From Planctomycetota bacterium (GTDB taxonomy: Bacteria; Planctomycetota; Planctomycetia; Pirellulales; UBA1268): 38,117 nucleotides of DNA. The notes below the pieces were generated by a model, which saw nothing but the letters and a program-made list of their open reading frames with translations, was not told the DNA's origin and searched no databases. The stretch covers positions 1-38,117 of the forward strand of contig QWPO01000060.1 of NCBI GenBank assembly GCA_003669255.1. Reading direction: 5' to 3'. Shown here piece by piece: positions 1 to 38,117 of this stretch (position 1 is its first letter; each line of letters begins with the position of its first letter). The translations under genes and the position numbers were made by a program.

Positions 1-1089
1 CCTCGCAACCTCATCAAGGGTGGCCAGGGAGGCACGCTGACCCTCTCGGGTGAAAACGTGTTCACGGGGCAACTTCAGGTAAACGTTGGCAACGTACAGA
101 CCGACCGGATCGAGAACGTGAGCGATCCGTCGCCGCTGGGGGCGGGCAATCAGCCGATTCGTCTCGGGAACGGCGCCACCGCCGGCACGCTCATCTACAC
201 GGGAGCGGGTGAAACGTCGAATCGCTACATCCAAGTCGGCGGCGGCGTTGCCTCGACGGCCACGGGAGGTGCGACGGTGACGAATAACGGCAGCGGAGCA
301 GTCGTGTTTACGGCCACGAGCACCTTCAACTCTGGCACCTTCAACGTTCCCCAGACCGGCATCGACCCGGCGGTATCCCGCTTCTTGACCCTGAGTGGAA
401 CAAACACGGATCTCAACACGATCAATGGTCGGATCGTCAACAACGTGAACTCGTCTGCCGGCGCCTCGCTGGTCGCCCTAACCAAGAGCGGTGGTGGCAC
501 CTGGGTGCTGACCGCTGCCAACGGGTATAGCGGCGGCACGACCGTCTCCGGCGGCATCCTCTACGTGAACGGCTCGCTTGCCAACGGGAATGCCAATAGC
601 GTCGCCAGCGGGGCGACCCTGGGCGGCACAGGTGTGATCGGTGCGGCCACGACGATTTCGGGGAAACTTTCCCCGGGCTTCGGCGGCATCGGCACGCTCT
701 CGTTCTCGAATGGGCTTACCTGGAATGGTGGAGGCACGGCGGGATCGACGACCGATTGGCTCTTCGACCTCGGCGCCGCCAACGCCTCGGATCTGGCGAG
801 CGTCATCGGCAGTTTCACGAAAGGCACCGGTTCGGTATTCCGATTCGATCTCGGAAACGCCACTGCGTCCGGTACGTATACGCTCGCCTCGTGGACAGGC
901 TCGACGACGTTTTCTGCGGGCGACTTCAGTTACACGAACCTCGGCGGTGGGAGTAGCGGGACGTTCGACATTGTGGGCAGTTCCCTAGTGCTCACGATCG
1001 TGCCCGAGCCGACGACGAGCGTGGGCCTTCTGGCATCGGTGGTTGCCGGGCTGATGGCCGTGCGCCACGGCCGACGCAGGACTGATTGA
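1..1089 (+). CDS. 5'-truncated secreted repeat protein: autotransporter-associated beta-strand (PATR) repeats with a C-terminal PEP-CTERM sorting signal
   Basis: Frame 1 is open from nt 1. The residues upstream of the listed Met58 (PRNLIKGGQGGTLTLSGENVFTG) align with residues ~170-195 of the downstream paralog, so the gene starts outside the window. PATR-type repeat: LTKSGGGTWVLTAANGYSGGTTVSGGILYVNG. The C-terminus VPEP + hydrophobic helix + RHGRRR is a PEP-CTERM signal. Codons are GC3-rich. Confidence 0.85.
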   Translation, partial: PRNLIKGGQGGTLTLSGENVFTGQLQVNVGNVQTDRIENVSDPSPLGAGNQPIRLGNGATAGTLIYTGAGETSNRYIQVGGGVASTATGGATVTNNGSGAVVFTATSTFNSGTFNVPQTGIDPAVSRFLTLSGTNTDLNTINGRIVNNVNSSAGASLVALTKSGGGTWVLTAANGYSGGTTVSGGILYVNGSLANGNANSVASGATLGGTGVIGAATTISGKLSPGFGGIGTLSFSNGLTWNGGGTAGSTTDWLFDLGAANASDLASVIGSFTKGTGSVFRFDLGNATASGTYTLASWTGSTTFSAGDFSYTNLGGGSSGTFDIVGSSLVLTIVPEPTTSVGLLASVVAGLMAVRHGRRRTD

Positions 1090-1113
1090 TTTCGCATACG
1101 AGGACCGATTGCC

Positions 1114-3825
1114 ATGAATACCTCTGACCGAATCCGAGCCATCGTGACGGCCGCAGCGCTGGGCTTTACCTGCGTTGCGGAGGCACAGCTGACCACCACC
1201 TGGACCGGCGGCGGTTCCACCGCACTCTGGTCGGATGCCGCGAACTGGTCGACGCCGCCCCTGGCTTCGTCCGGCACCTACACGCTCACGTTCTCGGGCA
1301 CCTCCAAAACGGCATCATTCAACGACTCTGTCACAGCCGTGAAGGCTAACATCATCGGCAACTCCTCCGGAATCCAGTTCACCAACGACGGCACCGCCGG
1401 CAAGAACGGCCAGTTCGTGCTTTCGGGCAGCGCGATCACGCTCTACGGTGACATCCGTTTCACGAACCCGGCCGCGGCGAACGCCGTGAGCATGACCGAC
1501 GAGATCAAGAACGATCTCGTGCTCACCTCGGCCAACAGCACGCTGATCTACACCGCCAGCTACGGGAATCTCGTCCACAACCTGATCATCAGCGGCGTCG
1601 TGCGCGAAGACGCGATCGGGAGAGTCTTTCGCAAGGGCGGCACCGGCGGAACACTCTTCCTGAGCGGCGAAAACGTCTTCACTGGGCAGATGCAGGTCTT
1701 CGTTGGGTCGGTATCCGTCGACCGCTTCGAGAACATCAGCGATCCGAGTCCGCTCGGAGCCGGCAACATTCCGATCCAGGTAGGCAACGGAACCCAGACC
1801 TGTTCGATCATCTACACCGGTAGTGGAGAAACCACGAATCGCTACATCGCCGTCGGTGCCGGGCCGGCGAGCTCTGCGTCGGGTGGCGCCACGATCACCA
1901 ATAACGGCAGCGGCCCGCTCGTATTCGACGCCGCCAACCGCTCGGCTGCGGGCACCAATCCCTTCGACAACGGCCGCTTTAACACGAACTATCAGGGCGA
2001 CAACACGGTCCCGGTTCGCACGCTCACCATCAACGGCACCAACTCCACTGACAGCGAGATTCGCTCCGAGATCGCTGATCAGGCCTACGCGCAGGTGACC
2101 ACGTCGATCCAACTCGCCAAAGGCGGCTCCGGCAAGTGGATTCTTTCGGGTGCCAACACCTATTCCGGCACCACCACGATCAGTGCCGGAACGCTCCAGA
2201 TCGGCACCGGCGGCACGACCGGCAACCTGGGCACGGGGCCGGTGATCAACAACGCGACGCTCGTCTTCAAGCGGTCCGACGACATCGCCTACGACCGCGA
2301 CATCACCGGCACGGGCTCGCTCGTCAAGTCCGGGGCGGGGGTGCTCACCTTCGGCACCGCCCAGTCCTACACAGGACCGACCTCGATCGAAGCCGGCACC
2401 CTGTCGATCGGTGAAACTGGCTCGCTCGCCGCCTCGTCGCGGATCACCGTCGCGGCAGGAGCGGCCTTCAGCGTGGCCGACGTGCTCACCGGAGCCTATG
2501 CCGTGCCGGCGGCCCAGACGCTCGGCGGCGACGGCACGGTCGTCGGCGGCGTGACCGTCGCCGGTGGAGCGACGCTGTCACCGGGTGCCAGTCCCGGCAC
2601 GCTCACGATCACCGACAACGTCACCTTTGGCTCCGGCGGAAACTACAACTGGCAGATGCTCTCGGCGACTGGTACCGCCGGCTCCACGGAATCGTGGGAC
2701 CTGCTCAGTGCCGGCGGCAGCCTGACGATCGCCTCGACGAACGTTGACCCGTTCAAGATCAACCTCTGGTCGCTCTCGGGCGTGGCCCCCGAGGTGAGCG
2801 GCTCAGCATCCAACTTCAACTCGGCGCAGAACTACACCTGGAAAATCGCCAGCGCCGGCGGTGGGATCAGCGGCTTCGCCGCCAACAAGTTCCTGATCTC
2901 CACCAGTGCCACCAACGGCACCGGCGGCTTCGCCAACAGCCTGGGCGGCGGCACATTTTCGATCGCACAGAGTGGCAATGACCTGAACCTCGTGTTCACG
3001 GCCGCTGCACCGACCGTGATCACGATCAACGTGGCCAGCGGCACGCAGACCCAGAGCCAGGCAGGCTATCCAACGCTCTCGGGCACGGTGCCGGTGGTGA
3101 AGACCGGCGGCGGTACGCTGGTGGTCAACGCCGCCAACACGGTCACCGGCTCGACAACGGTGCAGCAGGGCGAGCTGCAGCTCGCCAATGCATCGGCCCT
3201 CGGCGCAAGCAAGCTCGTGCCCGTCGCCGGCGGCACTGTTTCGCTCACGCCGTTCCTGGAGACCACCGTCGGCGGCCTTGCTCCCAATGCCGGCGGCCTC
3301 GTGAACCTGGCCAACGGCAAGGTCACCGTGGCGAGTGGCCTGAGCCCCACCGACCTGGTGGCCGCGATCGTGGCAGGCCGTGCCGACGGCTCCTGGACCG
3401 GCACGAGCGGCATCACCTCGAGCGTGGCGGCGTCTGACGTGGCCTCCAGCATCCCGCGGGCTGTGGGCTGGCTCGACAACGGCGACGGCTCGCTCACGGC
3501 GGCCTACGCAGCGCCCGGCGACACCAACATCGACTGGCAGGTCGACGTCCTCGACGCGAGTAACTTCCTGTCGTTCGGCAAGTTCGACACTGGGCTGTCG
3601 GCCACCTGGCTGGAGGGCGACTTCAACTACGACGGCGTGGTCGACGTTCTCGACGCCGCCGACTTCTTTGGCACCGGCCTCTACGACGCCGGGAACTACA
3701 ACACCCCGCCGGGAACAGAAAGCATCGCCGCCGTGCCGGAGCCCAGCACGTGGCTCATGACACTCGCGGGCATTAGTACCGTCGGCTGGCTGGCCTCTGC
3801 ACGGCGGCGTGCTCTCCACGGGTGA
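1114..3825 (+). CDS. Secreted PATR-repeat protein with a dockerin-like double EF-hand module and PEP-CTERM anchor
   Basis: 903-aa ORF with ATG at 1114 and GAGGA ~9 nt upstream. Signal peptide: MNTSDRIRAIVTAAALGFTCVAEAQ. Several PATR repeats (LAKGGSGKWILSGANTYSGTTTISAGTLQIG, LVKSGAGVLTFGTAQSYTGPTSIEAGTLSIG, VVKTGGGTLVVNAANTVTGSTTVQQGELQLA). Paired Ca-loop-like segments GDTNIDWQVDVLDASNF and GDFNYDGVVDVLDAADF. C-terminal VPEPSTW + helix + ARRR. Confidence 0.9.
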   Translation: MNTSDRIRAIVTAAALGFTCVAEAQLTTTWTGGGSTALWSDAANWSTPPLASSGTYTLTFSGTSKTASFNDSVTAVKANIIGNSSGIQFTNDGTAGKNGQFVLSGSAITLYGDIRFTNPAAANAVSMTDEIKNDLVLTSANSTLIYTASYGNLVHNLIISGVVREDAIGRVFRKGGTGGTLFLSGENVFTGQMQVFVGSVSVDRFENISDPSPLGAGNIPIQVGNGTQTCSIIYTGSGETTNRYIAVGAGPASSASGGATITNNGSGPLVFDAANRSAAGTNPFDNGRFNTNYQGDNTVPVRTLTINGTNSTDSEIRSEIADQAYAQVTTSIQLAKGGSGKWILSGANTYSGTTTISAGTLQIGTGGTTGNLGTGPVINNATLVFKRSDDIAYDRDITGTGSLVKSGAGVLTFGTAQSYTGPTSIEAGTLSIGETGSLAASSRITVAAGAAFSVADVLTGAYAVPAAQTLGGDGTVVGGVTVAGGATLSPGASPGTLTITDNVTFGSGGNYNWQMLSATGTAGSTESWDLLSAGGSLTIASTNVDPFKINLWSLSGVAPEVSGSASNFNSAQNYTWKIASAGGGISGFAANKFLISTSATNGTGGFANSLGGGTFSIAQSGNDLNLVFTAAAPTVITINVASGTQTQSQAGYPTLSGTVPVVKTGGGTLVVNAANTVTGSTTVQQGELQLANASALGASKLVPVAGGTVSLTPFLETTVGGLAPNAGGLVNLANGKVTVASGLSPTDLVAAIVAGRADGSWTGTSGITSSVAASDVASSIPRAVGWLDNGDGSLTAAYAAPGDTNIDWQVDVLDASNFLSFGKFDTGLSATWLEGDFNYDGVVDVLDAADFFGTGLYDAGNYNTPPGTESIAAVPEPSTWLMTLAGISTVGWLASARRRALHG

Positions 3826-4853
3826 TCGTCGTGACCAAGACCTTGATCGGTATGCCGAACATGCATCGCGTTGCAACCCGGCACCTCGGTGAGGCGCGTC
3901 CCATCTTGGGATTCACCCTCGTCGAACTCCTCGTCGTGATCGCGATCATCGCGACCCTGATCGGTCTGCTCCTGCCTGCCGTGCAGAGCGCCCGCGAGTC
4001 GGCCCGGCGAACGCAGTGCGCCAACAGCCTTCGCCAGATCGGCCTCTCCGCCCATGGCTACGAGAGCGCAAAGAAGTTCCTCGTACCGTCGTTCCTCGGC
4101 GACAACTCGCTGATCAGCCAAGCGGGCGGCTACAACTCGTGGCCGACGTGGGCGGCGCTTATCCTGCCCTACATGGAGGAGAAGTCGATCGCCGACCTCT
4201 GGGATCTCAAACGGGTGGTGGCTGCCCAGACGCCCGCTGCCTATCAGACCCCGGTGAAGATGTATTCCTGTCCGTCGCGGCTGCCACCGGTACTCAGCCA
4301 GAACGACTTCGCCACGCCCGGAGGTACGACGTCGGACTACGCGGCCTGTTTCGGAACGCTGATCACGCCCGCGAGCGATACGACCTTTAGTCAGGCCAAT
4401 GGTGCCGTCGTGCCGGCGATCCCATCGATCGGTCCGGGCGACGCGAAGGGCCCAGTGCTTCTGTCGTCGCGACACCAAGTGCCGATCGGCAAGGTCAAGG
4501 ATGGTACGAGCAAGACGGCCATGTTCGGAGAGAAGTGGATCTCGCCCACCGAACCACGCGGCAAGAACGGCGACGCCAGCGTCTACAGCGGCATCCGCAA
4601 CACGCAGCGACGGATGATGGGCTACAGCGTCCCGGAGAGCGGCAACCGAAAGCTGCTTGCGCCCACCTACACGGTCAGCGACGTGCCGATCTCGATTCCG
4701 GGAAGTTATTTCGGTGGTCCACACCCGGAAACGACGTTATTCGTGTTCGTCGATGGACACGTGCAGCCCGTTTCCAATGCCGCTGCCAACGAGGTGCTCA
4801 CGGCAATCGCCACGAGAAGCGGTGAGGAGTCAGTCGACACCAACGGGCTCTGA
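3822..4853 (+). CDS. DUF1559 family protein (prepilin-type N-terminal cleavage/methylation domain plus H-X9-DG C-terminal motif)
   Basis: GFTLVELLVVIAIIATLIGLLLPAVQSARESARRTQC is a class-III (pilin-like) signal and N-terminal helix. The C-terminal GGPHPETTLFVFVDGHV fits H-X9-DG. The listed GTG at 3822 overlaps the upstream stop (GTGA). In-frame ATGs at 3852 or 3861 would give a shorter, more typical leader, so the start is uncertain. Confidence 0.9.
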   Translation: MIVVTKTLIGMPNMHRVATRHLGEARPILGFTLVELLVVIAIIATLIGLLLPAVQSARESARRTQCANSLRQIGLSAHGYESAKKFLVPSFLGDNSLISQAGGYNSWPTWAALILPYMEEKSIADLWDLKRVVAAQTPAAYQTPVKMYSCPSRLPPVLSQNDFATPGGTTSDYAACFGTLITPASDTTFSQANGAVVPAIPSIGPGDAKGPVLLSSRHQVPIGKVKDGTSKTAMFGEKWISPTEPRGKNGDASVYSGIRNTQRRMMGYSVPESGNRKLLAPTYTVSDVPISIPGSYFGGPHPETTLFVFVDGHVQPVSNAAANEVLTAIATRSGEESVDTNGL

Positions 4854-5008
4854 GCGGCGGGCCGGCCCCACCAAATCCTTGCCCGCGTGTCATCTCTGGC
4901 CTATTTTCGGGGACTGGCGATCGTTTGAAAGGACTGTTGCGTAAAGAGGTTTGTTCCTCCTCCTGATCCGCGTGATTGGGAGCCCACTCGGCACGACGTG
5001 ATCAACCC

Positions 5009-8000
5009 ATGGCACCGCGCAGCAGGCACACCCGAAGACGGATAACGACCGCACGCCTTCCGGGCGGCGAACCGCTCGAGCAGCGGCGGCTCCTTGCGGT
5101 CACGGCATCGGTTACCTCCGGTGAACTGCGGATCGGCTTCACGTCGTCGGCTGCCGCTGAGCAGGTGGCTCGGCTTTCGAGTGACGGTACGAACTACACC
5201 GTCCGCAACACCAACAACGTCTCCATCGGCACTTTCGCCGTGTCGGCGGTGAACTCGATCACGGTCACCGGACTCACTACGGTGGAACGCTTTGAGATTC
5301 CTTCGACGAGCACCCGCGAGATCGCTGACCCGATCACCGTCGCGGCCACAGTCGAAACGACTGCCATTGGCCGGGCAATCGCCACGTCATCGGGCGGCGT
5401 ACAGATCGGCTCCCCGGCTATCACGCTCACCGCTGACGTGACCACAGCCGCCGCCCAGACCTATGCCGGCAACGTCACCCTCGCCACCGGCTCCATCGTG
5501 ACTGCCTCGACTGGGGCGGCTGACATCCGCTTCGAGAGCACGGTCACCGGTGTCTCGGGCAGCGTCCTCGTGGTCGAAACAGCCGGCTCGGCCGTGGTGC
5601 TCGGAGGGTTGTCGGGATCCGCCCGGCTGGTGAAGCGCGGCGTCGGCGGCCTTCGGTTGCCCTCCGCTGCCGCATTCGACGGTGGCACGGCAGTCGAGGC
5701 GGGCGAACTGACGGTGGCGCGTACGAAGGGACTGGGAGCGGGTGGTCTTCAGGTGACCGCGAACGCGAAACTGAAACTCGATGCCGGCACGTCGTTGCTC
5801 GATGTCGCAAGCCTCGCTGCGGCGACCGGTGGGCAGATCGATATCGGGGTCGGAGGCCTGAGGATTGCGGCCGGCGGATATGACCTCGCGGCCGTTCGGA
5901 GCATGCTCGTGACCGGTCGGGCCGGCGGCTCCTGGCAGGGCGCGTCGGGCATCGTTTCCCGAGACGCAGCTGCCGCGTCCGGTCGCAGCATCGGCATGGT
6001 TGTTGGCGATGACGGTAGCCTGCGGGTCGCGTTTGGTGCCGATGGCGACACCAACATCGACGGCTACACCGACGCGCTCGATGCCACCAACATGCTCACC
6101 GGGGCCAAGTTCGACACGGGCCGCACCGCGTCGTGGACCGACGGCGACAATAACTATGACGAAGTGTTCGACATTCTCGACGTCGCCAACTTTTTTACGA
6201 ACGCGCTCTATGACGCTGGACCGTACCTACCAGTATCGACAGTCCCGACGCGGTTCTCTGAAGCGTGGGAGTCCCTGGCCACGGCCACGCTTCCGGCTTC
6301 GGCGTGGCAGTTGCAGACTGGCGGCTGGGGTGCCATCGAGCAGCAGGACGTCCGCAACGCCGGACGCAAGCACGCCGTCGCCGCCGGTCAGGCCACCCGC
6401 CTGATGCGACCGGTCGATCTCGCGGCACAGGATCACGTGGTGCTCCAGGGCTGGCTCTTCAGCACCGGCAGCACGGATCGCAGCATGCTGGGCCTGGCGT
6501 CATTCCCAACCGTGACCAACAACGCCCTCGTCCAGATGGGTGCCACCGGCAAGAGCACCTACCGGATCGAGTACGGCAACCTGGCCGCCGGGTCGACGCC
6601 GATCGAGATCGATACCACGCTGCCCGTCGAGGCCGGCTGGCACTTCATGCGGCTCGAACTCGTCCGCGACACCACTGACGCGACGCTCTGGCAGGCCACC
6701 TGGCGCGGCTGGAACACCGCCCGCACCATCGAGAAAACGCAGTCGTTCAGCTGGCGGTTCGACTCCGCCGGCGTCAACTGGGCAACACTCGGCTCCGCTG
6801 CGGCCACGGCCGGCGCCGTCGCCTGGGACAACGTCGACATCGGCCCGCTGGGCAGGGTCGGCCCGCCGCCGGCGCTGCCCACGACGGCTTCGCAGGTGGT
6901 CGGCACGGCCTCGTCGAACCTCGCGGGCTGGGAGCCATCCAAGGCGGTCGACGGCAACGTGGGCACGATCTACTCCTCGACGAGCCGCGGCGCAACGGCC
7001 GTGGCCACCGAGTGGGTGGCGCTCGACGTCGGGAAGGTCGCCACCATGTCTGGGCTGACGATCTATCCCCGCGGCAATGCCTGCTTCCCGGTCGATTACC
7101 AGATCCAGTCGTCCACCGACATGATCAGCTGGACGACGGTGCCCGGGATGACCTTCACCGGCCAGACCGCCCCCGCCACGAGCGTGACGCACACCTTCGC
7201 GTCGGCCATCCAGGCGCGAGGACTACGAATCTATGCCACGAAACTCTCGTCCGACGGGTTCAACCACTACCTGCAGATCGCCGACATGCAGGTGCCTGAG
7301 TTCCTGCCGTCGGACCTGCAAGCCTGGGTGAGCCCGGCGGAACTTCGCGACAAGAAGGTGATCAACACCGGTATCTTTTCGCGGGTGAACCCCGCAGACC
7401 CCGACTGGCCGTCGCCGCAGTATCTCGCGACCCATCCCGACTACCTCGCCAACACCCCCTTCGACGGGCTCACCATCCCGGTGCCGATCGATCCGGCCTG
7501 GACGACATCGCAGGGCCTCGTGTCGCAGCCGGTGTATGGGCTCAACCAGCTCACGATGCTCAACGTGCCGATCCCCTGGTCGGTGGTCCAGGGCGCGGTC
7601 AACGACCTGAAGCAGGTGCAGTGGGGCCACGTCACCGACAACTTCCTGTGGTATGGATTCAGCGAGTTCGCCTCCGACGAAGACGCCGCCACCAAGTCGG
7701 TGAACCCAAGTAGCTCGGCCGACTGGAATGTGGTCGTCCAGAATGCGGCGATCTGCGCCCGGATGTGCCGGGAGGCCGGACTCAAGGGCTTCATGATGGA
7801 TCCCGAGCAGTACGGCCATTACCCCACGGGCGAGTACTACCCGTTCGGCCTCGGCACCGCGGCGACCTGGCGGGCCCGCGGCGAGCAGTGGATCAGGGCC
7901 GTGCAGGCGGAGTATCCGGAGATCCTCCTCAACTCGTTTTTCTCGTGGGGCCCCGAGAGCGAGCCGGGGGGCTGGGACGACTACCCCAACCTGTCGCACT

Positions 8001-9298
8001 TCATGGACGGCGTGCTGGCGGGCATCGAGGCGCCGGCCCGGATCATCCACGGCTGGGAGTCGACGTTCTGGTACGGCATGAACCGCACGATTGACGGCGT
8101 CTCGACCCAGTACGCCGGCGACCGCACCGTCTACGCCCAGACCCGCAGTGACATTCGGAACTCATGGCGGGCCTTCAGCGACAATCCGGCGAAATACGAC
8201 GCCTTCGTCGACGTCGGCATGGCCGCCTGGGTGGATAGCGATCCGTACAACCTGCCCGACGGCTGGCCGACGGGATTCCTCAACGATCCCGGCCCGTGGT
8301 CCAACCTCGCCGCCACGCTCGCCTACAGCGACGAGTATGTCTGGACGTGGAGCGAGCACACGAACTACCCGCAGACGCGGGGCGTGCTCAATCCGTTCCT
8401 CGCGTCGCTTGCGAACCGCACGTTCAACACCGGTGCCGAACAGGCCACCGCCTTCACCGAAGACTTCACGACCGACCCGATGAAGAATGGCTGGTCGTTC
8501 GACTTCAACATGCTCGACATTGGCCGCGACATCGGCCGGCTCTCGGTCGCGATGACCACCGACTCCCTCGCCTACGCCTGGTCACAGGCAGATGGCGCCG
8601 TAGACGTGCGCGGCAACTGGAAGCGGGGGGCCTTCGACGCGATCGAAGGGCTCGCGGCAGCCCAGCGGCGGCGATACACGAAGCCGATCGAGGCGGTGAC
8701 CCGTTCGAGCGATATCCATTCGGAAATCGACTTCACTGTCGAAGCCTTTGGCAGCGACCCGGACAACCCGATTCTGCTGGGTCTATTCCACAGCCAGGCC
8801 ACGACCGACCGGCAATCGCTCTGCCTGCGAATCATCGACGGTTCGACCGCGAGCATCGTCCTCGCCGGTGACGGCACGCCATTCTCGCTACCGCTGACTC
8901 CCGTCTCACCGCTCACCGTCGGCACCAACTACCGCGTCGTGCTCGACTACGCCGCCGCCACGCGAACGCTTTCGGCGCAGCTGCTCGCTCGCGGTGGCAT
9001 GACGACCGTCGCGACGGCGACCGCCACGGTGCCTGCGACCGTCGGTTCGTTCGTCCTCGACGAGGCGGGCCTCGCCCAGCGGGAAACGGCCATCGACACG
9101 TTGGCAGCCCAGGCCCATCGGTTCCGTCTCGACGCCTTCGCGTTCGGCGCAGCCCTGCCGGCACAGGCAGTGACTGCCGCCTCCGTGACCACGAGCCAGG
9201 CGACCCCGATCTCCTCCACCGAACTCGCCCTCGCCGCCCTGGCATATGAGCAGCCAAAGACCGTCGGCACGACCGGGGCGAAGAAGCGGTTGATCTGA
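5009..9298 (+). CDS. Large (~1430 aa) secreted multidomain protein: PATR-like region, internal dockerin-like module, LamG/jelly-roll-like region, F5/8 type C (discoidin) domain, unassigned ~380-aa core, second jelly-roll-like region
   Basis: Uninterrupted ORF. The track start is TTG 4976; the first ATG is in frame at 5009 (MAPRSRHTRRR...). The N-terminus is Arg-rich and followed by LEQRRLLAV, not a classical hydrophobic signal. PATR-like LVKRGVGGLRLPSAAAFDGGTAVEAGELTVAR. Dockerin-like GDTNIDGYTDALDATNM / GDNNYDEVFDILDVANF (~nt 6040-6190). Discoidin-like stretch WEPSKAVDGNVGTIYSS...WVALDVG...GLTIYPR...YQIQSS.D.ISWTTV...GLRIYATK (~6884-7296). Confidence 0.85.
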   Translation: MAPRSRHTRRRITTARLPGGEPLEQRRLLAVTASVTSGELRIGFTSSAAAEQVARLSSDGTNYTVRNTNNVSIGTFAVSAVNSITVTGLTTVERFEIPSTSTREIADPITVAATVETTAIGRAIATSSGGVQIGSPAITLTADVTTAAAQTYAGNVTLATGSIVTASTGAADIRFESTVTGVSGSVLVVETAGSAVVLGGLSGSARLVKRGVGGLRLPSAAAFDGGTAVEAGELTVARTKGLGAGGLQVTANAKLKLDAGTSLLDVASLAAATGGQIDIGVGGLRIAAGGYDLAAVRSMLVTGRAGGSWQGASGIVSRDAAAASGRSIGMVVGDDGSLRVAFGADGDTNIDGYTDALDATNMLTGAKFDTGRTASWTDGDNNYDEVFDILDVANFFTNALYDAGPYLPVSTVPTRFSEAWESLATATLPASAWQLQTGGWGAIEQQDVRNAGRKHAVAAGQATRLMRPVDLAAQDHVVLQGWLFSTGSTDRSMLGLASFPTVTNNALVQMGATGKSTYRIEYGNLAAGSTPIEIDTTLPVEAGWHFMRLELVRDTTDATLWQATWRGWNTARTIEKTQSFSWRFDSAGVNWATLGSAAATAGAVAWDNVDIGPLGRVGPPPALPTTASQVVGTASSNLAGWEPSKAVDGNVGTIYSSTSRGATAVATEWVALDVGKVATMSGLTIYPRGNACFPVDYQIQSSTDMISWTTVPGMTFTGQTAPATSVTHTFASAIQARGLRIYATKLSSDGFNHYLQIADMQVPEFLPSDLQAWVSPAELRDKKVINTGIFSRVNPADPDWPSPQYLATHPDYLANTPFDGLTIPVPIDPAWTTSQGLVSQPVYGLNQLTMLNVPIPWSVVQGAVNDLKQVQWGHVTDNFLWYGFSEFASDEDAATKSVNPSSSADWNVVVQNAAICARMCREAGLKGFMMDPEQYGHYPTGEYYPFGLGTAATWRARGEQWIRAVQAEYPEILLNSFFSWGPESEPGGWDDYPNLSHFMDGVLAGIEAPARIIHGWESTFWYGMNRTIDGVSTQYAGDRTVYAQTRSDIRNSWRAFSDNPAKYDAFVDVGMAAWVDSDPYNLPDGWPTGFLNDPGPWSNLAATLAYSDEYVWTWSEHTNYPQTRGVLNPFLASLANRTFNTGAEQATAFTEDFTTDPMKNGWSFDFNMLDIGRDIGRLSVAMTTDSLAYAWSQADGAVDVRGNWKRGAFDAIEGLAAAQRRRYTKPIEAVTRSSDIHSEIDFTVEAFGSDPDNPILLGLFHSQATTDRQSLCLRIIDGSTASIVLAGDGTPFSLPLTPVSPLTVGTNYRVVLDYAAATRTLSAQLLARGGMTTVATATATVPATVGSFVLDEAGLAQRETAIDTLAAQAHRFRLDAFAFGAALPAQAVTAASVTTSQATPISSTELALAALAYEQPKTVGTTGAKKRLI

Positions 9299-9306
9299 CG
9301 CCAGCC

Positions 9307-11190
9307 ATGTCGCACCAAGTAGCATCCGCCGGATCTCGTTACTGGCTGGTCGCGTCATTCACGATCGCAGCCCTCGTCGCTGGTGGCTTGCATCCCGCCG
9401 CCGCGCAGCCCATGACGACCACGGTCACTCAGCCGTTTCTGGGGGTCACGCATACCCACATTGAGACGACCAATCCGCGTCTGCTCGACATGCACCTTGT
9501 GACGGTCGACCTCAGCGTTCCCGGTATCGGCTTCGCGGTGACGCCGTCAAACGGCGCGGCCGCCGGTGAGACAGTGGGGAGGACGACGCGGCAGTTTCTC
9601 GGTGACCAGAAGGTGCAACTCGCCATCAACGGCGGCTTCTCAGCCTGGGTGAGTGGCTCCAACTACGACGCGCAGGGTCTGGCCGCCGCCAAAGGCGAGA
9701 TCTATTCGTCATTCGAGCAATACCGCACGTTCGCCCTCGACATTTCGGCCGACAATGTGGCGACGATCCTCCGCTCACCGAGCGGCACGGGCACCGCTCG
9801 TTACCCCGACATCCCGCTCTACAACACGCTGCCGGGAGAGGCCCGACTGCTCCGTGACGGTGCGATCGTGGCACCGACTGCAAACGAGACGCTGCACCCG
9901 CGGACGGCGGTTGGCCTAAGTAGCGATCAGCGGACGCTCTACCTGTTCACCGTTGACGGCCGCAACACGGGGCACAGCCTCGGTGTCACGCGGCCGGAAC
10001 TGGCTGACTTCATGCGGATGTTCGGCGCCACCGACGCGATCAACCTCGACGGCGGCGGATCGACCACGCTGGTCTTCGCCGACCCGGTCGCCCGCGTCGT
10101 CAACGTGCCGGTCGGCATCGGTGACGTGCCCGGCACGGAGCGGGTGGTGGGGAGCAACTTCGGGGTGTTCGCCCTGCCGATGCCGTCGCCCGCGGCGGTG
10201 ACCGTCAACGTGGCCGGCGGCACACAGACCCAGTGGCAGGCAGGCCAGCCGCTGATCGTCAACGCGCTCTCGCTCACCAAGTCTGGCGGCGGCACGCTGG
10301 TGCTCGACCAGGCAAACACGTTCACTGGACCAACCACGCTCACAGCGGGAACTGTGCGGCTGGCCCACGCCCGGGGCCTCGCAGCCAGCCCCGTCACAAT
10401 CCAAGCTGGCGCGACGCTGGCAGCCGTTCCCGGCGTCCACCCGCTCATCCCCAGCATCACGATCACGGGCGGGACAATCGCAGCAACAGACCTGATCATC
10501 GGGGGCACTGCGGGCATCGGCGGGCTGACGGTCTCCAGCGGAGCGATCTCCGAGTCGACCGCCGTCACGCTGCTCGGCGGCGGACGACTCTCGCTGCCAG
10601 CGGCAAATCAACAGCTATTCTCGTTTCGATCGCTCGCCATCGACGCCTCGCCGACCGGCGGCCTGCTCGACATCGGGACGAGCGTGGTTACGGTGCAGGC
10701 TGGGGGTATCGGGGCCTCCGACCTGGTGGCCGACCTCGCCGCGGGCCGTGGCGACGGCTCGTGGAACGGCACGACGGGCATCGCCTCGTCAGCCGCTCAG
10801 GGCAACCTCCGCATCGGTTGGCTGACGAGCAGCGACGACGCTCTCACCTTTACCCTGGCTGCCCCCGGAGACGTCACGCTCGACAACATCGTCGACGTGC
10901 TCGATGCGGCCACGCTGCTCTCCGCCGGCCGCTACGACAGCGGGCGGGCGGCAGGCTGGTCGGAGGGCGACTTCAACTACGACGACGCCTTCGACATCAT
11001 TGACGCCACCGACATGCTGACAACCGGCCTCTTCAACACCGGCAACTACCTGCCCGCCGCAGGAACCGTGGTGCCAGTTCCGGAACCGGGCTCCGCCGGA
11101 TGGCTGGCTGCGGTGGCCGCCATCGCAGCACGATCCAGCGGCCGAAGACGGGCCAGGTCGCGGCAGTATCAGCCCTGCGTCCAGGCGTGA
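9307..11190 (+). CDS. Phosphodiester glycosidase (DUF2233/NAGPA-like) domain fused to a PATR repeat, dockerin-like module and PEP-CTERM anchor
   Basis: Signal-like N-terminus. Residues ~45-290 carry LAINGGF...HPRTAVGLSSDQRTLYLFTVDGRNTGHSLGVTRPELADFMRMFGATDAINLDGGGSTTLVF, typical of the phosphodiester glycosidase family. From residue ~296 onward comes AAVTVNVAGGTQTQWQAG + PATR (LTKSGGGTLVLDQANTFTGPTTLTAGTVRLA) + GDVTLDNIVDVLDAATL / GDFNYDDAFDIIDATDM + VPVPEPGSAGW-helix-GRRRAR. Confidence 0.9.
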   Translation: MSHQVASAGSRYWLVASFTIAALVAGGLHPAAAQPMTTTVTQPFLGVTHTHIETTNPRLLDMHLVTVDLSVPGIGFAVTPSNGAAAGETVGRTTRQFLGDQKVQLAINGGFSAWVSGSNYDAQGLAAAKGEIYSSFEQYRTFALDISADNVATILRSPSGTGTARYPDIPLYNTLPGEARLLRDGAIVAPTANETLHPRTAVGLSSDQRTLYLFTVDGRNTGHSLGVTRPELADFMRMFGATDAINLDGGGSTTLVFADPVARVVNVPVGIGDVPGTERVVGSNFGVFALPMPSPAAVTVNVAGGTQTQWQAGQPLIVNALSLTKSGGGTLVLDQANTFTGPTTLTAGTVRLAHARGLAASPVTIQAGATLAAVPGVHPLIPSITITGGTIAATDLIIGGTAGIGGLTVSSGAISESTAVTLLGGGRLSLPAANQQLFSFRSLAIDASPTGGLLDIGTSVVTVQAGGIGASDLVADLAAGRGDGSWNGTTGIASSAAQGNLRIGWLTSSDDALTFTLAAPGDVTLDNIVDVLDAATLLSAGRYDSGRAAGWSEGDFNYDDAFDIIDATDMLTTGLFNTGNYLPAAGTVVPVPEPGSAGWLAAVAAIAARSSGRRRARSRQYQPCVQA

Positions 11191-12740
11191 TCGACGTACC
11201 GCCACGGACTGCCTGACGGCGGCTCGTCGCGGACGATCTCGGGCAGGCGACTCTGGGACCAGCCGTCGTAACACACCCTGCGGGCGAACCTGAGGATCGT
11301 CCATGGAAAACCCACCGCCGAGAAAAACGGCGGACCAGCCGACGGCCACGGGCCGCCGTGCTGCATCGACGGCACCACGCCGAGACCCGTGGGCATCCGG
11401 TTCTCGATGATTCGTCCAGCCCGCTCCACAAGGAGCGGCGCGACTGCAGCAAAGGCGTTGTCATCGCGGCCATCCTTGGCCGCATAGAGGCTCGCCCCGA
11501 GCGATCCGTGTACGCACCCCACGGCCAGCGTGAGTTCCTCAAGCGATTCGCAGACGACAAGTAGCGTGGCATTACCAAAGGCCTCGACGAGAAACGCCTC
11601 GGGCCGGGCCAGCACTTCGCTGCCGGCAACCTCCAGGAGCACCGGCACGTGGCTCATGGGCCCGGATGCCGCGGCGATGCCGGCAAGTCGCCGCGCCCCG
11701 GCGGCCTCGAGCGTGCCGATCGACGCCACCAGACGGTCGCATCCGGCCGCACCGAGCAGCACCTGCGGCCCGATGGCGGCGAAGCGTCCTGCGACGGCCG
11801 TGGTGAATGCCCGGCCGGCTTCATCGCCCACGAGAAACACGACGCCCGGCTTCGTGCAGAACTGCCCCGCCGAGCCCGTGACGCTGGCCGTGAGTTCGTC
11901 GGCGATTGCCTCGCCCCGTTCCATGAGTGCTCCCGGCAGGAGCACGACCGGGTTCACGCTCCCCATCTCCACCCAGATCACGCGGCCCGCGGCACTCGCC
12001 GCTCGGAAGAGTTTTTCTCCGGCACGCTGGCTGCCGGTGAAGCCGGTCGCGCCAACACGAGGATCGGCAACGAGCCGTTCGCCATCGGCGGGGTCGAGTC
12101 CGTGGAGGAGCTGCACCGTCGCCGAGGGCAGGCCAGTCTCCTGCAGGGCGGCACGAGCCTCCTCCGCGGCTAGCCGGGAGACGCTGGGATGCCCCTCGTG
12201 GGCCTTGGCGATCACGGGGTTGCCCGCGGCGATCGCCGCGGCGAAGTCACCACCTGTGACGGCGCCGTAGGCGAACGGAAAGTTGGCCGGCGGAAACACG
12301 ACCACCGGCCCGAGCCCGGACGCGGCGGCGCGGATGTTCTTCGCGTGGTCGATCATCGCCATCCGCCACGTGCCCTCCCGCGCGGCGGCGGCGGCCTGCC
12401 GTAACTGATCGAGTGTCCGCGGCATCTCCACGTCGGCAAGCCGCGGCTTCAACGCCAGGCCCGTCTCGGCGTGGGCGGCAGTCACGAGTTCGGCCGCCCG
12501 GGCCTCGATCCGAGCGGCATACCGCTCGAGGAACAAGGCGATCGCAGTGGGCGGCAGAATCGCAAGTTCCCGGGCCGCCGCCGTCGCCGCGTCGAGCGCC
12601 GCATCCACGTCGCTCCAGCCGCTCACCGGCCACTCCGTATCGCGATGCCTTCCGGTGGACGGATCGGTCGCCCGGTAGGTACGGATCGCGGCGGCTGGTC
12701 TCCAGTCACCGGCGAGGAGAATTGGTTCACTGGCTGCCAT
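11169..12740 (-). CDS. NAD(P)+-dependent aldehyde dehydrogenase, 2,5-dioxovalerate (alpha-ketoglutarate semialdehyde) dehydrogenase-like
   Basis: ALDH motifs: VEMGSVNPVVLLPGAL (catalytic Glu region), GSAGQFCTKPGVVFL (catalytic Cys) and GFTGSQRAGEKL. The track ORF extends to 12848, but the in-frame ATG at 12740 (MAASEPILLAG...) is the sensible start. The extension would run into the divergent gene's upstream region. Confidence 0.9.
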   Translation of the reverse strand: MAASEPILLAGDWRPAAAIRTYRATDPSTGRHRDTEWPVSGWSDVDAALDAATAAARELAILPPTAIALFLERYAARIEARAAELVTAAHAETGLALKPRLADVEMPRTLDQLRQAAAAAREGTWRMAMIDHAKNIRAAASGLGPVVVFPPANFPFAYGAVTGGDFAAAIAAGNPVIAKAHEGHPSVSRLAAEEARAALQETGLPSATVQLLHGLDPADGERLVADPRVGATGFTGSQRAGEKLFRAASAAGRVIWVEMGSVNPVVLLPGALMERGEAIADELTASVTGSAGQFCTKPGVVFLVGDEAGRAFTTAVAGRFAAIGPQVLLGAAGCDRLVASIGTLEAAGARRLAGIAAASGPMSHVPVLLEVAGSEVLARPEAFLVEAFGNATLLVVCESLEELTLAVGCVHGSLGASLYAAKDGRDDNAFAAVAPLLVERAGRIIENRMPTGLGVVPSMQHGGPWPSAGPPFFSAVGFPWTILRFARRVCYDGWSQSRLPEIVRDEPPSGSPWRYVDHAWTQG

Positions 12741-12850
12741 GAGTTCGGCTCCTCGAGGGCAATTGAGTCGCGTTCCAAGTCTAGCGGTCGCCTCGCCTTG
12801 CGACGGCCGGCGAAACGCCCACAATGTGGGCCATATCTCAGGAAACACGC

Positions 12851-14161
12851 ATGCGACACGCGCCGATCGACCCCGCCCTTTTCATCGCCAACCGCCGCCG
12901 GCTGGCCCAGCAGTTGCCCGCGGGATCGGTGGCGATCCTCCATGCCGCCGACATTCTCCCCACGAACGGCGACGGCACACTCCGGATGCAGCCCGCGGGT
13001 GACCTCTTCTGGGCGAGCGGTATTGAGCAGGAGGAGAGCCTGCTCGTGCTCGCGCCCTCGGCGACCGACCCGGCAAACCGCGAGATCCTCTTCATCCGGC
13101 AGCCGAGCGAGCACCTCGCCACCTGGGAGGGCGAGAAGCTCACGAAGGAGCGGGCCACAAAAGTCTCTGGGATCGCGAAGGTCCGCTGGGTCTCGGAGTT
13201 GCCATTGGTTCTGCATGCGCTGCTCTGCGAGTGCGCCGCCGTTTTTCTCAACGCCAACGAGCACGAGCGGGCCGTGATCGAAGTCGAGAGTCGCGATGTG
13301 CGCATGGCCAGGGCGCTCATGGAGCGGTATCCGCTCCACCGCTTCGAACGGCTTGCCCCGATCCTGAGAAAGCTGCGGGCCGTGAAGTCGCCGGCTGAGG
13401 TGGCTCTGATCCGCCGCGGTGCCGACATCACGGGTGCGGGCCTGGAGCGGATGCTCGCGGCGCTGCGGCCCGGTGTGATGGAATACGAACTGGAGGCAGA
13501 ACTCGCCGCCGAGTTCATCCGCCGCCGGGCGCGGATGGCCTACGAGCCGATCATCGGCTCCGGTCGCAACGCCTGCGTGCTTCATTATCTCGACAACGAC
13601 CAGCCGTGCGACGACGGCGAGTTGGTGCTGGTCGATGTGGGCGCGTCGTACGCCAACTACGCCAGCGACCTGACGCGGACGTATCCCGTGAGCGGCCGCT
13701 TTACGCCCCGCCAGCGGGCCGTGTACGACGCCGTGCTCCGTGTACTCCGGTCATCGATCGCCCGTACGACCGTGGGCACGAGTCTCCGTGCCTGGAAGCG
13801 GGCCGCCCAGGTCGAGATGGCGGCGGAACTGGTGAAGCTCGGATTGATCACGGCCGACGATGCCGCGAAGGACTCTCCTGAAGAACCCGCCTGCCGGAGG
13901 TACTTCATGCACGGCCTCGGTCATTCGCTTGGCCTGGGAGTTCACGACATCGCCCCCATCGATGGCCCGCTCGAGGCCGGCTGGGTGATGACCGTCGAGC
14001 CCGGTATCTACATCCCGGAGGAGGGGCTGGCCGTCCGGCTCGAAAATGACGTTCTCGTCACGGAAAACGGACCGGTCGACCTCACGAGCCACGTGCTGAT
14101 CGAGCCTGACGAGATCGAGGAGATGATGGCCCGTCCACGGACCGGCGGCGGGCGGGTATGA
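12851..14161 (+). CDS. pepP: Xaa-Pro aminopeptidase (M24B family)
   Basis: M24 metal-ligand pattern: LVLVDVGASYANYASDLTRTY, HGLGHSLGLGVHD, VMTVEPGIYIPEEG, AVRLENDVLVTE. ATG at 12851 (MRHAPIDPALF) is in frame with the track ORF that starts at 12824. Confidence 0.9.
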   Translation: MRHAPIDPALFIANRRRLAQQLPAGSVAILHAADILPTNGDGTLRMQPAGDLFWASGIEQEESLLVLAPSATDPANREILFIRQPSEHLATWEGEKLTKERATKVSGIAKVRWVSELPLVLHALLCECAAVFLNANEHERAVIEVESRDVRMARALMERYPLHRFERLAPILRKLRAVKSPAEVALIRRGADITGAGLERMLAALRPGVMEYELEAELAAEFIRRRARMAYEPIIGSGRNACVLHYLDNDQPCDDGELVLVDVGASYANYASDLTRTYPVSGRFTPRQRAVYDAVLRVLRSSIARTTVGTSLRAWKRAAQVEMAAELVKLGLITADDAAKDSPEEPACRRYFMHGLGHSLGLGVHDIAPIDGPLEAGWVMTVEPGIYIPEEGLAVRLENDVLVTENGPVDLTSHVLIEPDEIEEMMARPRTGGGRV

Positions 14162-14658
14162 TGCCGCGACGGTTTTCACCCGCAGGAGCCATTCCCGTGC
14201 GCAGCCTTCTCACCCTTGCCTTCCTCACCCTTTTCACCATGGAGTTCACCGTGGCCCAGGACGTTCCCCACCCGACGCTGCCCAAGGGGGCCGGCACTCT
14301 CGACGCCGACGCACCCAAGACGTTCTCCACCACCCCGTCGGGGCTGCAGTATCGGGTCCTTCGCAAGGGTACCGGCGCCAATCCCAAGGCGACGAACCGC
14401 GTGAAGGTCCACTACCACGGCTGGCTCGACAACGGGAAGGTCTTCGACAGCTCCTACCAGCGCGGCGAATCGATCGACTTCGGCCTCAACCAGGTGATTC
14501 CCGGATGGACCGAGGGTATGCAACTGGTTGGCCAGGGGGGCATGATCGAACTCGTGATCCCCAGCGACCTCGGCTACGGCAAGCGAGGCACACCCGGCGG
14601 CCCGATCCCCCCCGACGCCACGCTGCACTTCCTCGTCGAACTGCTCGACGTGAAGTAA
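14158..14658 (+). CDS. FKBP-type peptidyl-prolyl cis-trans isomerase, exported
   Basis: VKVHYHGWLDNGKVFDSSYQRGESIDFGLNQVIPGWTEGMQLVGQGGMIELVIPSDLGYGKRG...IPPDATLHFLVELLDV is a canonical FKBP domain. There is an N-terminal hydrophobic signal. The ATG overlaps the pepP stop (ATGA), suggesting translational coupling. Confidence 0.9.
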   Translation: MMPRRFSPAGAIPVRSLLTLAFLTLFTMEFTVAQDVPHPTLPKGAGTLDADAPKTFSTTPSGLQYRVLRKGTGANPKATNRVKVHYHGWLDNGKVFDSSYQRGESIDFGLNQVIPGWTEGMQLVGQGGMIELVIPSDLGYGKRGTPGGPIPPDATLHFLVELLDVK

Positions 14659-14755
14659 TGGTCGCTCGGTCGGGACGGCAGCGAGGGCGAGAAAGTCACT
14701 ACCCGGAGTGAACGTCCGACGAAGGATCTTGGGCGGCCTCGAGCCCCGCGAAGCC

Positions 14756-14810
14756 GCACAGGTTGAAACCCTGTGCTGCGGAAAGATGACACAGGTTAAA
14801 AACCTGTGCT
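14756..14810. terminator. Two tandem near-identical hairpins between convergent genes (candidate bidirectional terminator or REP-like element)
   Basis: gCACAGG-ttgaaac-CCTGTGc (14756-14776) and CACAGG-ttaaaaa-CCTGTG (14790-14808), 33 nt apart. They lie between the FKBP stop (14658, +) and the stop of the minus-strand operon (14828). No U-tract follows. Confidence 0.4.
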
Positions 14811-14827
14811 ACGAGGGAGGGCCTGCG

Positions 14828-15427
14828 TCAGCGGAACGTGGGGAGGGCGATTCTGCGTGACTTTGCATGCGTGGCCAGGGCCTCCTCGTACCGCTCAACG
14901 ACTGCTCGCCGATCGGCTGCCGCCTTCGCGGCCGCCTCGTCCACCGGCTTGTTGTCAGCGCCCTTGCCTCGGCCACGGCGACCACGACCACCCTCCCGCG
15001 GCATCCGAGGGGGTTCGTTGGGGTTGGCCTCCGGATTGAGGGCGAGTATCAACTCCCTCAGGGCCTTGAGCCGTTCGATCTCCGCGTCGAGAAGCTGTGG
15101 CTTCTCGGCCGCAGGCGCCGTGAAATATCGGTCGATCGCCTCCTGCCGCAGCCGCAGCCACTCCTCACCCACCGCCCGCCAGAGCTGGAAGAGATCCTCG
15201 CGGGGCATTCGATCGACGCTCGTCACCACCTGGCGAATCGCTTGATTATCGGGCTTGCCGCCATTGCCGAGCAGGCTCTTGGCGAGCGCCACCGTCTGCG
15301 GCACCTGGGTGCTCTTCGGCCAGAACCACCAGCCGGCGACCGCCGCGAGCACGGCCAGAAGGAGAATGGCGATGATCGCCACCTGACGGGACAGAGACGG
15401 GCTCGGCTCCGCAGCAGCACGCGCCAT
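14828..15427 (-). CDS. Hypothetical single-pass membrane protein (N-terminal TM helix, helical Arg/Glu-rich domain)
   Basis: ATG 15427 lies 10 nt downstream of the dehydrogenase stop. TM segment VAIIAILLLAVLAAVAGWWFW. Codon usage is GC3-rich and gene-like in this frame, unlike the overlapping shadow ORFs. I recognise no family. Confidence 0.65.
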   Translation of the reverse strand: MARAAAEPSPSLSRQVAIIAILLLAVLAAVAGWWFWPKSTQVPQTVALAKSLLGNGGKPDNQAIRQVVTSVDRMPREDLFQLWRAVGEEWLRLRQEAIDRYFTAPAAEKPQLLDAEIERLKALRELILALNPEANPNEPPRMPREGGRGRRGRGKGADNKPVDEAAAKAAADRRAVVERYEEALATHAKSRRIALPTFR

Positions 15428-15437
15428 GGCTTTGGAC

Positions 15438-16469
15438 TCACGAGGGCATTTCGACCACTGCCTTGATCACGCCGCTCGCGGGCGAGAGCAGACCCGGGAA
15501 GGCCGCGGGCAACTCTGCGAACGAGAGACGGTGGGTGATCCAGGGACGGGTGTCGATCGTACCATCCTCGATCAGCCCAATGATCCGTGCAAAATCCAGC
15601 GAAAGGGCGTTGCGGCTGGCCAGAATCGTAAGTTCCCGACGATGCATCACCGGGGCATGGGGGAACGTCACCTCCCCTTGGGTGATGCCCACGTAGACGA
15701 GCCGGCCGCCGAAGCTGCACAGGGCCAGCGCCGCCCCCATGCTCGCCGCGCTGCCGGTGGCATCCACCACGACCTCGCACATCCGGCCGTCCGTGAGATG
15801 ATTCACAGCGTCGATATCGGCGGACGTGCCCGTGGCCAGCACCGTGTCAGATACGCCCATCGACGCGCGGACAAAGTCGAGCCGCGACTGGGCCATGTCC
15901 ATCACGACCACCCGTGCTCCGGCCACCTTGGCAAACTCGAACGCCGAGAGGCCAATCGGCCCGGCACCGATGATGAGCACCGTCTCCCCGCGCTTCGGAG
16001 CCGCACGGTCAATCGCGTGGCAGCCGATTGCCAACGTCTCCACCAGCGCGTTCTGCTCGGCTGTGAGCCGCGGCGACAGATGGAGCTTACGGGCCGGTAC
16101 GGTGAACAGCGGCCGCAGGCCGCCGTCGCAGTGCACGCCAAGCGTCTGATGGTGCTCGCAGCAGTTGGTGAGGCCACGGACGCACGAGTGGCACGTCTGG
16201 CAGTTGATGTAGGGCTCGACGCAGCAGCGGTCACCGGCCTGCACGTGCGTCACGCCCGCGCCAACGGTCACCACCTCGACGCCGAGTTCGTGCCCCGGGA
16301 TCCGCGGATAACTGAAAAACGGCATCTTCCCCAGGAATCCCCCGTAGTCGGTGCCGCAGATGCCCACCGCGTGGACGCGGACCACCGCCTCGCCGGGGCC
16401 CGGCGCTGGCGGCTCAGGAACGTCGATGAACCGAAACGCCTGCGGGCGTTCGAGAAGCAGGGCCTGCAT
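15438..16469 (-). CDS. Zn-dependent medium-chain dehydrogenase, L-galactonate 5-dehydrogenase (LgoD/YjjN)-like
   Basis: VGICGTD...PFFSYPRIPGHELG (catalytic Zn site). CQTCHSCVRGLTNCC (structural Zn). LIIGAGPIGL (Rossmann). The ATG in frame at 16469 (MQALLLERP) has GGAGA ~6 nt upstream; the track start at 16508 is a GTG extension. Confidence 0.88.
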   Translation of the reverse strand: MQALLLERPQAFRFIDVPEPPAPGPGEAVVRVHAVGICGTDYGGFLGKMPFFSYPRIPGHELGVEVVTVGAGVTHVQAGDRCCVEPYINCQTCHSCVRGLTNCCEHHQTLGVHCDGGLRPLFTVPARKLHLSPRLTAEQNALVETLAIGCHAIDRAAPKRGETVLIIGAGPIGLSAFEFAKVAGARVVVMDMAQSRLDFVRASMGVSDTVLATGTSADIDAVNHLTDGRMCEVVVDATGSAASMGAALALCSFGGRLVYVGITQGEVTFPHAPVMHRRELTILASRNALSLDFARIIGLIEDGTIDTRPWITHRLSFAELPAAFPGLLSPASGVIKAVVEMPS

Positions 16470-16504
16470 GGTGTCTCCTTCGCCGCGAGTGCCGCGGCCC
16501 CGTG

Positions 16505-17335
16505 TCACTTCAGTCCGTAGAACCCCGCCGCCGTGTCGCCCCAGATCATCCGCTGCTCCGTGGTCGAAAGCCTTGAGAAGTAGTCTCGCGGAATGGCGGC
16601 CACGTCGGCGTATTCTCCGGCAAGCAAGCAGACCGGCCAGTCGCTGCCAAACATCAGCCGTTCCGGCCCGAAGGCCTCGAGCACCACGTCGAGGTAGGGC
16701 GTGAAGTCGTCGCGCTTCCAGCCCCGCCGCACCGCCTCGGTCACCATGCCCGACACCTTACAGCAGACGTTATCGTGCCGGGCGATCGCGCGAATATCAC
16801 GCCCCCAGCCGTCGATCTCGCCCGCCACGATCCGCGGCTTCGCCAGATGGTCGACCACGAACGGCTGCTCCGGGAGCAGCTCCACGAGTTCGATCGCCGC
16901 CGGCAGCTGGCTTGGGTAGAGCAGCAGATCGTAGGTCAGCCCGTGCTGGCGGAGCTGCCGCAGGCCACGAATGAAGCCCTCTCCCAGAACAAACCGCGGA
17001 TCGGGCTCATCCTGGACAACGTGCCGCACGCCGACGAACGTCGGATTCGCTGCCAACACGCGAAGATCGTCGCCGACGCGGTCGCTCCGCAGATCGACCC
17101 AGCCGACCACGCCCTTCACGAGCGGGTGTGCCTTGGCCAACGCCAGCAGCCAAAGGCTTTCCTCGACGCTCTGCCGCGCCTGCACCGCCACCGAGCCGTC
17201 GATCTGCTTTGCGGCAAGGAGCGGCTCTAGGTCGGACGGCAGATAGTCTCGCGCCAGCCGCTCCAGACCGGCGCCGATCCACGGGTATTCGGCGGCCGAG
17301 TAGTTCCAGAAGTGTTGGTGAGCGTCGATGCGCAT
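16505..17335 (-). CDS. Amidohydrolase-2 family sugar lactonase (L-fucono/L-galactono-1,5-lactonase-like)
   Basis: The N-terminal MRIDAHQHFWNY (metal-binding HxH) and overall ~276-aa size match the COG3618 lactonase group of the amidohydrolase superfamily. It is tightly packed in the operon. Confidence 0.85.
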   Translation of the reverse strand: MRIDAHQHFWNYSAAEYPWIGAGLERLARDYLPSDLEPLLAAKQIDGSVAVQARQSVEESLWLLALAKAHPLVKGVVGWVDLRSDRVGDDLRVLAANPTFVGVRHVVQDEPDPRFVLGEGFIRGLRQLRQHGLTYDLLLYPSQLPAAIELVELLPEQPFVVDHLAKPRIVAGEIDGWGRDIRAIARHDNVCCKVSGMVTEAVRRGWKRDDFTPYLDVVLEAFGPERLMFGSDWPVCLLAGEYADVAAIPRDYFSRLSTTEQRMIWGDTAAGFYGLK

Positions 17336-17340
17336 CGCGT

Positions 17341-18273
17341 TTAGTTGTTTTCCGGCAGACCTTCGACGTGGCCGATGTTCTTCACCGGGGCGAAGATCGC
17401 CTGCACGTCGCGGACGAGCTCCTCATCCAGCGGTTCCGCCGCCCACCTGGCCCACTCGCGAACGTTCGCCGGGTTGGCACTGCCCGCCACGGTCGTGGCG
17501 ATGCCGGGATTGGCAATCGAGAACTGCAGGGCGAGCTTCGCGATCGATGACCCACGGGCCCGGCAGAGGTCGGCTGCCCTCCGCGCCGCCCCCTTCACCT
17601 CCTCCGGCTCCTTGAGCCAGTGGGGAAGGGGGGCGTCGGTGAGCAGCCGAGCGCTGAAGGGCCCGGCGTTCATGACACCGATCCCCTTCGCCTCAAGATA
17701 CGCAATCGTCTCGTCGGCAAATCGCGTGTTCTGAAGCGTGTACTGGTTGTAGTTGAGCACGCAGTCGACTTCGGCCTGATCGCAGATGAACCGAAAGATC
17801 TTCTGCGGATACCCACTGAAACCGATAAACCGGATCTTGCCCTGTTCGCGAGTCTTCCGCAGCGCGGGCAGCGTCTCATCCACGATCTGCTGCATCGGCA
17901 CGAACTCGATGTCGTGGCAGAGAATGATGTCGAGGTGGTCGGTACCGAGCCGGTGGAGTGACACGTCCACGCTCTCGGCCACCCGCTTCGCCGAGAAGTC
18001 GAAGTGACTGAGGTCGTAGCGGCCCAGCTTCGTGCAGAGCAGATAGTGGTCCCGCGGGATCGACTTGAGAGCCACGCCGAGCAGCACCTCGCTCATGCCA
18101 CGGCCATAAAAGGGGCTCGTGTCGATCAGGTTCAAGCCACAGTCGAGGGCGGCCTTCACGCTGCCGAGCGCCTCGTCGAGTGTGACCGAGCGAAACTCCT
18201 GGCCGAGCGAACTCGCCCCAAAGGACAGGATCGGCACCTGCAGACCCGTCTTGCCAAGTGATCTGGTCTTCAT
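17341..18273 (-). CDS. Aldo/keto reductase, L-galactose / L-fucose (D-threo-aldose) 1-dehydrogenase-like
   Basis: MKTRSLGKTGLQVPILSFGASSLG...DTSPFYGRG...CTKLGRY..FDFSAKRV..S...L..DHLDIILCHDIEF...IVDETLPALRKTREQGKIRFIGFSG...APVKN follows the pattern I recall for plant and bacterial L-galactose dehydrogenase-type AKRs. The ATG in frame at 18273 lies 10 nt after the upstream stop. Confidence 0.88.
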   Translation of the reverse strand: MKTRSLGKTGLQVPILSFGASSLGQEFRSVTLDEALGSVKAALDCGLNLIDTSPFYGRGMSEVLLGVALKSIPRDHYLLCTKLGRYDLSHFDFSAKRVAESVDVSLHRLGTDHLDIILCHDIEFVPMQQIVDETLPALRKTREQGKIRFIGFSGYPQKIFRFICDQAEVDCVLNYNQYTLQNTRFADETIAYLEAKGIGVMNAGPFSARLLTDAPLPHWLKEPEEVKGAARRAADLCRARGSSIAKLALQFSIANPGIATTVAGSANPANVREWARWAAEPLDEELVRDVQAIFAPVKNIGHVEGLPENN

Positions 18274-18283
18274 ATCGGTCCTC

Positions 18284-18742
18284 TCACGAAAACGTGCGGC
18301 AGCCGACGGAGAGCAGGAGATTCGCCCACGGCTGAGTGTCGGCCGTCTGAATGGTGAGCACATGGTCGTCCGACGCGACGGCCGCGTAGAAATCCCACTT
18401 CACGATCGGGGCGACTTCGCAGGGCGACTTCGCCGCGGCAAGGATCCGGCGGTACTCCGCCCAGACCGGCGGATCTCCGGGGGTCGCGGCGGCGTAGGAA
18501 TCGGCCCGATCGACGCCCATCGTGAACACCTCGTCGATCTGCACGGCCGCGAGCACCGCCTCGAAGACCTGTGCCACCGTCGGCAGACCGGGCACGAGCT
18601 GGAGCGACACGAGCTCAGCCCGCGGGCCCCGCTTGTTGAGGGCGGGATAGTTGCCGTCGGCGATCAACACCTTCGAGTGGTGGCCCGATCGAGCAAGGAC
18701 ACGGAGGATGTCCGGGTGGAGCAGGGGGCCGTTGAGCATCAA
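18284..18742 (-). CDS. RbsD/FucU family sugar mutarotase
   Basis: MLNGPLLHPDILRVLARSGHHSKVLIADGNYP is the characteristic N-terminal RbsD/FucU motif (GH..xx...D.N.P). Size ~150 aa. Confidence 0.85.
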   Translation of the reverse strand: MMLNGPLLHPDILRVLARSGHHSKVLIADGNYPALNKRGPRAELVSLQLVPGLPTVAQVFEAVLAAVQIDEVFTMGVDRADSYAAATPGDPPVWAEYRRILAAAKSPCEVAPIVKWDFYAAVASDDHVLTIQTADTQPWANLLLSVGCRTFS

Positions 18743-18757
18743 AGGGTCTCCGCTGGA

Positions 18758-19573
18758 TCAGGCCGTGAGGTGCCGCCTGAGGCTCGCGATCGTCCTGGCC
18801 GCCGCCTCCGAGGCCGTCGGCAGGGGAAACACCTCGGCCGACAGCCAGCCTTCATACTGGATCGCCCTCAAAGCCGCCACGACGTGCCCGGCATCGGTGT
18901 GCCCAAACCCCATCGCCCGGCGGTTGGAGTCGGCCCAGTGAACGTGGCCCAGCCGTGGCCCGCAGGCCACGAGCGCCCCGGCGATGGTCTCCTCTTCGAT
19001 GTTCATGTGAAACAGATCGCAGAGGATGTTTATCGCGTCGAGGCCGTTGGCTTGAAGGAACGTAGCCGCCTCCGCCTGACGATTGAAGAGATCGGTCTCG
19101 TAGCGGTTGAGCGGCTCATAAAGGAGAGACTGGCCGTGGCGGGCGGCGCGGGCTCCGAGTTCGCCCAGGGCGTCGGCCAGCATCGAAAGGGCCGACTCCC
19201 GGGAGACGTCGCCACTTGTTCGGCCCTGCATCGACCCGATGATCGCCGGAGCCCCGAGCACGCCGGCCGCATCGACGATCGAGGCGATGAAGGCCCGTGC
19301 CCGCAGTCGTACGTCTCCATTGGCGTGACAGAGCGAGAGGCCGTGCTTCACCCAGCCGGCTCCCGTGCCGACGGCCGCGAGGCTCAGGTGATGGGCCTCC
19401 AGCAGCGGTCGCACGACCGAGGCCGCCACCTCGTCGGCATCGGCAGGAAAGATCTCGACGCCGTCGAAGCCATGCTCGGCGGCCATCCGGCATCCTGCCG
19501 CTAGGCCGTCGTGGAATACGAACGGCCCGCGCCTCACTTCCGGCACCAGGCAGATCGTGATCGCCGACTTCAC
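18758..19573 (-). CDS. Sugar phosphate isomerase/epimerase (xylose isomerase-like TIM barrel, AP_endonuc_2 fold)
   Basis: GFDGVEIF, LLYEPLNRYETDL, NILCDLFHMNIEE, GHVHWADSNR and GWLSAEVFP form the typical metal-ligand pattern of this fold. The likely start is GTG at 19573, overlapping the upstream TGA (GTGA). The 76 upstream codons in the track ORF are Arg/Gly/Pro-rich and overlap the UxaE-like gene. Confidence 0.85.
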   Translation of the reverse strand: MKSAITICLVPEVRRGPFVFHDGLAAGCRMAAEHGFDGVEIFPADADEVAASVVRPLLEAHHLSLAAVGTGAGWVKHGLSLCHANGDVRLRARAFIASIVDAAGVLGAPAIIGSMQGRTSGDVSRESALSMLADALGELGARAARHGQSLLYEPLNRYETDLFNRQAEAATFLQANGLDAINILCDLFHMNIEEETIAGALVACGPRLGHVHWADSNRRAMGFGHTDAGHVVAALRAIQYEGWLSAEVFPLPTASEAAARTIASLRRHLTA

Positions 19574-20832
19574 GCCCGGACCCTTGTGGACGCGAACAGC
19601 GGCCGCAGGTGCCGGTCGTAGATGTTCTCGGTGACCTGTTTCGCCACGACGTCGCGGTTGGCCACCAGCAGGTCGGTGTATCGCTGCCCCTGCTTCGCCG
19701 CCACCTTGAACGACACGTGGACGAGTTGCCGCATGTGCGGATTGAAGGCGGGGTTTGCGGGCACGTGCCGCAGGGCGGCCGCCAGCTGAGAACCGCTCCA
19801 CGAAGCCACCTCCGCCGGGGCGGGCAGTTTTGCCCGGTCGATGTCGATCACCGTGGCGTAGGGAGCGCAGAACTCATCGACATGGTCGTAGGCATAGGCA
19901 TAGATCTCCTTGGCAAGCGCCAGGCCATCGCCCTCCGCTTCGGCCAAGCCAATCATCTCCTCCAGCCAGGTCGTGCCGGCCGTCTTGAGATGCAGCCCCG
20001 CACCCGTCCGCTCCACGATCCGGCGAATGATGGGGTAGAGCGAGAACTTGTCGCTGCCGCTGTGCACGGAGAGCTTGAGGTTCTTGGGCAGGCCATAGCG
20101 GTCGGCCGCGTAGGCGAGCACCGCCACGTCGTCAGAAAACTCTTTCTCGAACCCGGCGAGATCACCGACGTAGTCCACGCCCTTGTTGAACCGGCCGGTG
20201 AACTTGGGCGCGATCGTCTGGAGCGGCACGCCCTCGTCGGCGAGCAGGGCAAGGATCACGAGGAGTTCCGGCGGCGTCTGCGCCGCGTCGGTCTCGTCCA
20301 TGCTCACCTCGATGGCCACGCCGTCGCCATGCTTCGCGCGGATGTGCCGAAAGATCTCGCCGGCCTCGCGGCACGCCAGCAGGTAACTCTGAGCCACCGT
20401 GCCAGACGTCTGTGCCGAGAGCGGCACCGGGACGGCGATGCCTGGGATCGTGAGCGGCGCGCGCAGCTCAGGGTGTCGGGCGAGAAATGCGGCGACGTCG
20501 GCCTCACTCGCCGGCTTGCCGATCGAGTCGGCAACGTCGATCGTGAAAAAGTCGCTCGAGTCGAGGAACCTGTCGACCGTCTCGAGGCGAATATGGTCGG
20601 CGTCGACGAACCACGGATGCGGCCACTTCCGCGCCGCGACTGCGGCACTCGCCGCATCCCGAACGCTCGCCGGCTCGCTACCGATGAAGGAGTGTTCGCG
20701 GTTCGACTTGTTCCACACCGGCGACACGACGACACCGTCCGCGGCGAGCCGCTCGAAGGCGGCCAGTTGAGCCTCGGCCTGGTGCGCGAATCGGTCACCG
20801 ACGCCAAACGTGAATCGTGGGAGTGTGAGCAT
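19570..20832 (-). CDS. Tagaturonate/fructuronate epimerase (UxaE)-like protein
   Basis: FGVGDRFAHQ, WFVDADHIRLETV and DFFTIDVADSIG resemble the UxaE family pattern (FGTGDR..., ADADH..., FT.FTID). The ATG in frame at 20832 (MLTLPRFTFG) is the first gene after a 423-bp gap. Confidence 0.7.
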   Translation of the reverse strand: MLTLPRFTFGVGDRFAHQAEAQLAAFERLAADGVVVSPVWNKSNREHSFIGSEPASVRDAASAAVAARKWPHPWFVDADHIRLETVDRFLDSSDFFTIDVADSIGKPASEADVAAFLARHPELRAPLTIPGIAVPVPLSAQTSGTVAQSYLLACREAGEIFRHIRAKHGDGVAIEVSMDETDAAQTPPELLVILALLADEGVPLQTIAPKFTGRFNKGVDYVGDLAGFEKEFSDDVAVLAYAADRYGLPKNLKLSVHSGSDKFSLYPIIRRIVERTGAGLHLKTAGTTWLEEMIGLAEAEGDGLALAKEIYAYAYDHVDEFCAPYATVIDIDRAKLPAPAEVASWSGSQLAAALRHVPANPAFNPHMRQLVHVSFKVAAKQGQRYTDLLVANRDVVAKQVTENIYDRHLRPLFASTRVRA

Positions 20833-20990
20833 GCGGAGAGAATACCGCGGCTGAAGACCGCTTGATACCGTTCTGCGCAACAGATTCGACTACGGTTTTC
20901 TGCGGTTCTGATGCGTGCTGCTCCGTCCCAACGCGCCAAACCCGGCTGCGGGACGGGGCGCGGGTAGCCCCGAGCCACCACGGGATGCCT

Positions 20991-21011
20991 GTGCAGGTTG
21001 ACAACCTGCAC
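20991..21011. promoter_or_regulatory. Perfect 21-bp palindrome upstream of the sugar-acid operon (candidate operator)
   Basis: GTGCAGGTTG-A-CAACCTGCAC has 10-bp perfect arms, ~160 nt upstream of the UxaE-like start. Its core CAGGTT..AACCTG resembles the hairpins at 14756-14810. Confidence 0.3.
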
Positions 21012-21156
21012 CTACGTGTGGGGCACGCACTCAGCGAGGGGCTGCCAGTGCCCCGGGAGCCGGGCTATGGAAGCTAGCGTAGCCACGACCAATCCGCCTG
21101 CGGCGGATCGGTGCCCGGCGAAGCGCAGCGAACATGCAGTGAGCGTCAGGCAGGAT

Positions 21157-21176
21157 GCCGGACGCGAACGTCCGGC
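21157..21176 (-). terminator. Candidate stem-loop terminator after the GNAT gene
   Basis: GCCGGACG-cgaa-CGTCCGGC is a perfect 8-bp GC-rich stem. On the transcribed (minus) strand the loop reads UUCG. It sits ~80 nt downstream of the GNAT stop (21256). No U-tract. Confidence 0.3.
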
Positions 21177-21255
21177 GATGGGGCATTGGCGGCCCCGAGC
21201 CACGCACGACGCCCTTAACCCGGAGCCGACGCACAGCTCGTCACCCGGACCGGTA

Positions 21256-21804
21256 TCACCCGTCCGTGGGATCCGCCGGCGTCGGCAGGAGGAGTTGCCA
21301 GAACTCGAGGTCGAGCCAGCGGCCGAACTTGAAGCCGGCCTCACGGACCGTGCCGCAGCAGCGGAAGCCGAGCGAACTGTGCAGGGCCACGCTCGCCACG
21401 TTCGTCGCATCGATGCCGGCGATGATCATGTGGATGTCTCGCTTCTTCGCGGCAACGATCAGCGCCTGAAGAAGCTGCCGCCCAACGCCCTCGCCACGAT
21501 ACTGCTCGTCGACGTAGACCGAGTGCTCGATGGAGTATTTGTACGCCGCCCGCGGTCGAAACGGGCCCCAGGTGGCAAAGCCAGCAAGCACTCCCGGCTC
21601 CCACTCGATGCCAAGCACGGGCACATCAGCCCGCTCTCGGTCGGCAAACCACTCTCGCATCACCGCTTCGGTCCGCGGGGCGTATTCGTAGAGTGACGTC
21701 GAGTTGAGGATCGCGTCGTTGTAGATCGACTGGATCGCCGGGAGGTGGGCGGCGGTGCAGGTGATCACCTCGCGGCGCGGTGGGGCAGGCTTCTTGCGGG
21801 GCAT
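21256..21804 (-). CDS. GNAT N-acetyltransferase, phosphinothricin/methionine-sulfoximine acetyltransferase (PAT)-like
   Basis: IYNDAILNSTSLYEYAPRT...WF, VYVDEQYRGEGVGRQLLQALI (acetyl-CoA motif A), NVASVALHSSLGFRCCG and FKFGRWLDLEFWQL are the typical PAT-family layout. Confidence 0.88.
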   Translation of the reverse strand: MPRKKPAPPRREVITCTAAHLPAIQSIYNDAILNSTSLYEYAPRTEAVMREWFADRERADVPVLGIEWEPGVLAGFATWGPFRPRAAYKYSIEHSVYVDEQYRGEGVGRQLLQALIVAAKKRDIHMIIAGIDATNVASVALHSSLGFRCCGTVREAGFKFGRWLDLEFWQLLLPTPADPTDG

Positions 21805-21810
21805 CGGCGA

Positions 21811-23565
21811 CTAACGGCGGGAGGCGGAGGGGGTGACGGGCGGTGGAGTGAGCAGCGAGACCACAATGAGGACGAGGAAGCCGAGCGGGATCGTCACCAG
21901 CCCCGGCTGGCTGAACGGGGTGAGGGCCAGATCGCGCGAGATTCCGTAGACCTTTTCGAAGGTGTCGGCCGACAGGAGAATCCATGCCAGCGACGCCAGC
22001 ATACCCACCGTGACGGCTGCGATGATCCCCTGCCGCGTCGTCCGCGGCCAGAAGAGCAGCATCACGAGGGCCGGCAGGTTGGCGCTGGCCGCGATGTTGA
22101 ACGCCCAGCCCACCAGGAAGCTCACGTTGAAGTTGCGGAATACGATCCCGAGCACCATCGCCACGATCCCGAGACCGACGGCCGCCAGCTTGCCCACGCG
22201 GATCTTCTCGTGGTCGTTCATCCGCACGCCCAACACGTTCTCCACGAGGTCGTGAGCCACCGCCCCGCTGCCGGCCATGATCAGCCCGCTGACGGTGCCG
22301 AGGACGGTCGTGAACGCGATCGCCGAGATCACGGCGAAGAGCGTGTTGCTGAAGCTCTTCGCCAGGAGCGGGGCCGCCATGTTGGTGTCGGTGGGGTCGA
22401 GGGCACCGGAAGTCATCGCGCCGAGGCCGAGGAACAGCGTGAGCACGTAGAATACACCGATGGCGGCGATGCCCACCACGGTGCTCTTCCTTGCCGCAGC
22501 GGCGTCCTTGACGGTGTAGTAGCGGATCAGGATGTGCGGCAGCGACGCGGTGCCGCAGAACAGGGCCAGCATCAGGCTCGCAAAGTCGAGTCGGTCGGCG
22601 AGTTTTCCCGTGGTGAGACCCTTGAAGTATCCGCCGGGCTTGAGCAGGTCTGAGCCCTGCTTCTCGACGGGAGAATACGTGGTGTGTAATCCATCAGCAT
22701 CCACGTGTTTCTTTGCAGACCACGTGACGATCGTCGAATCCTCGAGCGCCGAGAGGTAGGCAAGCGGCCCGAGTGGACCGGTTGTCCGCGCATCGCCGAA
22801 TCGCTCCGGCAGCCTGAGGATCGTGCCCACCGGCCGCAGGTCGTGGTCCTTCGACTGTGGCGCACCGTCCACGAGCACGGCGCCGTCGGGCTGTACCGTC
22901 TTCACCTGCGGGGCGAGGTTCTCTTCACCGGAGCGACCGGCGTTGACGACCAATCCACGCCCCAGGATCAGCACCGTGAGCACGCCGCAGAAGAAGACGA
23001 GCAGCGACCCCTTGATGAACTGCACCCAAGTCGTCGAGACCATTCCCGCTGTGACCACGATCAGCGTGACCGTCACACCCACGAGGATCACGCCCGCCTC
23101 GTGCGGCAGGCCGAGCAGCGGCTTGATGAGTGAGCCGGCGCCAACCATCTGCGGGATCAGGTAGAAGATGCTCACCACCAGCGTCGAGATCGCCACGGCG
23201 AGCTTGATGCCGCGGCTGTTGAACCGGCTGTCGAGGGCGTCGGCAAACGTGAACTTGCCGAGGGCCTTGATCGGCTCGGCGATCACAAACAGCGCCACGA
23301 TCCAGCCGGCCAGGAAGCCAATGGAGTAGAGAAAGCCGTCGTAGCCCGAGAACGCGATCATCCCGCAGATGCCGAGAAACGACGCGGCGGAGAGGTAGTC
23401 GCCGGCGAAGGCGATCCCGTTGACGAACCAGTGGATCTGACCGTGGGCGGCGTAGTAGCCGCTGGCCGACTGCCCCTTGCGTCCCAGCCAGAACGAGAGT
23501 GCGAGCACGCCAAGCACGAAGGCGGCAAAGATGGCGACGGCGACGAGCGAGGTCTGGTGGATCAT
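21811..23565 (-). CDS. actP: Cation/acetate symporter (sodium:solute symporter family)
   Basis: GYYAAHGQIHWFVNGIAFAGDYLSAASFLGICGMIAFSGYDGFLYSIGFLAGW, YLIPQMVGAG and GTASLPHILIRYYTV closely follow the ActP pattern. Multiple TM helices. A small membrane protein gene precedes it, as in yjcH-actP. Confidence 0.9.
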   Translation of the reverse strand: MIHQTSLVAVAIFAAFVLGVLALSFWLGRKGQSASGYYAAHGQIHWFVNGIAFAGDYLSAASFLGICGMIAFSGYDGFLYSIGFLAGWIVALFVIAEPIKALGKFTFADALDSRFNSRGIKLAVAISTLVVSIFYLIPQMVGAGSLIKPLLGLPHEAGVILVGVTVTLIVVTAGMVSTTWVQFIKGSLLVFFCGVLTVLILGRGLVVNAGRSGEENLAPQVKTVQPDGAVLVDGAPQSKDHDLRPVGTILRLPERFGDARTTGPLGPLAYLSALEDSTIVTWSAKKHVDADGLHTTYSPVEKQGSDLLKPGGYFKGLTTGKLADRLDFASLMLALFCGTASLPHILIRYYTVKDAAAARKSTVVGIAAIGVFYVLTLFLGLGAMTSGALDPTDTNMAAPLLAKSFSNTLFAVISAIAFTTVLGTVSGLIMAGSGAVAHDLVENVLGVRMNDHEKIRVGKLAAVGLGIVAMVLGIVFRNFNVSFLVGWAFNIAASANLPALVMLLFWPRTTRQGIIAAVTVGMLASLAWILLSADTFEKVYGISRDLALTPFSQPGLVTIPLGFLVLIVVSLLTPPPVTPSASRR

Positions 23566-23578
23566 CGTGGCGGCTCCC

Positions 23579-23824
23579 TCAGCGTTCTGCTCTGAGGATC
23601 ATGTAGGCGACTGCCAGCCCGAAGGCGGCGGCGATCAACCCCATGCCGTAGACGATCGCGAGGTTCACGCCGCCAAACGGCCGCAGTGACAGCAGGTCGG
23701 GCCGCACGAGCACCAGCGCCATGAAGCCGCCGTAGAGGGCCACGTAGACCCAAAACAGGGCGAGTCCCACCGGGCTGGCCGCCGTGCCGTCGCCAGACTG
23801 TCGAGGATCGTGATCGGGCGCCAT
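23579..23824 (-). CDS. Small two-TM membrane protein, DUF485 (YjcH)-like partner of ActP
   Basis: The in-frame ATG at 23824 has AAGGGGGAG just upstream. The 81-aa product has two hydrophobic helices (LALFWVYVALYGGFMALVLV, LAIVYGMGLIAAAFGLAVAYMIL). It ends 13 nt before the actP start. The upstream part of the track ORF (to 24037) overlaps the sulfatase gene and is Arg/Gly-rich. Confidence 0.7.
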   Translation of the reverse strand: MAPDHDPRQSGDGTAASPVGLALFWVYVALYGGFMALVLVRPDLLSLRPFGGVNLAIVYGMGLIAAAFGLAVAYMILRAER

Positions 23825-23904
23825 GGCTCCCCCTTCGTCAGATTCCGTTCGTGGCCCATGCGGGCGACGGCCGCAAGGATACCCGCTGATCGCGGCGGCG
23901 TGCG

Positions 23905-26900
23905 TCAGGCCGCTGGCTTTACCACTCGCCGCTTTGCCGGCCTGGAGTCCCCGGCCGGCTCCTCGACGACCGGATAGAGAAACACCGGCTTCTCGACGGT
24001 TCCTGCCGGGCGGCGGCCCGGAGCATGCGGGCCGCACAGTTCGGCCGCCATCCGCTCGGCTAGCAGGCGGAGCCGGACGACGGTGTCGGGATGCTCAGTC
24101 GCGACGTCTACGGTCTCGCCGACGTCGGCTTTGAGGTCATAGAGCCGGGGGTTCACCAGTGAGGCCTCGGCGGCGGTGTTCTCCGCGCCTGTGTCATTCG
24201 GCTGCGGCGCGATTACCAGTTTCCAGCGGCCGTCGCGAACCGCTTGGAGAGCTGTTCCCTTGAAATAGTAGTGGGCCTCACGGGCCGATTCGTGGCTCGT
24301 CCCCATGAGCAGGCCCGTGATGTCGCGGCCGTCGATCGTGGGCGTGGCGGCCACCTCGCCGCCGGCCAGGCCGACGAACGTCGGGAGGAGATCGATCGTG
24401 CCAGCAAAGGCATCGCATGTGCTCCCAGCCTGCACTCGCCCTGGCCACCAGGCGATCGTCGGCACCCGGACGCCTCCTTCCCAAGTGCTCGCCTTCGCTC
24501 CCCGCAGCGGACCGACCGACCCGCCATCCTTTCCCTTCGCCGCCCACGGGCCGTTGTCGCTCGTAAAGATCACGAGTGTGTCGCCGTCGAGCCCATCCTC
24601 CCGGAGCGTATCGAGGATCCTGCCCACGCTCCAATCAACTTCCTCAACCCAGTCGCCAAACCGCCCATTGCCGCTCTTTCCCCGAAATCGCTCGCCGGGA
24701 GCGAGCGGCACATGGACTGCCGTGTGCGGCACGTACAAGAAGAACGGTTTTCCTTTCGAATCGCGGATGAAGGCCACAGCCTCGTCGGTGCACCGTTCCA
24801 CGATCCCGCGCTGCATCTCGTCGGTGAGCAGCTCGACGACGCGATCGTCGCGAACGAGCGGCACCACTCGCTCACCCGTCTCCGCGGACTTTTTCTGCAT
24901 GTCGTTGGAGTAGGGGATCCCGAGGTAGCGGTCAAAGCCCTGGCGGCAGGGAAGGAACTCGCGCTGGTCACCGAGGTGCCACTTGCCGAAGCAGGCGGTC
25001 GCATAGCCAAGCGACTTGAGACGCTCGGCCATCGTGACCTCCGTGGGGTTCAAGCCATTCCTTCCAGCCGGAAAGAACACGCCCGGCACCGAGACCCGCA
25101 CCCCGTAGCAGCCGGTGAGAAGCTGGGCCCGCGACACCGAGCAGACGGGCGCGGCGTAGAAACTCGTGAGCTTCATACCCTCGCAGGCCATCCGGTCGAG
25201 GTGGGGCGTTTTTTGTTTCGTGGCCCCGAACGGTCCGATGTCGCCATAGCCAAGGTCGTCGATGAGCACGACCACGACGTTCGGCGGCCGTACCGCGGTG
25301 CGGGTCGCCAGCGGGTCGCCGGCACGATGCTGCGCCGCGGCGAGCGTCGCCTCGAGATCGCGGCGACGACCGGCGACGGCCGGATCGGCGGCGCGATCCC
25401 GCTGCTCGCCTGGGTCGCTCGCGACCTCGAAGACCTGCGTCACCTGTGACCGGGGATAGGCGATCAGCTTCCAGTCGGGAGTGACGACCGCCCGCTGGAC
25501 GTTCTTGTAGGCAAGGAGAATCGATTCGCGAATCGCTGCCTGCTCGCCCCGGACAACCGGCGCCAGACTCAGCCCCTCGCTGTCCCTCGGAGCCGGCACG
25601 CCGGCGAGGTCTCCAAGCGTGGCCGTCAGGTCGAAGAGGTAGGCCAAGGCATCCACCCGGCGGCCTGCGGGCACGCCAGGCCCCGCCATCACCGCCGGCG
25701 CGCGCATGGAGTGTTCATAGAGGTTCTGCTTTCCGAGGAGCCCGTGGCTGCCGAGTGCCAACCCCTGATCGGCGGCAAATAGCACGAGCGTGTCGTCGAG
25801 GCGACCCTTCTTCTCAAGGGCCGCGAGCACCCTGCCTATCTGATCGTCCATCCCTTCGATGAGGGCGTAGTAGTCGGCGAGTTCCGCTGAGATCCGCTGC
25901 GGCGCCAGCGGCCGTGGCAGCGTCTTTTCGTCACGGACCGCGAGGTCGCCGTTGTCGAACGGGTGCTCGGGAAGGAAGTTTGCTGGCGGTGGCGGCTCGT
26001 GACCGTCGTACCGGCGGCGGAACTCCCGCTGTGGCTGCCGCGGGTCGTGCGGCGCGGTGAACGCGCACCAAGCGAAGAAGGGCTCGTCACCGAGGTCTTC
26101 GATGAAGGCCTCGGCAGCGCCACCGATGATCGCCGACGAGTGGCGATCGGTCGCGGCGTCGGGCTCGGGCTCGGCGTGGCCGCGGAACGACACCGTCGGC
26201 AGACCGAAGTGGCCGTGCATCCCGCCGTAGAACACGTGGCTCCCCTCGGCAAAGCAACGGACGAGCGACTCCTTTCCATTGTGCCACTTGCCGGTGGCGA
26301 AGGTCCGGTAGCCGGCCCGCTCGAAGGCCTCGGGCCACGTGTCGCAACCCCCGAGCTGCTCGCGGACGCGAAACAATGACCGGCCCGACAAGAGCATCGC
26401 CCGGCTCGGCACGCAGACGGCCCCCTGCATCGCCCCCATGCAGTACGCCCGGTCGAAGGATGTGCCTCGGGTCACGAGCGCATCGATCGTAGGCGTGCGG
26501 ATCGCCGCGTTACCAAGCGCGTGGATCGTGTCGGCCCGCATGTCGTCGGCGAGGAAGACGATCACGCTCGGCCGGCACCTGGCTTCTGCGGATTCGAAAC
26601 GCTCGCCGTCTCCAGGCTTTTCGGCGATTGGCCGAGACGGAGCGGATGGCCCGTTCGCCGCATCGGCGAACGGGAGCGGCCAGTCGGGATGCGGAACGTG
26701 CTCGCGGTCGAGGATCAACCGCATCCGTTCAGCCACCGCAGGGTTTCGACCTGTGACGTTCGTCGTCTCCGACGGATCGGCCGCCAGGTCGTAGAGTTCG
26801 ATCGGCCCTGGCTCAGCAGGCTTGTTCGGACCCACGGCCCGGCGGATCGCCTTCCAACGGCCGTCCACCGCCGCCTGCCACTTGCCTTCGGTGAGCTCGC

Positions 26901-28170
26901 GGTAGAGCATCCGCTCCGCGGGCGGCTCAGCCTCTCCGCGGAGCATCGCGGCGAGGCTCGTGCCGTCAACACCTGCGGGTATCCGTTCCGCGAGGCCCGC
27001 GAGATCGAGGAGCGTCGGCAGCCAGTCCTCGAAGCCGCTGGGCGAATCGATCACGCGGCCGGCTACAATTTGGCCGGGCCAGACGGCGACCGTCGGCACC
27101 CTGAGGCCACCCTCGTAGGGCGACCCCTTCCAGTCGCGCATGGTGTCGTTGCTCGCGAGTCGCTGCGTGTCGAGGCCGCCAGTTCCCGGCATCGTGGCCC
27201 CGTTGTCACTCGAGAACACGAAGATCGTGTCGTCGGCGAGATTCAACTCATCGAGGAGTTTCATGATCCGGCCCACCTCGCGATCCAGCCGCGTGACCAT
27301 CGCCGCGTAGGTCGCCAGCGGTCGGCGGCATGGGACGTAGCCCCGGCCTCCGAGATATGGCTGCTCGTCGCCGAAGTGATCGTAGTAGCCGGCCAGCGAC
27401 GGCTCGTCGGCGGGCACCTGGAGCGCCAGGTGTGGGACTGTCGTGGGCACGTACAGGAAGAACGGCCTCGTGGCATTGGCCCGCACGAACGCCAGTTGCT
27501 GCTCGGCGATCAGGTCGGCCGAGTAGGCCGTTCCCGAGAAGCTCGCGAAGGCAGCGTCGCCGGGGGGCGGGTCGGCCGGAATCGATCCGCCTCGCGGCAC
27601 AGGCGGGTTGTCGATCTCAACCCGCTCGCGGTCGCTCCAGAGATGCTGCGGATAGTAGCTGTGGGCCTCCCGCTGGCAGTTGTAGCCGAAGAACCGCTCG
27701 AATCCGGAGGCCAGCGGCTCCGACGGGCTCCCTGGAGCGCCAAGACCCCACTTGCCGAAGCAGCCCGTCGCATAACCCGCATCCCGCAGGAGCGACGCGA
27801 GTGTCGCGGTGCCGGCCGGCATGGACGCCTGCCCCTCCGGCTTCGCTTCGCGATTCGAACGAACGACGGCATGACCCGGATGCCTGCCCGTGAGCAGCAC
27901 ACAGCGGCTCGGGGCGCAGACGGCGCTTCCCGCCCAGTGCCGGGAGAGCCGGGTGCCGCGGCCGAACAGGGCATCGATCTCGGGGGTCTTGATATCCCGA
28001 GAGCCCAGGCAAGAAAGGTCGCCGCTGCCGAGGTCGTCACAGAGAAAGAAGACGATGTTTGGCCGACGTGACGCCGGGCTCGTGCCGGCGTCAGCGGCAG
28101 CCGGCTGGAAACGCGCCGGAACGCCCATGCAGAGTGCCAGCACGGCGAGGATCGAAGCCACTCGCATCAT
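23905..28170 (-). CDS. Tri-modular sulfatase: three complete S1 (formylglycine-dependent) sulfatase domains in one ~1421-aa exported polypeptide
   Basis: One uninterrupted ORF. Module 1: FFLCDDLGSGD, CAPSRCVLLTGRH (Cys codon 27916-27918), SSDNG. Module 2: VFLADDMRAD, CVPSRAMLLSGR (26413-26415), GKWH, AADQG. Module 3: VVLIDDLGYGD, CSVSRAQLLTGCY (25141-25143), GKWHLG, TSDNG. The only signal peptide is at the N-terminus (MMRVASILAVLALCMGVPA). GGAGGAGG lies directly upstream of ATG 28170/28167, and the track's GTG 28182 sits inside this RBS. Confidence 0.9.
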   Translation of the reverse strand: MMRVASILAVLALCMGVPARFQPAAADAGTSPASRRPNIVFFLCDDLGSGDLSCLGSRDIKTPEIDALFGRGTRLSRHWAGSAVCAPSRCVLLTGRHPGHAVVRSNREAKPEGQASMPAGTATLASLLRDAGYATGCFGKWGLGAPGSPSEPLASGFERFFGYNCQREAHSYYPQHLWSDRERVEIDNPPVPRGGSIPADPPPGDAAFASFSGTAYSADLIAEQQLAFVRANATRPFFLYVPTTVPHLALQVPADEPSLAGYYDHFGDEQPYLGGRGYVPCRRPLATYAAMVTRLDREVGRIMKLLDELNLADDTIFVFSSDNGATMPGTGGLDTQRLASNDTMRDWKGSPYEGGLRVPTVAVWPGQIVAGRVIDSPSGFEDWLPTLLDLAGLAERIPAGVDGTSLAAMLRGEAEPPAERMLYRELTEGKWQAAVDGRWKAIRRAVGPNKPAEPGPIELYDLAADPSETTNVTGRNPAVAERMRLILDREHVPHPDWPLPFADAANGPSAPSRPIAEKPGDGERFESAEARCRPSVIVFLADDMRADTIHALGNAAIRTPTIDALVTRGTSFDRAYCMGAMQGAVCVPSRAMLLSGRSLFRVREQLGGCDTWPEAFERAGYRTFATGKWHNGKESLVRCFAEGSHVFYGGMHGHFGLPTVSFRGHAEPEPDAATDRHSSAIIGGAAEAFIEDLGDEPFFAWCAFTAPHDPRQPQREFRRRYDGHEPPPPANFLPEHPFDNGDLAVRDEKTLPRPLAPQRISAELADYYALIEGMDDQIGRVLAALEKKGRLDDTLVLFAADQGLALGSHGLLGKQNLYEHSMRAPAVMAGPGVPAGRRVDALAYLFDLTATLGDLAGVPAPRDSEGLSLAPVVRGEQAAIRESILLAYKNVQRAVVTPDWKLIAYPRSQVTQVFEVASDPGEQRDRAADPAVAGRRRDLEATLAAAQHRAGDPLATRTAVRPPNVVVVLIDDLGYGDIGPFGATKQKTPHLDRMACEGMKLTSFYAAPVCSVSRAQLLTGCYGVRVSVPGVFFPAGRNGLNPTEVTMAERLKSLGYATACFGKWHLGDQREFLPCRQGFDRYLGIPYSNDMQKKSAETGERVVPLVRDDRVVELLTDEMQRGIVERCTDEAVAFIRDSKGKPFFLYVPHTAVHVPLAPGERFRGKSGNGRFGDWVEEVDWSVGRILDTLREDGLDGDTLVIFTSDNGPWAAKGKDGGSVGPLRGAKASTWEGGVRVPTIAWWPGRVQAGSTCDAFAGTIDLLPTFVGLAGGEVAATPTIDGRDITGLLMGTSHESAREAHYYFKGTALQAVRDGRWKLVIAPQPNDTGAENTAAEASLVNPRLYDLKADVGETVDVATEHPDTVVRLRLLAERMAAELCGPHAPGRRPAGTVEKPVFLYPVVEEPAGDSRPAKRRVVKPAA

Positions 28171-28211
28171 CACCTCCTCCACCTGATCCGACGAGATCCA
28201 ATGATACGGCG

Positions 28212-31200
28212 TCAGTCACGCGGCGCGAGGACATCGCAGAGATAATCCTTCACGGCGATGTACCGGGGTTTCGACCCCGGATAGGCCAGTTCACAGTCCA
28301 CGCCGACTGCATCGAGCCGCTCCTTGAGCTTCGCGCCCAAGTTGGCCGAGTGTGTCGGGTCTTTCGCTGGCTTGCCCAGATCCGGCGGCGACGCGTAGAC
28401 GAGATAGACAGGCGGATCATCGGCCGAGACCAGCGCGTAGGGCGAATACCTCGCGATCTCGGGAAGGAGCCTGCTGCGGGCCGCGAGGAACTCGGCAAAC
28501 GTCGGGGGTGGAAACGACTCCGCCGGAGTTTCTTCCTTCCCCGCACCCTTCCGCTTCTTGCCGGCGGACTTCCTGACCGCGGGCTTCTTCGCGGGGGTCG
28601 ATTCCTGCTGGCGGCGGTACGCGACCTTGAACGGGTTCTCCGCAGGACCGTCAAGGTTCTCATTGACGAGTTCCGCCTGCACACCCGCCCACCAGCGGTC
28701 GTAGAACTCGGCGAGGCGGCGGACCATGTCCGGGTTGCCATCGGCCACGTCCCGCACCTCGCCCGGATCGGCGGCAACGTCGTAGAGTTCCCAGCCGTCG
28801 GGGCTGTTGGCGACGTTGACGAGGCTCCAACGGCCTTCGCGAACGCGGACGTTCGCGAACTGGCTCGCCGCCGCCTGCCCACGCTTCCAGCGACCCTGAT
28901 GCGTCACGAGCGGCCGGTCGGGCCACTCGGCGGTCGCGTCGCGGAGCAGGGGCACGAGGCTGCGGCCCTCGATCTTCGCCGCGACCTCTGGCGGGACCTC
29001 GACGCCGGCGATCTCGCAGAGCGTCGGCAGCACGTCAAGATGGGCGGTCACCGCCGGCACATCGACGCCCTCAGGCAGCGATCCCTTCCACCGCCAGAAC
29101 GACGGCACCCGCGTGCCTCCCCGCCAGACGGTGCCCTTCGCCCCGCGCATCCCGGCGTTAAAGACGCTCGAACCGTTGGCTGTGCCGTTGTCGGTCGTGA
29201 ACACCACCAGCGTGTCCCCGGCCATGCCGAGCCGTTCAAGTTCGGCGAGCAGCCGGCCAACGTTCGTGTCGATGTTCTCGATCATGCCGTAGAACTTCGC
29301 GATCTGGGCCCGCTGCTTCGGGTCCCCCACGCCCGCCTTCTCAAGCAGGTCGAGGTACACCCCATCCGAGCCCGCCGGACAATCGAGCGGCGCGTGCGGG
29401 GCGTTGGACGTGATCATGCAGAAGAACGGTGTTTCGTTCTTCCTACAGCGGCGCATCCAGGCGAGCGCTTCGTCGAAAAACACGTCGGTACAGTAGCCCG
29501 TCGTTGCCACGAACTCGCCGTCGCTGCGGATCACGGGATCGACGTACCGGTTGCCCTCAACGTCGCCGCAGCTGCCGGGATACGTCTGGCCGATGCCCCC
29601 CGCGCCGTGGATGAACGAGCGGTCGAAGCCGCGACGGCCGGGCTGGTAGGCGTCTTCATCACCGAGATGCCACTTGCCGAAGATGCCGGTGGTGTAGCCG
29701 GCCCTTCGCAGCAGGTCGGGCAGGGTGGTGGCCGAGCGTGCCAACCGCTCCCGCTCATCGATCGTGTGCGTGACGCCCGAGTGGAACTCGTGCCGCCCAG
29801 TGAGCAGCGCCGCCCGCGTCGGGGCGCAGGTGGGGCTCGCATGAAACTCGGTGAGCCGCACGCTTTCCCGATACAGGCGGTCGAGATTCGGCGTACGGAT
29901 CACCGGATTGCCGTGGGCGGCGATGTCCCCGTAGCCCTGATCGTCGGTCATCACGTAGACGATGTTCGGCGGCCACCGTGCGGCCTTTCCCGCCCGTTCC
30001 TTCGCCGACGTCGGCGCGGCGAGCGCCCGGCACTCGTCGGCGATCCGACTCCATTCGGCGTCGAGCGCCCGGACCTGCTCCGGCTGCGCTGCGGCGAGGT
30101 CGTTTGTTTCGCAGCGGTCGGTCGCGAGATCGTAGAGTTCCCACGGCTGCTCCTTGACCGCCACGAGCTTCATGTCGCCCACGCGAGCGGCGCGGTGGCC
30201 TTCGTGGCACCACCAGAGGGCGTCGTGGGCCGGCGGCGCTGCTGGGCTCGCCAGCGACTTCGCGAAACTGCGACCGTGCAGCGGAGGCACGGTGGCGCCG
30301 TCGTGCTCTCGCGGAAGCGGCACCCCGGCGAGTTCCAGCGCCGTTGGCACGACATCGACGACGTGGACGGGCTGGTGGCGGAGTTCACCCCGCGCCGAAA
30401 TGCCGCGCGGCCAGTGGACAATCCAGGGCGTGGCAATGCCCCCTTCGTGGACCCAGGTCTTGTGCCGCCGAAACGGTGCGTTGCAGCAGCTCGACCAGCC
30501 CGGCCCGAGGCATAGAAAGGTCTTCCGCGAACCGGGCGGGGCCGACCGGTCGTGCCCTTCACCGCGGACCATGATCTCGGCCGAGGCGCCGTTGTCGCTC
30601 AGAAAGAGGATCAGCGTTTCGTCGAGGGCCTGCATCGCCTCGAGCTGGCGGACGATCCTGCCGACCTCGCGATCCATGCCTTCAACCATCGCCGCATGGA
30701 TCGCCATCTTGGTGGCCTGAAACTCCCGCTGCTCGGGCGTGAGCGTCTCCCATGGCAGGGGCCGCTCGACCTCGCCGGGGCCAAGCGCCTTCAAGGCGTC
30801 GGGGAACGAGTAGGGAGGGCCCACATCCCGTTCGATCGCGGCTGGTGGGGTCGTCACGATGCCATATTCCTTCAGCCGCGCCACGCGGGCCTGCCGCAGT
30901 TCATCCCAGCCGGGGCGGTAGCGGTCGCGAGTCTTCGCGATCAGATCGGGCGGCGCCTGAAGCGGGAAGTGGGGAGCAGTGAAGGCGACATAGTGGAAGA
31001 AGGGTGTTCCTGAGTGATTCCGCGAGTGCTCGGCAAGGCAGGCGACGGCATGGCCGCCGATCGCCGTCGTGGCATAGAAGTCGTCTGCTCTGCTCGCGGC
31101 TGGCATGCCAGCCGCTCCCGCGGGATCGAAGTAGTTGCTCTGGCCGATGGCGCTGATATCGAGCGACCGATGAAATCCCTGGGCGAGCGGATCGCCGTCG

Positions 31201-31592
31201 ACGTGCCATTTTCCCGAGTGGTAGGAGCGGTAGCCCGCGGGCGCGAGCAGGGCGGGAAGAAGCCGCGCCCAGGCGGGCCGCGCCGCCTTCACGCCACCGT
31301 CGCCTCCCGGCAGCGCATCGCGGCGGATTGCCTGCGCGTAGTAGCCCGTCAGTAGTGCCGCGCGAGTGGGCCAGCAGCGGGCGGTGTTGTAGGCGTTCGT
31401 ATAGCGGAGCCCTCCCGAAGCGAGCCGGTCGAGGTTCGGTGTGTCGATCTCGCCACCCTGGCAGCCAAGGTCGGAGAAGCCAAGATCGTCGGCCAGGATC
31501 ACGACCACGTTGGGCGGGGCAGCCGGCACCGAACCCACCACCGCCGTGGCGGCAACCAGGGCGGCGATGGCGGCTGACCACTGGCCTCGCAT
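28212..31592 (-). CDS. Bi-modular sulfatase with a Lys-rich linker and an extra ~105-aa C-terminal domain of unknown function
   Basis: Signal peptide MRGQWSAAIAALVAATAVVGSVPA. Module 1: VILADDLGFSD, CWPTRAALLTGYY (Cys codon 31374-31376), GKWH, LSDNG. Module 2: VMTDDQGYGD, CAPTRAALLTGRH (29826-29828), GKWHLG, TTDNG. The tail runs from ~residue 995 (nt ~28215-28610). GGAAGGAG lies 6 nt upstream of the ATG. Confidence 0.9.
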   Translation of the reverse strand: MRGQWSAAIAALVAATAVVGSVPAAPPNVVVILADDLGFSDLGCQGGEIDTPNLDRLASGGLRYTNAYNTARCWPTRAALLTGYYAQAIRRDALPGGDGGVKAARPAWARLLPALLAPAGYRSYHSGKWHVDGDPLAQGFHRSLDISAIGQSNYFDPAGAAGMPAASRADDFYATTAIGGHAVACLAEHSRNHSGTPFFHYVAFTAPHFPLQAPPDLIAKTRDRYRPGWDELRQARVARLKEYGIVTTPPAAIERDVGPPYSFPDALKALGPGEVERPLPWETLTPEQREFQATKMAIHAAMVEGMDREVGRIVRQLEAMQALDETLILFLSDNGASAEIMVRGEGHDRSAPPGSRKTFLCLGPGWSSCCNAPFRRHKTWVHEGGIATPWIVHWPRGISARGELRHQPVHVVDVVPTALELAGVPLPREHDGATVPPLHGRSFAKSLASPAAPPAHDALWWCHEGHRAARVGDMKLVAVKEQPWELYDLATDRCETNDLAAAQPEQVRALDAEWSRIADECRALAAPTSAKERAGKAARWPPNIVYVMTDDQGYGDIAAHGNPVIRTPNLDRLYRESVRLTEFHASPTCAPTRAALLTGRHEFHSGVTHTIDERERLARSATTLPDLLRRAGYTTGIFGKWHLGDEDAYQPGRRGFDRSFIHGAGGIGQTYPGSCGDVEGNRYVDPVIRSDGEFVATTGYCTDVFFDEALAWMRRCRKNETPFFCMITSNAPHAPLDCPAGSDGVYLDLLEKAGVGDPKQRAQIAKFYGMIENIDTNVGRLLAELERLGMAGDTLVVFTTDNGTANGSSVFNAGMRGAKGTVWRGGTRVPSFWRWKGSLPEGVDVPAVTAHLDVLPTLCEIAGVEVPPEVAAKIEGRSLVPLLRDATAEWPDRPLVTHQGRWKRGQAAASQFANVRVREGRWSLVNVANSPDGWELYDVAADPGEVRDVADGNPDMVRRLAEFYDRWWAGVQAELVNENLDGPAENPFKVAYRRQQESTPAKKPAVRKSAGKKRKGAGKEETPAESFPPPTFAEFLAARSRLLPEIARYSPYALVSADDPPVYLVYASPPDLGKPAKDPTHSANLGAKLKERLDAVGVDCELAYPGSKPRYIAVKDYLCDVLAPRD

Positions 31593-31644
31593 GTCGTGCT
31601 CCTTCCGATGGTTCGGCCTGGGCTCGATGCCGTACTCCGTTCCG

Positions 31645-32793
31645 CTACGGCTTCTCGATCTCAGCGACCACCTTCGAGTAGGCCGCCGAGCGTTCCTCTG
31701 GCTTCATGCCCCGCAGTTCGAGAAGCATCGGCCGCAGGCCGGTCGCCCAGGAGGCGTCCTTCGCCACCTTCTCATCGGCCTTGGCCCTCAGGGCATCGGC
31801 ATCCATGCCACCGGCGGCTGCGGCCGCCGCGATCACGCTCCGCAGATACTCCGCCGCCTGCACGTCGGGATTCGGTGCGGCCGGGGCGTCGAAGCGGCCG
31901 AGCGCCCAGGCGATGCCCTCGACCATGTGCTTCTGGAACATCGGTTCCTTCCAGGTTGCATCGTTGTGGCCAAAGTTCGTCGAGAACACACGGCCTTGCC
32001 CATAGTCGCGGACCCACGACACCGGCACGTGCCACGGCTCCTTCGGGGTGCTCGCCTGCATGTCGAGGCTTACGAGCACCCGGAGGTTCTCCGGCTTGTA
32101 CCGCATGTCGTACTGGTAGATCTCGTCCTGGCAGCGGAACCGCTCCGGAAACATCGCCGCCACGCGGTGACCGGGCTCGTGCACCACGAAGGCGTGCTCA
32201 CCGCCGGAGCCCCACGGATGCCCGGCGAAGTGGCCGCCGATCATCTCGCAGTAGGCGTCGGAACTCTTGAATGTGTCGGTGGCGGCGTGGAACCCGATGA
32301 AGGCCTTACCCGACTTAATCCACTCGAGGAAGGCCGTGAGGTCGGGCACCGGCAGCTCGCCCGTCGTGCTGAGGAAAATCACGCCGTCAAAGTCGCGGAG
32401 CGACTCCGTGGAAAAGACCTTCGCAAACTCCTTCGACAGCCCCGCCTGCCAGGCATCGTCGTCGCGGCGAAACTTCTCCTGCTCGGCCTGAAAGGCGGCC
32501 TCCTGGTTCTTCCAGTCGTCATCCGAAACATCCTTGCCCCGCTTCGGCGGCGTAGGCTGCGGCATCCGGCCCGGCGGCAGCCGCAGGAAATCGCAGTGAA
32601 AGAGGCCGGTCGAGCGGCCAAGTTCCTCGAGGATGGGCTCGGCCGTGCCGATCGACGCATGCCGAAATCCGGTGGTAACGCTCACCACCAGCAGCCGTGC
32701 CGGCTTTTCAGTCTCGGCGCGAGCCGCAACCCCGCCGAGCACCGCCACGACAGCCATCGAGACCGCCGCCAGAAACCAACAAAAACTACGCAT
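31645..32793 (-). CDS. Exported ThuA domain-containing protein
   Basis: LLVVSVTTGFRH, DGVIFLSTTG, AFIGFHAATDTF, GGHFAGHPWG, DEIYQY, PVSWVRDYGQGRVFSTNFGH and MVEGIAWAL form the ThuA-like pattern. The in-frame ATG at 32793 gives a signal/TM N-terminus (MRSFCWFLAAVSMAVVAVLGGVAARA) and overlaps the upstream stop (TAATG). Confidence 0.85.
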   Translation of the reverse strand: MRSFCWFLAAVSMAVVAVLGGVAARAETEKPARLLVVSVTTGFRHASIGTAEPILEELGRSTGLFHCDFLRLPPGRMPQPTPPKRGKDVSDDDWKNQEAAFQAEQEKFRRDDDAWQAGLSKEFAKVFSTESLRDFDGVIFLSTTGELPVPDLTAFLEWIKSGKAFIGFHAATDTFKSSDAYCEMIGGHFAGHPWGSGGEHAFVVHEPGHRVAAMFPERFRCQDEIYQYDMRYKPENLRVLVSLDMQASTPKEPWHVPVSWVRDYGQGRVFSTNFGHNDATWKEPMFQKHMVEGIAWALGRFDAPAAPNPDVQAAEYLRSVIAAAAAAGGMDADALRAKADEKVAKDASWATGLRPMLLELRGMKPEERSAAYSKVVAEIEKP

Positions 32794-34112
32794 TACTTCT
32801 CTCCAATGCACCACAGGGAATCGTGCGTCCTCAGGAACATCCGCCCATCGACGCACACGGGCGTCGCCACCATCATCTCCTCCACGCTGCCGCCGCCGAC
32901 GACCTCGGGGATTCGCCCGTGGTCCGCCGACTTCTCCCCAGCACCCGGCTCAGGCCAGCCCAACACGCTCGCCGCACCATCCTCCCGGACCACGAGCACG
33001 CGGCCATCCACGAGCACCGGCGACGCGCTGTAGGCACTGCGGTTCTTGGGGAGTTCCCTCCGCCAGCTCGTCTTGCCCGTGGCAGCGTCGAGCTCCTCGA
33101 CGATTCCCTTGTCGCCGCAGACGACGATCCGGCCGTCTTTGACCGCGGGCGTCGGCACATCGGCGCCGACGTCTTTGCGGACCCAGACCACGTGGCTCTG
33201 CGTGACGTCACCCGATCCGCCACGGCGGATCGCCGTGATGGTGTCACCACGGGCGTACGGCGCGATCACGAGATCGTCGGCAAGAACCGGCGAGGCAATC
33301 GAGCGGAAGAAGCCGTTGGCCTCAGGATTGAGCCCGCCAACCCGCCAGAGTTCCCTGCCGTTCGCCGCATCGTGGGCCGTGACGTGATCGGCGCCAAGCA
33401 CAAAGAGCACCTCGGCTGGCTCACCCTTCGCGGGGTCGCCGGCAGCAACGAGCGGCGTCGAGTAGCTCTGGGCCGCCTCCTCGGGCGCGGGCACGTCACG
33501 GTCGTGCTTCCACCGCAGTTCGCCCGTCGTACGATCGAAGGCGGCGAGATAGGAGGGCCCCGTCTGCATCACGGCGATGACGACGGCGTTACTCGTAAGC
33601 ACGGGTGAGGTACCGAGATCCCACCAGAGCGTGTCTTCGCCGAACCGCTGCTGGAGGTTCGTCCGCCACCGCTCCGCGCCGGTCGCCAGGTCGAGGCAGG
33701 CGAGTTCGCCGCTCTTGAAGTAGACCCACACGAGCTCACCGTCGGTGACAGGCGAAGAGTTCGCACCGGTTGCCTTCTTGTGCTTGCCGGCGCGGGCCTC
33801 GCCAAGCGTCTTTCGCCACAACTCCTTACCGGCGCGATCGAGGCAGATCACGGCGTCTTTGTCGTCGATGGTGCAGGTGACGATGAGCCGCTCGCCCCAA
33901 ACCGCCGGCGTGCTGGCGCCAAGCCCGGGCAGCGGCACCTTCCAGAGCACGTGCTGCTCAGGGCCCCACTCCGACACGTAGCCACCGCCCGCTGCCGCGC
34001 CGTCGAGCGCGGGCCCGCGCCAGTTGGGCCAGTTGTCGGCGACGGCCGTGACGGTCGTCGCCATCATCAGTCCCACGACTCCTGCCCGTCCGCTCGATCG
34101 CCGCATCGACAT
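32793..34112 (-). CDS. PQQ-like beta-propeller repeat protein (BamB-like fold), exported
   Basis: The N-terminal signal is followed by DNWPNWRGPALDG. Recurring propeller blades have W-K/R and G..TP.V....L/V motifs (LWKVPLPGLGASTPAVWGERLIV, RWRTNL, LRWKHD, LWRVGG, TSWRREL). GAGGAGG lies immediately upstream of the ATG. Confidence 0.85.
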   Translation of the reverse strand: MSMRRSSGRAGVVGLMMATTVTAVADNWPNWRGPALDGAAAGGGYVSEWGPEQHVLWKVPLPGLGASTPAVWGERLIVTCTIDDKDAVICLDRAGKELWRKTLGEARAGKHKKATGANSSPVTDGELVWVYFKSGELACLDLATGAERWRTNLQQRFGEDTLWWDLGTSPVLTSNAVVIAVMQTGPSYLAAFDRTTGELRWKHDRDVPAPEEAAQSYSTPLVAAGDPAKGEPAEVLFVLGADHVTAHDAANGRELWRVGGLNPEANGFFRSIASPVLADDLVIAPYARGDTITAIRRGGSGDVTQSHVVWVRKDVGADVPTPAVKDGRIVVCGDKGIVEELDAATGKTSWRRELPKNRSAYSASPVLVDGRVLVVREDGAASVLGWPEPGAGEKSADHGRIPEVVGGGSVEEMMVATPVCVDGRMFLRTHDSLWCIGEK

Positions 34113-34144
34113 GCCTCCTCATCCACCTGGTTGCGAAGGCTAGT

Positions 34145-36925
34145 CTACCCGCCTGCCGCCGCGGGCTTCCGCTTCGGCGGCAGGCCGTCAGGACCAAAGG
34201 GATCCACCGGATCGGGATTGGGTGTGGGCATGGCGGCGCCAACCTCCCGCCGCCAGGCCTCGAGTCGAGACCGCAGTTCGGCGGCGCGCTCCGGACGTTC
34301 GGCCGCGAGATCCCGCTGTTCCCCCTCGTCGGCGGCAAGGTCGAAGAGTTCCACCCGGCCGCCCTCGAGGTGCTCGACGATCTTCTCGCGACGGCCGTCC
34401 GGTGAGTCGCCGGCGAGCAGCGCCGCCGCGGGCCGCCCCCCTTGATTGGAATAGTGCGGGTAGTGCCAGACGAGGTCGCGGGCGGGAATCGCCCCGGTCC
34501 CCGAAAGCAGTGGTCGCAGGCTCGTGCCGTCGAGTATCTCGCCGGCCGGCGGCGGGCAACCCCCGAGATCGACGAGCGTGGCAGCGATGTCAAGCGTGGT
34601 CACCGGCACCTCGCACCGCAAACCCGGCTTCACGGTGCTGGGCCAGCGGATGAGGAGTGGCACGCGGATGCCCCCTTCGTAGAGATAGCCCTTACCGGCG
34701 CGAAGCGGGAGGTTCGACGTCGGCGCACCCTCAGCCGTCGACAGGCCGCCGTTATCGCTCGTGAATACCACGAGCGTGTTGTCGACGAGATCCTGTTCCT
34801 CGAGGGCGACGAGCACGGTTGATACCGCCTCGTCCATCTCGTCGATCATGGCGGCATAGACGGGGTGATCCTGCACCGCCCGAGCCGTGCGTTCGCCTTC
34901 GGGAACCTCCCGGGGATCTGCACCCGGCAGCGCCGCGGCGCGGCGCTGCTCCTCGGCGACAAGTTCGGCGGTCGACCGCAGCGGAACGTGCACGGAGTGC
35001 AGCGGTAGGTAGCAGAAAAAGGGACGACCACGGTTGGCAGCGATGAACGCCGTTGCCTGCCGGGCAATCGCGCGGGCGTGGTGCGGATCGTCATCGGGAC
35101 CCTGCGCTGGATTGACGTCGATCGAGCCGGAGGCCTCGAACCCGTGCGACGGCACGTCCGCCGGCGGCCCGAGGTGCCATTTGCCAAAGACCCCGGTGGT
35201 GTAGCCTGCCGCCTTGAGCCGCTCCGCGACCGTAGTCTCATCAGCAGGCAGTCCCCGGAGGTATTCGGCCGGGAGCAGCGATCCGCGCCGTTCGCCGCCG
35301 ATGTAGTTCGTGATCCCGACGCGAGCCGGGAACTTTCCCGTTATCAGGGCTGCGCGGGTCGGCGAGCAGACGGGTGCGGCAGCATAGGCCTGCGTGAACG
35401 TCATCCCGGCGGCAGCGAGGGCGTCAATCGCAGGCGTACGGTAGAACGTGCTTCCTGTGCAGCCGAGATCCCGGGCGCCGAGATCGTCGGCCAGAAACAC
35501 GAGAAGGTTCGGCTTTCGTGGCACGGCCGACGTCGATACCGGTTCGGGCTTCGGCACGCCCGGATCCCACCAGCGGTCGAGCTCGGCCCGCAACCGCGCC
35601 ACCACATCCGGATGCTCTCCGGCAACGTTCGTTCGCTCGTCCGGATCGGCGATGACGTCGAAGAGTTCCGGCTCACCGCGTTCAAAGTTCTCCCGCGACG
35701 CGTCGTCGACGTGTCGCCCCTGCCACGCAGGAAACTGCTTTCCGGGAGCCGGCGGTGCCGGCACGATCAGCTTCCAGCGATCCTGCACCATCCACCGCCA
35801 GAGCAGGCTCGTCGTCGGATCGTCGAGGTCGACGATGGTGTGCGTGTAACACTCACCAAACACCTCCGTGCGGGCTGCGGTCGCCACCTCGTCCAGCAGG
35901 TTTACTCCCGGCAGCCCGACCGGCGACTCGACCCCGCATGCCTCGAGCACCGTCGGGGCGATGTCGATGGTGCTGGCAAGGGCCTCGCTCGTTCGCGGAG
36001 CAATCGTGCCCGGCCGGCGGAACATGATCGGCGTCCGCAGGCCGCCATCGTAGGGGGAGAGCTTCGACCGCGGGGCAAACCGCTTCGACTGGGGATCCTG
36101 GATCCAGCCGTTGTCGGTGACATACACCACGAGCGTGTCACGGGAGAGCCCTTCGCGGTCGAGATGGTCGAGCAGGTCGCCGACAGTGCGATCGAACCGC
36201 TCGACGTTGCCCCAGTAGCGAGCGACGTGGACGCTGTCGGTCTTCGACGAGTAGTGATCGACGAGTTCCTGCGGTGGATCGTGCGGATCGTGGGGCAGCA
36301 TCGGGGCGTACCAGACGAAGAATGGCGTGCCGGCGGTGCGGCAGCGGCCGACGAAGTCATAGATCGGTTGCATGGTGCCACGGCCGATGGCGAGCCCCTC
36401 GTCACCGTGCCGCTCACCCTTCGTCATCCCCTCGTCGAAGCCGCCGCGGGAAAAGTCCCCTTGCCACCACTTACCGGTCTGGAGGCTTTTGTAGCCGGCA
36501 GGGGCGAGCAGTCGCGGCAGCGTGGGCCACTCGTCGAGGTGGCGGTTCATCCGCTCGCGACCGGCGATGAACGCCTTGGTGCCCTGTGGGCTCTGCCGAG
36601 GGCTGCCCGGCGTGTCGGGCGGATCATTGCCGACGATCCTGTGTTCGTGCGGATAACGGCCCGTGATGATCGACGCCAGGCTCGGGCAGCAGAGGCTGCT
36701 CGTCACATAGCCCCGCGGAAAAACGAGGCTCTCCCGGGCGAGTCGGTCGAGGTTCGGCGTCCGCAGGTGCTCGTGACCCATGAAGCCGTAGTCGTGCCAG
36801 TGCTGATCGTCGGCGACGATCAAGACCACGTTGGGACGGGATGGCTGGTCGCCGCCAGCTGCGGCCACGATCCCACTCGTCCCCAGGGCTACGACCGCCG
36901 CCGCGATCCATCTCCTGATTCCCAT
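34145..36925 (-). CDS. Bi-modular sulfatase; the N-terminal module has a non-canonical FGly motif (C-C-P-S-L)
   Basis: An in-frame ATG at 36925 (or 36940) gives the signal peptide MGIRRWIAAAVVALGTSGIVAAA. The 81 upstream codons in the track ORF overlap the divergent sulfatase gene. Module 1: LIVADDQHWHD, LCCPSLASIITGRY, GKWWQG, VTDNG. Module 2: VFLADDLGARD, CSPTRAALITGKF (Cys codon 35366-35368), GKWHLG, TSDNG. Confidence 0.9.
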   Translation of the reverse strand: MGIRRWIAAAVVALGTSGIVAAAGGDQPSRPNVVLIVADDQHWHDYGFMGHEHLRTPNLDRLARESLVFPRGYVTSSLCCPSLASIITGRYPHEHRIVGNDPPDTPGSPRQSPQGTKAFIAGRERMNRHLDEWPTLPRLLAPAGYKSLQTGKWWQGDFSRGGFDEGMTKGERHGDEGLAIGRGTMQPIYDFVGRCRTAGTPFFVWYAPMLPHDPHDPPQELVDHYSSKTDSVHVARYWGNVERFDRTVGDLLDHLDREGLSRDTLVVYVTDNGWIQDPQSKRFAPRSKLSPYDGGLRTPIMFRRPGTIAPRTSEALASTIDIAPTVLEACGVESPVGLPGVNLLDEVATAARTEVFGECYTHTIVDLDDPTTSLLWRWMVQDRWKLIVPAPPAPGKQFPAWQGRHVDDASRENFERGEPELFDVIADPDERTNVAGEHPDVVARLRAELDRWWDPGVPKPEPVSTSAVPRKPNLLVFLADDLGARDLGCTGSTFYRTPAIDALAAAGMTFTQAYAAAPVCSPTRAALITGKFPARVGITNYIGGERRGSLLPAEYLRGLPADETTVAERLKAAGYTTGVFGKWHLGPPADVPSHGFEASGSIDVNPAQGPDDDPHHARAIARQATAFIAANRGRPFFCYLPLHSVHVPLRSTAELVAEEQRRAAALPGADPREVPEGERTARAVQDHPVYAAMIDEMDEAVSTVLVALEEQDLVDNTLVVFTSDNGGLSTAEGAPTSNLPLRAGKGYLYEGGIRVPLLIRWPSTVKPGLRCEVPVTTLDIAATLVDLGGCPPPAGEILDGTSLRPLLSGTGAIPARDLVWHYPHYSNQGGRPAAALLAGDSPDGRREKIVEHLEGGRVELFDLAADEGEQRDLAAERPERAAELRSRLEAWRREVGAAMPTPNPDPVDPFGPDGLPPKRKPAAAGG

Positions 36926-37058
36926 TGTCGTAGACCCCATGCGCGACACCACGGCCGACAGCCTTGTCGGCAACCCGTCCAGGGACGAGATTGAGACAGT
37001 ATGCGGGCAACGACGGCCCGCTGCATCACCCCTGAGTTCACCCCGGAGACGCTCCACT

Positions 37059-38117
37059 ATGGCCGGCATACGATCGCTGGCGGCGGCGCTCCTGCTGGCC
37101 CTCGCGGCCGCGGATGTGGGGGCGGTCGATCCAAACCCAAACGTGATCGTCGTGCTCGTCGACGACATGGGCTGGAAGGACCTTTCCTGCCAGGGGAGCG
37201 AGTTCTACGAGACACCGCAGATCGACCGGCTGGCCGCCTCGGGCATGCGGTTCACGACAGCGTACTCCGCCTGCACCGTCTGCTCGCCGACCCGAGCGGC
37301 AATGATGACCGGCCAGTATCCGGCACGGCTGCACCTCACCGACTGGATCGCCGGACACCACCGGCCGCACGCGAAGCTGCAGCCCCCTGACTGGACCAAG
37401 CACCTGCCGCTCGGGGTGGTGACGGTCGCAGAGCGGCTCAAGGCCAAGGGCTACGCAACCGCGTCGATCGGCAAGTGGCACCTTGGAGGCAAAGAGCAGT
37501 CCCCAGAAGATCAGGGATTCGATGTGAACCTGGGCGGCACCGACAAAGGTCAGCCTCCGAGCTACTTCTCGCCGTACCGGATTTCCGCGCTCTCAGACGG
37601 CCCCGAGGGGGAGTACCTCACTGACCGCGAGGCCGCTGAGGCCGTCGGCTTCATCGAGTCCCACCACGACCGACCGTTCTTCCTCTACCTTGCGCACCAC
37701 GGCGTGCACGCGCCGCTTCAAGCGAAGCCGGAGGTGGCGGCTGGCTACGCAGCAAAGCGACCCGGCATCCCAGCAACACTCGCCACCTACGCGGCGATGG
37801 TCGAGAGCGTCGATGATGCGATGGGGAAAATCCTCGACACGCTCGATCGACTCGGCATCCGCGACCGCACCGCGATCTTCTTCACAAGCGACAACGGCGG
37901 CCAGGCGTCGATCACCGACATGCTGCCGCTCCGCGCAGGCAAGGGCTCGGCCTACGAAGGGGGCATCCGCGTGCCGTTCATCGTGTCGTGGCCTGAAGTC
38001 ACCAAGCCGGGCAGCACGAGCGACGTGCCCGTGATCACGCCCGACATCCCCGCGACGATCCTCGACCTCACCAGGGCGGGGATCGAACCGGGTCAGCCGA
38101 TCGACGGCCGAAGCCTC
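37059..38117 (+). CDS. Sulfatase, 3'-truncated by the window edge (absent from the supplied ORF track because no stop is reached)
   Basis: My own translation from ATG 37059 (frame 3, 353 codons to the window end, no stop): MAGIRSLAAALLLALAAADVGAVDPNPNVIVVLVDDMGWKDLSCQG...CTVCSPTRAAMMTGQYPARLHLTDW...IGKWHLGG...FFLYLAHHGVHAPL...FFTSDNGG...KGSAYEGGIRVPFIVSWP. It has a signal peptide plus all canonical S1 sulfatase motifs. Confidence 0.85.
   Translation, partial: MAGIRSLAAALLLALAAADVGAVDPNPNVIVVLVDDMGWKDLSCQGSEFYETPQIDRLAASGMRFTTAYSACTVCSPTRAAMMTGQYPARLHLTDWIAGHHRPHAKLQPPDWTKHLPLGVVTVAERLKAKGYATASIGKWHLGGKEQSPEDQGFDVNLGGTDKGQPPSYFSPYRISALSDGPEGEYLTDREAAEAVGFIESHHDRPFFLYLAHHGVHAPLQAKPEVAAGYAAKRPGIPATLATYAAMVESVDDAMGKILDTLDRLGIRDRTAIFFTSDNGGQASITDMLPLRAGKGSAYEGGIRVPFIVSWPEVTKPGSTSDVPVITPDIPATILDLTRAGIEPGQPIDGRSL

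Follow-up and report, generated by a model that had tools for sequence, protein, structure and literature searches.

The window analysed here, a 38,117 nt stretch of DNA from an uncultured planctomycete, contains six ORFs at 15438–20832, all on the minus strand in one operon-like run. In gene order they encode a UxaE-like protein (19570–20832, 420 aa; Pfam UxaE, 172 bits), a xylose-isomerase-like TIM barrel protein (18758–19573, 271 aa; Pfam, 133 bits), an RbsD/FucU-family protein (18284–18739, 151 aa; Pfam RbsD_FucU, 101 bits), an aldo-keto reductase (AKR; 17341–18273, 310 aa; Pfam, 167 bits), an Amidohydrolase_2 protein (16505–17335, 276 aa; Pfam, 157 bits) and a Zn-dependent MDR dehydrogenase (15438–16469, 343 aa). 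The GTG start codon of the TIM barrel gene (19573–19571), as read from the sequence, overlaps the TGA stop codon of the UxaE-like gene (19572–19570), and the remaining intergenic gaps are 18, 10, 5 and 35 nt; the 18 nt gap ahead of the RbsD/FucU gene shrinks to 15 nt if translation starts at a TTG at 18742. The GTG start is supported by the N-terminus of the TIM barrel protein, which is invariant across 23 homologues. ORF coordinates and direct reading thus bear out the initial annotation, which described six packed genes with gaps of 5–35 nt and one GTGA overlap. Near-identical metagenome contigs, with genes called independently, carry the same six genes, and the run is a real six-gene operon.

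The intergenic region upstream (20833–21255, minus strand) is presumed to carry the promoter and operator; neither a sigma-70-like promoter nor an Rfam match was found in it. Within it lie a perfect 10+1+10 palindrome at 20991–21011, conserved in the near-identical contigs, and a 177 nt structured insertion at approximately 21019–21195 (folding at −96 kcal/mol, z=−4.15). This insertion is strain-variable; of the near-identical contigs, only the window and L004 have it. At the opposite end, a 199 aa ORF with an N-terminal membrane anchor (14828–15427, minus strand) begins 10 nt past the stop codon of the Zn-dehydrogenase gene and is a possible seventh co-transcribed gene. It has no Pfam match; it accompanies the cluster in a relative with 80% TIM barrel identity, where the DNA past the ORF differs, and none of the 80 GTDB loci described below has it. 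Its participation in the pathway is doubtful. No obvious sugar transporter is present, and the neighbouring SSF protein is ActP/MctC-like. The surroundings are rich in sulfatases.

The AKR has L-galactose dehydrogenases as its top five PDB matches (E 5.9e-85 to 2.7e-72), with 45% identity to 9w6y, a LguA-like structure, 46% to 7ezi and 45% to a plant L-galactose dehydrogenase, and its catalytic tetrad (D51, Y56, K82 and H120) is conserved in 35 homologues. By its closest relatives it belongs to the L-galactose 1-dehydrogenase clade; its specificity lies beyond the reach of sequence, because identity to 9w6y is only 45%. LguA itself is active on L-galactose and L-glucose and inactive on L-fucose (PMC12632266). 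The Amidohydrolase_2 protein, of the cog3618 type, matches 4dlf (BmulJ_04915, an L-fucono/L-galactono-1,5-lactonase; 2.6e-62) and scores 292 bits on the NCBIfam L-fucono-1,5-lactonase model (cutoff 400), and its closest relatives point to a sugar 1,5-lactonase. The Zn-dehydrogenase is 37% identical to Escherichia coli LgoD over 340 aa (E=7e-73); its best NCBIfam model is PRK10083 (182 bits, under the cutoff of 376), and its IolM score is 164 bits. C38, H60, E61 and E144, conserved in 34 homologues, are probably the Zn ligands. This LgoD-type protein is predicted to be an L-galactonate/L-gluconate 5-dehydrogenase, and LguD has the same two substrates (PMC12632266).

In the initial annotation the TIM barrel protein was left without a step, as a possible novel epimerase. 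That description no longer holds, as by structure and by family it matches IolO/TM0416 best, and this family includes LguG. The NCBIfam model for IolO, a 5-keto-L-gluconate epimerase, gives 211 bits (cutoff 300), with psicose epimerase as runner-up at 98 bits, and Thermotoga IolO TM0416 leads the PDB matches (8.6e-40, 37.5% identity). E153, D186, H212 and E247, the metal and catalytic positions, are invariant in 23 homologues. LguG, of the same family as IolO (35% identity), is the 5-keto-L-gluconate/D-tagaturonate epimerase of the L-glucose/L-galactose pathway of Luteolibacter sp. LG18 (PMC12632266). The best match is therefore to an IolO/LguG-type protein with a ketose 3-epimerase fold, and the operon can be read as a dual L-gluco/L-galacto route. 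The RbsD/FucU-family protein is harder to place. The initial call of a mutarotase is weak: the protein reaches only 30–33 bits on the NCBIfam FucU and RbsD models (E ~1e-6 against FucU structures), and its gene follows the TIM barrel gene, which it directly adjoins in most loci, more closely than the AKR gene; some loci have no AKR inside the 10 kb flanks. In three Bacteroidota loci a 113 aa ORF beside the TIM barrel gene replaces it, and the member scanned (from L050) is of the RhaM family. This divergent protein is predicted to be a sugar mutarotase or pyranase of uncertain substrate.

The UxaE-like protein far exceeds the Pfam cutoff of 27 bits. Its best PDB matches are Cohnella UxaE 6ilb (1e-31) and 9lhu, and it is 30% identical over 343 aa to the characterized Cohnella enzyme. 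E46 and D79-H80, at least 95% conserved in 32 cluster-linked homologues, align with Glu126 and Asp159, the catalytic residues of Cohnella UxaE, which acts by a retro-aldol mechanism (PMC11194214). This short protein is predicted to interconvert D-tagaturonate and D-fructuronate by C4 epimerization via retro-aldol/aldol chemistry. The earlier proposal of a UxaE-like epimerase producing D-fructuronate keeps the support of family and catalytic residues, but is weakened by the low identity and by the absence of the ~85 N-terminal residues of canonical UxaE.

Using the TIM barrel protein, 80 loci were collected from GTDB, 49 of them with full flanks. In these 49 the Zn-dehydrogenase is its most frequent partner (32 loci, 65%), followed by the AKR (30, 61%), FucU (23), the UxaE type (21, 43%) and the lactonase (18). 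All six genes occur in 10 of the 80 loci, in Planctomycetota and Verrucomicrobiota, and also in cultured Luteolibacter algae, beside a divergent GntR/FCD regulator (Pfam); the ORF upstream of a Haloferula cluster has, by eye, a GntR-like helix-turn-helix motif. The recurrence of the same gene set in many genomes of several phyla places the arrangement far beyond chance. A related cluster in Planctomycetales ZRK34 includes a GH29 alpha-L-fucosidase and a FucP permease (504 bits, over cutoff), which would also fit L-fucose as a substrate.

The gene for the exit from D-tagaturonate varies. The window's UxaE type is found in 27 clusters and a second type in eight; three of the latter were compared and are 41–43% identical to characterized Cohnella UxaE, so that a canonical-type UxaE fills the same slot in sister clusters. 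At two loci a UxaB-like mannitol-dehydrogenase-family reductase adjoins the TIM barrel gene in place of UxaE, and one of these, L041, also encodes the AKR, the Zn-dehydrogenase and a PfkB kinase. No stretch examined contains UxaE together with a UxaB-like gene. An SDR lies inside or beside five clusters, directly adjoining UxaE in two; the one member scanned best matches the NCBIfam D-mannonate oxidoreductase model, and the sister-cluster SDRs also have gluconate 5-dehydrogenase-like scores. The exit step is interchangeable between clusters. That a canonical-type UxaE or a UxaB-like reductase takes this position in sister clusters supports the view that D-tagaturonate leaves through UxaE.

Taken on homology and gene context, the basis of every step below, the operon probably, at somewhat better than even likelihood, serves to break down the rare sugar L-galactose, and probably L-gluco hexoses as well, by an oxidative non-phosphorylative route to D-fructuronate. 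The RbsD/FucU-like protein would supply the correct ring form or anomer; the AKR would oxidize C1 of L-galactose (or L-glucose) to give the 1,5-lactone, which the lactonase would open to L-galactonate (or L-gluconate). C5 oxidation by the LgoD-type dehydrogenase would then yield D-tagaturonate from L-galactonate and 5-keto-L-gluconate from L-gluconate. The IolO/LguG-type enzyme would epimerize the carbon beside the keto group, converting 5-keto-L-gluconate to D-tagaturonate, and the short UxaE-family enzyme would form D-fructuronate. UxuB and UxuA would carry this to KDG, followed by KdgK/Eda, all presumably encoded elsewhere in the genome. The initial annotation had placed these late genes outside the window, and indeed E. 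coli UxuA, UxuB, UxaA, UxaB, UxaC, KdgK and Eda have no tblastn match in it (E<=1e-8, >=50% query coverage), nor did Pfam scans of its large ORFs find Uxu/Uxa/Kdg/Eda-type genes. Hardly any uxuA, uxuB, kdgK or eda genes lie near the 80 related clusters, and the fate of D-fructuronate is therefore only presumed. The closest characterized relative of each protein fits its proposed step. The chain it had proposed, from L-galactose through L-galactono-1,5-lactone, L-galactonate and D-tagaturonate to D-fructuronate, is supported by homology and by the conserved neighbourhood. Against this, the curated equivalog models for IolO, the lactonase and the LgoD-like protein are all under cutoff.

It is unlikely that the operon handles L-galactose only, with the TIM barrel performing a step unrelated to 5-keto-L-gluconate. 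Deletion of lguG in LG18 leaves growth on L-galactose unaffected, and L-glucose is not known to occur naturally (PMC12632266), which leaves strong conservation of a LguG-type gene without a natural rationale; the IolO score under cutoff also agrees with this reading. However, the TIM barrel is nearest IolO by a wide margin, with an identity close to that of LguG, it is most tightly linked to the dehydrogenase whose product it would use, and the rbsD–lguG pairing of LG18 recurs here. A little less likely again is the same chemistry with a different exit: reduction of D-tagaturonate or 5-keto-L-gluconate might, for example, fall to an enzyme with its gene elsewhere (UxaB/LguC-type, or a D-idonate route), and the UxaE-like protein would have another substrate or be an aldolase. 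The divergence and truncation of that protein, the retro-aldol mechanism of its family, the lack of uxuA/uxuB nearby and the gluconate 5-dehydrogenase-like SDRs would all allow this. Both UxaE catalytic residues are nevertheless conserved, canonical-type UxaE occupies the same slot, and UxaE and UxaB-like genes were not seen together.

A new type of L-fucose route, via L-fuconate and 5-keto-L-fuconate to epimerases or aldolase-like enzymes, is improbable. The L-fucono-1,5-lactonase as nearest characterized relative of the lactonase, the FucU-like protein, the ZRK34 cluster and a sulfatase-rich setting suited to breakdown of sulfated fucans speak for it, but FucP and GH29 enzymes also take L-galactose and L-galactosides. 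Moreover, the closest relatives of the AKR are all L-galactose dehydrogenases, characterized LguA does not accept L-fucose, and the known substrates of IolO/LguG and UxaE are six-carbon keto-uronates. Fuconate dehydratase and downstream L-fucose enzymes were not found in the operon or the large ORFs of the window, in agreement with the earlier exclusion of the classical L-fucose route. Least probable by far is a fragment of a Thermotoga-type myo-inositol pathway (IolM-like dehydrogenase, IolO, UxaE). The IolM score of the Zn-dehydrogenase would fit, and IolO and then UxaE reportedly act consecutively in Thermotoga (work attributed to Rodionova et al. in 2013), but the LgoD-type model outscores IolM, identity to LgoD is 37%, scans of the operon and large ORFs found no IolG/IolN homologues, and the AKR, lactonase and mutarotase would be left without a role.

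The favoured L-galactose/L-gluco hexose pathway has a close counterpart in the dual L-glucose/L-galactose pathway of LG18, encoded by lguA, lguD, lguG and others (Yachida et al., 2025; PMC12632266). Both hosts belong to the PVC superphylum, and both systems have an AKR sugar 1-dehydrogenase, a Zn-dependent aldonate 5-dehydrogenase and an IolO-type 5-keto-L-gluconate/D-tagaturonate epimerase, whose gene adjoins an RbsD/FucU-family gene ('rbsD'–lguG in LG18). In LG18, however, lguG is located outside the lgu cluster, D-tagaturonate is reduced and dehydrated by LguC/LguB (UxaB/UxaA-like), a KDPG aldolase is in the cluster, and the paper mentions neither a lactonase nor UxaE (PMC12632266). In the window a single operon holds all the upper-pathway genes, along with a lactonase and a UxaE-family epimerase, there are no LguB/C/E/H homologues, and the AKR shares only 45% identity with the LguA-like structure.

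The Bacteroides vulgatus L-galactose pathway, said to have been described by Hobbs et al. in 2014, reportedly comprises the dehydrogenase Bvu0219, the lactonase Bvu0220 and the L-galactonate 5-dehydrogenase Bvu0222, with D-tagaturonate reportedly continuing via UxaB/UxaA. The same three steps, by the same three protein families, are proposed for the window; the B. vulgatus cluster is not known to include an IolO-type epimerase or UxaE. That consecutive pair, from 5-keto-L-gluconate through D-tagaturonate to D-fructuronate, is shared with Thermotoga maritima, in which an IolO (TM0416) and UxaE segment of inositol/hexuronate catabolism was reportedly described by Rodionova et al. in 2012 and 2013. 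There, 5-keto-L-gluconate is said to derive from myo-inositol via IolG/IolM/IolN, whereas in the window it would come from an L-hexose via the AKR, lactonase and LgoD-type dehydrogenase, and the window's UxaE is a shorter, divergent subtype. The E. coli LgoD/LgoT/LgoR system resembles the operon in its Zn-dehydrogenase, and GntR/FCD regulators flank the L. algae cluster, but it begins at L-galactonate rather than the free sugar and uses UxaB/UxaA, and no LgoT-type transporter is in the window. The non-phosphorylative L-fucose pathways (Burkholderia BmulJ_04915; the Xanthomonas FucD route) share the lactonase family and a FucU-family protein, but the window has no fuconate dehydratase, KDF dehydrogenase or hydrolase. 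Its dehydrogenase is an L-galactose-type AKR, whereas that of the Burkholderia pathway is an SDR.

Publications on B. vulgatus in 2014 and Luteolibacter in 2025 already cover the upper pathway, and the chemistry is not new; no description of this gene arrangement was found in the literature searched, and the novelty lies in how the genes are combined and in the exit through UxaE. Here the upper pathway known from B. vulgatus and Luteolibacter would be joined to the Thermotoga IolO–UxaE segment. The operon is a recombination of three published enzyme modules, in an arrangement widespread in the sampled loci of Planctomycetota and Verrucomicrobiota.

The initial annotation placed six genes of named families between 15438 and 20832, and ORF calls and Pfam searches confirmed them, all on the minus strand: UxaE (19570-20832), a xylose-isomerase-like TIM barrel (18758-19573), an RbsD/FucU protein (18284-18739), an aldo-keto reductase (AKR; 17341-18273), an Amidohydrolase_2 protein (16505-17335) and a Zn-dependent MDR dehydrogenase (15438-16469). 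Read from the sequence, the GTG start of the TIM-barrel gene and the TGA stop of UxaE overlap as GTGA; the other intergenic gaps are 18 nt (15 nt if TTG at 18742 is taken as the start), 10, 5 and 35 nt. The start giving a 271-aa TIM barrel is backed by its N-terminal sequence, which does not vary among 23 homologues, and the same genes were called independently on near-identical metagenome contigs. An exact-sequence look-up gave no match for the 271-aa protein, since many gene callers assign it a later start; for the lactonase it succeeded. The window has a G+C content of 66%, and the index of the metagenome collection lists 264 blocks for its own population. The nearest named homologues come from Planctomycetia and Pirellulales MAGs, and a homologue search seeded with the Zn-dehydrogenase returned only generically named planctomycete proteins.

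The AKR (Pfam Aldo_ket_red, 167 bits) had been described as of the L-galactose 1-dehydrogenase type, and its sequence bears this out as the probable assignment. L-galactose dehydrogenases take all of the first five places among its PDB matches (E-values 5.9e-85 to 2.7e-72; next family 1.6e-31), and the catalytic Asp-Tyr-Lys-His tetrad (D51, Y56, K82, H120) is kept, with at least 95% conservation among 35 homologues. Identity is 46% to plant L-galactose dehydrogenase and 45% to PDB 9w6y, an LguA-like structure which was the sole proxy in the identity values for LguA, the AKR of the L-glucose/L-galactose pathway of Luteolibacter sp. LG18. The two N-terminal sequences agree at 14 of 15 positions: MEYRKLGNTGLDVSV in 9w6y and METRKLGNTGLDVSV in the published peptide of LguA. 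The published LG18 N-terminal peptides had no exact match in any fetched locus, and LG18 was not among the matches of a homologue search seeded with a Luteolibacter MAG orthologue.

For the two proteins that would follow the AKR, support is clear at family level. The amidohydrolase-2 protein, noted earlier as a lactonase, belongs to the cog3618 lactonase family, its homology to BmulJ_04915 (PDB 4dlf, 2.6e-62) being clear; the NCBIfam L-fucono-1,5-lactonase model NF052480 scores 292 bits, under its equivalog cutoff of 400, and the assignment holds for the family and not for the exact substrate. The Zn-dehydrogenase matches both Pfam ADH_N and ADH_zinc_N, and C38, H60, E61 and E144, its presumed Zn ligands, are kept in its homologues. 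It is 37% identical to the Escherichia coli L-galactonate oxidoreductase LgoD (E=7e-73), and its best NCBIfam model is PRK10083 (182 bits against a cutoff of 376).

The TIM barrel, previously left without an assigned step, can be given a probable one. Its best NCBIfam model is that of the 5-keto-L-gluconate epimerase IolO (NF041099), which at 211 bits lies under the equivalog cutoff of 300 and leads the next model (98 bits) by 113 bits. The best structural match in the PDB is Thermotoga TM0416/IolO (8.6e-40, 37.5% identity), and the Glu-Asp-His-Glu set of metal/catalytic residues typical of ketose 3-epimerases (E153, D186, H212, E247) is invariant.

The closest published parallel is LG18, in which LguA oxidises L-galactose and L-glucose and does not oxidise L-fucose, the Zn-dehydrogenase LguD oxidises C5 of L-galactonate and L-gluconate, and LguG, which shares 35% identity with IolO and is encoded beside 'rbsD', forms D-tagaturonate from 5-keto-L-gluconate (PMC12632266). 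Deletion of lguG had no effect on growth of LG18 on L-galactose (PMC12632266). The window resembles LG18 in its AKR, Zn-dehydrogenase and IolO-type trio and in the rbsD pairing, with all of these in one operon. It differs in the exit from the pathway. In LG18, D-tagaturonate is processed by the UxaB/UxaA-type enzymes LguC/LguB and then by KDG kinase and KDPG aldolase, a route unmatched in the window, which carries a UxaE-family gene in its place. The LG18 paper makes no mention of UxaE, fructuronate or a lactonase (PMC12632266), whereas the window has UxaE and lactonase genes.

A scan with the TIM-barrel alignment, using one genome per GTDB species, recovered 80 loci labelled Planctomycetota, Verrucomicrobiota, Bacteroidota and Bryobacterales. 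Forty-nine of these have at least 5 kb on both sides of the match, and in them the partners, found by tblastn with the window proteins, were the Zn-dehydrogenase (32 loci), the AKR (30), FucU (23), the UxaE type (21) and the lactonase (18). The LguG-type gene is as well conserved in related clusters as the dehydrogenases. All six genes occur together in 10 of the 80 loci, in Planctomycetota and Verrucomicrobiota; they are also together in the cultured Luteolibacter algae, assembly GCA_042683045.1, with the order FucU-TIM barrel-AKR-Zn-dehydrogenase-UxaE-lactonase and a divergent GntR/FCD regulator. Akkermansiaceae, including Haloferula chungangensis CCUG 61920, typically have TIM barrel-AKR-Zn-dehydrogenase-UxaE, and the lactonase may be present or absent. 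Downstream of the Haloferula cluster lie genes that seem unrelated to it. Partial gene sets are found in loci labelled Bacteroidota and Acidobacteriota (Bryobacterales): three Bacteroidota loci (L077, L079, L083) have AKR-Zn-dehydrogenase-TIM barrel, and the two Bryobacterales loci have Zn-dehydrogenase-TIM barrel between sulfatase genes.

The UxaE assignment stands for the family and its catalytic residues. The protein matches Pfam PF16257 with 172 bits (gathering score 27.1), and its E46 and D79, at least 95% conserved in 32 cluster-linked homologues, align with the catalytic Glu126 and Asp159 of the characterised Cohnella UxaE. It does not extend to the full-length architecture: the protein has 420 aa against about 480-500 aa for full-length UxaE, and the alignment, at 30% identity, begins at about residue 93 of the Cohnella enzyme, which makes it a shorter subtype. 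A second UxaE subtype, about 30% identical to that of the window, occupies the same place in eight clusters, and the three members compared are 41-43% identical to Cohnella UxaE; no cluster contains both subtypes. In two loci that lack UxaE, a UxaB-like gene of the mannitol dehydrogenase family adjoins the TIM barrel, and one of these, with the order AKR-Zn-dehydrogenase-UxaB-like-TIM barrel-FucU-PfkB kinase, has the LG18-type exit. An SDR gene lies within or beside five clusters, directly adjoining UxaE in two of them; the one SDR scanned has D-mannonate oxidoreductase as its best NCBIfam model (235 bits against a cutoff of 281), which is no more than suggestive of that function. The second subtype in the same place, the UxaB-like genes where UxaE is missing and the SDRs together support the prediction that UxaE is a functional exit from D-tagaturonate.

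Genes for the later steps would lie elsewhere. UxuB, UxuA, KdgK and KdgA (Eda) had been noted as missing from the window, and indeed no homologue of them, or of UxaB or UxaA, is present in it. The genes uxuA, uxaA, kdgK and eda almost never adjoin the 80 related clusters, near which one Eda, one weak KdgK-like match, one UxaC and two UxaB-like genes were found.

The RbsD/FucU protein is securely placed in its superfamily (Pfam, 101 bits), as had been proposed, and it reaches neither equivalog: the NCBIfam FucU model scores 30 against a cutoff of 141, the RbsD model 33 against 93, and the best match to a FucU in the PDB has an E-value of only about 1e-6. By sequence it is a distant superfamily member. 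Across related loci the mutarotase-family gene follows the TIM barrel more than the AKR, and at least five full-flank loci have the TIM barrel and FucU with no AKR or Zn-dehydrogenase in their flanks. In three Bacteroidota loci (L050, L077, L083), a 113-aa ORF replaces the FucU-family gene beside the TIM barrel. Its sole member scanned, in L050 (10843-11184), belongs to the L-rhamnose mutarotase family RhaM (Pfam, 87 bits), and no AKR or Zn-dehydrogenase lies within 10 kb in that locus. This is an apparent non-orthologous replacement, tying mutarotase function to the epimerase. Given the association with the TIM barrel rather than the AKR, the pairing in LG18 and the Bacteroidota replacement, the mutarotase-family protein may serve the epimerase step rather than the first one.

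Taken together, the AKR would oxidise L-galactose (or L-glucose) to the 1,5-lactone, the lactonase would convert this to L-galactonate (or L-gluconate), and the Zn-dehydrogenase would oxidise C5 to yield D-tagaturonate (or 5-keto-L-gluconate). The TIM barrel would convert 5-keto-L-gluconate to D-tagaturonate, and UxaE would then form D-fructuronate. For the steps past D-fructuronate we infer UxuB/UxuA, encoded elsewhere, leading to KDG. On the basis of homology, catalytic residues, published relatives and gene context, we place the whole chain from L-galactose/L-glucose to KDG just on the likely side of even. The upper three steps are likelier than the chain as a whole, and the UxaE step and downstream route less likely. 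On this model, genomes bearing UxaE-type clusters should have UxuA and UxuB and could do without UxaA/UxaB, the opposite being expected where the cluster is of the UxaB type.

The same genes can be read in other ways. The cluster could be a general funnel for L-hexoses, in which a loose trio of AKR, lactonase and dehydrogenase is combined with a 3-epimerase (IolO/LguG) and a 4-epimerase (UxaE), so that L-galactose, L-glucose and possibly L-gulose all reach D-fructuronate. In the same reading, the tightly paired mutarotase-family protein, FucU-type here and in LG18 and replaced in the three Bacteroidota loci, would open the keto-uronate ring or interconvert its forms for the epimerase instead of acting on the free sugar. 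We think this reading unlikely. If true, it would imply an unrecognised natural L-gluco sugar or source of 5-keto-L-gluconate, for instance in sulfated glycans of algae or bacteria, because the LguG-type gene is conserved and several clusters lie among sulfatase genes. A role related to L-fucose is suggested by one related cluster, L070 (2536-11269) in the cultured Planctomycetales bacterium ZRK34 (complete genome CP050848.1), whose order is lactonase-UxaE (canonical-like)-GH29 alpha-L-fucosidase-FucP-AKR-Zn-dehydrogenase-TIM barrel-FucU, the embedded FucP permease scoring 504 bits, above its cutoff; we nevertheless give this reading a low probability. An inositol pathway of the Thermotoga type was rejected, because IolG and IolN are absent. 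Under the preferred reading, too, conservation of the LguG-type gene calls for comment. L-glucose is not known in nature (PMC12632266), and conservation of the gene despite this suggests a natural L-gluco-configured substrate, or a source of 5-keto-L-gluconate, that is as yet unrecognised.

Directly upstream of the operon, on the same strand, are genes for a DUF485 protein (23579-23824), an ActP/MctC-like SSF symporter (21811-23565; monocarboxylate transporter model 429 bits, under the cutoff of 670) and a GNAT acetyltransferase (21256-21804). This trio (21256-23824), which may serve organic-acid import, is kept in relatives of about 80% identity. Directly downstream of the operon, 10 nt past the end of the Zn-dehydrogenase gene, begins a 199-aa minus-strand ORF (orf199; 14828-15427). 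Its product has a membrane anchor at the N-terminus and then a charged, probably helical region, and no Pfam match or known domain was found. In close relatives the ORF accompanies the cluster even if the sequence farther out is different. All four flanking genes are retained in the relative with an 80%-identical TIM barrel (L094). They were considered as pathway members and left out, because they are kept solely in close relatives and occur in none of the 80 GTDB loci.

Between GNAT and UxaE lies a perfect 10+1+10 palindrome, GTGCAGGTTG-T-CAACCTGCAC (20991-21011), about 160 nt 5' of the UxaE start. It is kept in all six near-identical contigs and is not found in L094. The sequence is a candidate operator, its GT..AC core resembling the GntR-family binding type; the window itself holds no regulator gene, whereas related Verrucomicrobiota clusters have a divergent GntR/FCD gene. 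The same interval contains a 177-nt insertion (21019-21195), present in the window and in one near-identical contig (L004) and absent from three others (L001, L002, L005), with which the gene spacing of the remaining two (L003, L006) agrees. Its predicted RNA fold has a free energy of -96.4 kcal/mol (z=-4.15), its ends are complementary (GGGGC/GCCCC), and a 42-nt piece of it has a single occurrence in the whole set of loci fetched. The insertion may be of the MITE/REP type, or else a regulatory insert specific to the strain. Within the window, a scan for sigma-70 promoters was negative, terminator-like sites did not rise above background and an Rfam scan gave no match.

Elsewhere in the window, Pfam matches include DUF1559, PEP-CTERM, PATR repeats and three giant multi-domain sulfatases; judged by these, the probable host is a planctomycete able to break down sulfated glycans. 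The sulfatases (23905-28182, 28212-31592 and 34145-37168, all on the minus strand; 1425, 1126 and 1007 aa) each have two to three sulfatase domains and SGSH_C. Sulfatase genes also lie beside the orthologous cluster of several further genomes, for example in Bryobacterales (L059, L080) and Pirellulaceae (L076). On the plus strand, an F5/8 type C (discoidin) domain occurs in a protein of 1440 aa (4976-9298). The next gene (9307-11190) encodes 627 aa with NAGPA (phosphodiester glycosidase) and PATR domains, and the pair (4976-11190) may belong to a system for processing surface glycans.

Red-algal galactans, certain plant cell-wall polysaccharides and other glycans contain L-galactose, and just two systems are known for which bacterial breakdown of the sugar has been characterised. 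The upper-pathway enzyme families and chemistry were reportedly described for B. vulgatus in 2014 (by Hobbs), and IolO/UxaE-type enzyme chemistry is said to have been published for Thermotoga in 2012-2013. With the L-glucose/L-galactose chemistry of Luteolibacter, published in 2025 (PMC12632266), all the enzyme families and their chemistry are already in print. In the searchable literature, neither the six-gene set ending in UxaE nor its spread over these phyla was found. L-Glucose catabolism was previously known from two strains only, and LG18-like pathways were reported solely in a few Luteolibacter species (PMC12632266).

From the operon and its relatives we predict a third route for L-galactose, with a UxaE exit to D-fructuronate and the upper-pathway genes in one transcription unit. 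These loci would widen the likely range of LguA/LguD/LguG-type chemistry well past a few Luteolibacter species, and they offer testable names for six proteins that now carry generic ones ('TIM barrel protein', 'sugar phosphate isomerase/epimerase', 'alcohol dehydrogenase', 'bacteriochlorophyllide A dehydrogenase'). Strain ZRK34 would be a cultured organism carrying the pathway with its own glycosidase and transporter. The question is also sharpened as to why an epimerase needed only for the 'unnatural' L-glucose should be so widely conserved.

Follow-up and report, generated by a model that had tools for sequence, protein, structure and literature searches.

Here we have analysed a 38,117-nt stretch of DNA (the window) from a freshwater planctomycete, in which three minus-strand genes encode three, two and two Pfam PF00884 sulfatase domains, counted as stretches above the gathering score of 25. 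Gene A (23905..28170, modules A1-A2-A3) has three such stretches in the ORF at 23905..28182(-) (E = 7.9e-146), its true start being the ATG at nt 28170, preceded by a GGAGGAGGTG Shine-Dalgarno sequence. Gene B (28212..31592(-), modules B1-B2 followed by a Lys-rich linker and an esterase remnant) has two (E = 3.5e-101), as does gene C (34145..36925, modules C1-C2), whose true start lies at nt 36925 within the ORF at 34145..37168(-) (E = 1.7e-101). Divergent from C, on the plus strand, lies gene D (37059..38117), by translation a single-module sulfatase truncated at residue 353, where the window ends; its full-length orthologue, in the 98%-identical locus L001, has 456 aa. An HMM made from all eight modules returns full-length matches in the same 3+2+2+1 arrangement, in agreement with an earlier note on this DNA that had placed eight catalytic modules in four genes; the lengths of A, B and C (1421, 1126 and 926 aa) likewise match its figures (~1421, 1126 and ~926 aa), and PF00884 finds several domains rather than one in each of the three. 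At the junctions, modules start at nt 26571, 25284, 29969 and 35512, no more than about 10 nt away from the positions first estimated (~nt 26575, ~25290, ~29970 and ~35520). As had also been claimed, the linkers are short (10-40 aa) and a hydrophobic, signal-peptide-like segment occurs only at the N-terminus of each polypeptide. The window also contains antisense ORFs of 500-800 aa, spurious long ORFs typical of high-GC genomes.

Pairwise identity between modules is only 25-43%, and tandem duplication as the origin of the array is therefore ruled out. Subfamily and specificity were read from the nearest PDB sequences (the SulfAtlas placement criterion being an HMM score above 300 or phylogeny), and on that reading the modules appear to come from different S1 subfamilies, namely S1_20, S1_4, S1_16 and neighbours of human arylsulfatase A. 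Module A1 (26686..28062(-); CAPSR, GKWG, SDNG) has as its nearest solved relative BT1622 (PDB 7ANA, E = 2.5e-102), an S1_20 3S-Gal/GalNAc sulfatase, and B1 (30033..31514(-); CWPTR) lies nearest to BT4683, an S1_4 3S-Gal sulfatase, and to the P. aeruginosa arylsulfatase (PDB 7ALL, E = 9.2e-82; 1HDH, E = 1.5e-71) (PMC10154620). Module A3 (24016..25284(-); CSVSR, GKWH, SDNG) is closest to human arylsulfatase A (PDB 1E2S, E = 3.2e-75), while C2 (34211..35512(-); CSPTR) and gene D (CSPTR) are both S1_16-like, matching PDB 9FO1, titled 'k-carrageenan sulfatase S1_16', at E = 3.3e-115 and 3.7e-107. Module A2 (25336..26571(-); CVPSR, GKWH, ADQG) is a divergent S1 module without a close solved relative, its best PDB matches (5G2V, 6HR5) reaching about 1e-30 to 1e-34; B2 (28638..29969(-); CAPTR) likewise has no close solved relative and shows merely moderate similarity to S1_16/S1_19 structures (PDB 9FO1, E = 7.5e-51; 9HH3, E = 1.7e-50). 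Module C1 (35561..36835(-); CCPSL, GKWW) is a non-canonical, S1-like module with a best PDB match of only 3e-32. An NCBIfam search with the eight modules gave just generic arylsulfatase/choline-sulfatase matches far under cut-off, and thus no subfamily information.

In an alignment, the metal-binding Asp-Asp and Asp-Asn/Gln and the nucleophile Cys are present in 8/8 modules, and the equivalents of Lys123, His229 and Lys302 (ARSA numbering) are invariant in all eight. Among the sites compared (Asp29, Asp30, Asp281, Asn282, Lys123, His125, His229 and Lys302), the exceptions to invariance are His125 (replaced by Gly in A1 and by Trp in C1) and Asn282 (replaced by Gln in A2); the ARSA active-site set is found across the modules, in C1 only partly. 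The C/S-x-P/A-x-R signature is present in A1, A2, B1, B2, C2 and D. A3 has CSVSR, with Val at the P/A position, kept in 19 of 19 orthologues, and the GKWG of A1 is kept in 100 of 101. The motif set first read into every module (metal motif, C-x-(P/A/V)-(S/T)-R, GKW(H) and (S/T/A)D(N/Q)G) is therefore borne out for seven modules but not for C1 (CCPSL, GKWW), and its loosened patterns, although they do cover CSVSR in A3, GKWG in A1 and ADQG in A2, take in variants that are non-canonical.

In canonical S1 enzymes, an Arg and a His stabilise the formylglycine hydrate. C1 retains the metal ligands, the Cys, the Lys and the His229 equivalent but lacks these two residues, and could for that reason be something other than a sulfatase. 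The CCPSL/GKWW type is conserved across a large uncharacterised clade, with CxPSL and GKWW found in 119 of 120 C1 orthologues and in most of 149 clade representatives, and dN/dS of C1 is 0.09-0.18; a literature search on the CxPSL motif found nothing relevant. This clade offers a concrete test case for the limits of altering the formylglycine mechanism. As regards maturation, the earlier note was right that the window encodes no formylglycine-generating enzyme (FGE) or anaerobic sulfatase-maturing enzyme, in that a domain search of the genes tiling it found neither an FGE domain (PF03781) nor a radical-SAM maturase domain, but nothing follows from this absence within 38 kb, as genes for maturation can lie elsewhere in a genome. 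The accompanying statement that up to eight Cys must be converted needs qualifying, since the Arg by which FGE recognises its targets is missing from C1.

The eight modules are indeed present within the ~14 kb into which they were said to be packed, but a ThuA-like gene (31645..32793(-); PF06283, E = 6e-43) and a PQQ_2 beta-propeller gene (32793..34112(-); PF13360, E = 2.4e-31) break up the array, and D diverges on the plus strand. The ThuA-like gene holds the same position in loci L001, L002, L003 and L008, synteny of the PQQ gene is kept, and the conserved cluster order is C-PQQ-ThuA-B-A-DUF485-SSF. Genes B and A are separated by a 41-nt intercistronic spacer with a Shine-Dalgarno sequence (28171..28211(-)), where relatives carry a short in-frame linker that yields a single five-module protein. 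Genes nearby resemble fucose-type sugar oxidation (an L-fucono-1,5-lactonase-like protein, a FucU-like mutarotase, AKR and Zn-ADH), every match among these neighbouring catabolic genes being below NCBIfam cut-offs, and an ActP-like carboxylate symporter is also found nearby; no glycoside hydrolase that would name the glycan is recognisable next to the array in the window. The C-terminal tail of B, considered as a novel domain, was ruled out as such: a 189-aa in-frame deletion that removed the HGGGW and GSSAG motifs has left only the final third of a BD-FAE esterase. This remnant (28215..28499(-), the last ~95 aa of a BD-FAE/Abhydrolase_3 domain) has no Pfam match and was recognised by alignment to the intact domains of L003/L008, where B orthologues are B1-B2-BD-FAE esterase proteins of 1350-1356 aa; the esterase part of B is dead.

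That the ORFs are uninterrupted fusions of complete modules is supported by their Pfam domains, by independent assemblies and divergent MAGs, and by purifying selection in every module. An exact-sequence look-up of B returned no record; a near-identical locus was found via P0001, which is 98% identical to A and also 1421 aa long. Locus L001, an independent assembly at 98% identity, has the same architecture, and many MAGs at 65-90% identity retain the fusions, such that at least two complete S1 modules in one uninterrupted frame are reproducible across assemblies. A1-A2-A3 is retained in many relatives, and C1-C2 recurs in at least 120 homologue clusters (900-970 aa, 65-99% identity, query coverage 95-100%), with no split C1/C2 versions among the best matches down to 65% identity. 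dN/dS is 0.09-0.19 for all seven fused modules (0.15-0.17 for A1 and 0.17 for A2). Linkers evolve faster: in the L003 comparison, their dN/dS is 0.19-1.4 where measurable versus 0.15-0.19 for the cores; linkers are 33-46% conserved versus ~80% for cores, and differ in length and sequence between relatives.

S1 sulfatases are generally single-module proteins. The earlier note's description of this as their normal state holds broadly, although multi-module proteins make up ~17% of sulfatase ORFs in the related loci, a biased set. Across these relatives, orthologous modules (60-95% identity) occur in varied orders and numbers, including A1-A2-A3, A1-A2, A2-A1, A1-A3, B2-A1-A3, B1-A1 and B1-B2-A1-A2-A3, the last and largest being one 2390-aa, five-module protein. 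Written with one polypeptide per bracket, the array is [B1-B2][A1-A2-A3] here, [B1-B2-A1-A2-A3] in L002/P0002/P0003/P0005, [B1-B2-est][A1-A3] in L008/L009 and [B1-B2][A1-A2'][A3-X] in L025/L027. A2 is precisely missing from the closest two-module relatives. Elsewhere, modules do exist as separate genes, A3 orthologues being single-module genes in 70 loci, but C1-C2 is always fused among its best matches. The array evolves as whole modules are gained, lost, reordered, fused and split, cleanly and in frame. Such fusions are 'Rosetta-stone' links that show which orphan sulfatase subfamilies share a substrate, aiding their annotation.

Drawing on domain content, conservation, per-module selection, module shuffling and synteny, we lean towards reading these proteins as exported, multi-catalytic sulfatases in which gene fusion has tethered modules of several specificities that act on one sulfated glycan. 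Fusion within a conserved operon-like array would have joined S1 (formylglycine-type) modules of different subfamilies through flexible linkers, and each polypeptide would be synthesised and exported once, via its single N-terminal signal peptide, bearing two or three active sites that differ in specificity. With intact fusions, a single N-terminal signal-like segment and short linkers, these proteins would most naturally leave the cell as covalently linked arrays. The tethered modules would be exo-sulfatases co-exported onto one sulfated glycan, whose targets, as the nearest relatives in sequence suggest, are 3-O-/4-O-sulfated Gal/GalNAc-type or fucose-type residues. The benefit of tethering would likely be that complementary activities come in fixed stoichiometry, share a location and are highly concentrated where they meet a single, heavily sulfated heteroglycan, with no fixed reaction order.

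The frequent fusions and fissions, and the orthologues that commonly stand alone, would fit just as well with a linkage that is close to neutral: in a tight, co-transcribed, high-GC operon whose modules work independently, losing a stop codon together with the following signal peptide would be tolerated. Boundaries do shift freely among close relatives, the spacer between B and A is merely 41 nt, and linkers are poorly conserved. However, the C1-C2 fusion persists across at least 120 clusters reaching down to 65% identity, none of the best matches being split, A1 is almost never alone (in a multi-module protein in 119 of 120 top matches, in a ranking that favours long proteins), and an internal signal peptide has to be lost cleanly each time two genes fuse. 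We regard near-neutral linkage, in which fusions and fissions drift without adaptive value, as unlikely.

The earlier note had instead proposed ordered or processive desulfation, an assembly line in which N-to-C module order mirrors the desulfation steps and the glycan chain is passed from module to module. Although the chromosomal order B1, B2, A1, A2, A3 recurs in several lineages, fused or split, and predicted specificities differ among modules, this proposal fares poorly and we consider it improbable. Module order varies, which argues against such an assembly line: A1-A2 and A2-A1 both exist among orthologues at 61-70% identity, A2 is dispensable (A1-A3), B1-A1 and B2-A1 fusions are known, and A3 is mostly a stand-alone gene. 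Furthermore, linkers are variable, and the boundary between B and A is a true intercistronic gap here and a short linker in relatives. An AlphaFold2 model of the two-module protein C, run without PAE, has pLDDT 79.8, falling below 50 at residues 456-468 (the linker); its modules are confident but pTM is only 0.54, and it therefore gives no support for a rigid arrangement. The model shows no sign of fixed inter-module geometry, and a fixed pseudo-dimer interface between the modules of C is likewise unsupported by it, neither result being conclusive. Moreover, for characterised S1 carbohydrate sulfatases close to these modules, the described site of action is a terminal residue (PMC10154620), and it is hard to see how a polymer would be threaded through such enzymes.

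Fainter still is the prospect that the fusions serve co-translation and one export event, after which a protease would cut the linkers to release single-module sulfatases. Linkers are exposed, rich in Pro, Ala and charged residues and predicted to be disordered, which speaks for it, but their alignments contain no conserved cleavage motif and no protease is conserved in the cluster. Finally, while high-GC genomes do yield long spurious ORFs, the idea that assembly or sequencing error erased stops between separate genes is effectively refuted by the recurrence of the fusions in a 98%-identical independent assembly, dozens of MAGs and hundreds of protein clusters, with each junction in frame and purifying selection on either side.

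Few carbon pools turn over as slowly as sulfated glycans, whose degradation is gated by sulfatases; in PVC bacteria, sulfatase genes number in the hundreds, and almost all of them are, to our knowledge, uncharacterised. If tethering several specificities on one chain speeds the desulfation of dense sulfate patterns, part of this expansion would be explained, and the fusions would also be multi-specific biocatalysts ready for use in tailoring fucoidans, carrageenans or glycosaminoglycans. Taken one step further, and only tentatively as a combined proposal, freshwater Planctomycetota may secrete 'poly-sulfatases' of up to five different catalytic modules per chain, rewired by clean in-frame changes, that gain kinetic synergy on densely sulfated polymers from their covalent linkage. 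The C1 clade, large, unrecognised and with Leu and Trp in place of the two hydrate-holding residues, would then perhaps use another nucleophile chemistry or another maturation, or serve in non-catalytic sulfate-ester binding.

Multi-module S1 proteins are acknowledged by SulfAtlas 2016 (PMC5066984) and by Kim et al. 2016 (PMC4807772), and these cases are the same phenomenon, unrelated adjacent sulfatase genes having been fused in Planctomycetes; they are one-sentence notes on two-domain cases, whereas the chains reach three modules here and five in relatives. The earlier note had asked whether such fusions are common and characterised: they are common among relatives and already mentioned, but only in passing, and the literature we found holds no biochemical characterisation of multi-sulfatase proteins. 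Three- and five-module chains, module permutation and an array with moving ORF boundaries are likewise undescribed in it. The modules share fold and catalytic residues with gut Bacteroides BT1622/BT1636 (S1_20), BT4683 (S1_4) and S1_16 enzymes and with marine S1_16/S1_19 carrageenan sulfatases; A1, B1, C2 and D match these single-module enzymes at E = 1e-82 to 1e-115, and all are likely exo-acting on sulfated Gal/GalNAc-type sugars. The Bacteroides and marine enzymes, however, are separate proteins of ~450-520 aa with their own signal peptides, co-regulated in PULs, whereas here two or three modules share one chain. A1 also matches Akkermansia muciniphila Amuc0451 and Amuc0953 (PDB 9S8A, 9S8X), large S1_20-type sulfatases with extra domains; the 1263-aa 'Sulfatase' of 9S8X, considered as a solved multi-sulfatase, is Amuc0953, and among the extra domains described for the two there is an Ig-like PA14 domain but not another sulfatase module (PMC13524802). 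Another parallel is the Formosa agariphila GH78 rhamnosidase/sulfatase (PDB 6HR5), in which a covalent link joins a sulfatase to another enzyme from its degradation pathway, much as in the B orthologues with a BD-FAE esterase; its partner is a glycosidase, whereas the partners in the array described here are further sulfatases, apparently from other subfamilies.

The sulfatase fusions encoded in this window (67% G+C) are genuine reading frames. Gene A (23905..28170, minus strand) encodes a 1421-aa protein with three PF00884 domains, gene B (28212..31592, minus) one of 1126 aa with two, and gene C (34145..36925, minus) one of 926 aa with two, while sulfatase gene D, divergent from C, runs on the plus strand from 37059 past the window end. 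This agrees with the 3+2+2+1 modules counted in an earlier note made by reading the sequence, as do the eight near-full-length matches to an HMM built from the window's eight modules, and the module starts (nt 26571, 25284, 29969 and 35512) essentially coincide with the junctions proposed there. Its short linkers and its single signal peptide per chain are likewise supported: the linkers, in which Pro, Ala and charged residues abound, measure 10-40 residues, and A, B and C each carry one hydrophobic segment, at the N-terminus, with none internal. A domain search of the genes tiling the window found no FGE or radical-SAM maturase domain, in keeping with the same note. The B/A boundary is a true intercistronic spacer, consisting of TGA, 29 nt with GGAGGAGGTG, and then ATGATG. 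Between B and C, a ThuA-like gene (31645..32793, minus) and a PQQ-type beta-propeller gene (PQQ_2; 32793..34112, minus) share one base (TGATG), a placement kept in related metagenome loci L001, L002, L003 and L008. Three antisense ORFs of 500-800 aa on the plus strand (28059..30515, 26521..28071 and 35078..36994) were rejected as genes because the sense frames hold all domain matches and are under purifying selection; such long shadow ORFs opposite genes are typical of high-GC DNA.

The claim that the fusions are uninterrupted frames was upheld by several lines of evidence. L001, an independent ENA assembly at 98% identity, has the window's gene order (D / C(926) PQQ ThuA B(1126) A(1421) DUF485 SSF). 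Searches with gene A returned many three-module proteins of ~1400 aa from different samples (76-82% identity), and those with gene C at least 120 clusters of 900-970 aa (65-99% identity, 95-100% query coverage). Against the L008 and L003 orthologues, each of the seven complete modules has a dN/dS of 0.09-0.19. Linkers exceed the cores in dN/dS wherever this is measurable, vary in length, and are 33-46% conserved, as against ~80% for the cores.

Beyond the window, the modules are shuffled. When the modules of the 120 best A homologues were mapped onto those of the window, orthologous modules (60-95% identity) appeared in many architectures, both without B modules (A1-A2-A3, A1-A2, A2-A1, A1-A3) and with them (B2-A1-A3, B1-B2-A1-A3, B1-A1, B2-A1, B1-X-B2), and B1-B2-A1-A2-A3 occurs as one protein of 2390-2396 aa (P0002, P0003, P0005). 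In L002 this five-module gene follows the same PQQ and ThuA genes and adjoins a C-like two-module gene; the layout is [B1-B2-esterase][A1-A2-A3] in L003 and L004, [B1-B2-esterase][A1-A3] in L008 and L009, and [B1-B2][A1-A2'][A3-X] in L025 and L027. Chromosomal module order is thus conserved while ORF boundaries are mobile. Of the sulfatase ORFs counted in the window and 82 related loci, a sample biased to relatives of A, 151 have one module, 24 have two, 6 have three and one has five. A3 orthologues (~70% identity) stand alone in 70 loci; these belong to MAGs of Planctomycetota and Verrucomicrobiota, most of them from freshwater lakes. Public metagenomes also hold larger arrays, of five modules and 2487-2712 aa, with module sets unlike the window's (P0305, 2712 aa; P0021, 2487 aa; also listed, P0315, 1484 aa).

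Module-level changes are clean. A2 is absent exactly from linker to linker in the closest two-module relatives (L008 10283..13264, L009, P0015/P0016), whose A1 is 92-95% identical. Gene B ends in the dead remnant (28215..28499, minus) of an esterase domain of BD-FAE/Abhydrolase_3 type, which lost its HGGGW and GSSAG motifs through a 189-aa in-frame deletion whose breakpoints coincide with a short 'FA' repeat; the domain is intact in L003, L004, L008 and L009 (B1-B2-esterase, ~1350 aa). Relative to L008, dS differs greatly from one part of the array to another (0.17 in A1, 0.61 in A3 and 0.53 in B1), a possible sign that strains have recombined module by module.

With pairwise identities of 25-43%, the eight modules are predicted to be different enzymes, not duplicates. 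Their nearest solved structures, which denote similarity to PDB sequences and not subfamily assignment, are 7ANA for A1 (E 2.5e-102), human arylsulfatase A for A3 (E 3e-75), 7ALL (E 9e-82) and P. aeruginosa AtsA (E 1.5e-71) for B1, 9FO1 and 9HH3 for B2 (E ~1e-50), and 9FO1, a 'k-carrageenan sulfatase S1_16', for C2 (E 3e-115) and D (E 4e-107); A2 has only weak matches (5G2V, 6HR5; E ~1e-30 to 1e-34) and the best for C1 reaches only E 3e-32. BT1622 (7ANA, S1_20) acts on 3S-Gal/GalNAc, BT4683 (7ALL, S1_4) on 3S-Gal, and S1_16 enzymes on 4S-Gal/GalNAc (PMC10154620).

In an alignment of the eight modules, numbered through the match of A3 to human arylsulfatase A (ARSA), Asp29, Asp30, Cys69, Lys123, His229, Asp281 and Lys302 are kept throughout. 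Val replaces Pro71 in A3 (CSVSR; 19/19 orthologues), Gly replaces His125 in A1 (GKWG; 100/101 orthologues) and Gln replaces Asn282 in A2. The formylglycine motif C-x-(P/A/V)-(S/T)-R, ascribed earlier to every module, fails in C1 (35561..36835, minus), where Leu replaces Arg73 and Trp replaces His125 (CCPSL, GKWW). Decay is ruled out: 119 of the 120 clusters of C orthologues among the matches listed have both CxPSL and GKWW, and C1 has a dN/dS of 0.09-0.18, the lowest of all modules. In arylsulfatase A, Arg73 and His125 hold the formylglycine hydrate, and FGE recognises a motif that includes the Arg; the paired change of these residues suggests that C1 may have altered chemistry or maturation. 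When C1 was compared by phmmer with 1.84 billion cluster representatives, 891 clusters matched at E<=1e-30. Among the best 149 of these (P0241-P0389), 126 are single-module, and Leu occupies the Arg position in 110 of the 133 that include the motif region. The S1-like proteins of this large clade are mostly single-module, with no close solved structure; the two changes are conserved in them and under strong purifying selection.

Each polypeptide is probably exported once, presenting two or three independent predicted exo-sulfatase sites that differ in regio- or sugar-specificity and face a shared sulfated glycan; their linkage in one chain would set the stoichiometry and hold complementary activities together on the polymer. 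The fusions are Rosetta-stone evidence that the joined subfamilies would share one substrate. A serious rival, in our judgement an unlikely one, is that fusion and fission drift near-neutrally, against which stands the long persistence of the C1-C2 fusion. An ordered assembly line with a fixed sequence of steps, in the sense of the ordered or processive desulfation suggested in the earlier note, is argued against by module order and number that vary among close orthologues, by a boundary that is a gene gap in some and a linker in others, by unconserved linkers, and by an AlphaFold2 model of C (71-sequence alignment) in which the modules are predicted confidently (pLDDT 79.8) but pTM is only 0.54. 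A benefit from proximity is compatible with all these observations. The note's observations stand, with corrections, and its interpretation only in part.

The genomic context fits, as a suggestion, a sulfated, possibly acetylated, fucose/galactose-type glycan. B orthologues carry a carbohydrate-esterase-like domain, and DUF485 and ActP/MctC-like symporter genes adjoin A downstream, at the start of a minus-strand run (15438..23824) that continues with a GNAT acetyltransferase, a UxaE-like protein, an IolO-like TIM-barrel epimerase, a FucU-like mutarotase, an aldo-keto reductase, an L-fucono-1,5-lactonase-like amidohydrolase (292 bits against a cut-off of 400) and a Zn-dependent dehydrogenase. 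These may provide a fucose-type oxidative pathway with acetate/carboxylate uptake; all the matches fall below curated NCBIfam cut-offs, so the sugar's identity is only suggested. Features that mark planctomycetes also occur in the window: PATR repeats, PEP-CTERM, and DUF1559 with an N-terminal methylation motif. Five plus-strand genes at 58..11190 encode two PATR-repeat proteins, of which one additionally bears a PEP-CTERM anchor, a DUF1559 protein with the N-methylation motif, a 1440-aa F5/8 type C protein and a NAGPA (phosphodiester glycosidase) plus PATR protein, all of which may be surface or glycan-binding proteins.

Multi-module sulfatases are common in freshwater Planctomycetota metagenomes and unstudied: literature searches turned up neither structures nor enzymology for a multi-sulfatase chain, nor any account of chains with three or five modules, of module shuffling or of the CxPSL/GKWW motif. 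The shuffling pattern and the conserved CxPSL/GKWW clade are the most original leads. In Porphyra-associated Planctomycetes, one gene with two sulfatase domains has been reported, for which fusion of neighbouring genes was proposed (Kim et al., 2016; PMC4807772).

Follow-up and report, generated by a model that had tools for sequence, protein, structure and literature searches.

The locus raises the question of whether one reading frame in the 38,117-nucleotide stretch analysed here (the window) encodes three different sulfatases in a single polypeptide, and how such a chain came about. The answer we consider likely is that gene T specifies a secreted chain of three independent, competent S1 modules from three subfamilies, arranged as beads on a string, which arose by fusion of neighbouring genes.

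Gene T and its three modules

The features of gene T are listed below, with the residues of modules T1-T3 counted from the upstream GTG.

23905..28170, minus strand: triple-sulfatase gene T from the ORF list, with three PF00884 stretches, 1421 aa from ATG 28170
23905..28182, minus strand: mechanical ORF of gene T, uninterrupted, 1425 aa from the upstream GTG 28182
28173..28180, minus strand: Shine-Dalgarno-like run GGAGGAGG directly 5' of the tandem ATG ATG, from sequence reading and a start/SD scan
28087..28170, minus strand: predicted Sec-type signal peptide MMRVASILAVLALCMGVPARFQPAAADA, the sole strongly hydrophobic segment of chain T
26662..28068, minus strand: module T1, S1_20-like sulfatase, aa 39-507, ending in the conserved HPDWPLPFAD motif
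27904..27918, minus strand: T1 formylglycine (FGly) motif C-A-P-S-R, Cys89 in GTG numbering and Cys85 from the ATG, invariant in orthologues
25312..26574, minus strand: module T2, sulfatase of a small subfamily, aa 537-957, without a close solved relative
26401..26415, minus strand: T2 formylglycine motif C-V-P-S-R, Cys590 in GTG numbering, kept in all orthologues read
23908..25290, minus strand: module T3, ARSA-like (S1_1-like) sulfatase, aa 965-1425, including the conserved C-terminal tail KPVFLYP...KPAA
25129..25143, minus strand: T3 formylglycine motif C-S-V-S-R, Cys1014 in GTG numbering, with Val replacing the usual Pro/Ala
23905-23907, minus strand: stop codon of gene T

Three full-length PF00884 (Sulfatase) stretches were found by Pfam in protein T (E = 7.9e-146 for the protein as a whole), the best of them spanning positions 1-300 of the 301-position profile, and the reading frame is uninterrupted, confirming the three sulfatase modules that the earlier note had placed in 23905-28170; its module boundaries agree with ours within a few residues. 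The end coordinate 28170 given there corresponds to the ATG preceded by GGAGGAGG, and the same start is used in P0001, a protein 98% identical to protein T, and in the gene call of the independent assembly L082. In a hydropathy scan of the whole chain, the top eight 15-mers all lay at residues 1-22, where the signal peptide was assigned by inspection, and no internal signal-peptide-like segment was detected. Internal translation starts had been named as a finding that would undermine the fusion; the start/SD scan detected no SD-preceded start codon at the module boundaries of gene T, and the native start has a strong SD.

The pairwise identity between T1, T2 and T3 is 26-31%, indicating that they are not recent duplicates, as had been proposed. 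For each module there were dozens of matches among solved S1 sulfatases, and the nearest solved relatives differ, being S1_20 galactose-3-sulfatase-like for T1, weakly S1_11-like for T2 and ARSA/S1_1-like for T3. In addition, each has orthologues elsewhere, either stand-alone (T1 and T3) or in other combinations. The low mutual identity, the different solved relatives and the separate orthologues together support the fusion of three different sulfatase lineages rather than repeat expansion.

The best solved match of T1 was 7ANA (E = 2.8e-103), which we take to be BT1636, followed by 7AN1, with 9S8A and 9S8X lower down. Among the Bacteroides thetaiotaomicron S1_20 galactose-3-sulfatase structures (7ANA/7ANB, 7AN1), 7ANA aligned over nearly the full length of T1 and shares with it the unusual GKWGLG motif that replaces KWH, but a 16-residue loop of 7ANA is missing from T1, so that the substrate subsite of T1 may differ. 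The Akkermansia muciniphila 'multidomain' enzymes 9S8A and 9S8X, also S1_20, combine one sulfatase with non-catalytic domains and not several sulfatases as in T. T1 is described as S1_20-like from its closest solved structures.

For T2, the best solved match was the GlcNAc-6-sulfatase 5G2V (BT4656, S1_11-type), with an E-value of only 5.6e-35 and in two fragments. Both share an S/A-D-Q-G variant of the metal site, and T2 probably belongs to a different, uncharacterised subfamily. The T2 family comprised 1473 representative clusters at E <= 1e-30, and the single-module relatives of T2 that were seen were all distant (<=~54% identical).

T3 was closest to human arylsulfatase A (ARSA, cerebroside-3-sulfatase, SulfAtlas S1_1; 1AUK/1E2S; E = 3e-75), with Asp-Asp, Lys-x-His, His, Asp-Asn and Lys all aligned. 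ARSA carries C-T-P-S-R where T3, a bacterial module in a PVC-wide clade, carries C-S-V-S-R, and T3 may be called S1_1-like with a deviating motif.

The signature motifs quoted in the earlier note were all recovered (CAPSR, CVPSR and CSVSR; KWG, KWH and KWH; SDNG, ADQG and SDNG). In an alignment of the seven sulfatase modules of the window, the catalytic set of each module of T was complete (Asp-Asp, Cys-x-x-x-Arg, Lys, His, Asp-Asn/Gln, Lys), with the metal-ligand and catalytic Lys/His/Lys columns (DD, K-W-H/G, H, D-N/Q, K) filled in T1-T3. The FGly motifs were retained in all orthologues at module identities of 68-99%, and dN/dS was 0.15-0.20 for each module, so that purifying selection is equal on T1, T2 and T3, while the linkers are near-neutral. 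The complete catalytic sets and their invariance in orthologues agree with the earlier view that all three active sites are apparently intact, and the odd-looking motifs prove to be traits common to the relatives. Two AlphaFold models (pLDDT 66.7 and 48.2, pTM 0.48 and 0.40) were too poor for judging module packing or a groove common to the active sites.

Relatives and neighbouring genes

The best 120 database matches to T were all multi-sulfatase chains reusing the same module types in many combinations, among them T1-T2-T3, T1-T3, T1-T2, T2-T1 and N1-N2-T1-T2-T3. The next closest relatives behind P0001 (P0015/16, L006/7) have cleanly lost T2 in frame, and P0121 and P0122 consist of T1 and the extreme C-terminal tail of T, T2 and T3 apparently having been removed by an internal deletion. 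As an ORF that unites at least two S1 modules from different lineages and recurs in independent genomes, T is not a one-off. It belongs to a large, lineage-specific group of sulfatase chains with 2 to 5 modules, and is thus less exceptional than first implied.

Two further genes bring the sulfatase content of the window to seven modules in three genes:

28212..31592, minus strand: upstream neighbour N, with sulfatase modules N1 and N2 and a C-terminal alpha/beta-hydrolase domain relic
34145..37168, minus strand: third multi-sulfatase gene S, with two modules and a probable start near 36925

The gap between genes N and T is 29 nt for the GTG ORF and 41 nt for ATG 28170, and N is fused to T in relatives. 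The order S-PQQ-ThuA-N-T was found in L082, L081 and L001, and the five-module chain of L081 lies at the same S-PQQ-ThuA locus, indicating that it is gene T fused to its upstream neighbour N. Genes of sugar catabolism adjoin the sulfatase genes.

It is possible, though we lean against it, that the fusion is a selectively neutral one of the Rosetta-stone kind, in which operon neighbours are joined by small deletions and the joined state drifts in and out with no advantage. Fused, split, module-deleted and permuted states occur side by side in relatives at 70-93% identity, from which the fusion itself may be neutral and the physical linkage of the modules is evidently dispensable; the module order is not fixed, both T1-T2 and T2-T1 being found, and other Verrucomicrobiota/Planctomycetota loci have tandem single-module genes (chiefly T3 orthologues with varied neighbours). 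However, multi-module chains are very frequent in the lineage, with up to five modules, and the T1-T2-T3 order, sought among orthologues as the earlier note had suggested, is maintained down to ~77% module identity, which suggests tolerance and possibly benefit. Fusion may plausibly fix the stoichiometry and proximity of the modules, as had been proposed, but this idea is weakened because close relatives carry the same modules split, deleted and permuted. On the chemistry, neutral fusion and a chain of three competent modules are compatible.

Linkers and the T3 motif

The modules of T are joined by two linkers:

26575..26661, minus strand: linker 1, 29 aa AANGPSAPSRPIAEKPGDGERFESAEARC, between T1 and T2
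25291..25311, minus strand: linker 2, about 7 aa (LATRTAV), between T2 and T3, variable in orthologues

In the earlier description of short, Pro-rich linkers, the first 11 residues quoted for linker 1 (PHPDWPLPFAD) in fact form the conserved end of module 1, and stand-alone T1 orthologues stop 5-6 aa past the HPDWPLPFAD motif. The true linker 1 (AANGPS...AEARC) is rich in Ala/Pro/Glu/Gly, with 4 Pro. In orthologues it is hypervariable and 13-29 aa long, always in frame, with an amino acid identity of 0.2-0.3 and a dN of 0.7-1.2, while the linker 2 region gave a dN/dS of 0.23-1.06 over 13 codons (aa 951-963). No stops or frameshifts were found in the linkers among the orthologues compared.

Short, unconstrained linkers that are predicted to be disordered (pLDDT of about 30 for linker 1) would be open to proteases, and T1 and T3 occur elsewhere as separate genes, so the chain might serve as an export or expression vehicle that is cleaved at the linkers after secretion into three separate enzymes. 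Conservation would be expected of a dedicated processing site, whereas the linkers are hypervariable in length and sequence and no conserved protease recognition site was found at the module junctions; we consider such a polyprotein unlikely.

The FGly signature, C/S-x-P/A-x-R followed by (L/M)(L/M)(T/S)G, is canonical in T1 (CAPSRCVLLTG) and T2 (CVPSRAMLLSG). T3 (CSVSRAQLLTG) keeps Cys and Arg with Val at the Pro/Ala position, and it is counted as carrying the signature because the T3 clade as a whole conserves this Val. Pro matters in FGE-type maturation. In family S1, residues other than Pro/Ala at this position each make up <1% (PMC5066984). With the importance of Pro, this rarity suggests that maturation of T3 may depend on another enzyme or on one with relaxed specificity. 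The ORFs scanned in the window included neither an FGE nor an anSME gene.

The same rarity, together with the clearly degenerate site in module S1 of neighbouring gene S (C-C-P-S-L and KWW), could mean that one module, most likely T3, is catalytically dead and binds sulfated glycans on behalf of the others. All other catalytic residues of T3 are intact, however, its dN/dS is the same as that of T1 and T2, and C-S-V-S-R is kept in 82 modules from 80 genome loci of Planctomycetota and Verrucomicrobiota, mostly stand-alone single-module genes (67-73% identity, ~65 PVC genomes), making a dead T3 very unlikely. An artefact, in which a sequencing error or an overlooked stop codon would have run three adjacent genes together, is effectively refuted, since the continuous ORF recurs in independent assemblies from different sources and several lakes (P0001 from ENA, several JGI/NCBI clusters, MAGs L001-L005) and the linkers vary in length with the frame always kept, even though long spurious ORFs arise in high-GC DNA, here many on the antisense strand.

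Proposed origin and significance

Under the preferred reading, a chain of three competent modules, gene T would have arisen when neighbouring sulfatase genes were joined end to start in a Pirellulales-like lineage of freshwater planctomycetes. Members of one small module set would there have been fused and split many times over, lost in frame and reordered, the short, disordered, fast-evolving linkers leaving the modules as beads on a string. The chain would be translated from a single start, and the one signal peptide at its N-terminus would direct it into Sec export, by the end of which the Cys residues of CAPSR, CVPSR and CSVSR would have become formylglycine, either beforehand or in the course of export. 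Once in the periplasm or on the cell surface, the modules may each cleave a different sulfate ester of the same sulfated-glycan class; T1 and T3 appear to resemble galactose-3-sulfate-type enzymes, and the putative substrates are suggested by distant homologues and by the neighbouring sugar-catabolism genes. Fusion would provide co-expression, one export event and 1:1:1 co-localisation, and linkage would not be needed for activity.

Two-domain sulfatase fusions are already known. Those of marine Planctomycetes, like T, hold unrelated S1 modules in one ORF and were read as fusions of adjacent genes (Kim et al.), but reports of this type mention two modules in passing, whereas T has three and its syntenic relatives five. 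The relatives of T also give evidence that modules of a common set have repeatedly been joined, separated, deleted in frame and reordered. T further resembles multi-catalytic carbohydrate-active enzymes, reportedly including the two-catalytic-domain enzymes of Caldicellulosiruptor, in that flexible linkers tie several catalytic modules of complementary specificity into a single secreted chain. In those enzymes, CBMs accompany glycoside hydrolases or esterases, whereas every module of T is a sulfatase and each needs its own Cys-to-formylglycine conversion.

A bolder and decidedly unlikely extension is that the chains are evolvable 'desulfation assembly lines', in which module cassettes are inserted, deleted or reordered in frame at the linkers and the tethered modules work cooperatively or processively along one polysaccharide chain. 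If so, a lineage could quickly adapt a secreted enzyme to the way in which a given glycan is sulfated, and module content would be a readable code for substrate structure.

For annotation, multi-sulfatase proteins are best cut into modules ahead of subfamily assignment. The widely conserved C-S-V-S-R clade of T3 offers a way to probe which sequences the maturation machinery can accept, and the chains raise the questions of how three to five Cys-to-formylglycine conversions take place on one 150-250 kDa chain, how such a chain is exported, and whether tethering aids the desulfation of multiply sulfated substrates. Sulfatases govern microbial access to the sulfated polysaccharides of algae, mucins and exopolymers, and most subfamilies have no known substrate. 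Chains linking three to five specificities are natural 'guilt by association' experiments, since modules found fused again and again probably share a target glycan.

Reading frame and modules of the triple-sulfatase gene

Seven sulfatase modules are encoded in the window by three co-oriented genes (S, N and T), with PQQ-propeller and ThuA-like genes lying between them. The features concerned are as follows, residues of T being counted from an upstream GTG.

23905..28182, minus strand: triple-sulfatase gene T, an unbroken mechanical ORF of 1425 aa from the GTG
aa 39-507 of T: first module, T1
aa 537-957 of T: second module, T2
aa 965-1425 of T: third module, T3
28212..31592, minus strand: upstream neighbour gene N, with modules N1 and N2
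28215-28499, minus strand: C-terminal tail of N, about 95 aa
34145..37168, minus strand: two-module gene S
35549-36925, minus strand: first module of S, S1

Three full-length Sulfatase domains were recognised in T by Pfam (whole-protein E = 7.9e-146), confirming the triple sulfatase described in the earlier note, and all motifs quoted there were present. The string PHPDWPLPFAD, which had been placed in a linker, proved in the orthologue comparison to be the conserved C-terminus of T1, outside the linker. The true start of T is likely the ATG at 28170, giving a product of 1421 aa, because GGAGGAGG lies just upstream, the database protein P0001 (98% identical to the T product) starts at the same ATG, and so does the gene call in the independent ENA assembly L082. 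An exact-sequence look-up of the T protein returned no match, and P0001 was used in its place.

The claim that the modules are not recent duplicates was upheld: pairwise identity among T1, T2 and T3 is only 26-31%, so recent tandem duplication was rejected, and an assembly artefact was rejected since independent assemblies share the ORF. Antisense ORFs of 401-818 aa also overlie the sulfatase genes on the plus strand (24244-25449, 26521-28071 and 28059-30515); their translations are Arg/Gly/Pro-rich, and they look like the usual non-genic by-product of 67% GC coding DNA.

Active-site residues and selection

Active sites were compared in an alignment of all seven modules encoded in the window. 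Each of T1, T2 and T3 had an Asp-Asp pair near the N-terminus, a formylglycine (FGly) motif Cys-x-x-x-Arg with LL(T/S)G directly behind it, the Lys of G-K-W-x, a His that follows the central strand, an Asp-Asn/Gln pair and a further Lys downstream. With this full residue set, and with deviations from the usual signatures that also occur in functional or conserved relatives, the three active sites are intact as far as sequence can tell, as had been proposed. The G-K-W-G-L-G of T1 recurs unchanged in 7ANA, the solved structure that T1 matches best (E = 2.8e-103) and a product of a B. thetaiotaomicron mucin-sulfatase study; the A. muciniphila S1_20 enzymes 9S8A and 9S8X are also among the top solved matches of T1. 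The A-D-Q-G of T2 lines up with the S-D-Q-G of GlcNAc-6-sulfatase 5G2V, and the nearest solved relative of T3 is human arylsulfatase A (E = 3e-75), a SulfAtlas S1_1 enzyme.

The FGly motif of T3 is C-S-V-S-R. Within family S1, conservation of the middle Pro of this motif stands at 87%, with Ala as the chief alternative and each other residue at <1% (PMC5066984). Among the 196 sulfatase modules of 80 genome loci recovered with the T protein, 82 had C-x-V-x-R; these are T3 orthologues (67-73% identity), most of them stand-alone genes of one module, from MAGs of Verrucomicrobiota and Planctomycetota. Because so many orthologues in two phyla have it, the Val of T3 reads as a conserved clade signature rather than decay. 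At most of the loci L010-L080, nearly all T3 orthologues have C-S-V-S-R itself. The cross-phylum identity of T3 is well above what is usual among sulfatases, which would point to either strong constraint or horizontal transfer.

FGly motifs were intact in all orthologues examined (module identity 68-99%). Pairwise dN/dS against three lake-MAG orthologues was 0.15-0.20 for each of T1, T2 and T3, and similar purifying selection thus acts on all three modules; the linkers showed amino-acid identity of 20-40% and dN of 0.6-1.2, with the frame still kept. FGly maturation would be expected at all three sites, Cys85, Cys586 and Cys1010 when counted from the ATG; no FGE or anSME, the enzymes of this maturation, was found in the window.

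Module S1 has C-C-P-S-L (Leu for Arg) as its FGly motif and K-W-W for K-W-H, and its CxPxL motif is kept in the L001, L006 and L007 orthologues. SulfAtlas records a few sequences, from Planctomycetes and Lentisphaerae, in which Leu or Ile stands at the Arg position of the motif; these were suggested to be inactive. S1 could be a non-catalytic or repurposed module within a sulfatase chain.

Fusion, splitting and module loss among relatives

All 120 best matches to the full T protein were multi-sulfatase chains, making T more common and less singular than the earlier note had supposed. When each module was assigned to the closest window module (N1 and N2 included), T1 plus a T2-like module (about 35% identity) was found in 47, the same three-module order T1-T2-T3 in 11, T1-T2 in 11, the permuted T2-T1 in 8, N1-N2-T1-T2-T3 (about 2390 aa) in 4, T1-T3 in 3, N1-N2-T1-T3 in 2 and N2-T1-T3 in 1, alongside many further architectures. 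The family as a whole shows a richer pattern than gene T by itself had suggested. The longest chain seen was N1-N2-T1-T2-T3, five different sulfatase modules in one ORF of 2390-2396 aa (P0005, at L081 10001-17191; P0002, P0003 and P0014); four sulfatase modules plus an esterase domain occur in P0026, P0043, P0046 and P0047 (about 2240-2320 aa). A fusion of two sulfatase domains, rather than the three modules of T, was noted in marine planctomycetes by Kim et al. 2016 (PMC4807772). That note and a SulfAtlas methods remark were the only literature found on three-domain or tandem sulfatases; no published account was found of chains with three to five modules or of how their modules are combinatorially reshuffled, nor any biochemical characterisation of such chains.

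The five-module P0005 lies, in a 253-kb contig (L081), at the S(2 modules)-PQQ-ThuA locus that the window also has, and N and T are separate adjacent genes in L082 and L001/L002, as in the window. Genes N and T of the window are therefore the split form of the chain fused in relatives. Pfam gave no match for the C-terminal tail of N; BLAST against relatives matched this tail, at 58-67% identity, with the closing ~76-94 residues of an alpha/beta-hydrolase (BD-FAE/Abhydrolase_3) domain, which stands between N-type sulfatase modules and T1 in P0026, P0043, P0046, P0047 and P0079 and at the C-terminus in P0120. Because the first two-thirds of the domain are missing from N, and the GGSAG nucleophile region with them, its tail is a truncated alpha/beta-hydrolase relic.

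The closest relatives after P0001 (P0015/16 and L006/7; T1 90-93%, T3 87-88%) lack T2, the junction being clean and in frame, whereas orthologues at greater distance (about 80%) keep T2, which implies a recent deletion of the module. In P0121 and P0122, T1 runs straight into the extreme C-terminal tail of T, so that T2 and T3 have been lost by internal deletion. The tail comprises the final ~25-30 residues of the T1-T2-T3 protein (KPVFL..EEPA..KPARPRVKKPAA), and its retention hints at a role of its own, e.g. in sorting or anchoring; other stand-alone T1 orthologues stop 5-6 residues past HPDWPLPFAD.

A T2-only search against 1.84 billion cluster representatives found the nearest clusters to be mostly multi-module proteins of 900-1400 aa, and the wider family (1473 clusters at E <= 1e-30) to be mostly single-module. 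The T1-only homologue list consisted mostly of about 500-aa proteins and missed the multi-module P0001 (T1 99% identical); candidate selection apparently penalises long targets, and the list is unfit for a fused-to-free ratio. Across species-representative genomes, multi-module ORFs were confined to a few freshwater Planctomycetota/Pirellulales-type MAGs (L001-L009, L012, L023, L025); the other loci, from Verrucomicrobiota and Planctomycetota, had T3 orthologues of a single module, frequently arranged in tandem with further sulfatase genes. No conserved T1/T2/T3 gene neighbourhood was found beyond the fused lineage, the T3 orthologues there adjoining varied other sulfatases. Several lake-metagenome MAG contigs (L008, L012, L014, L018, L019, L023, L034-L036, L041 and L047) bear the record titles Klebsiella pneumoniae, Klebsiella sp., Alcaligenaceae, Akkermansia muciniphila or Candidatus Kuenenia; because these names are implausible for PVC-type sulfatase gene content and for the source, record-level taxonomy should not be trusted.

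Chain integrity, gene neighbourhood and interpretation

The only strongly hydrophobic segment of the T chain is an N-terminal signal-peptide-like stretch. As far as computation can tell, the chain could still be cut by proteolysis after export. Among orthologues linker 1 is 13 to 29 aa long with no motif conserved across them, and linker 2 is about 7 aa, which argues against a dedicated processing site. AlphaFold models of T1-T2 (pLDDT 66.7, pTM 0.48; orthologue alignment of 21 sequences) and T2-T3 (pLDDT 48.2, pTM 0.40; 14 sequences) were too low in confidence to judge interfaces, their sole usable signal being a predicted disorder of linker 1. Production of separate enzymes from internal translation starts was rejected in a comparison of starts and Shine-Dalgarno (SD) sequences: the native start has GGAGG, no SD-preceded start codon was found at the module boundaries of T, and in-frame ATG/GTG codons near them occur only inside the region of the following module's first beta-strand, without SD. 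This falls short of proof because SD use is variable in Planctomycetes. Persistence as one intact chain would be the expected state.

The flanking genes are as follows.

15438-23565, minus strand: gene run co-oriented with T and downstream of the sulfatases, comprising in order a DUF485/SSF symporter pair, a 182-aa ORF whose syntenic counterpart in L082 is called as an acetyltransferase, a UxaE-like epimerase, a xylose-isomerase-like TIM-barrel protein, a 152-aa ORF in the place that the RbsD/FucU gene has in L082, an aldo-keto reductase, an amidohydrolase_2 and a Zn-dependent alcohol dehydrogenase
1114..3825, plus strand: protein with PATR repeats and PEP-CTERM anchor
3822..4853, plus strand: DUF1559/N-methyl pseudopilin-like protein
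4976..9298, plus strand: 1440-aa protein with F5/8 type C (discoidin) domain
9307..11190, plus strand: NAGPA phosphodiester-glycosidase-like protein with PATR repeat

The downstream set would fit the import and oxidation of a released sugar, and looks like a sugar/sugar-acid pathway that could take a desulfated monosaccharide; no glycoside hydrolase was found near the sulfatase genes. Planctomycete hallmarks (DUF1559 with N-terminal methylation motif, PEP-CTERM, PATR repeats) were observed upstream, where large secreted/surface proteins are encoded at 58-11190 on the plus strand.

The best-supported reading of T is a beads-on-a-string poly-sulfatase that arose by in-situ fusion of neighbouring genes. 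The chain would be exported once via its single signal peptide, and each of its three modules would work by itself, on different sulfate esters within a common, as yet presumptive, substrate class; tethering might bring a kinetic benefit. Since close relatives have split, deleted and permuted versions, tethering is non-essential and may be nearly neutral.
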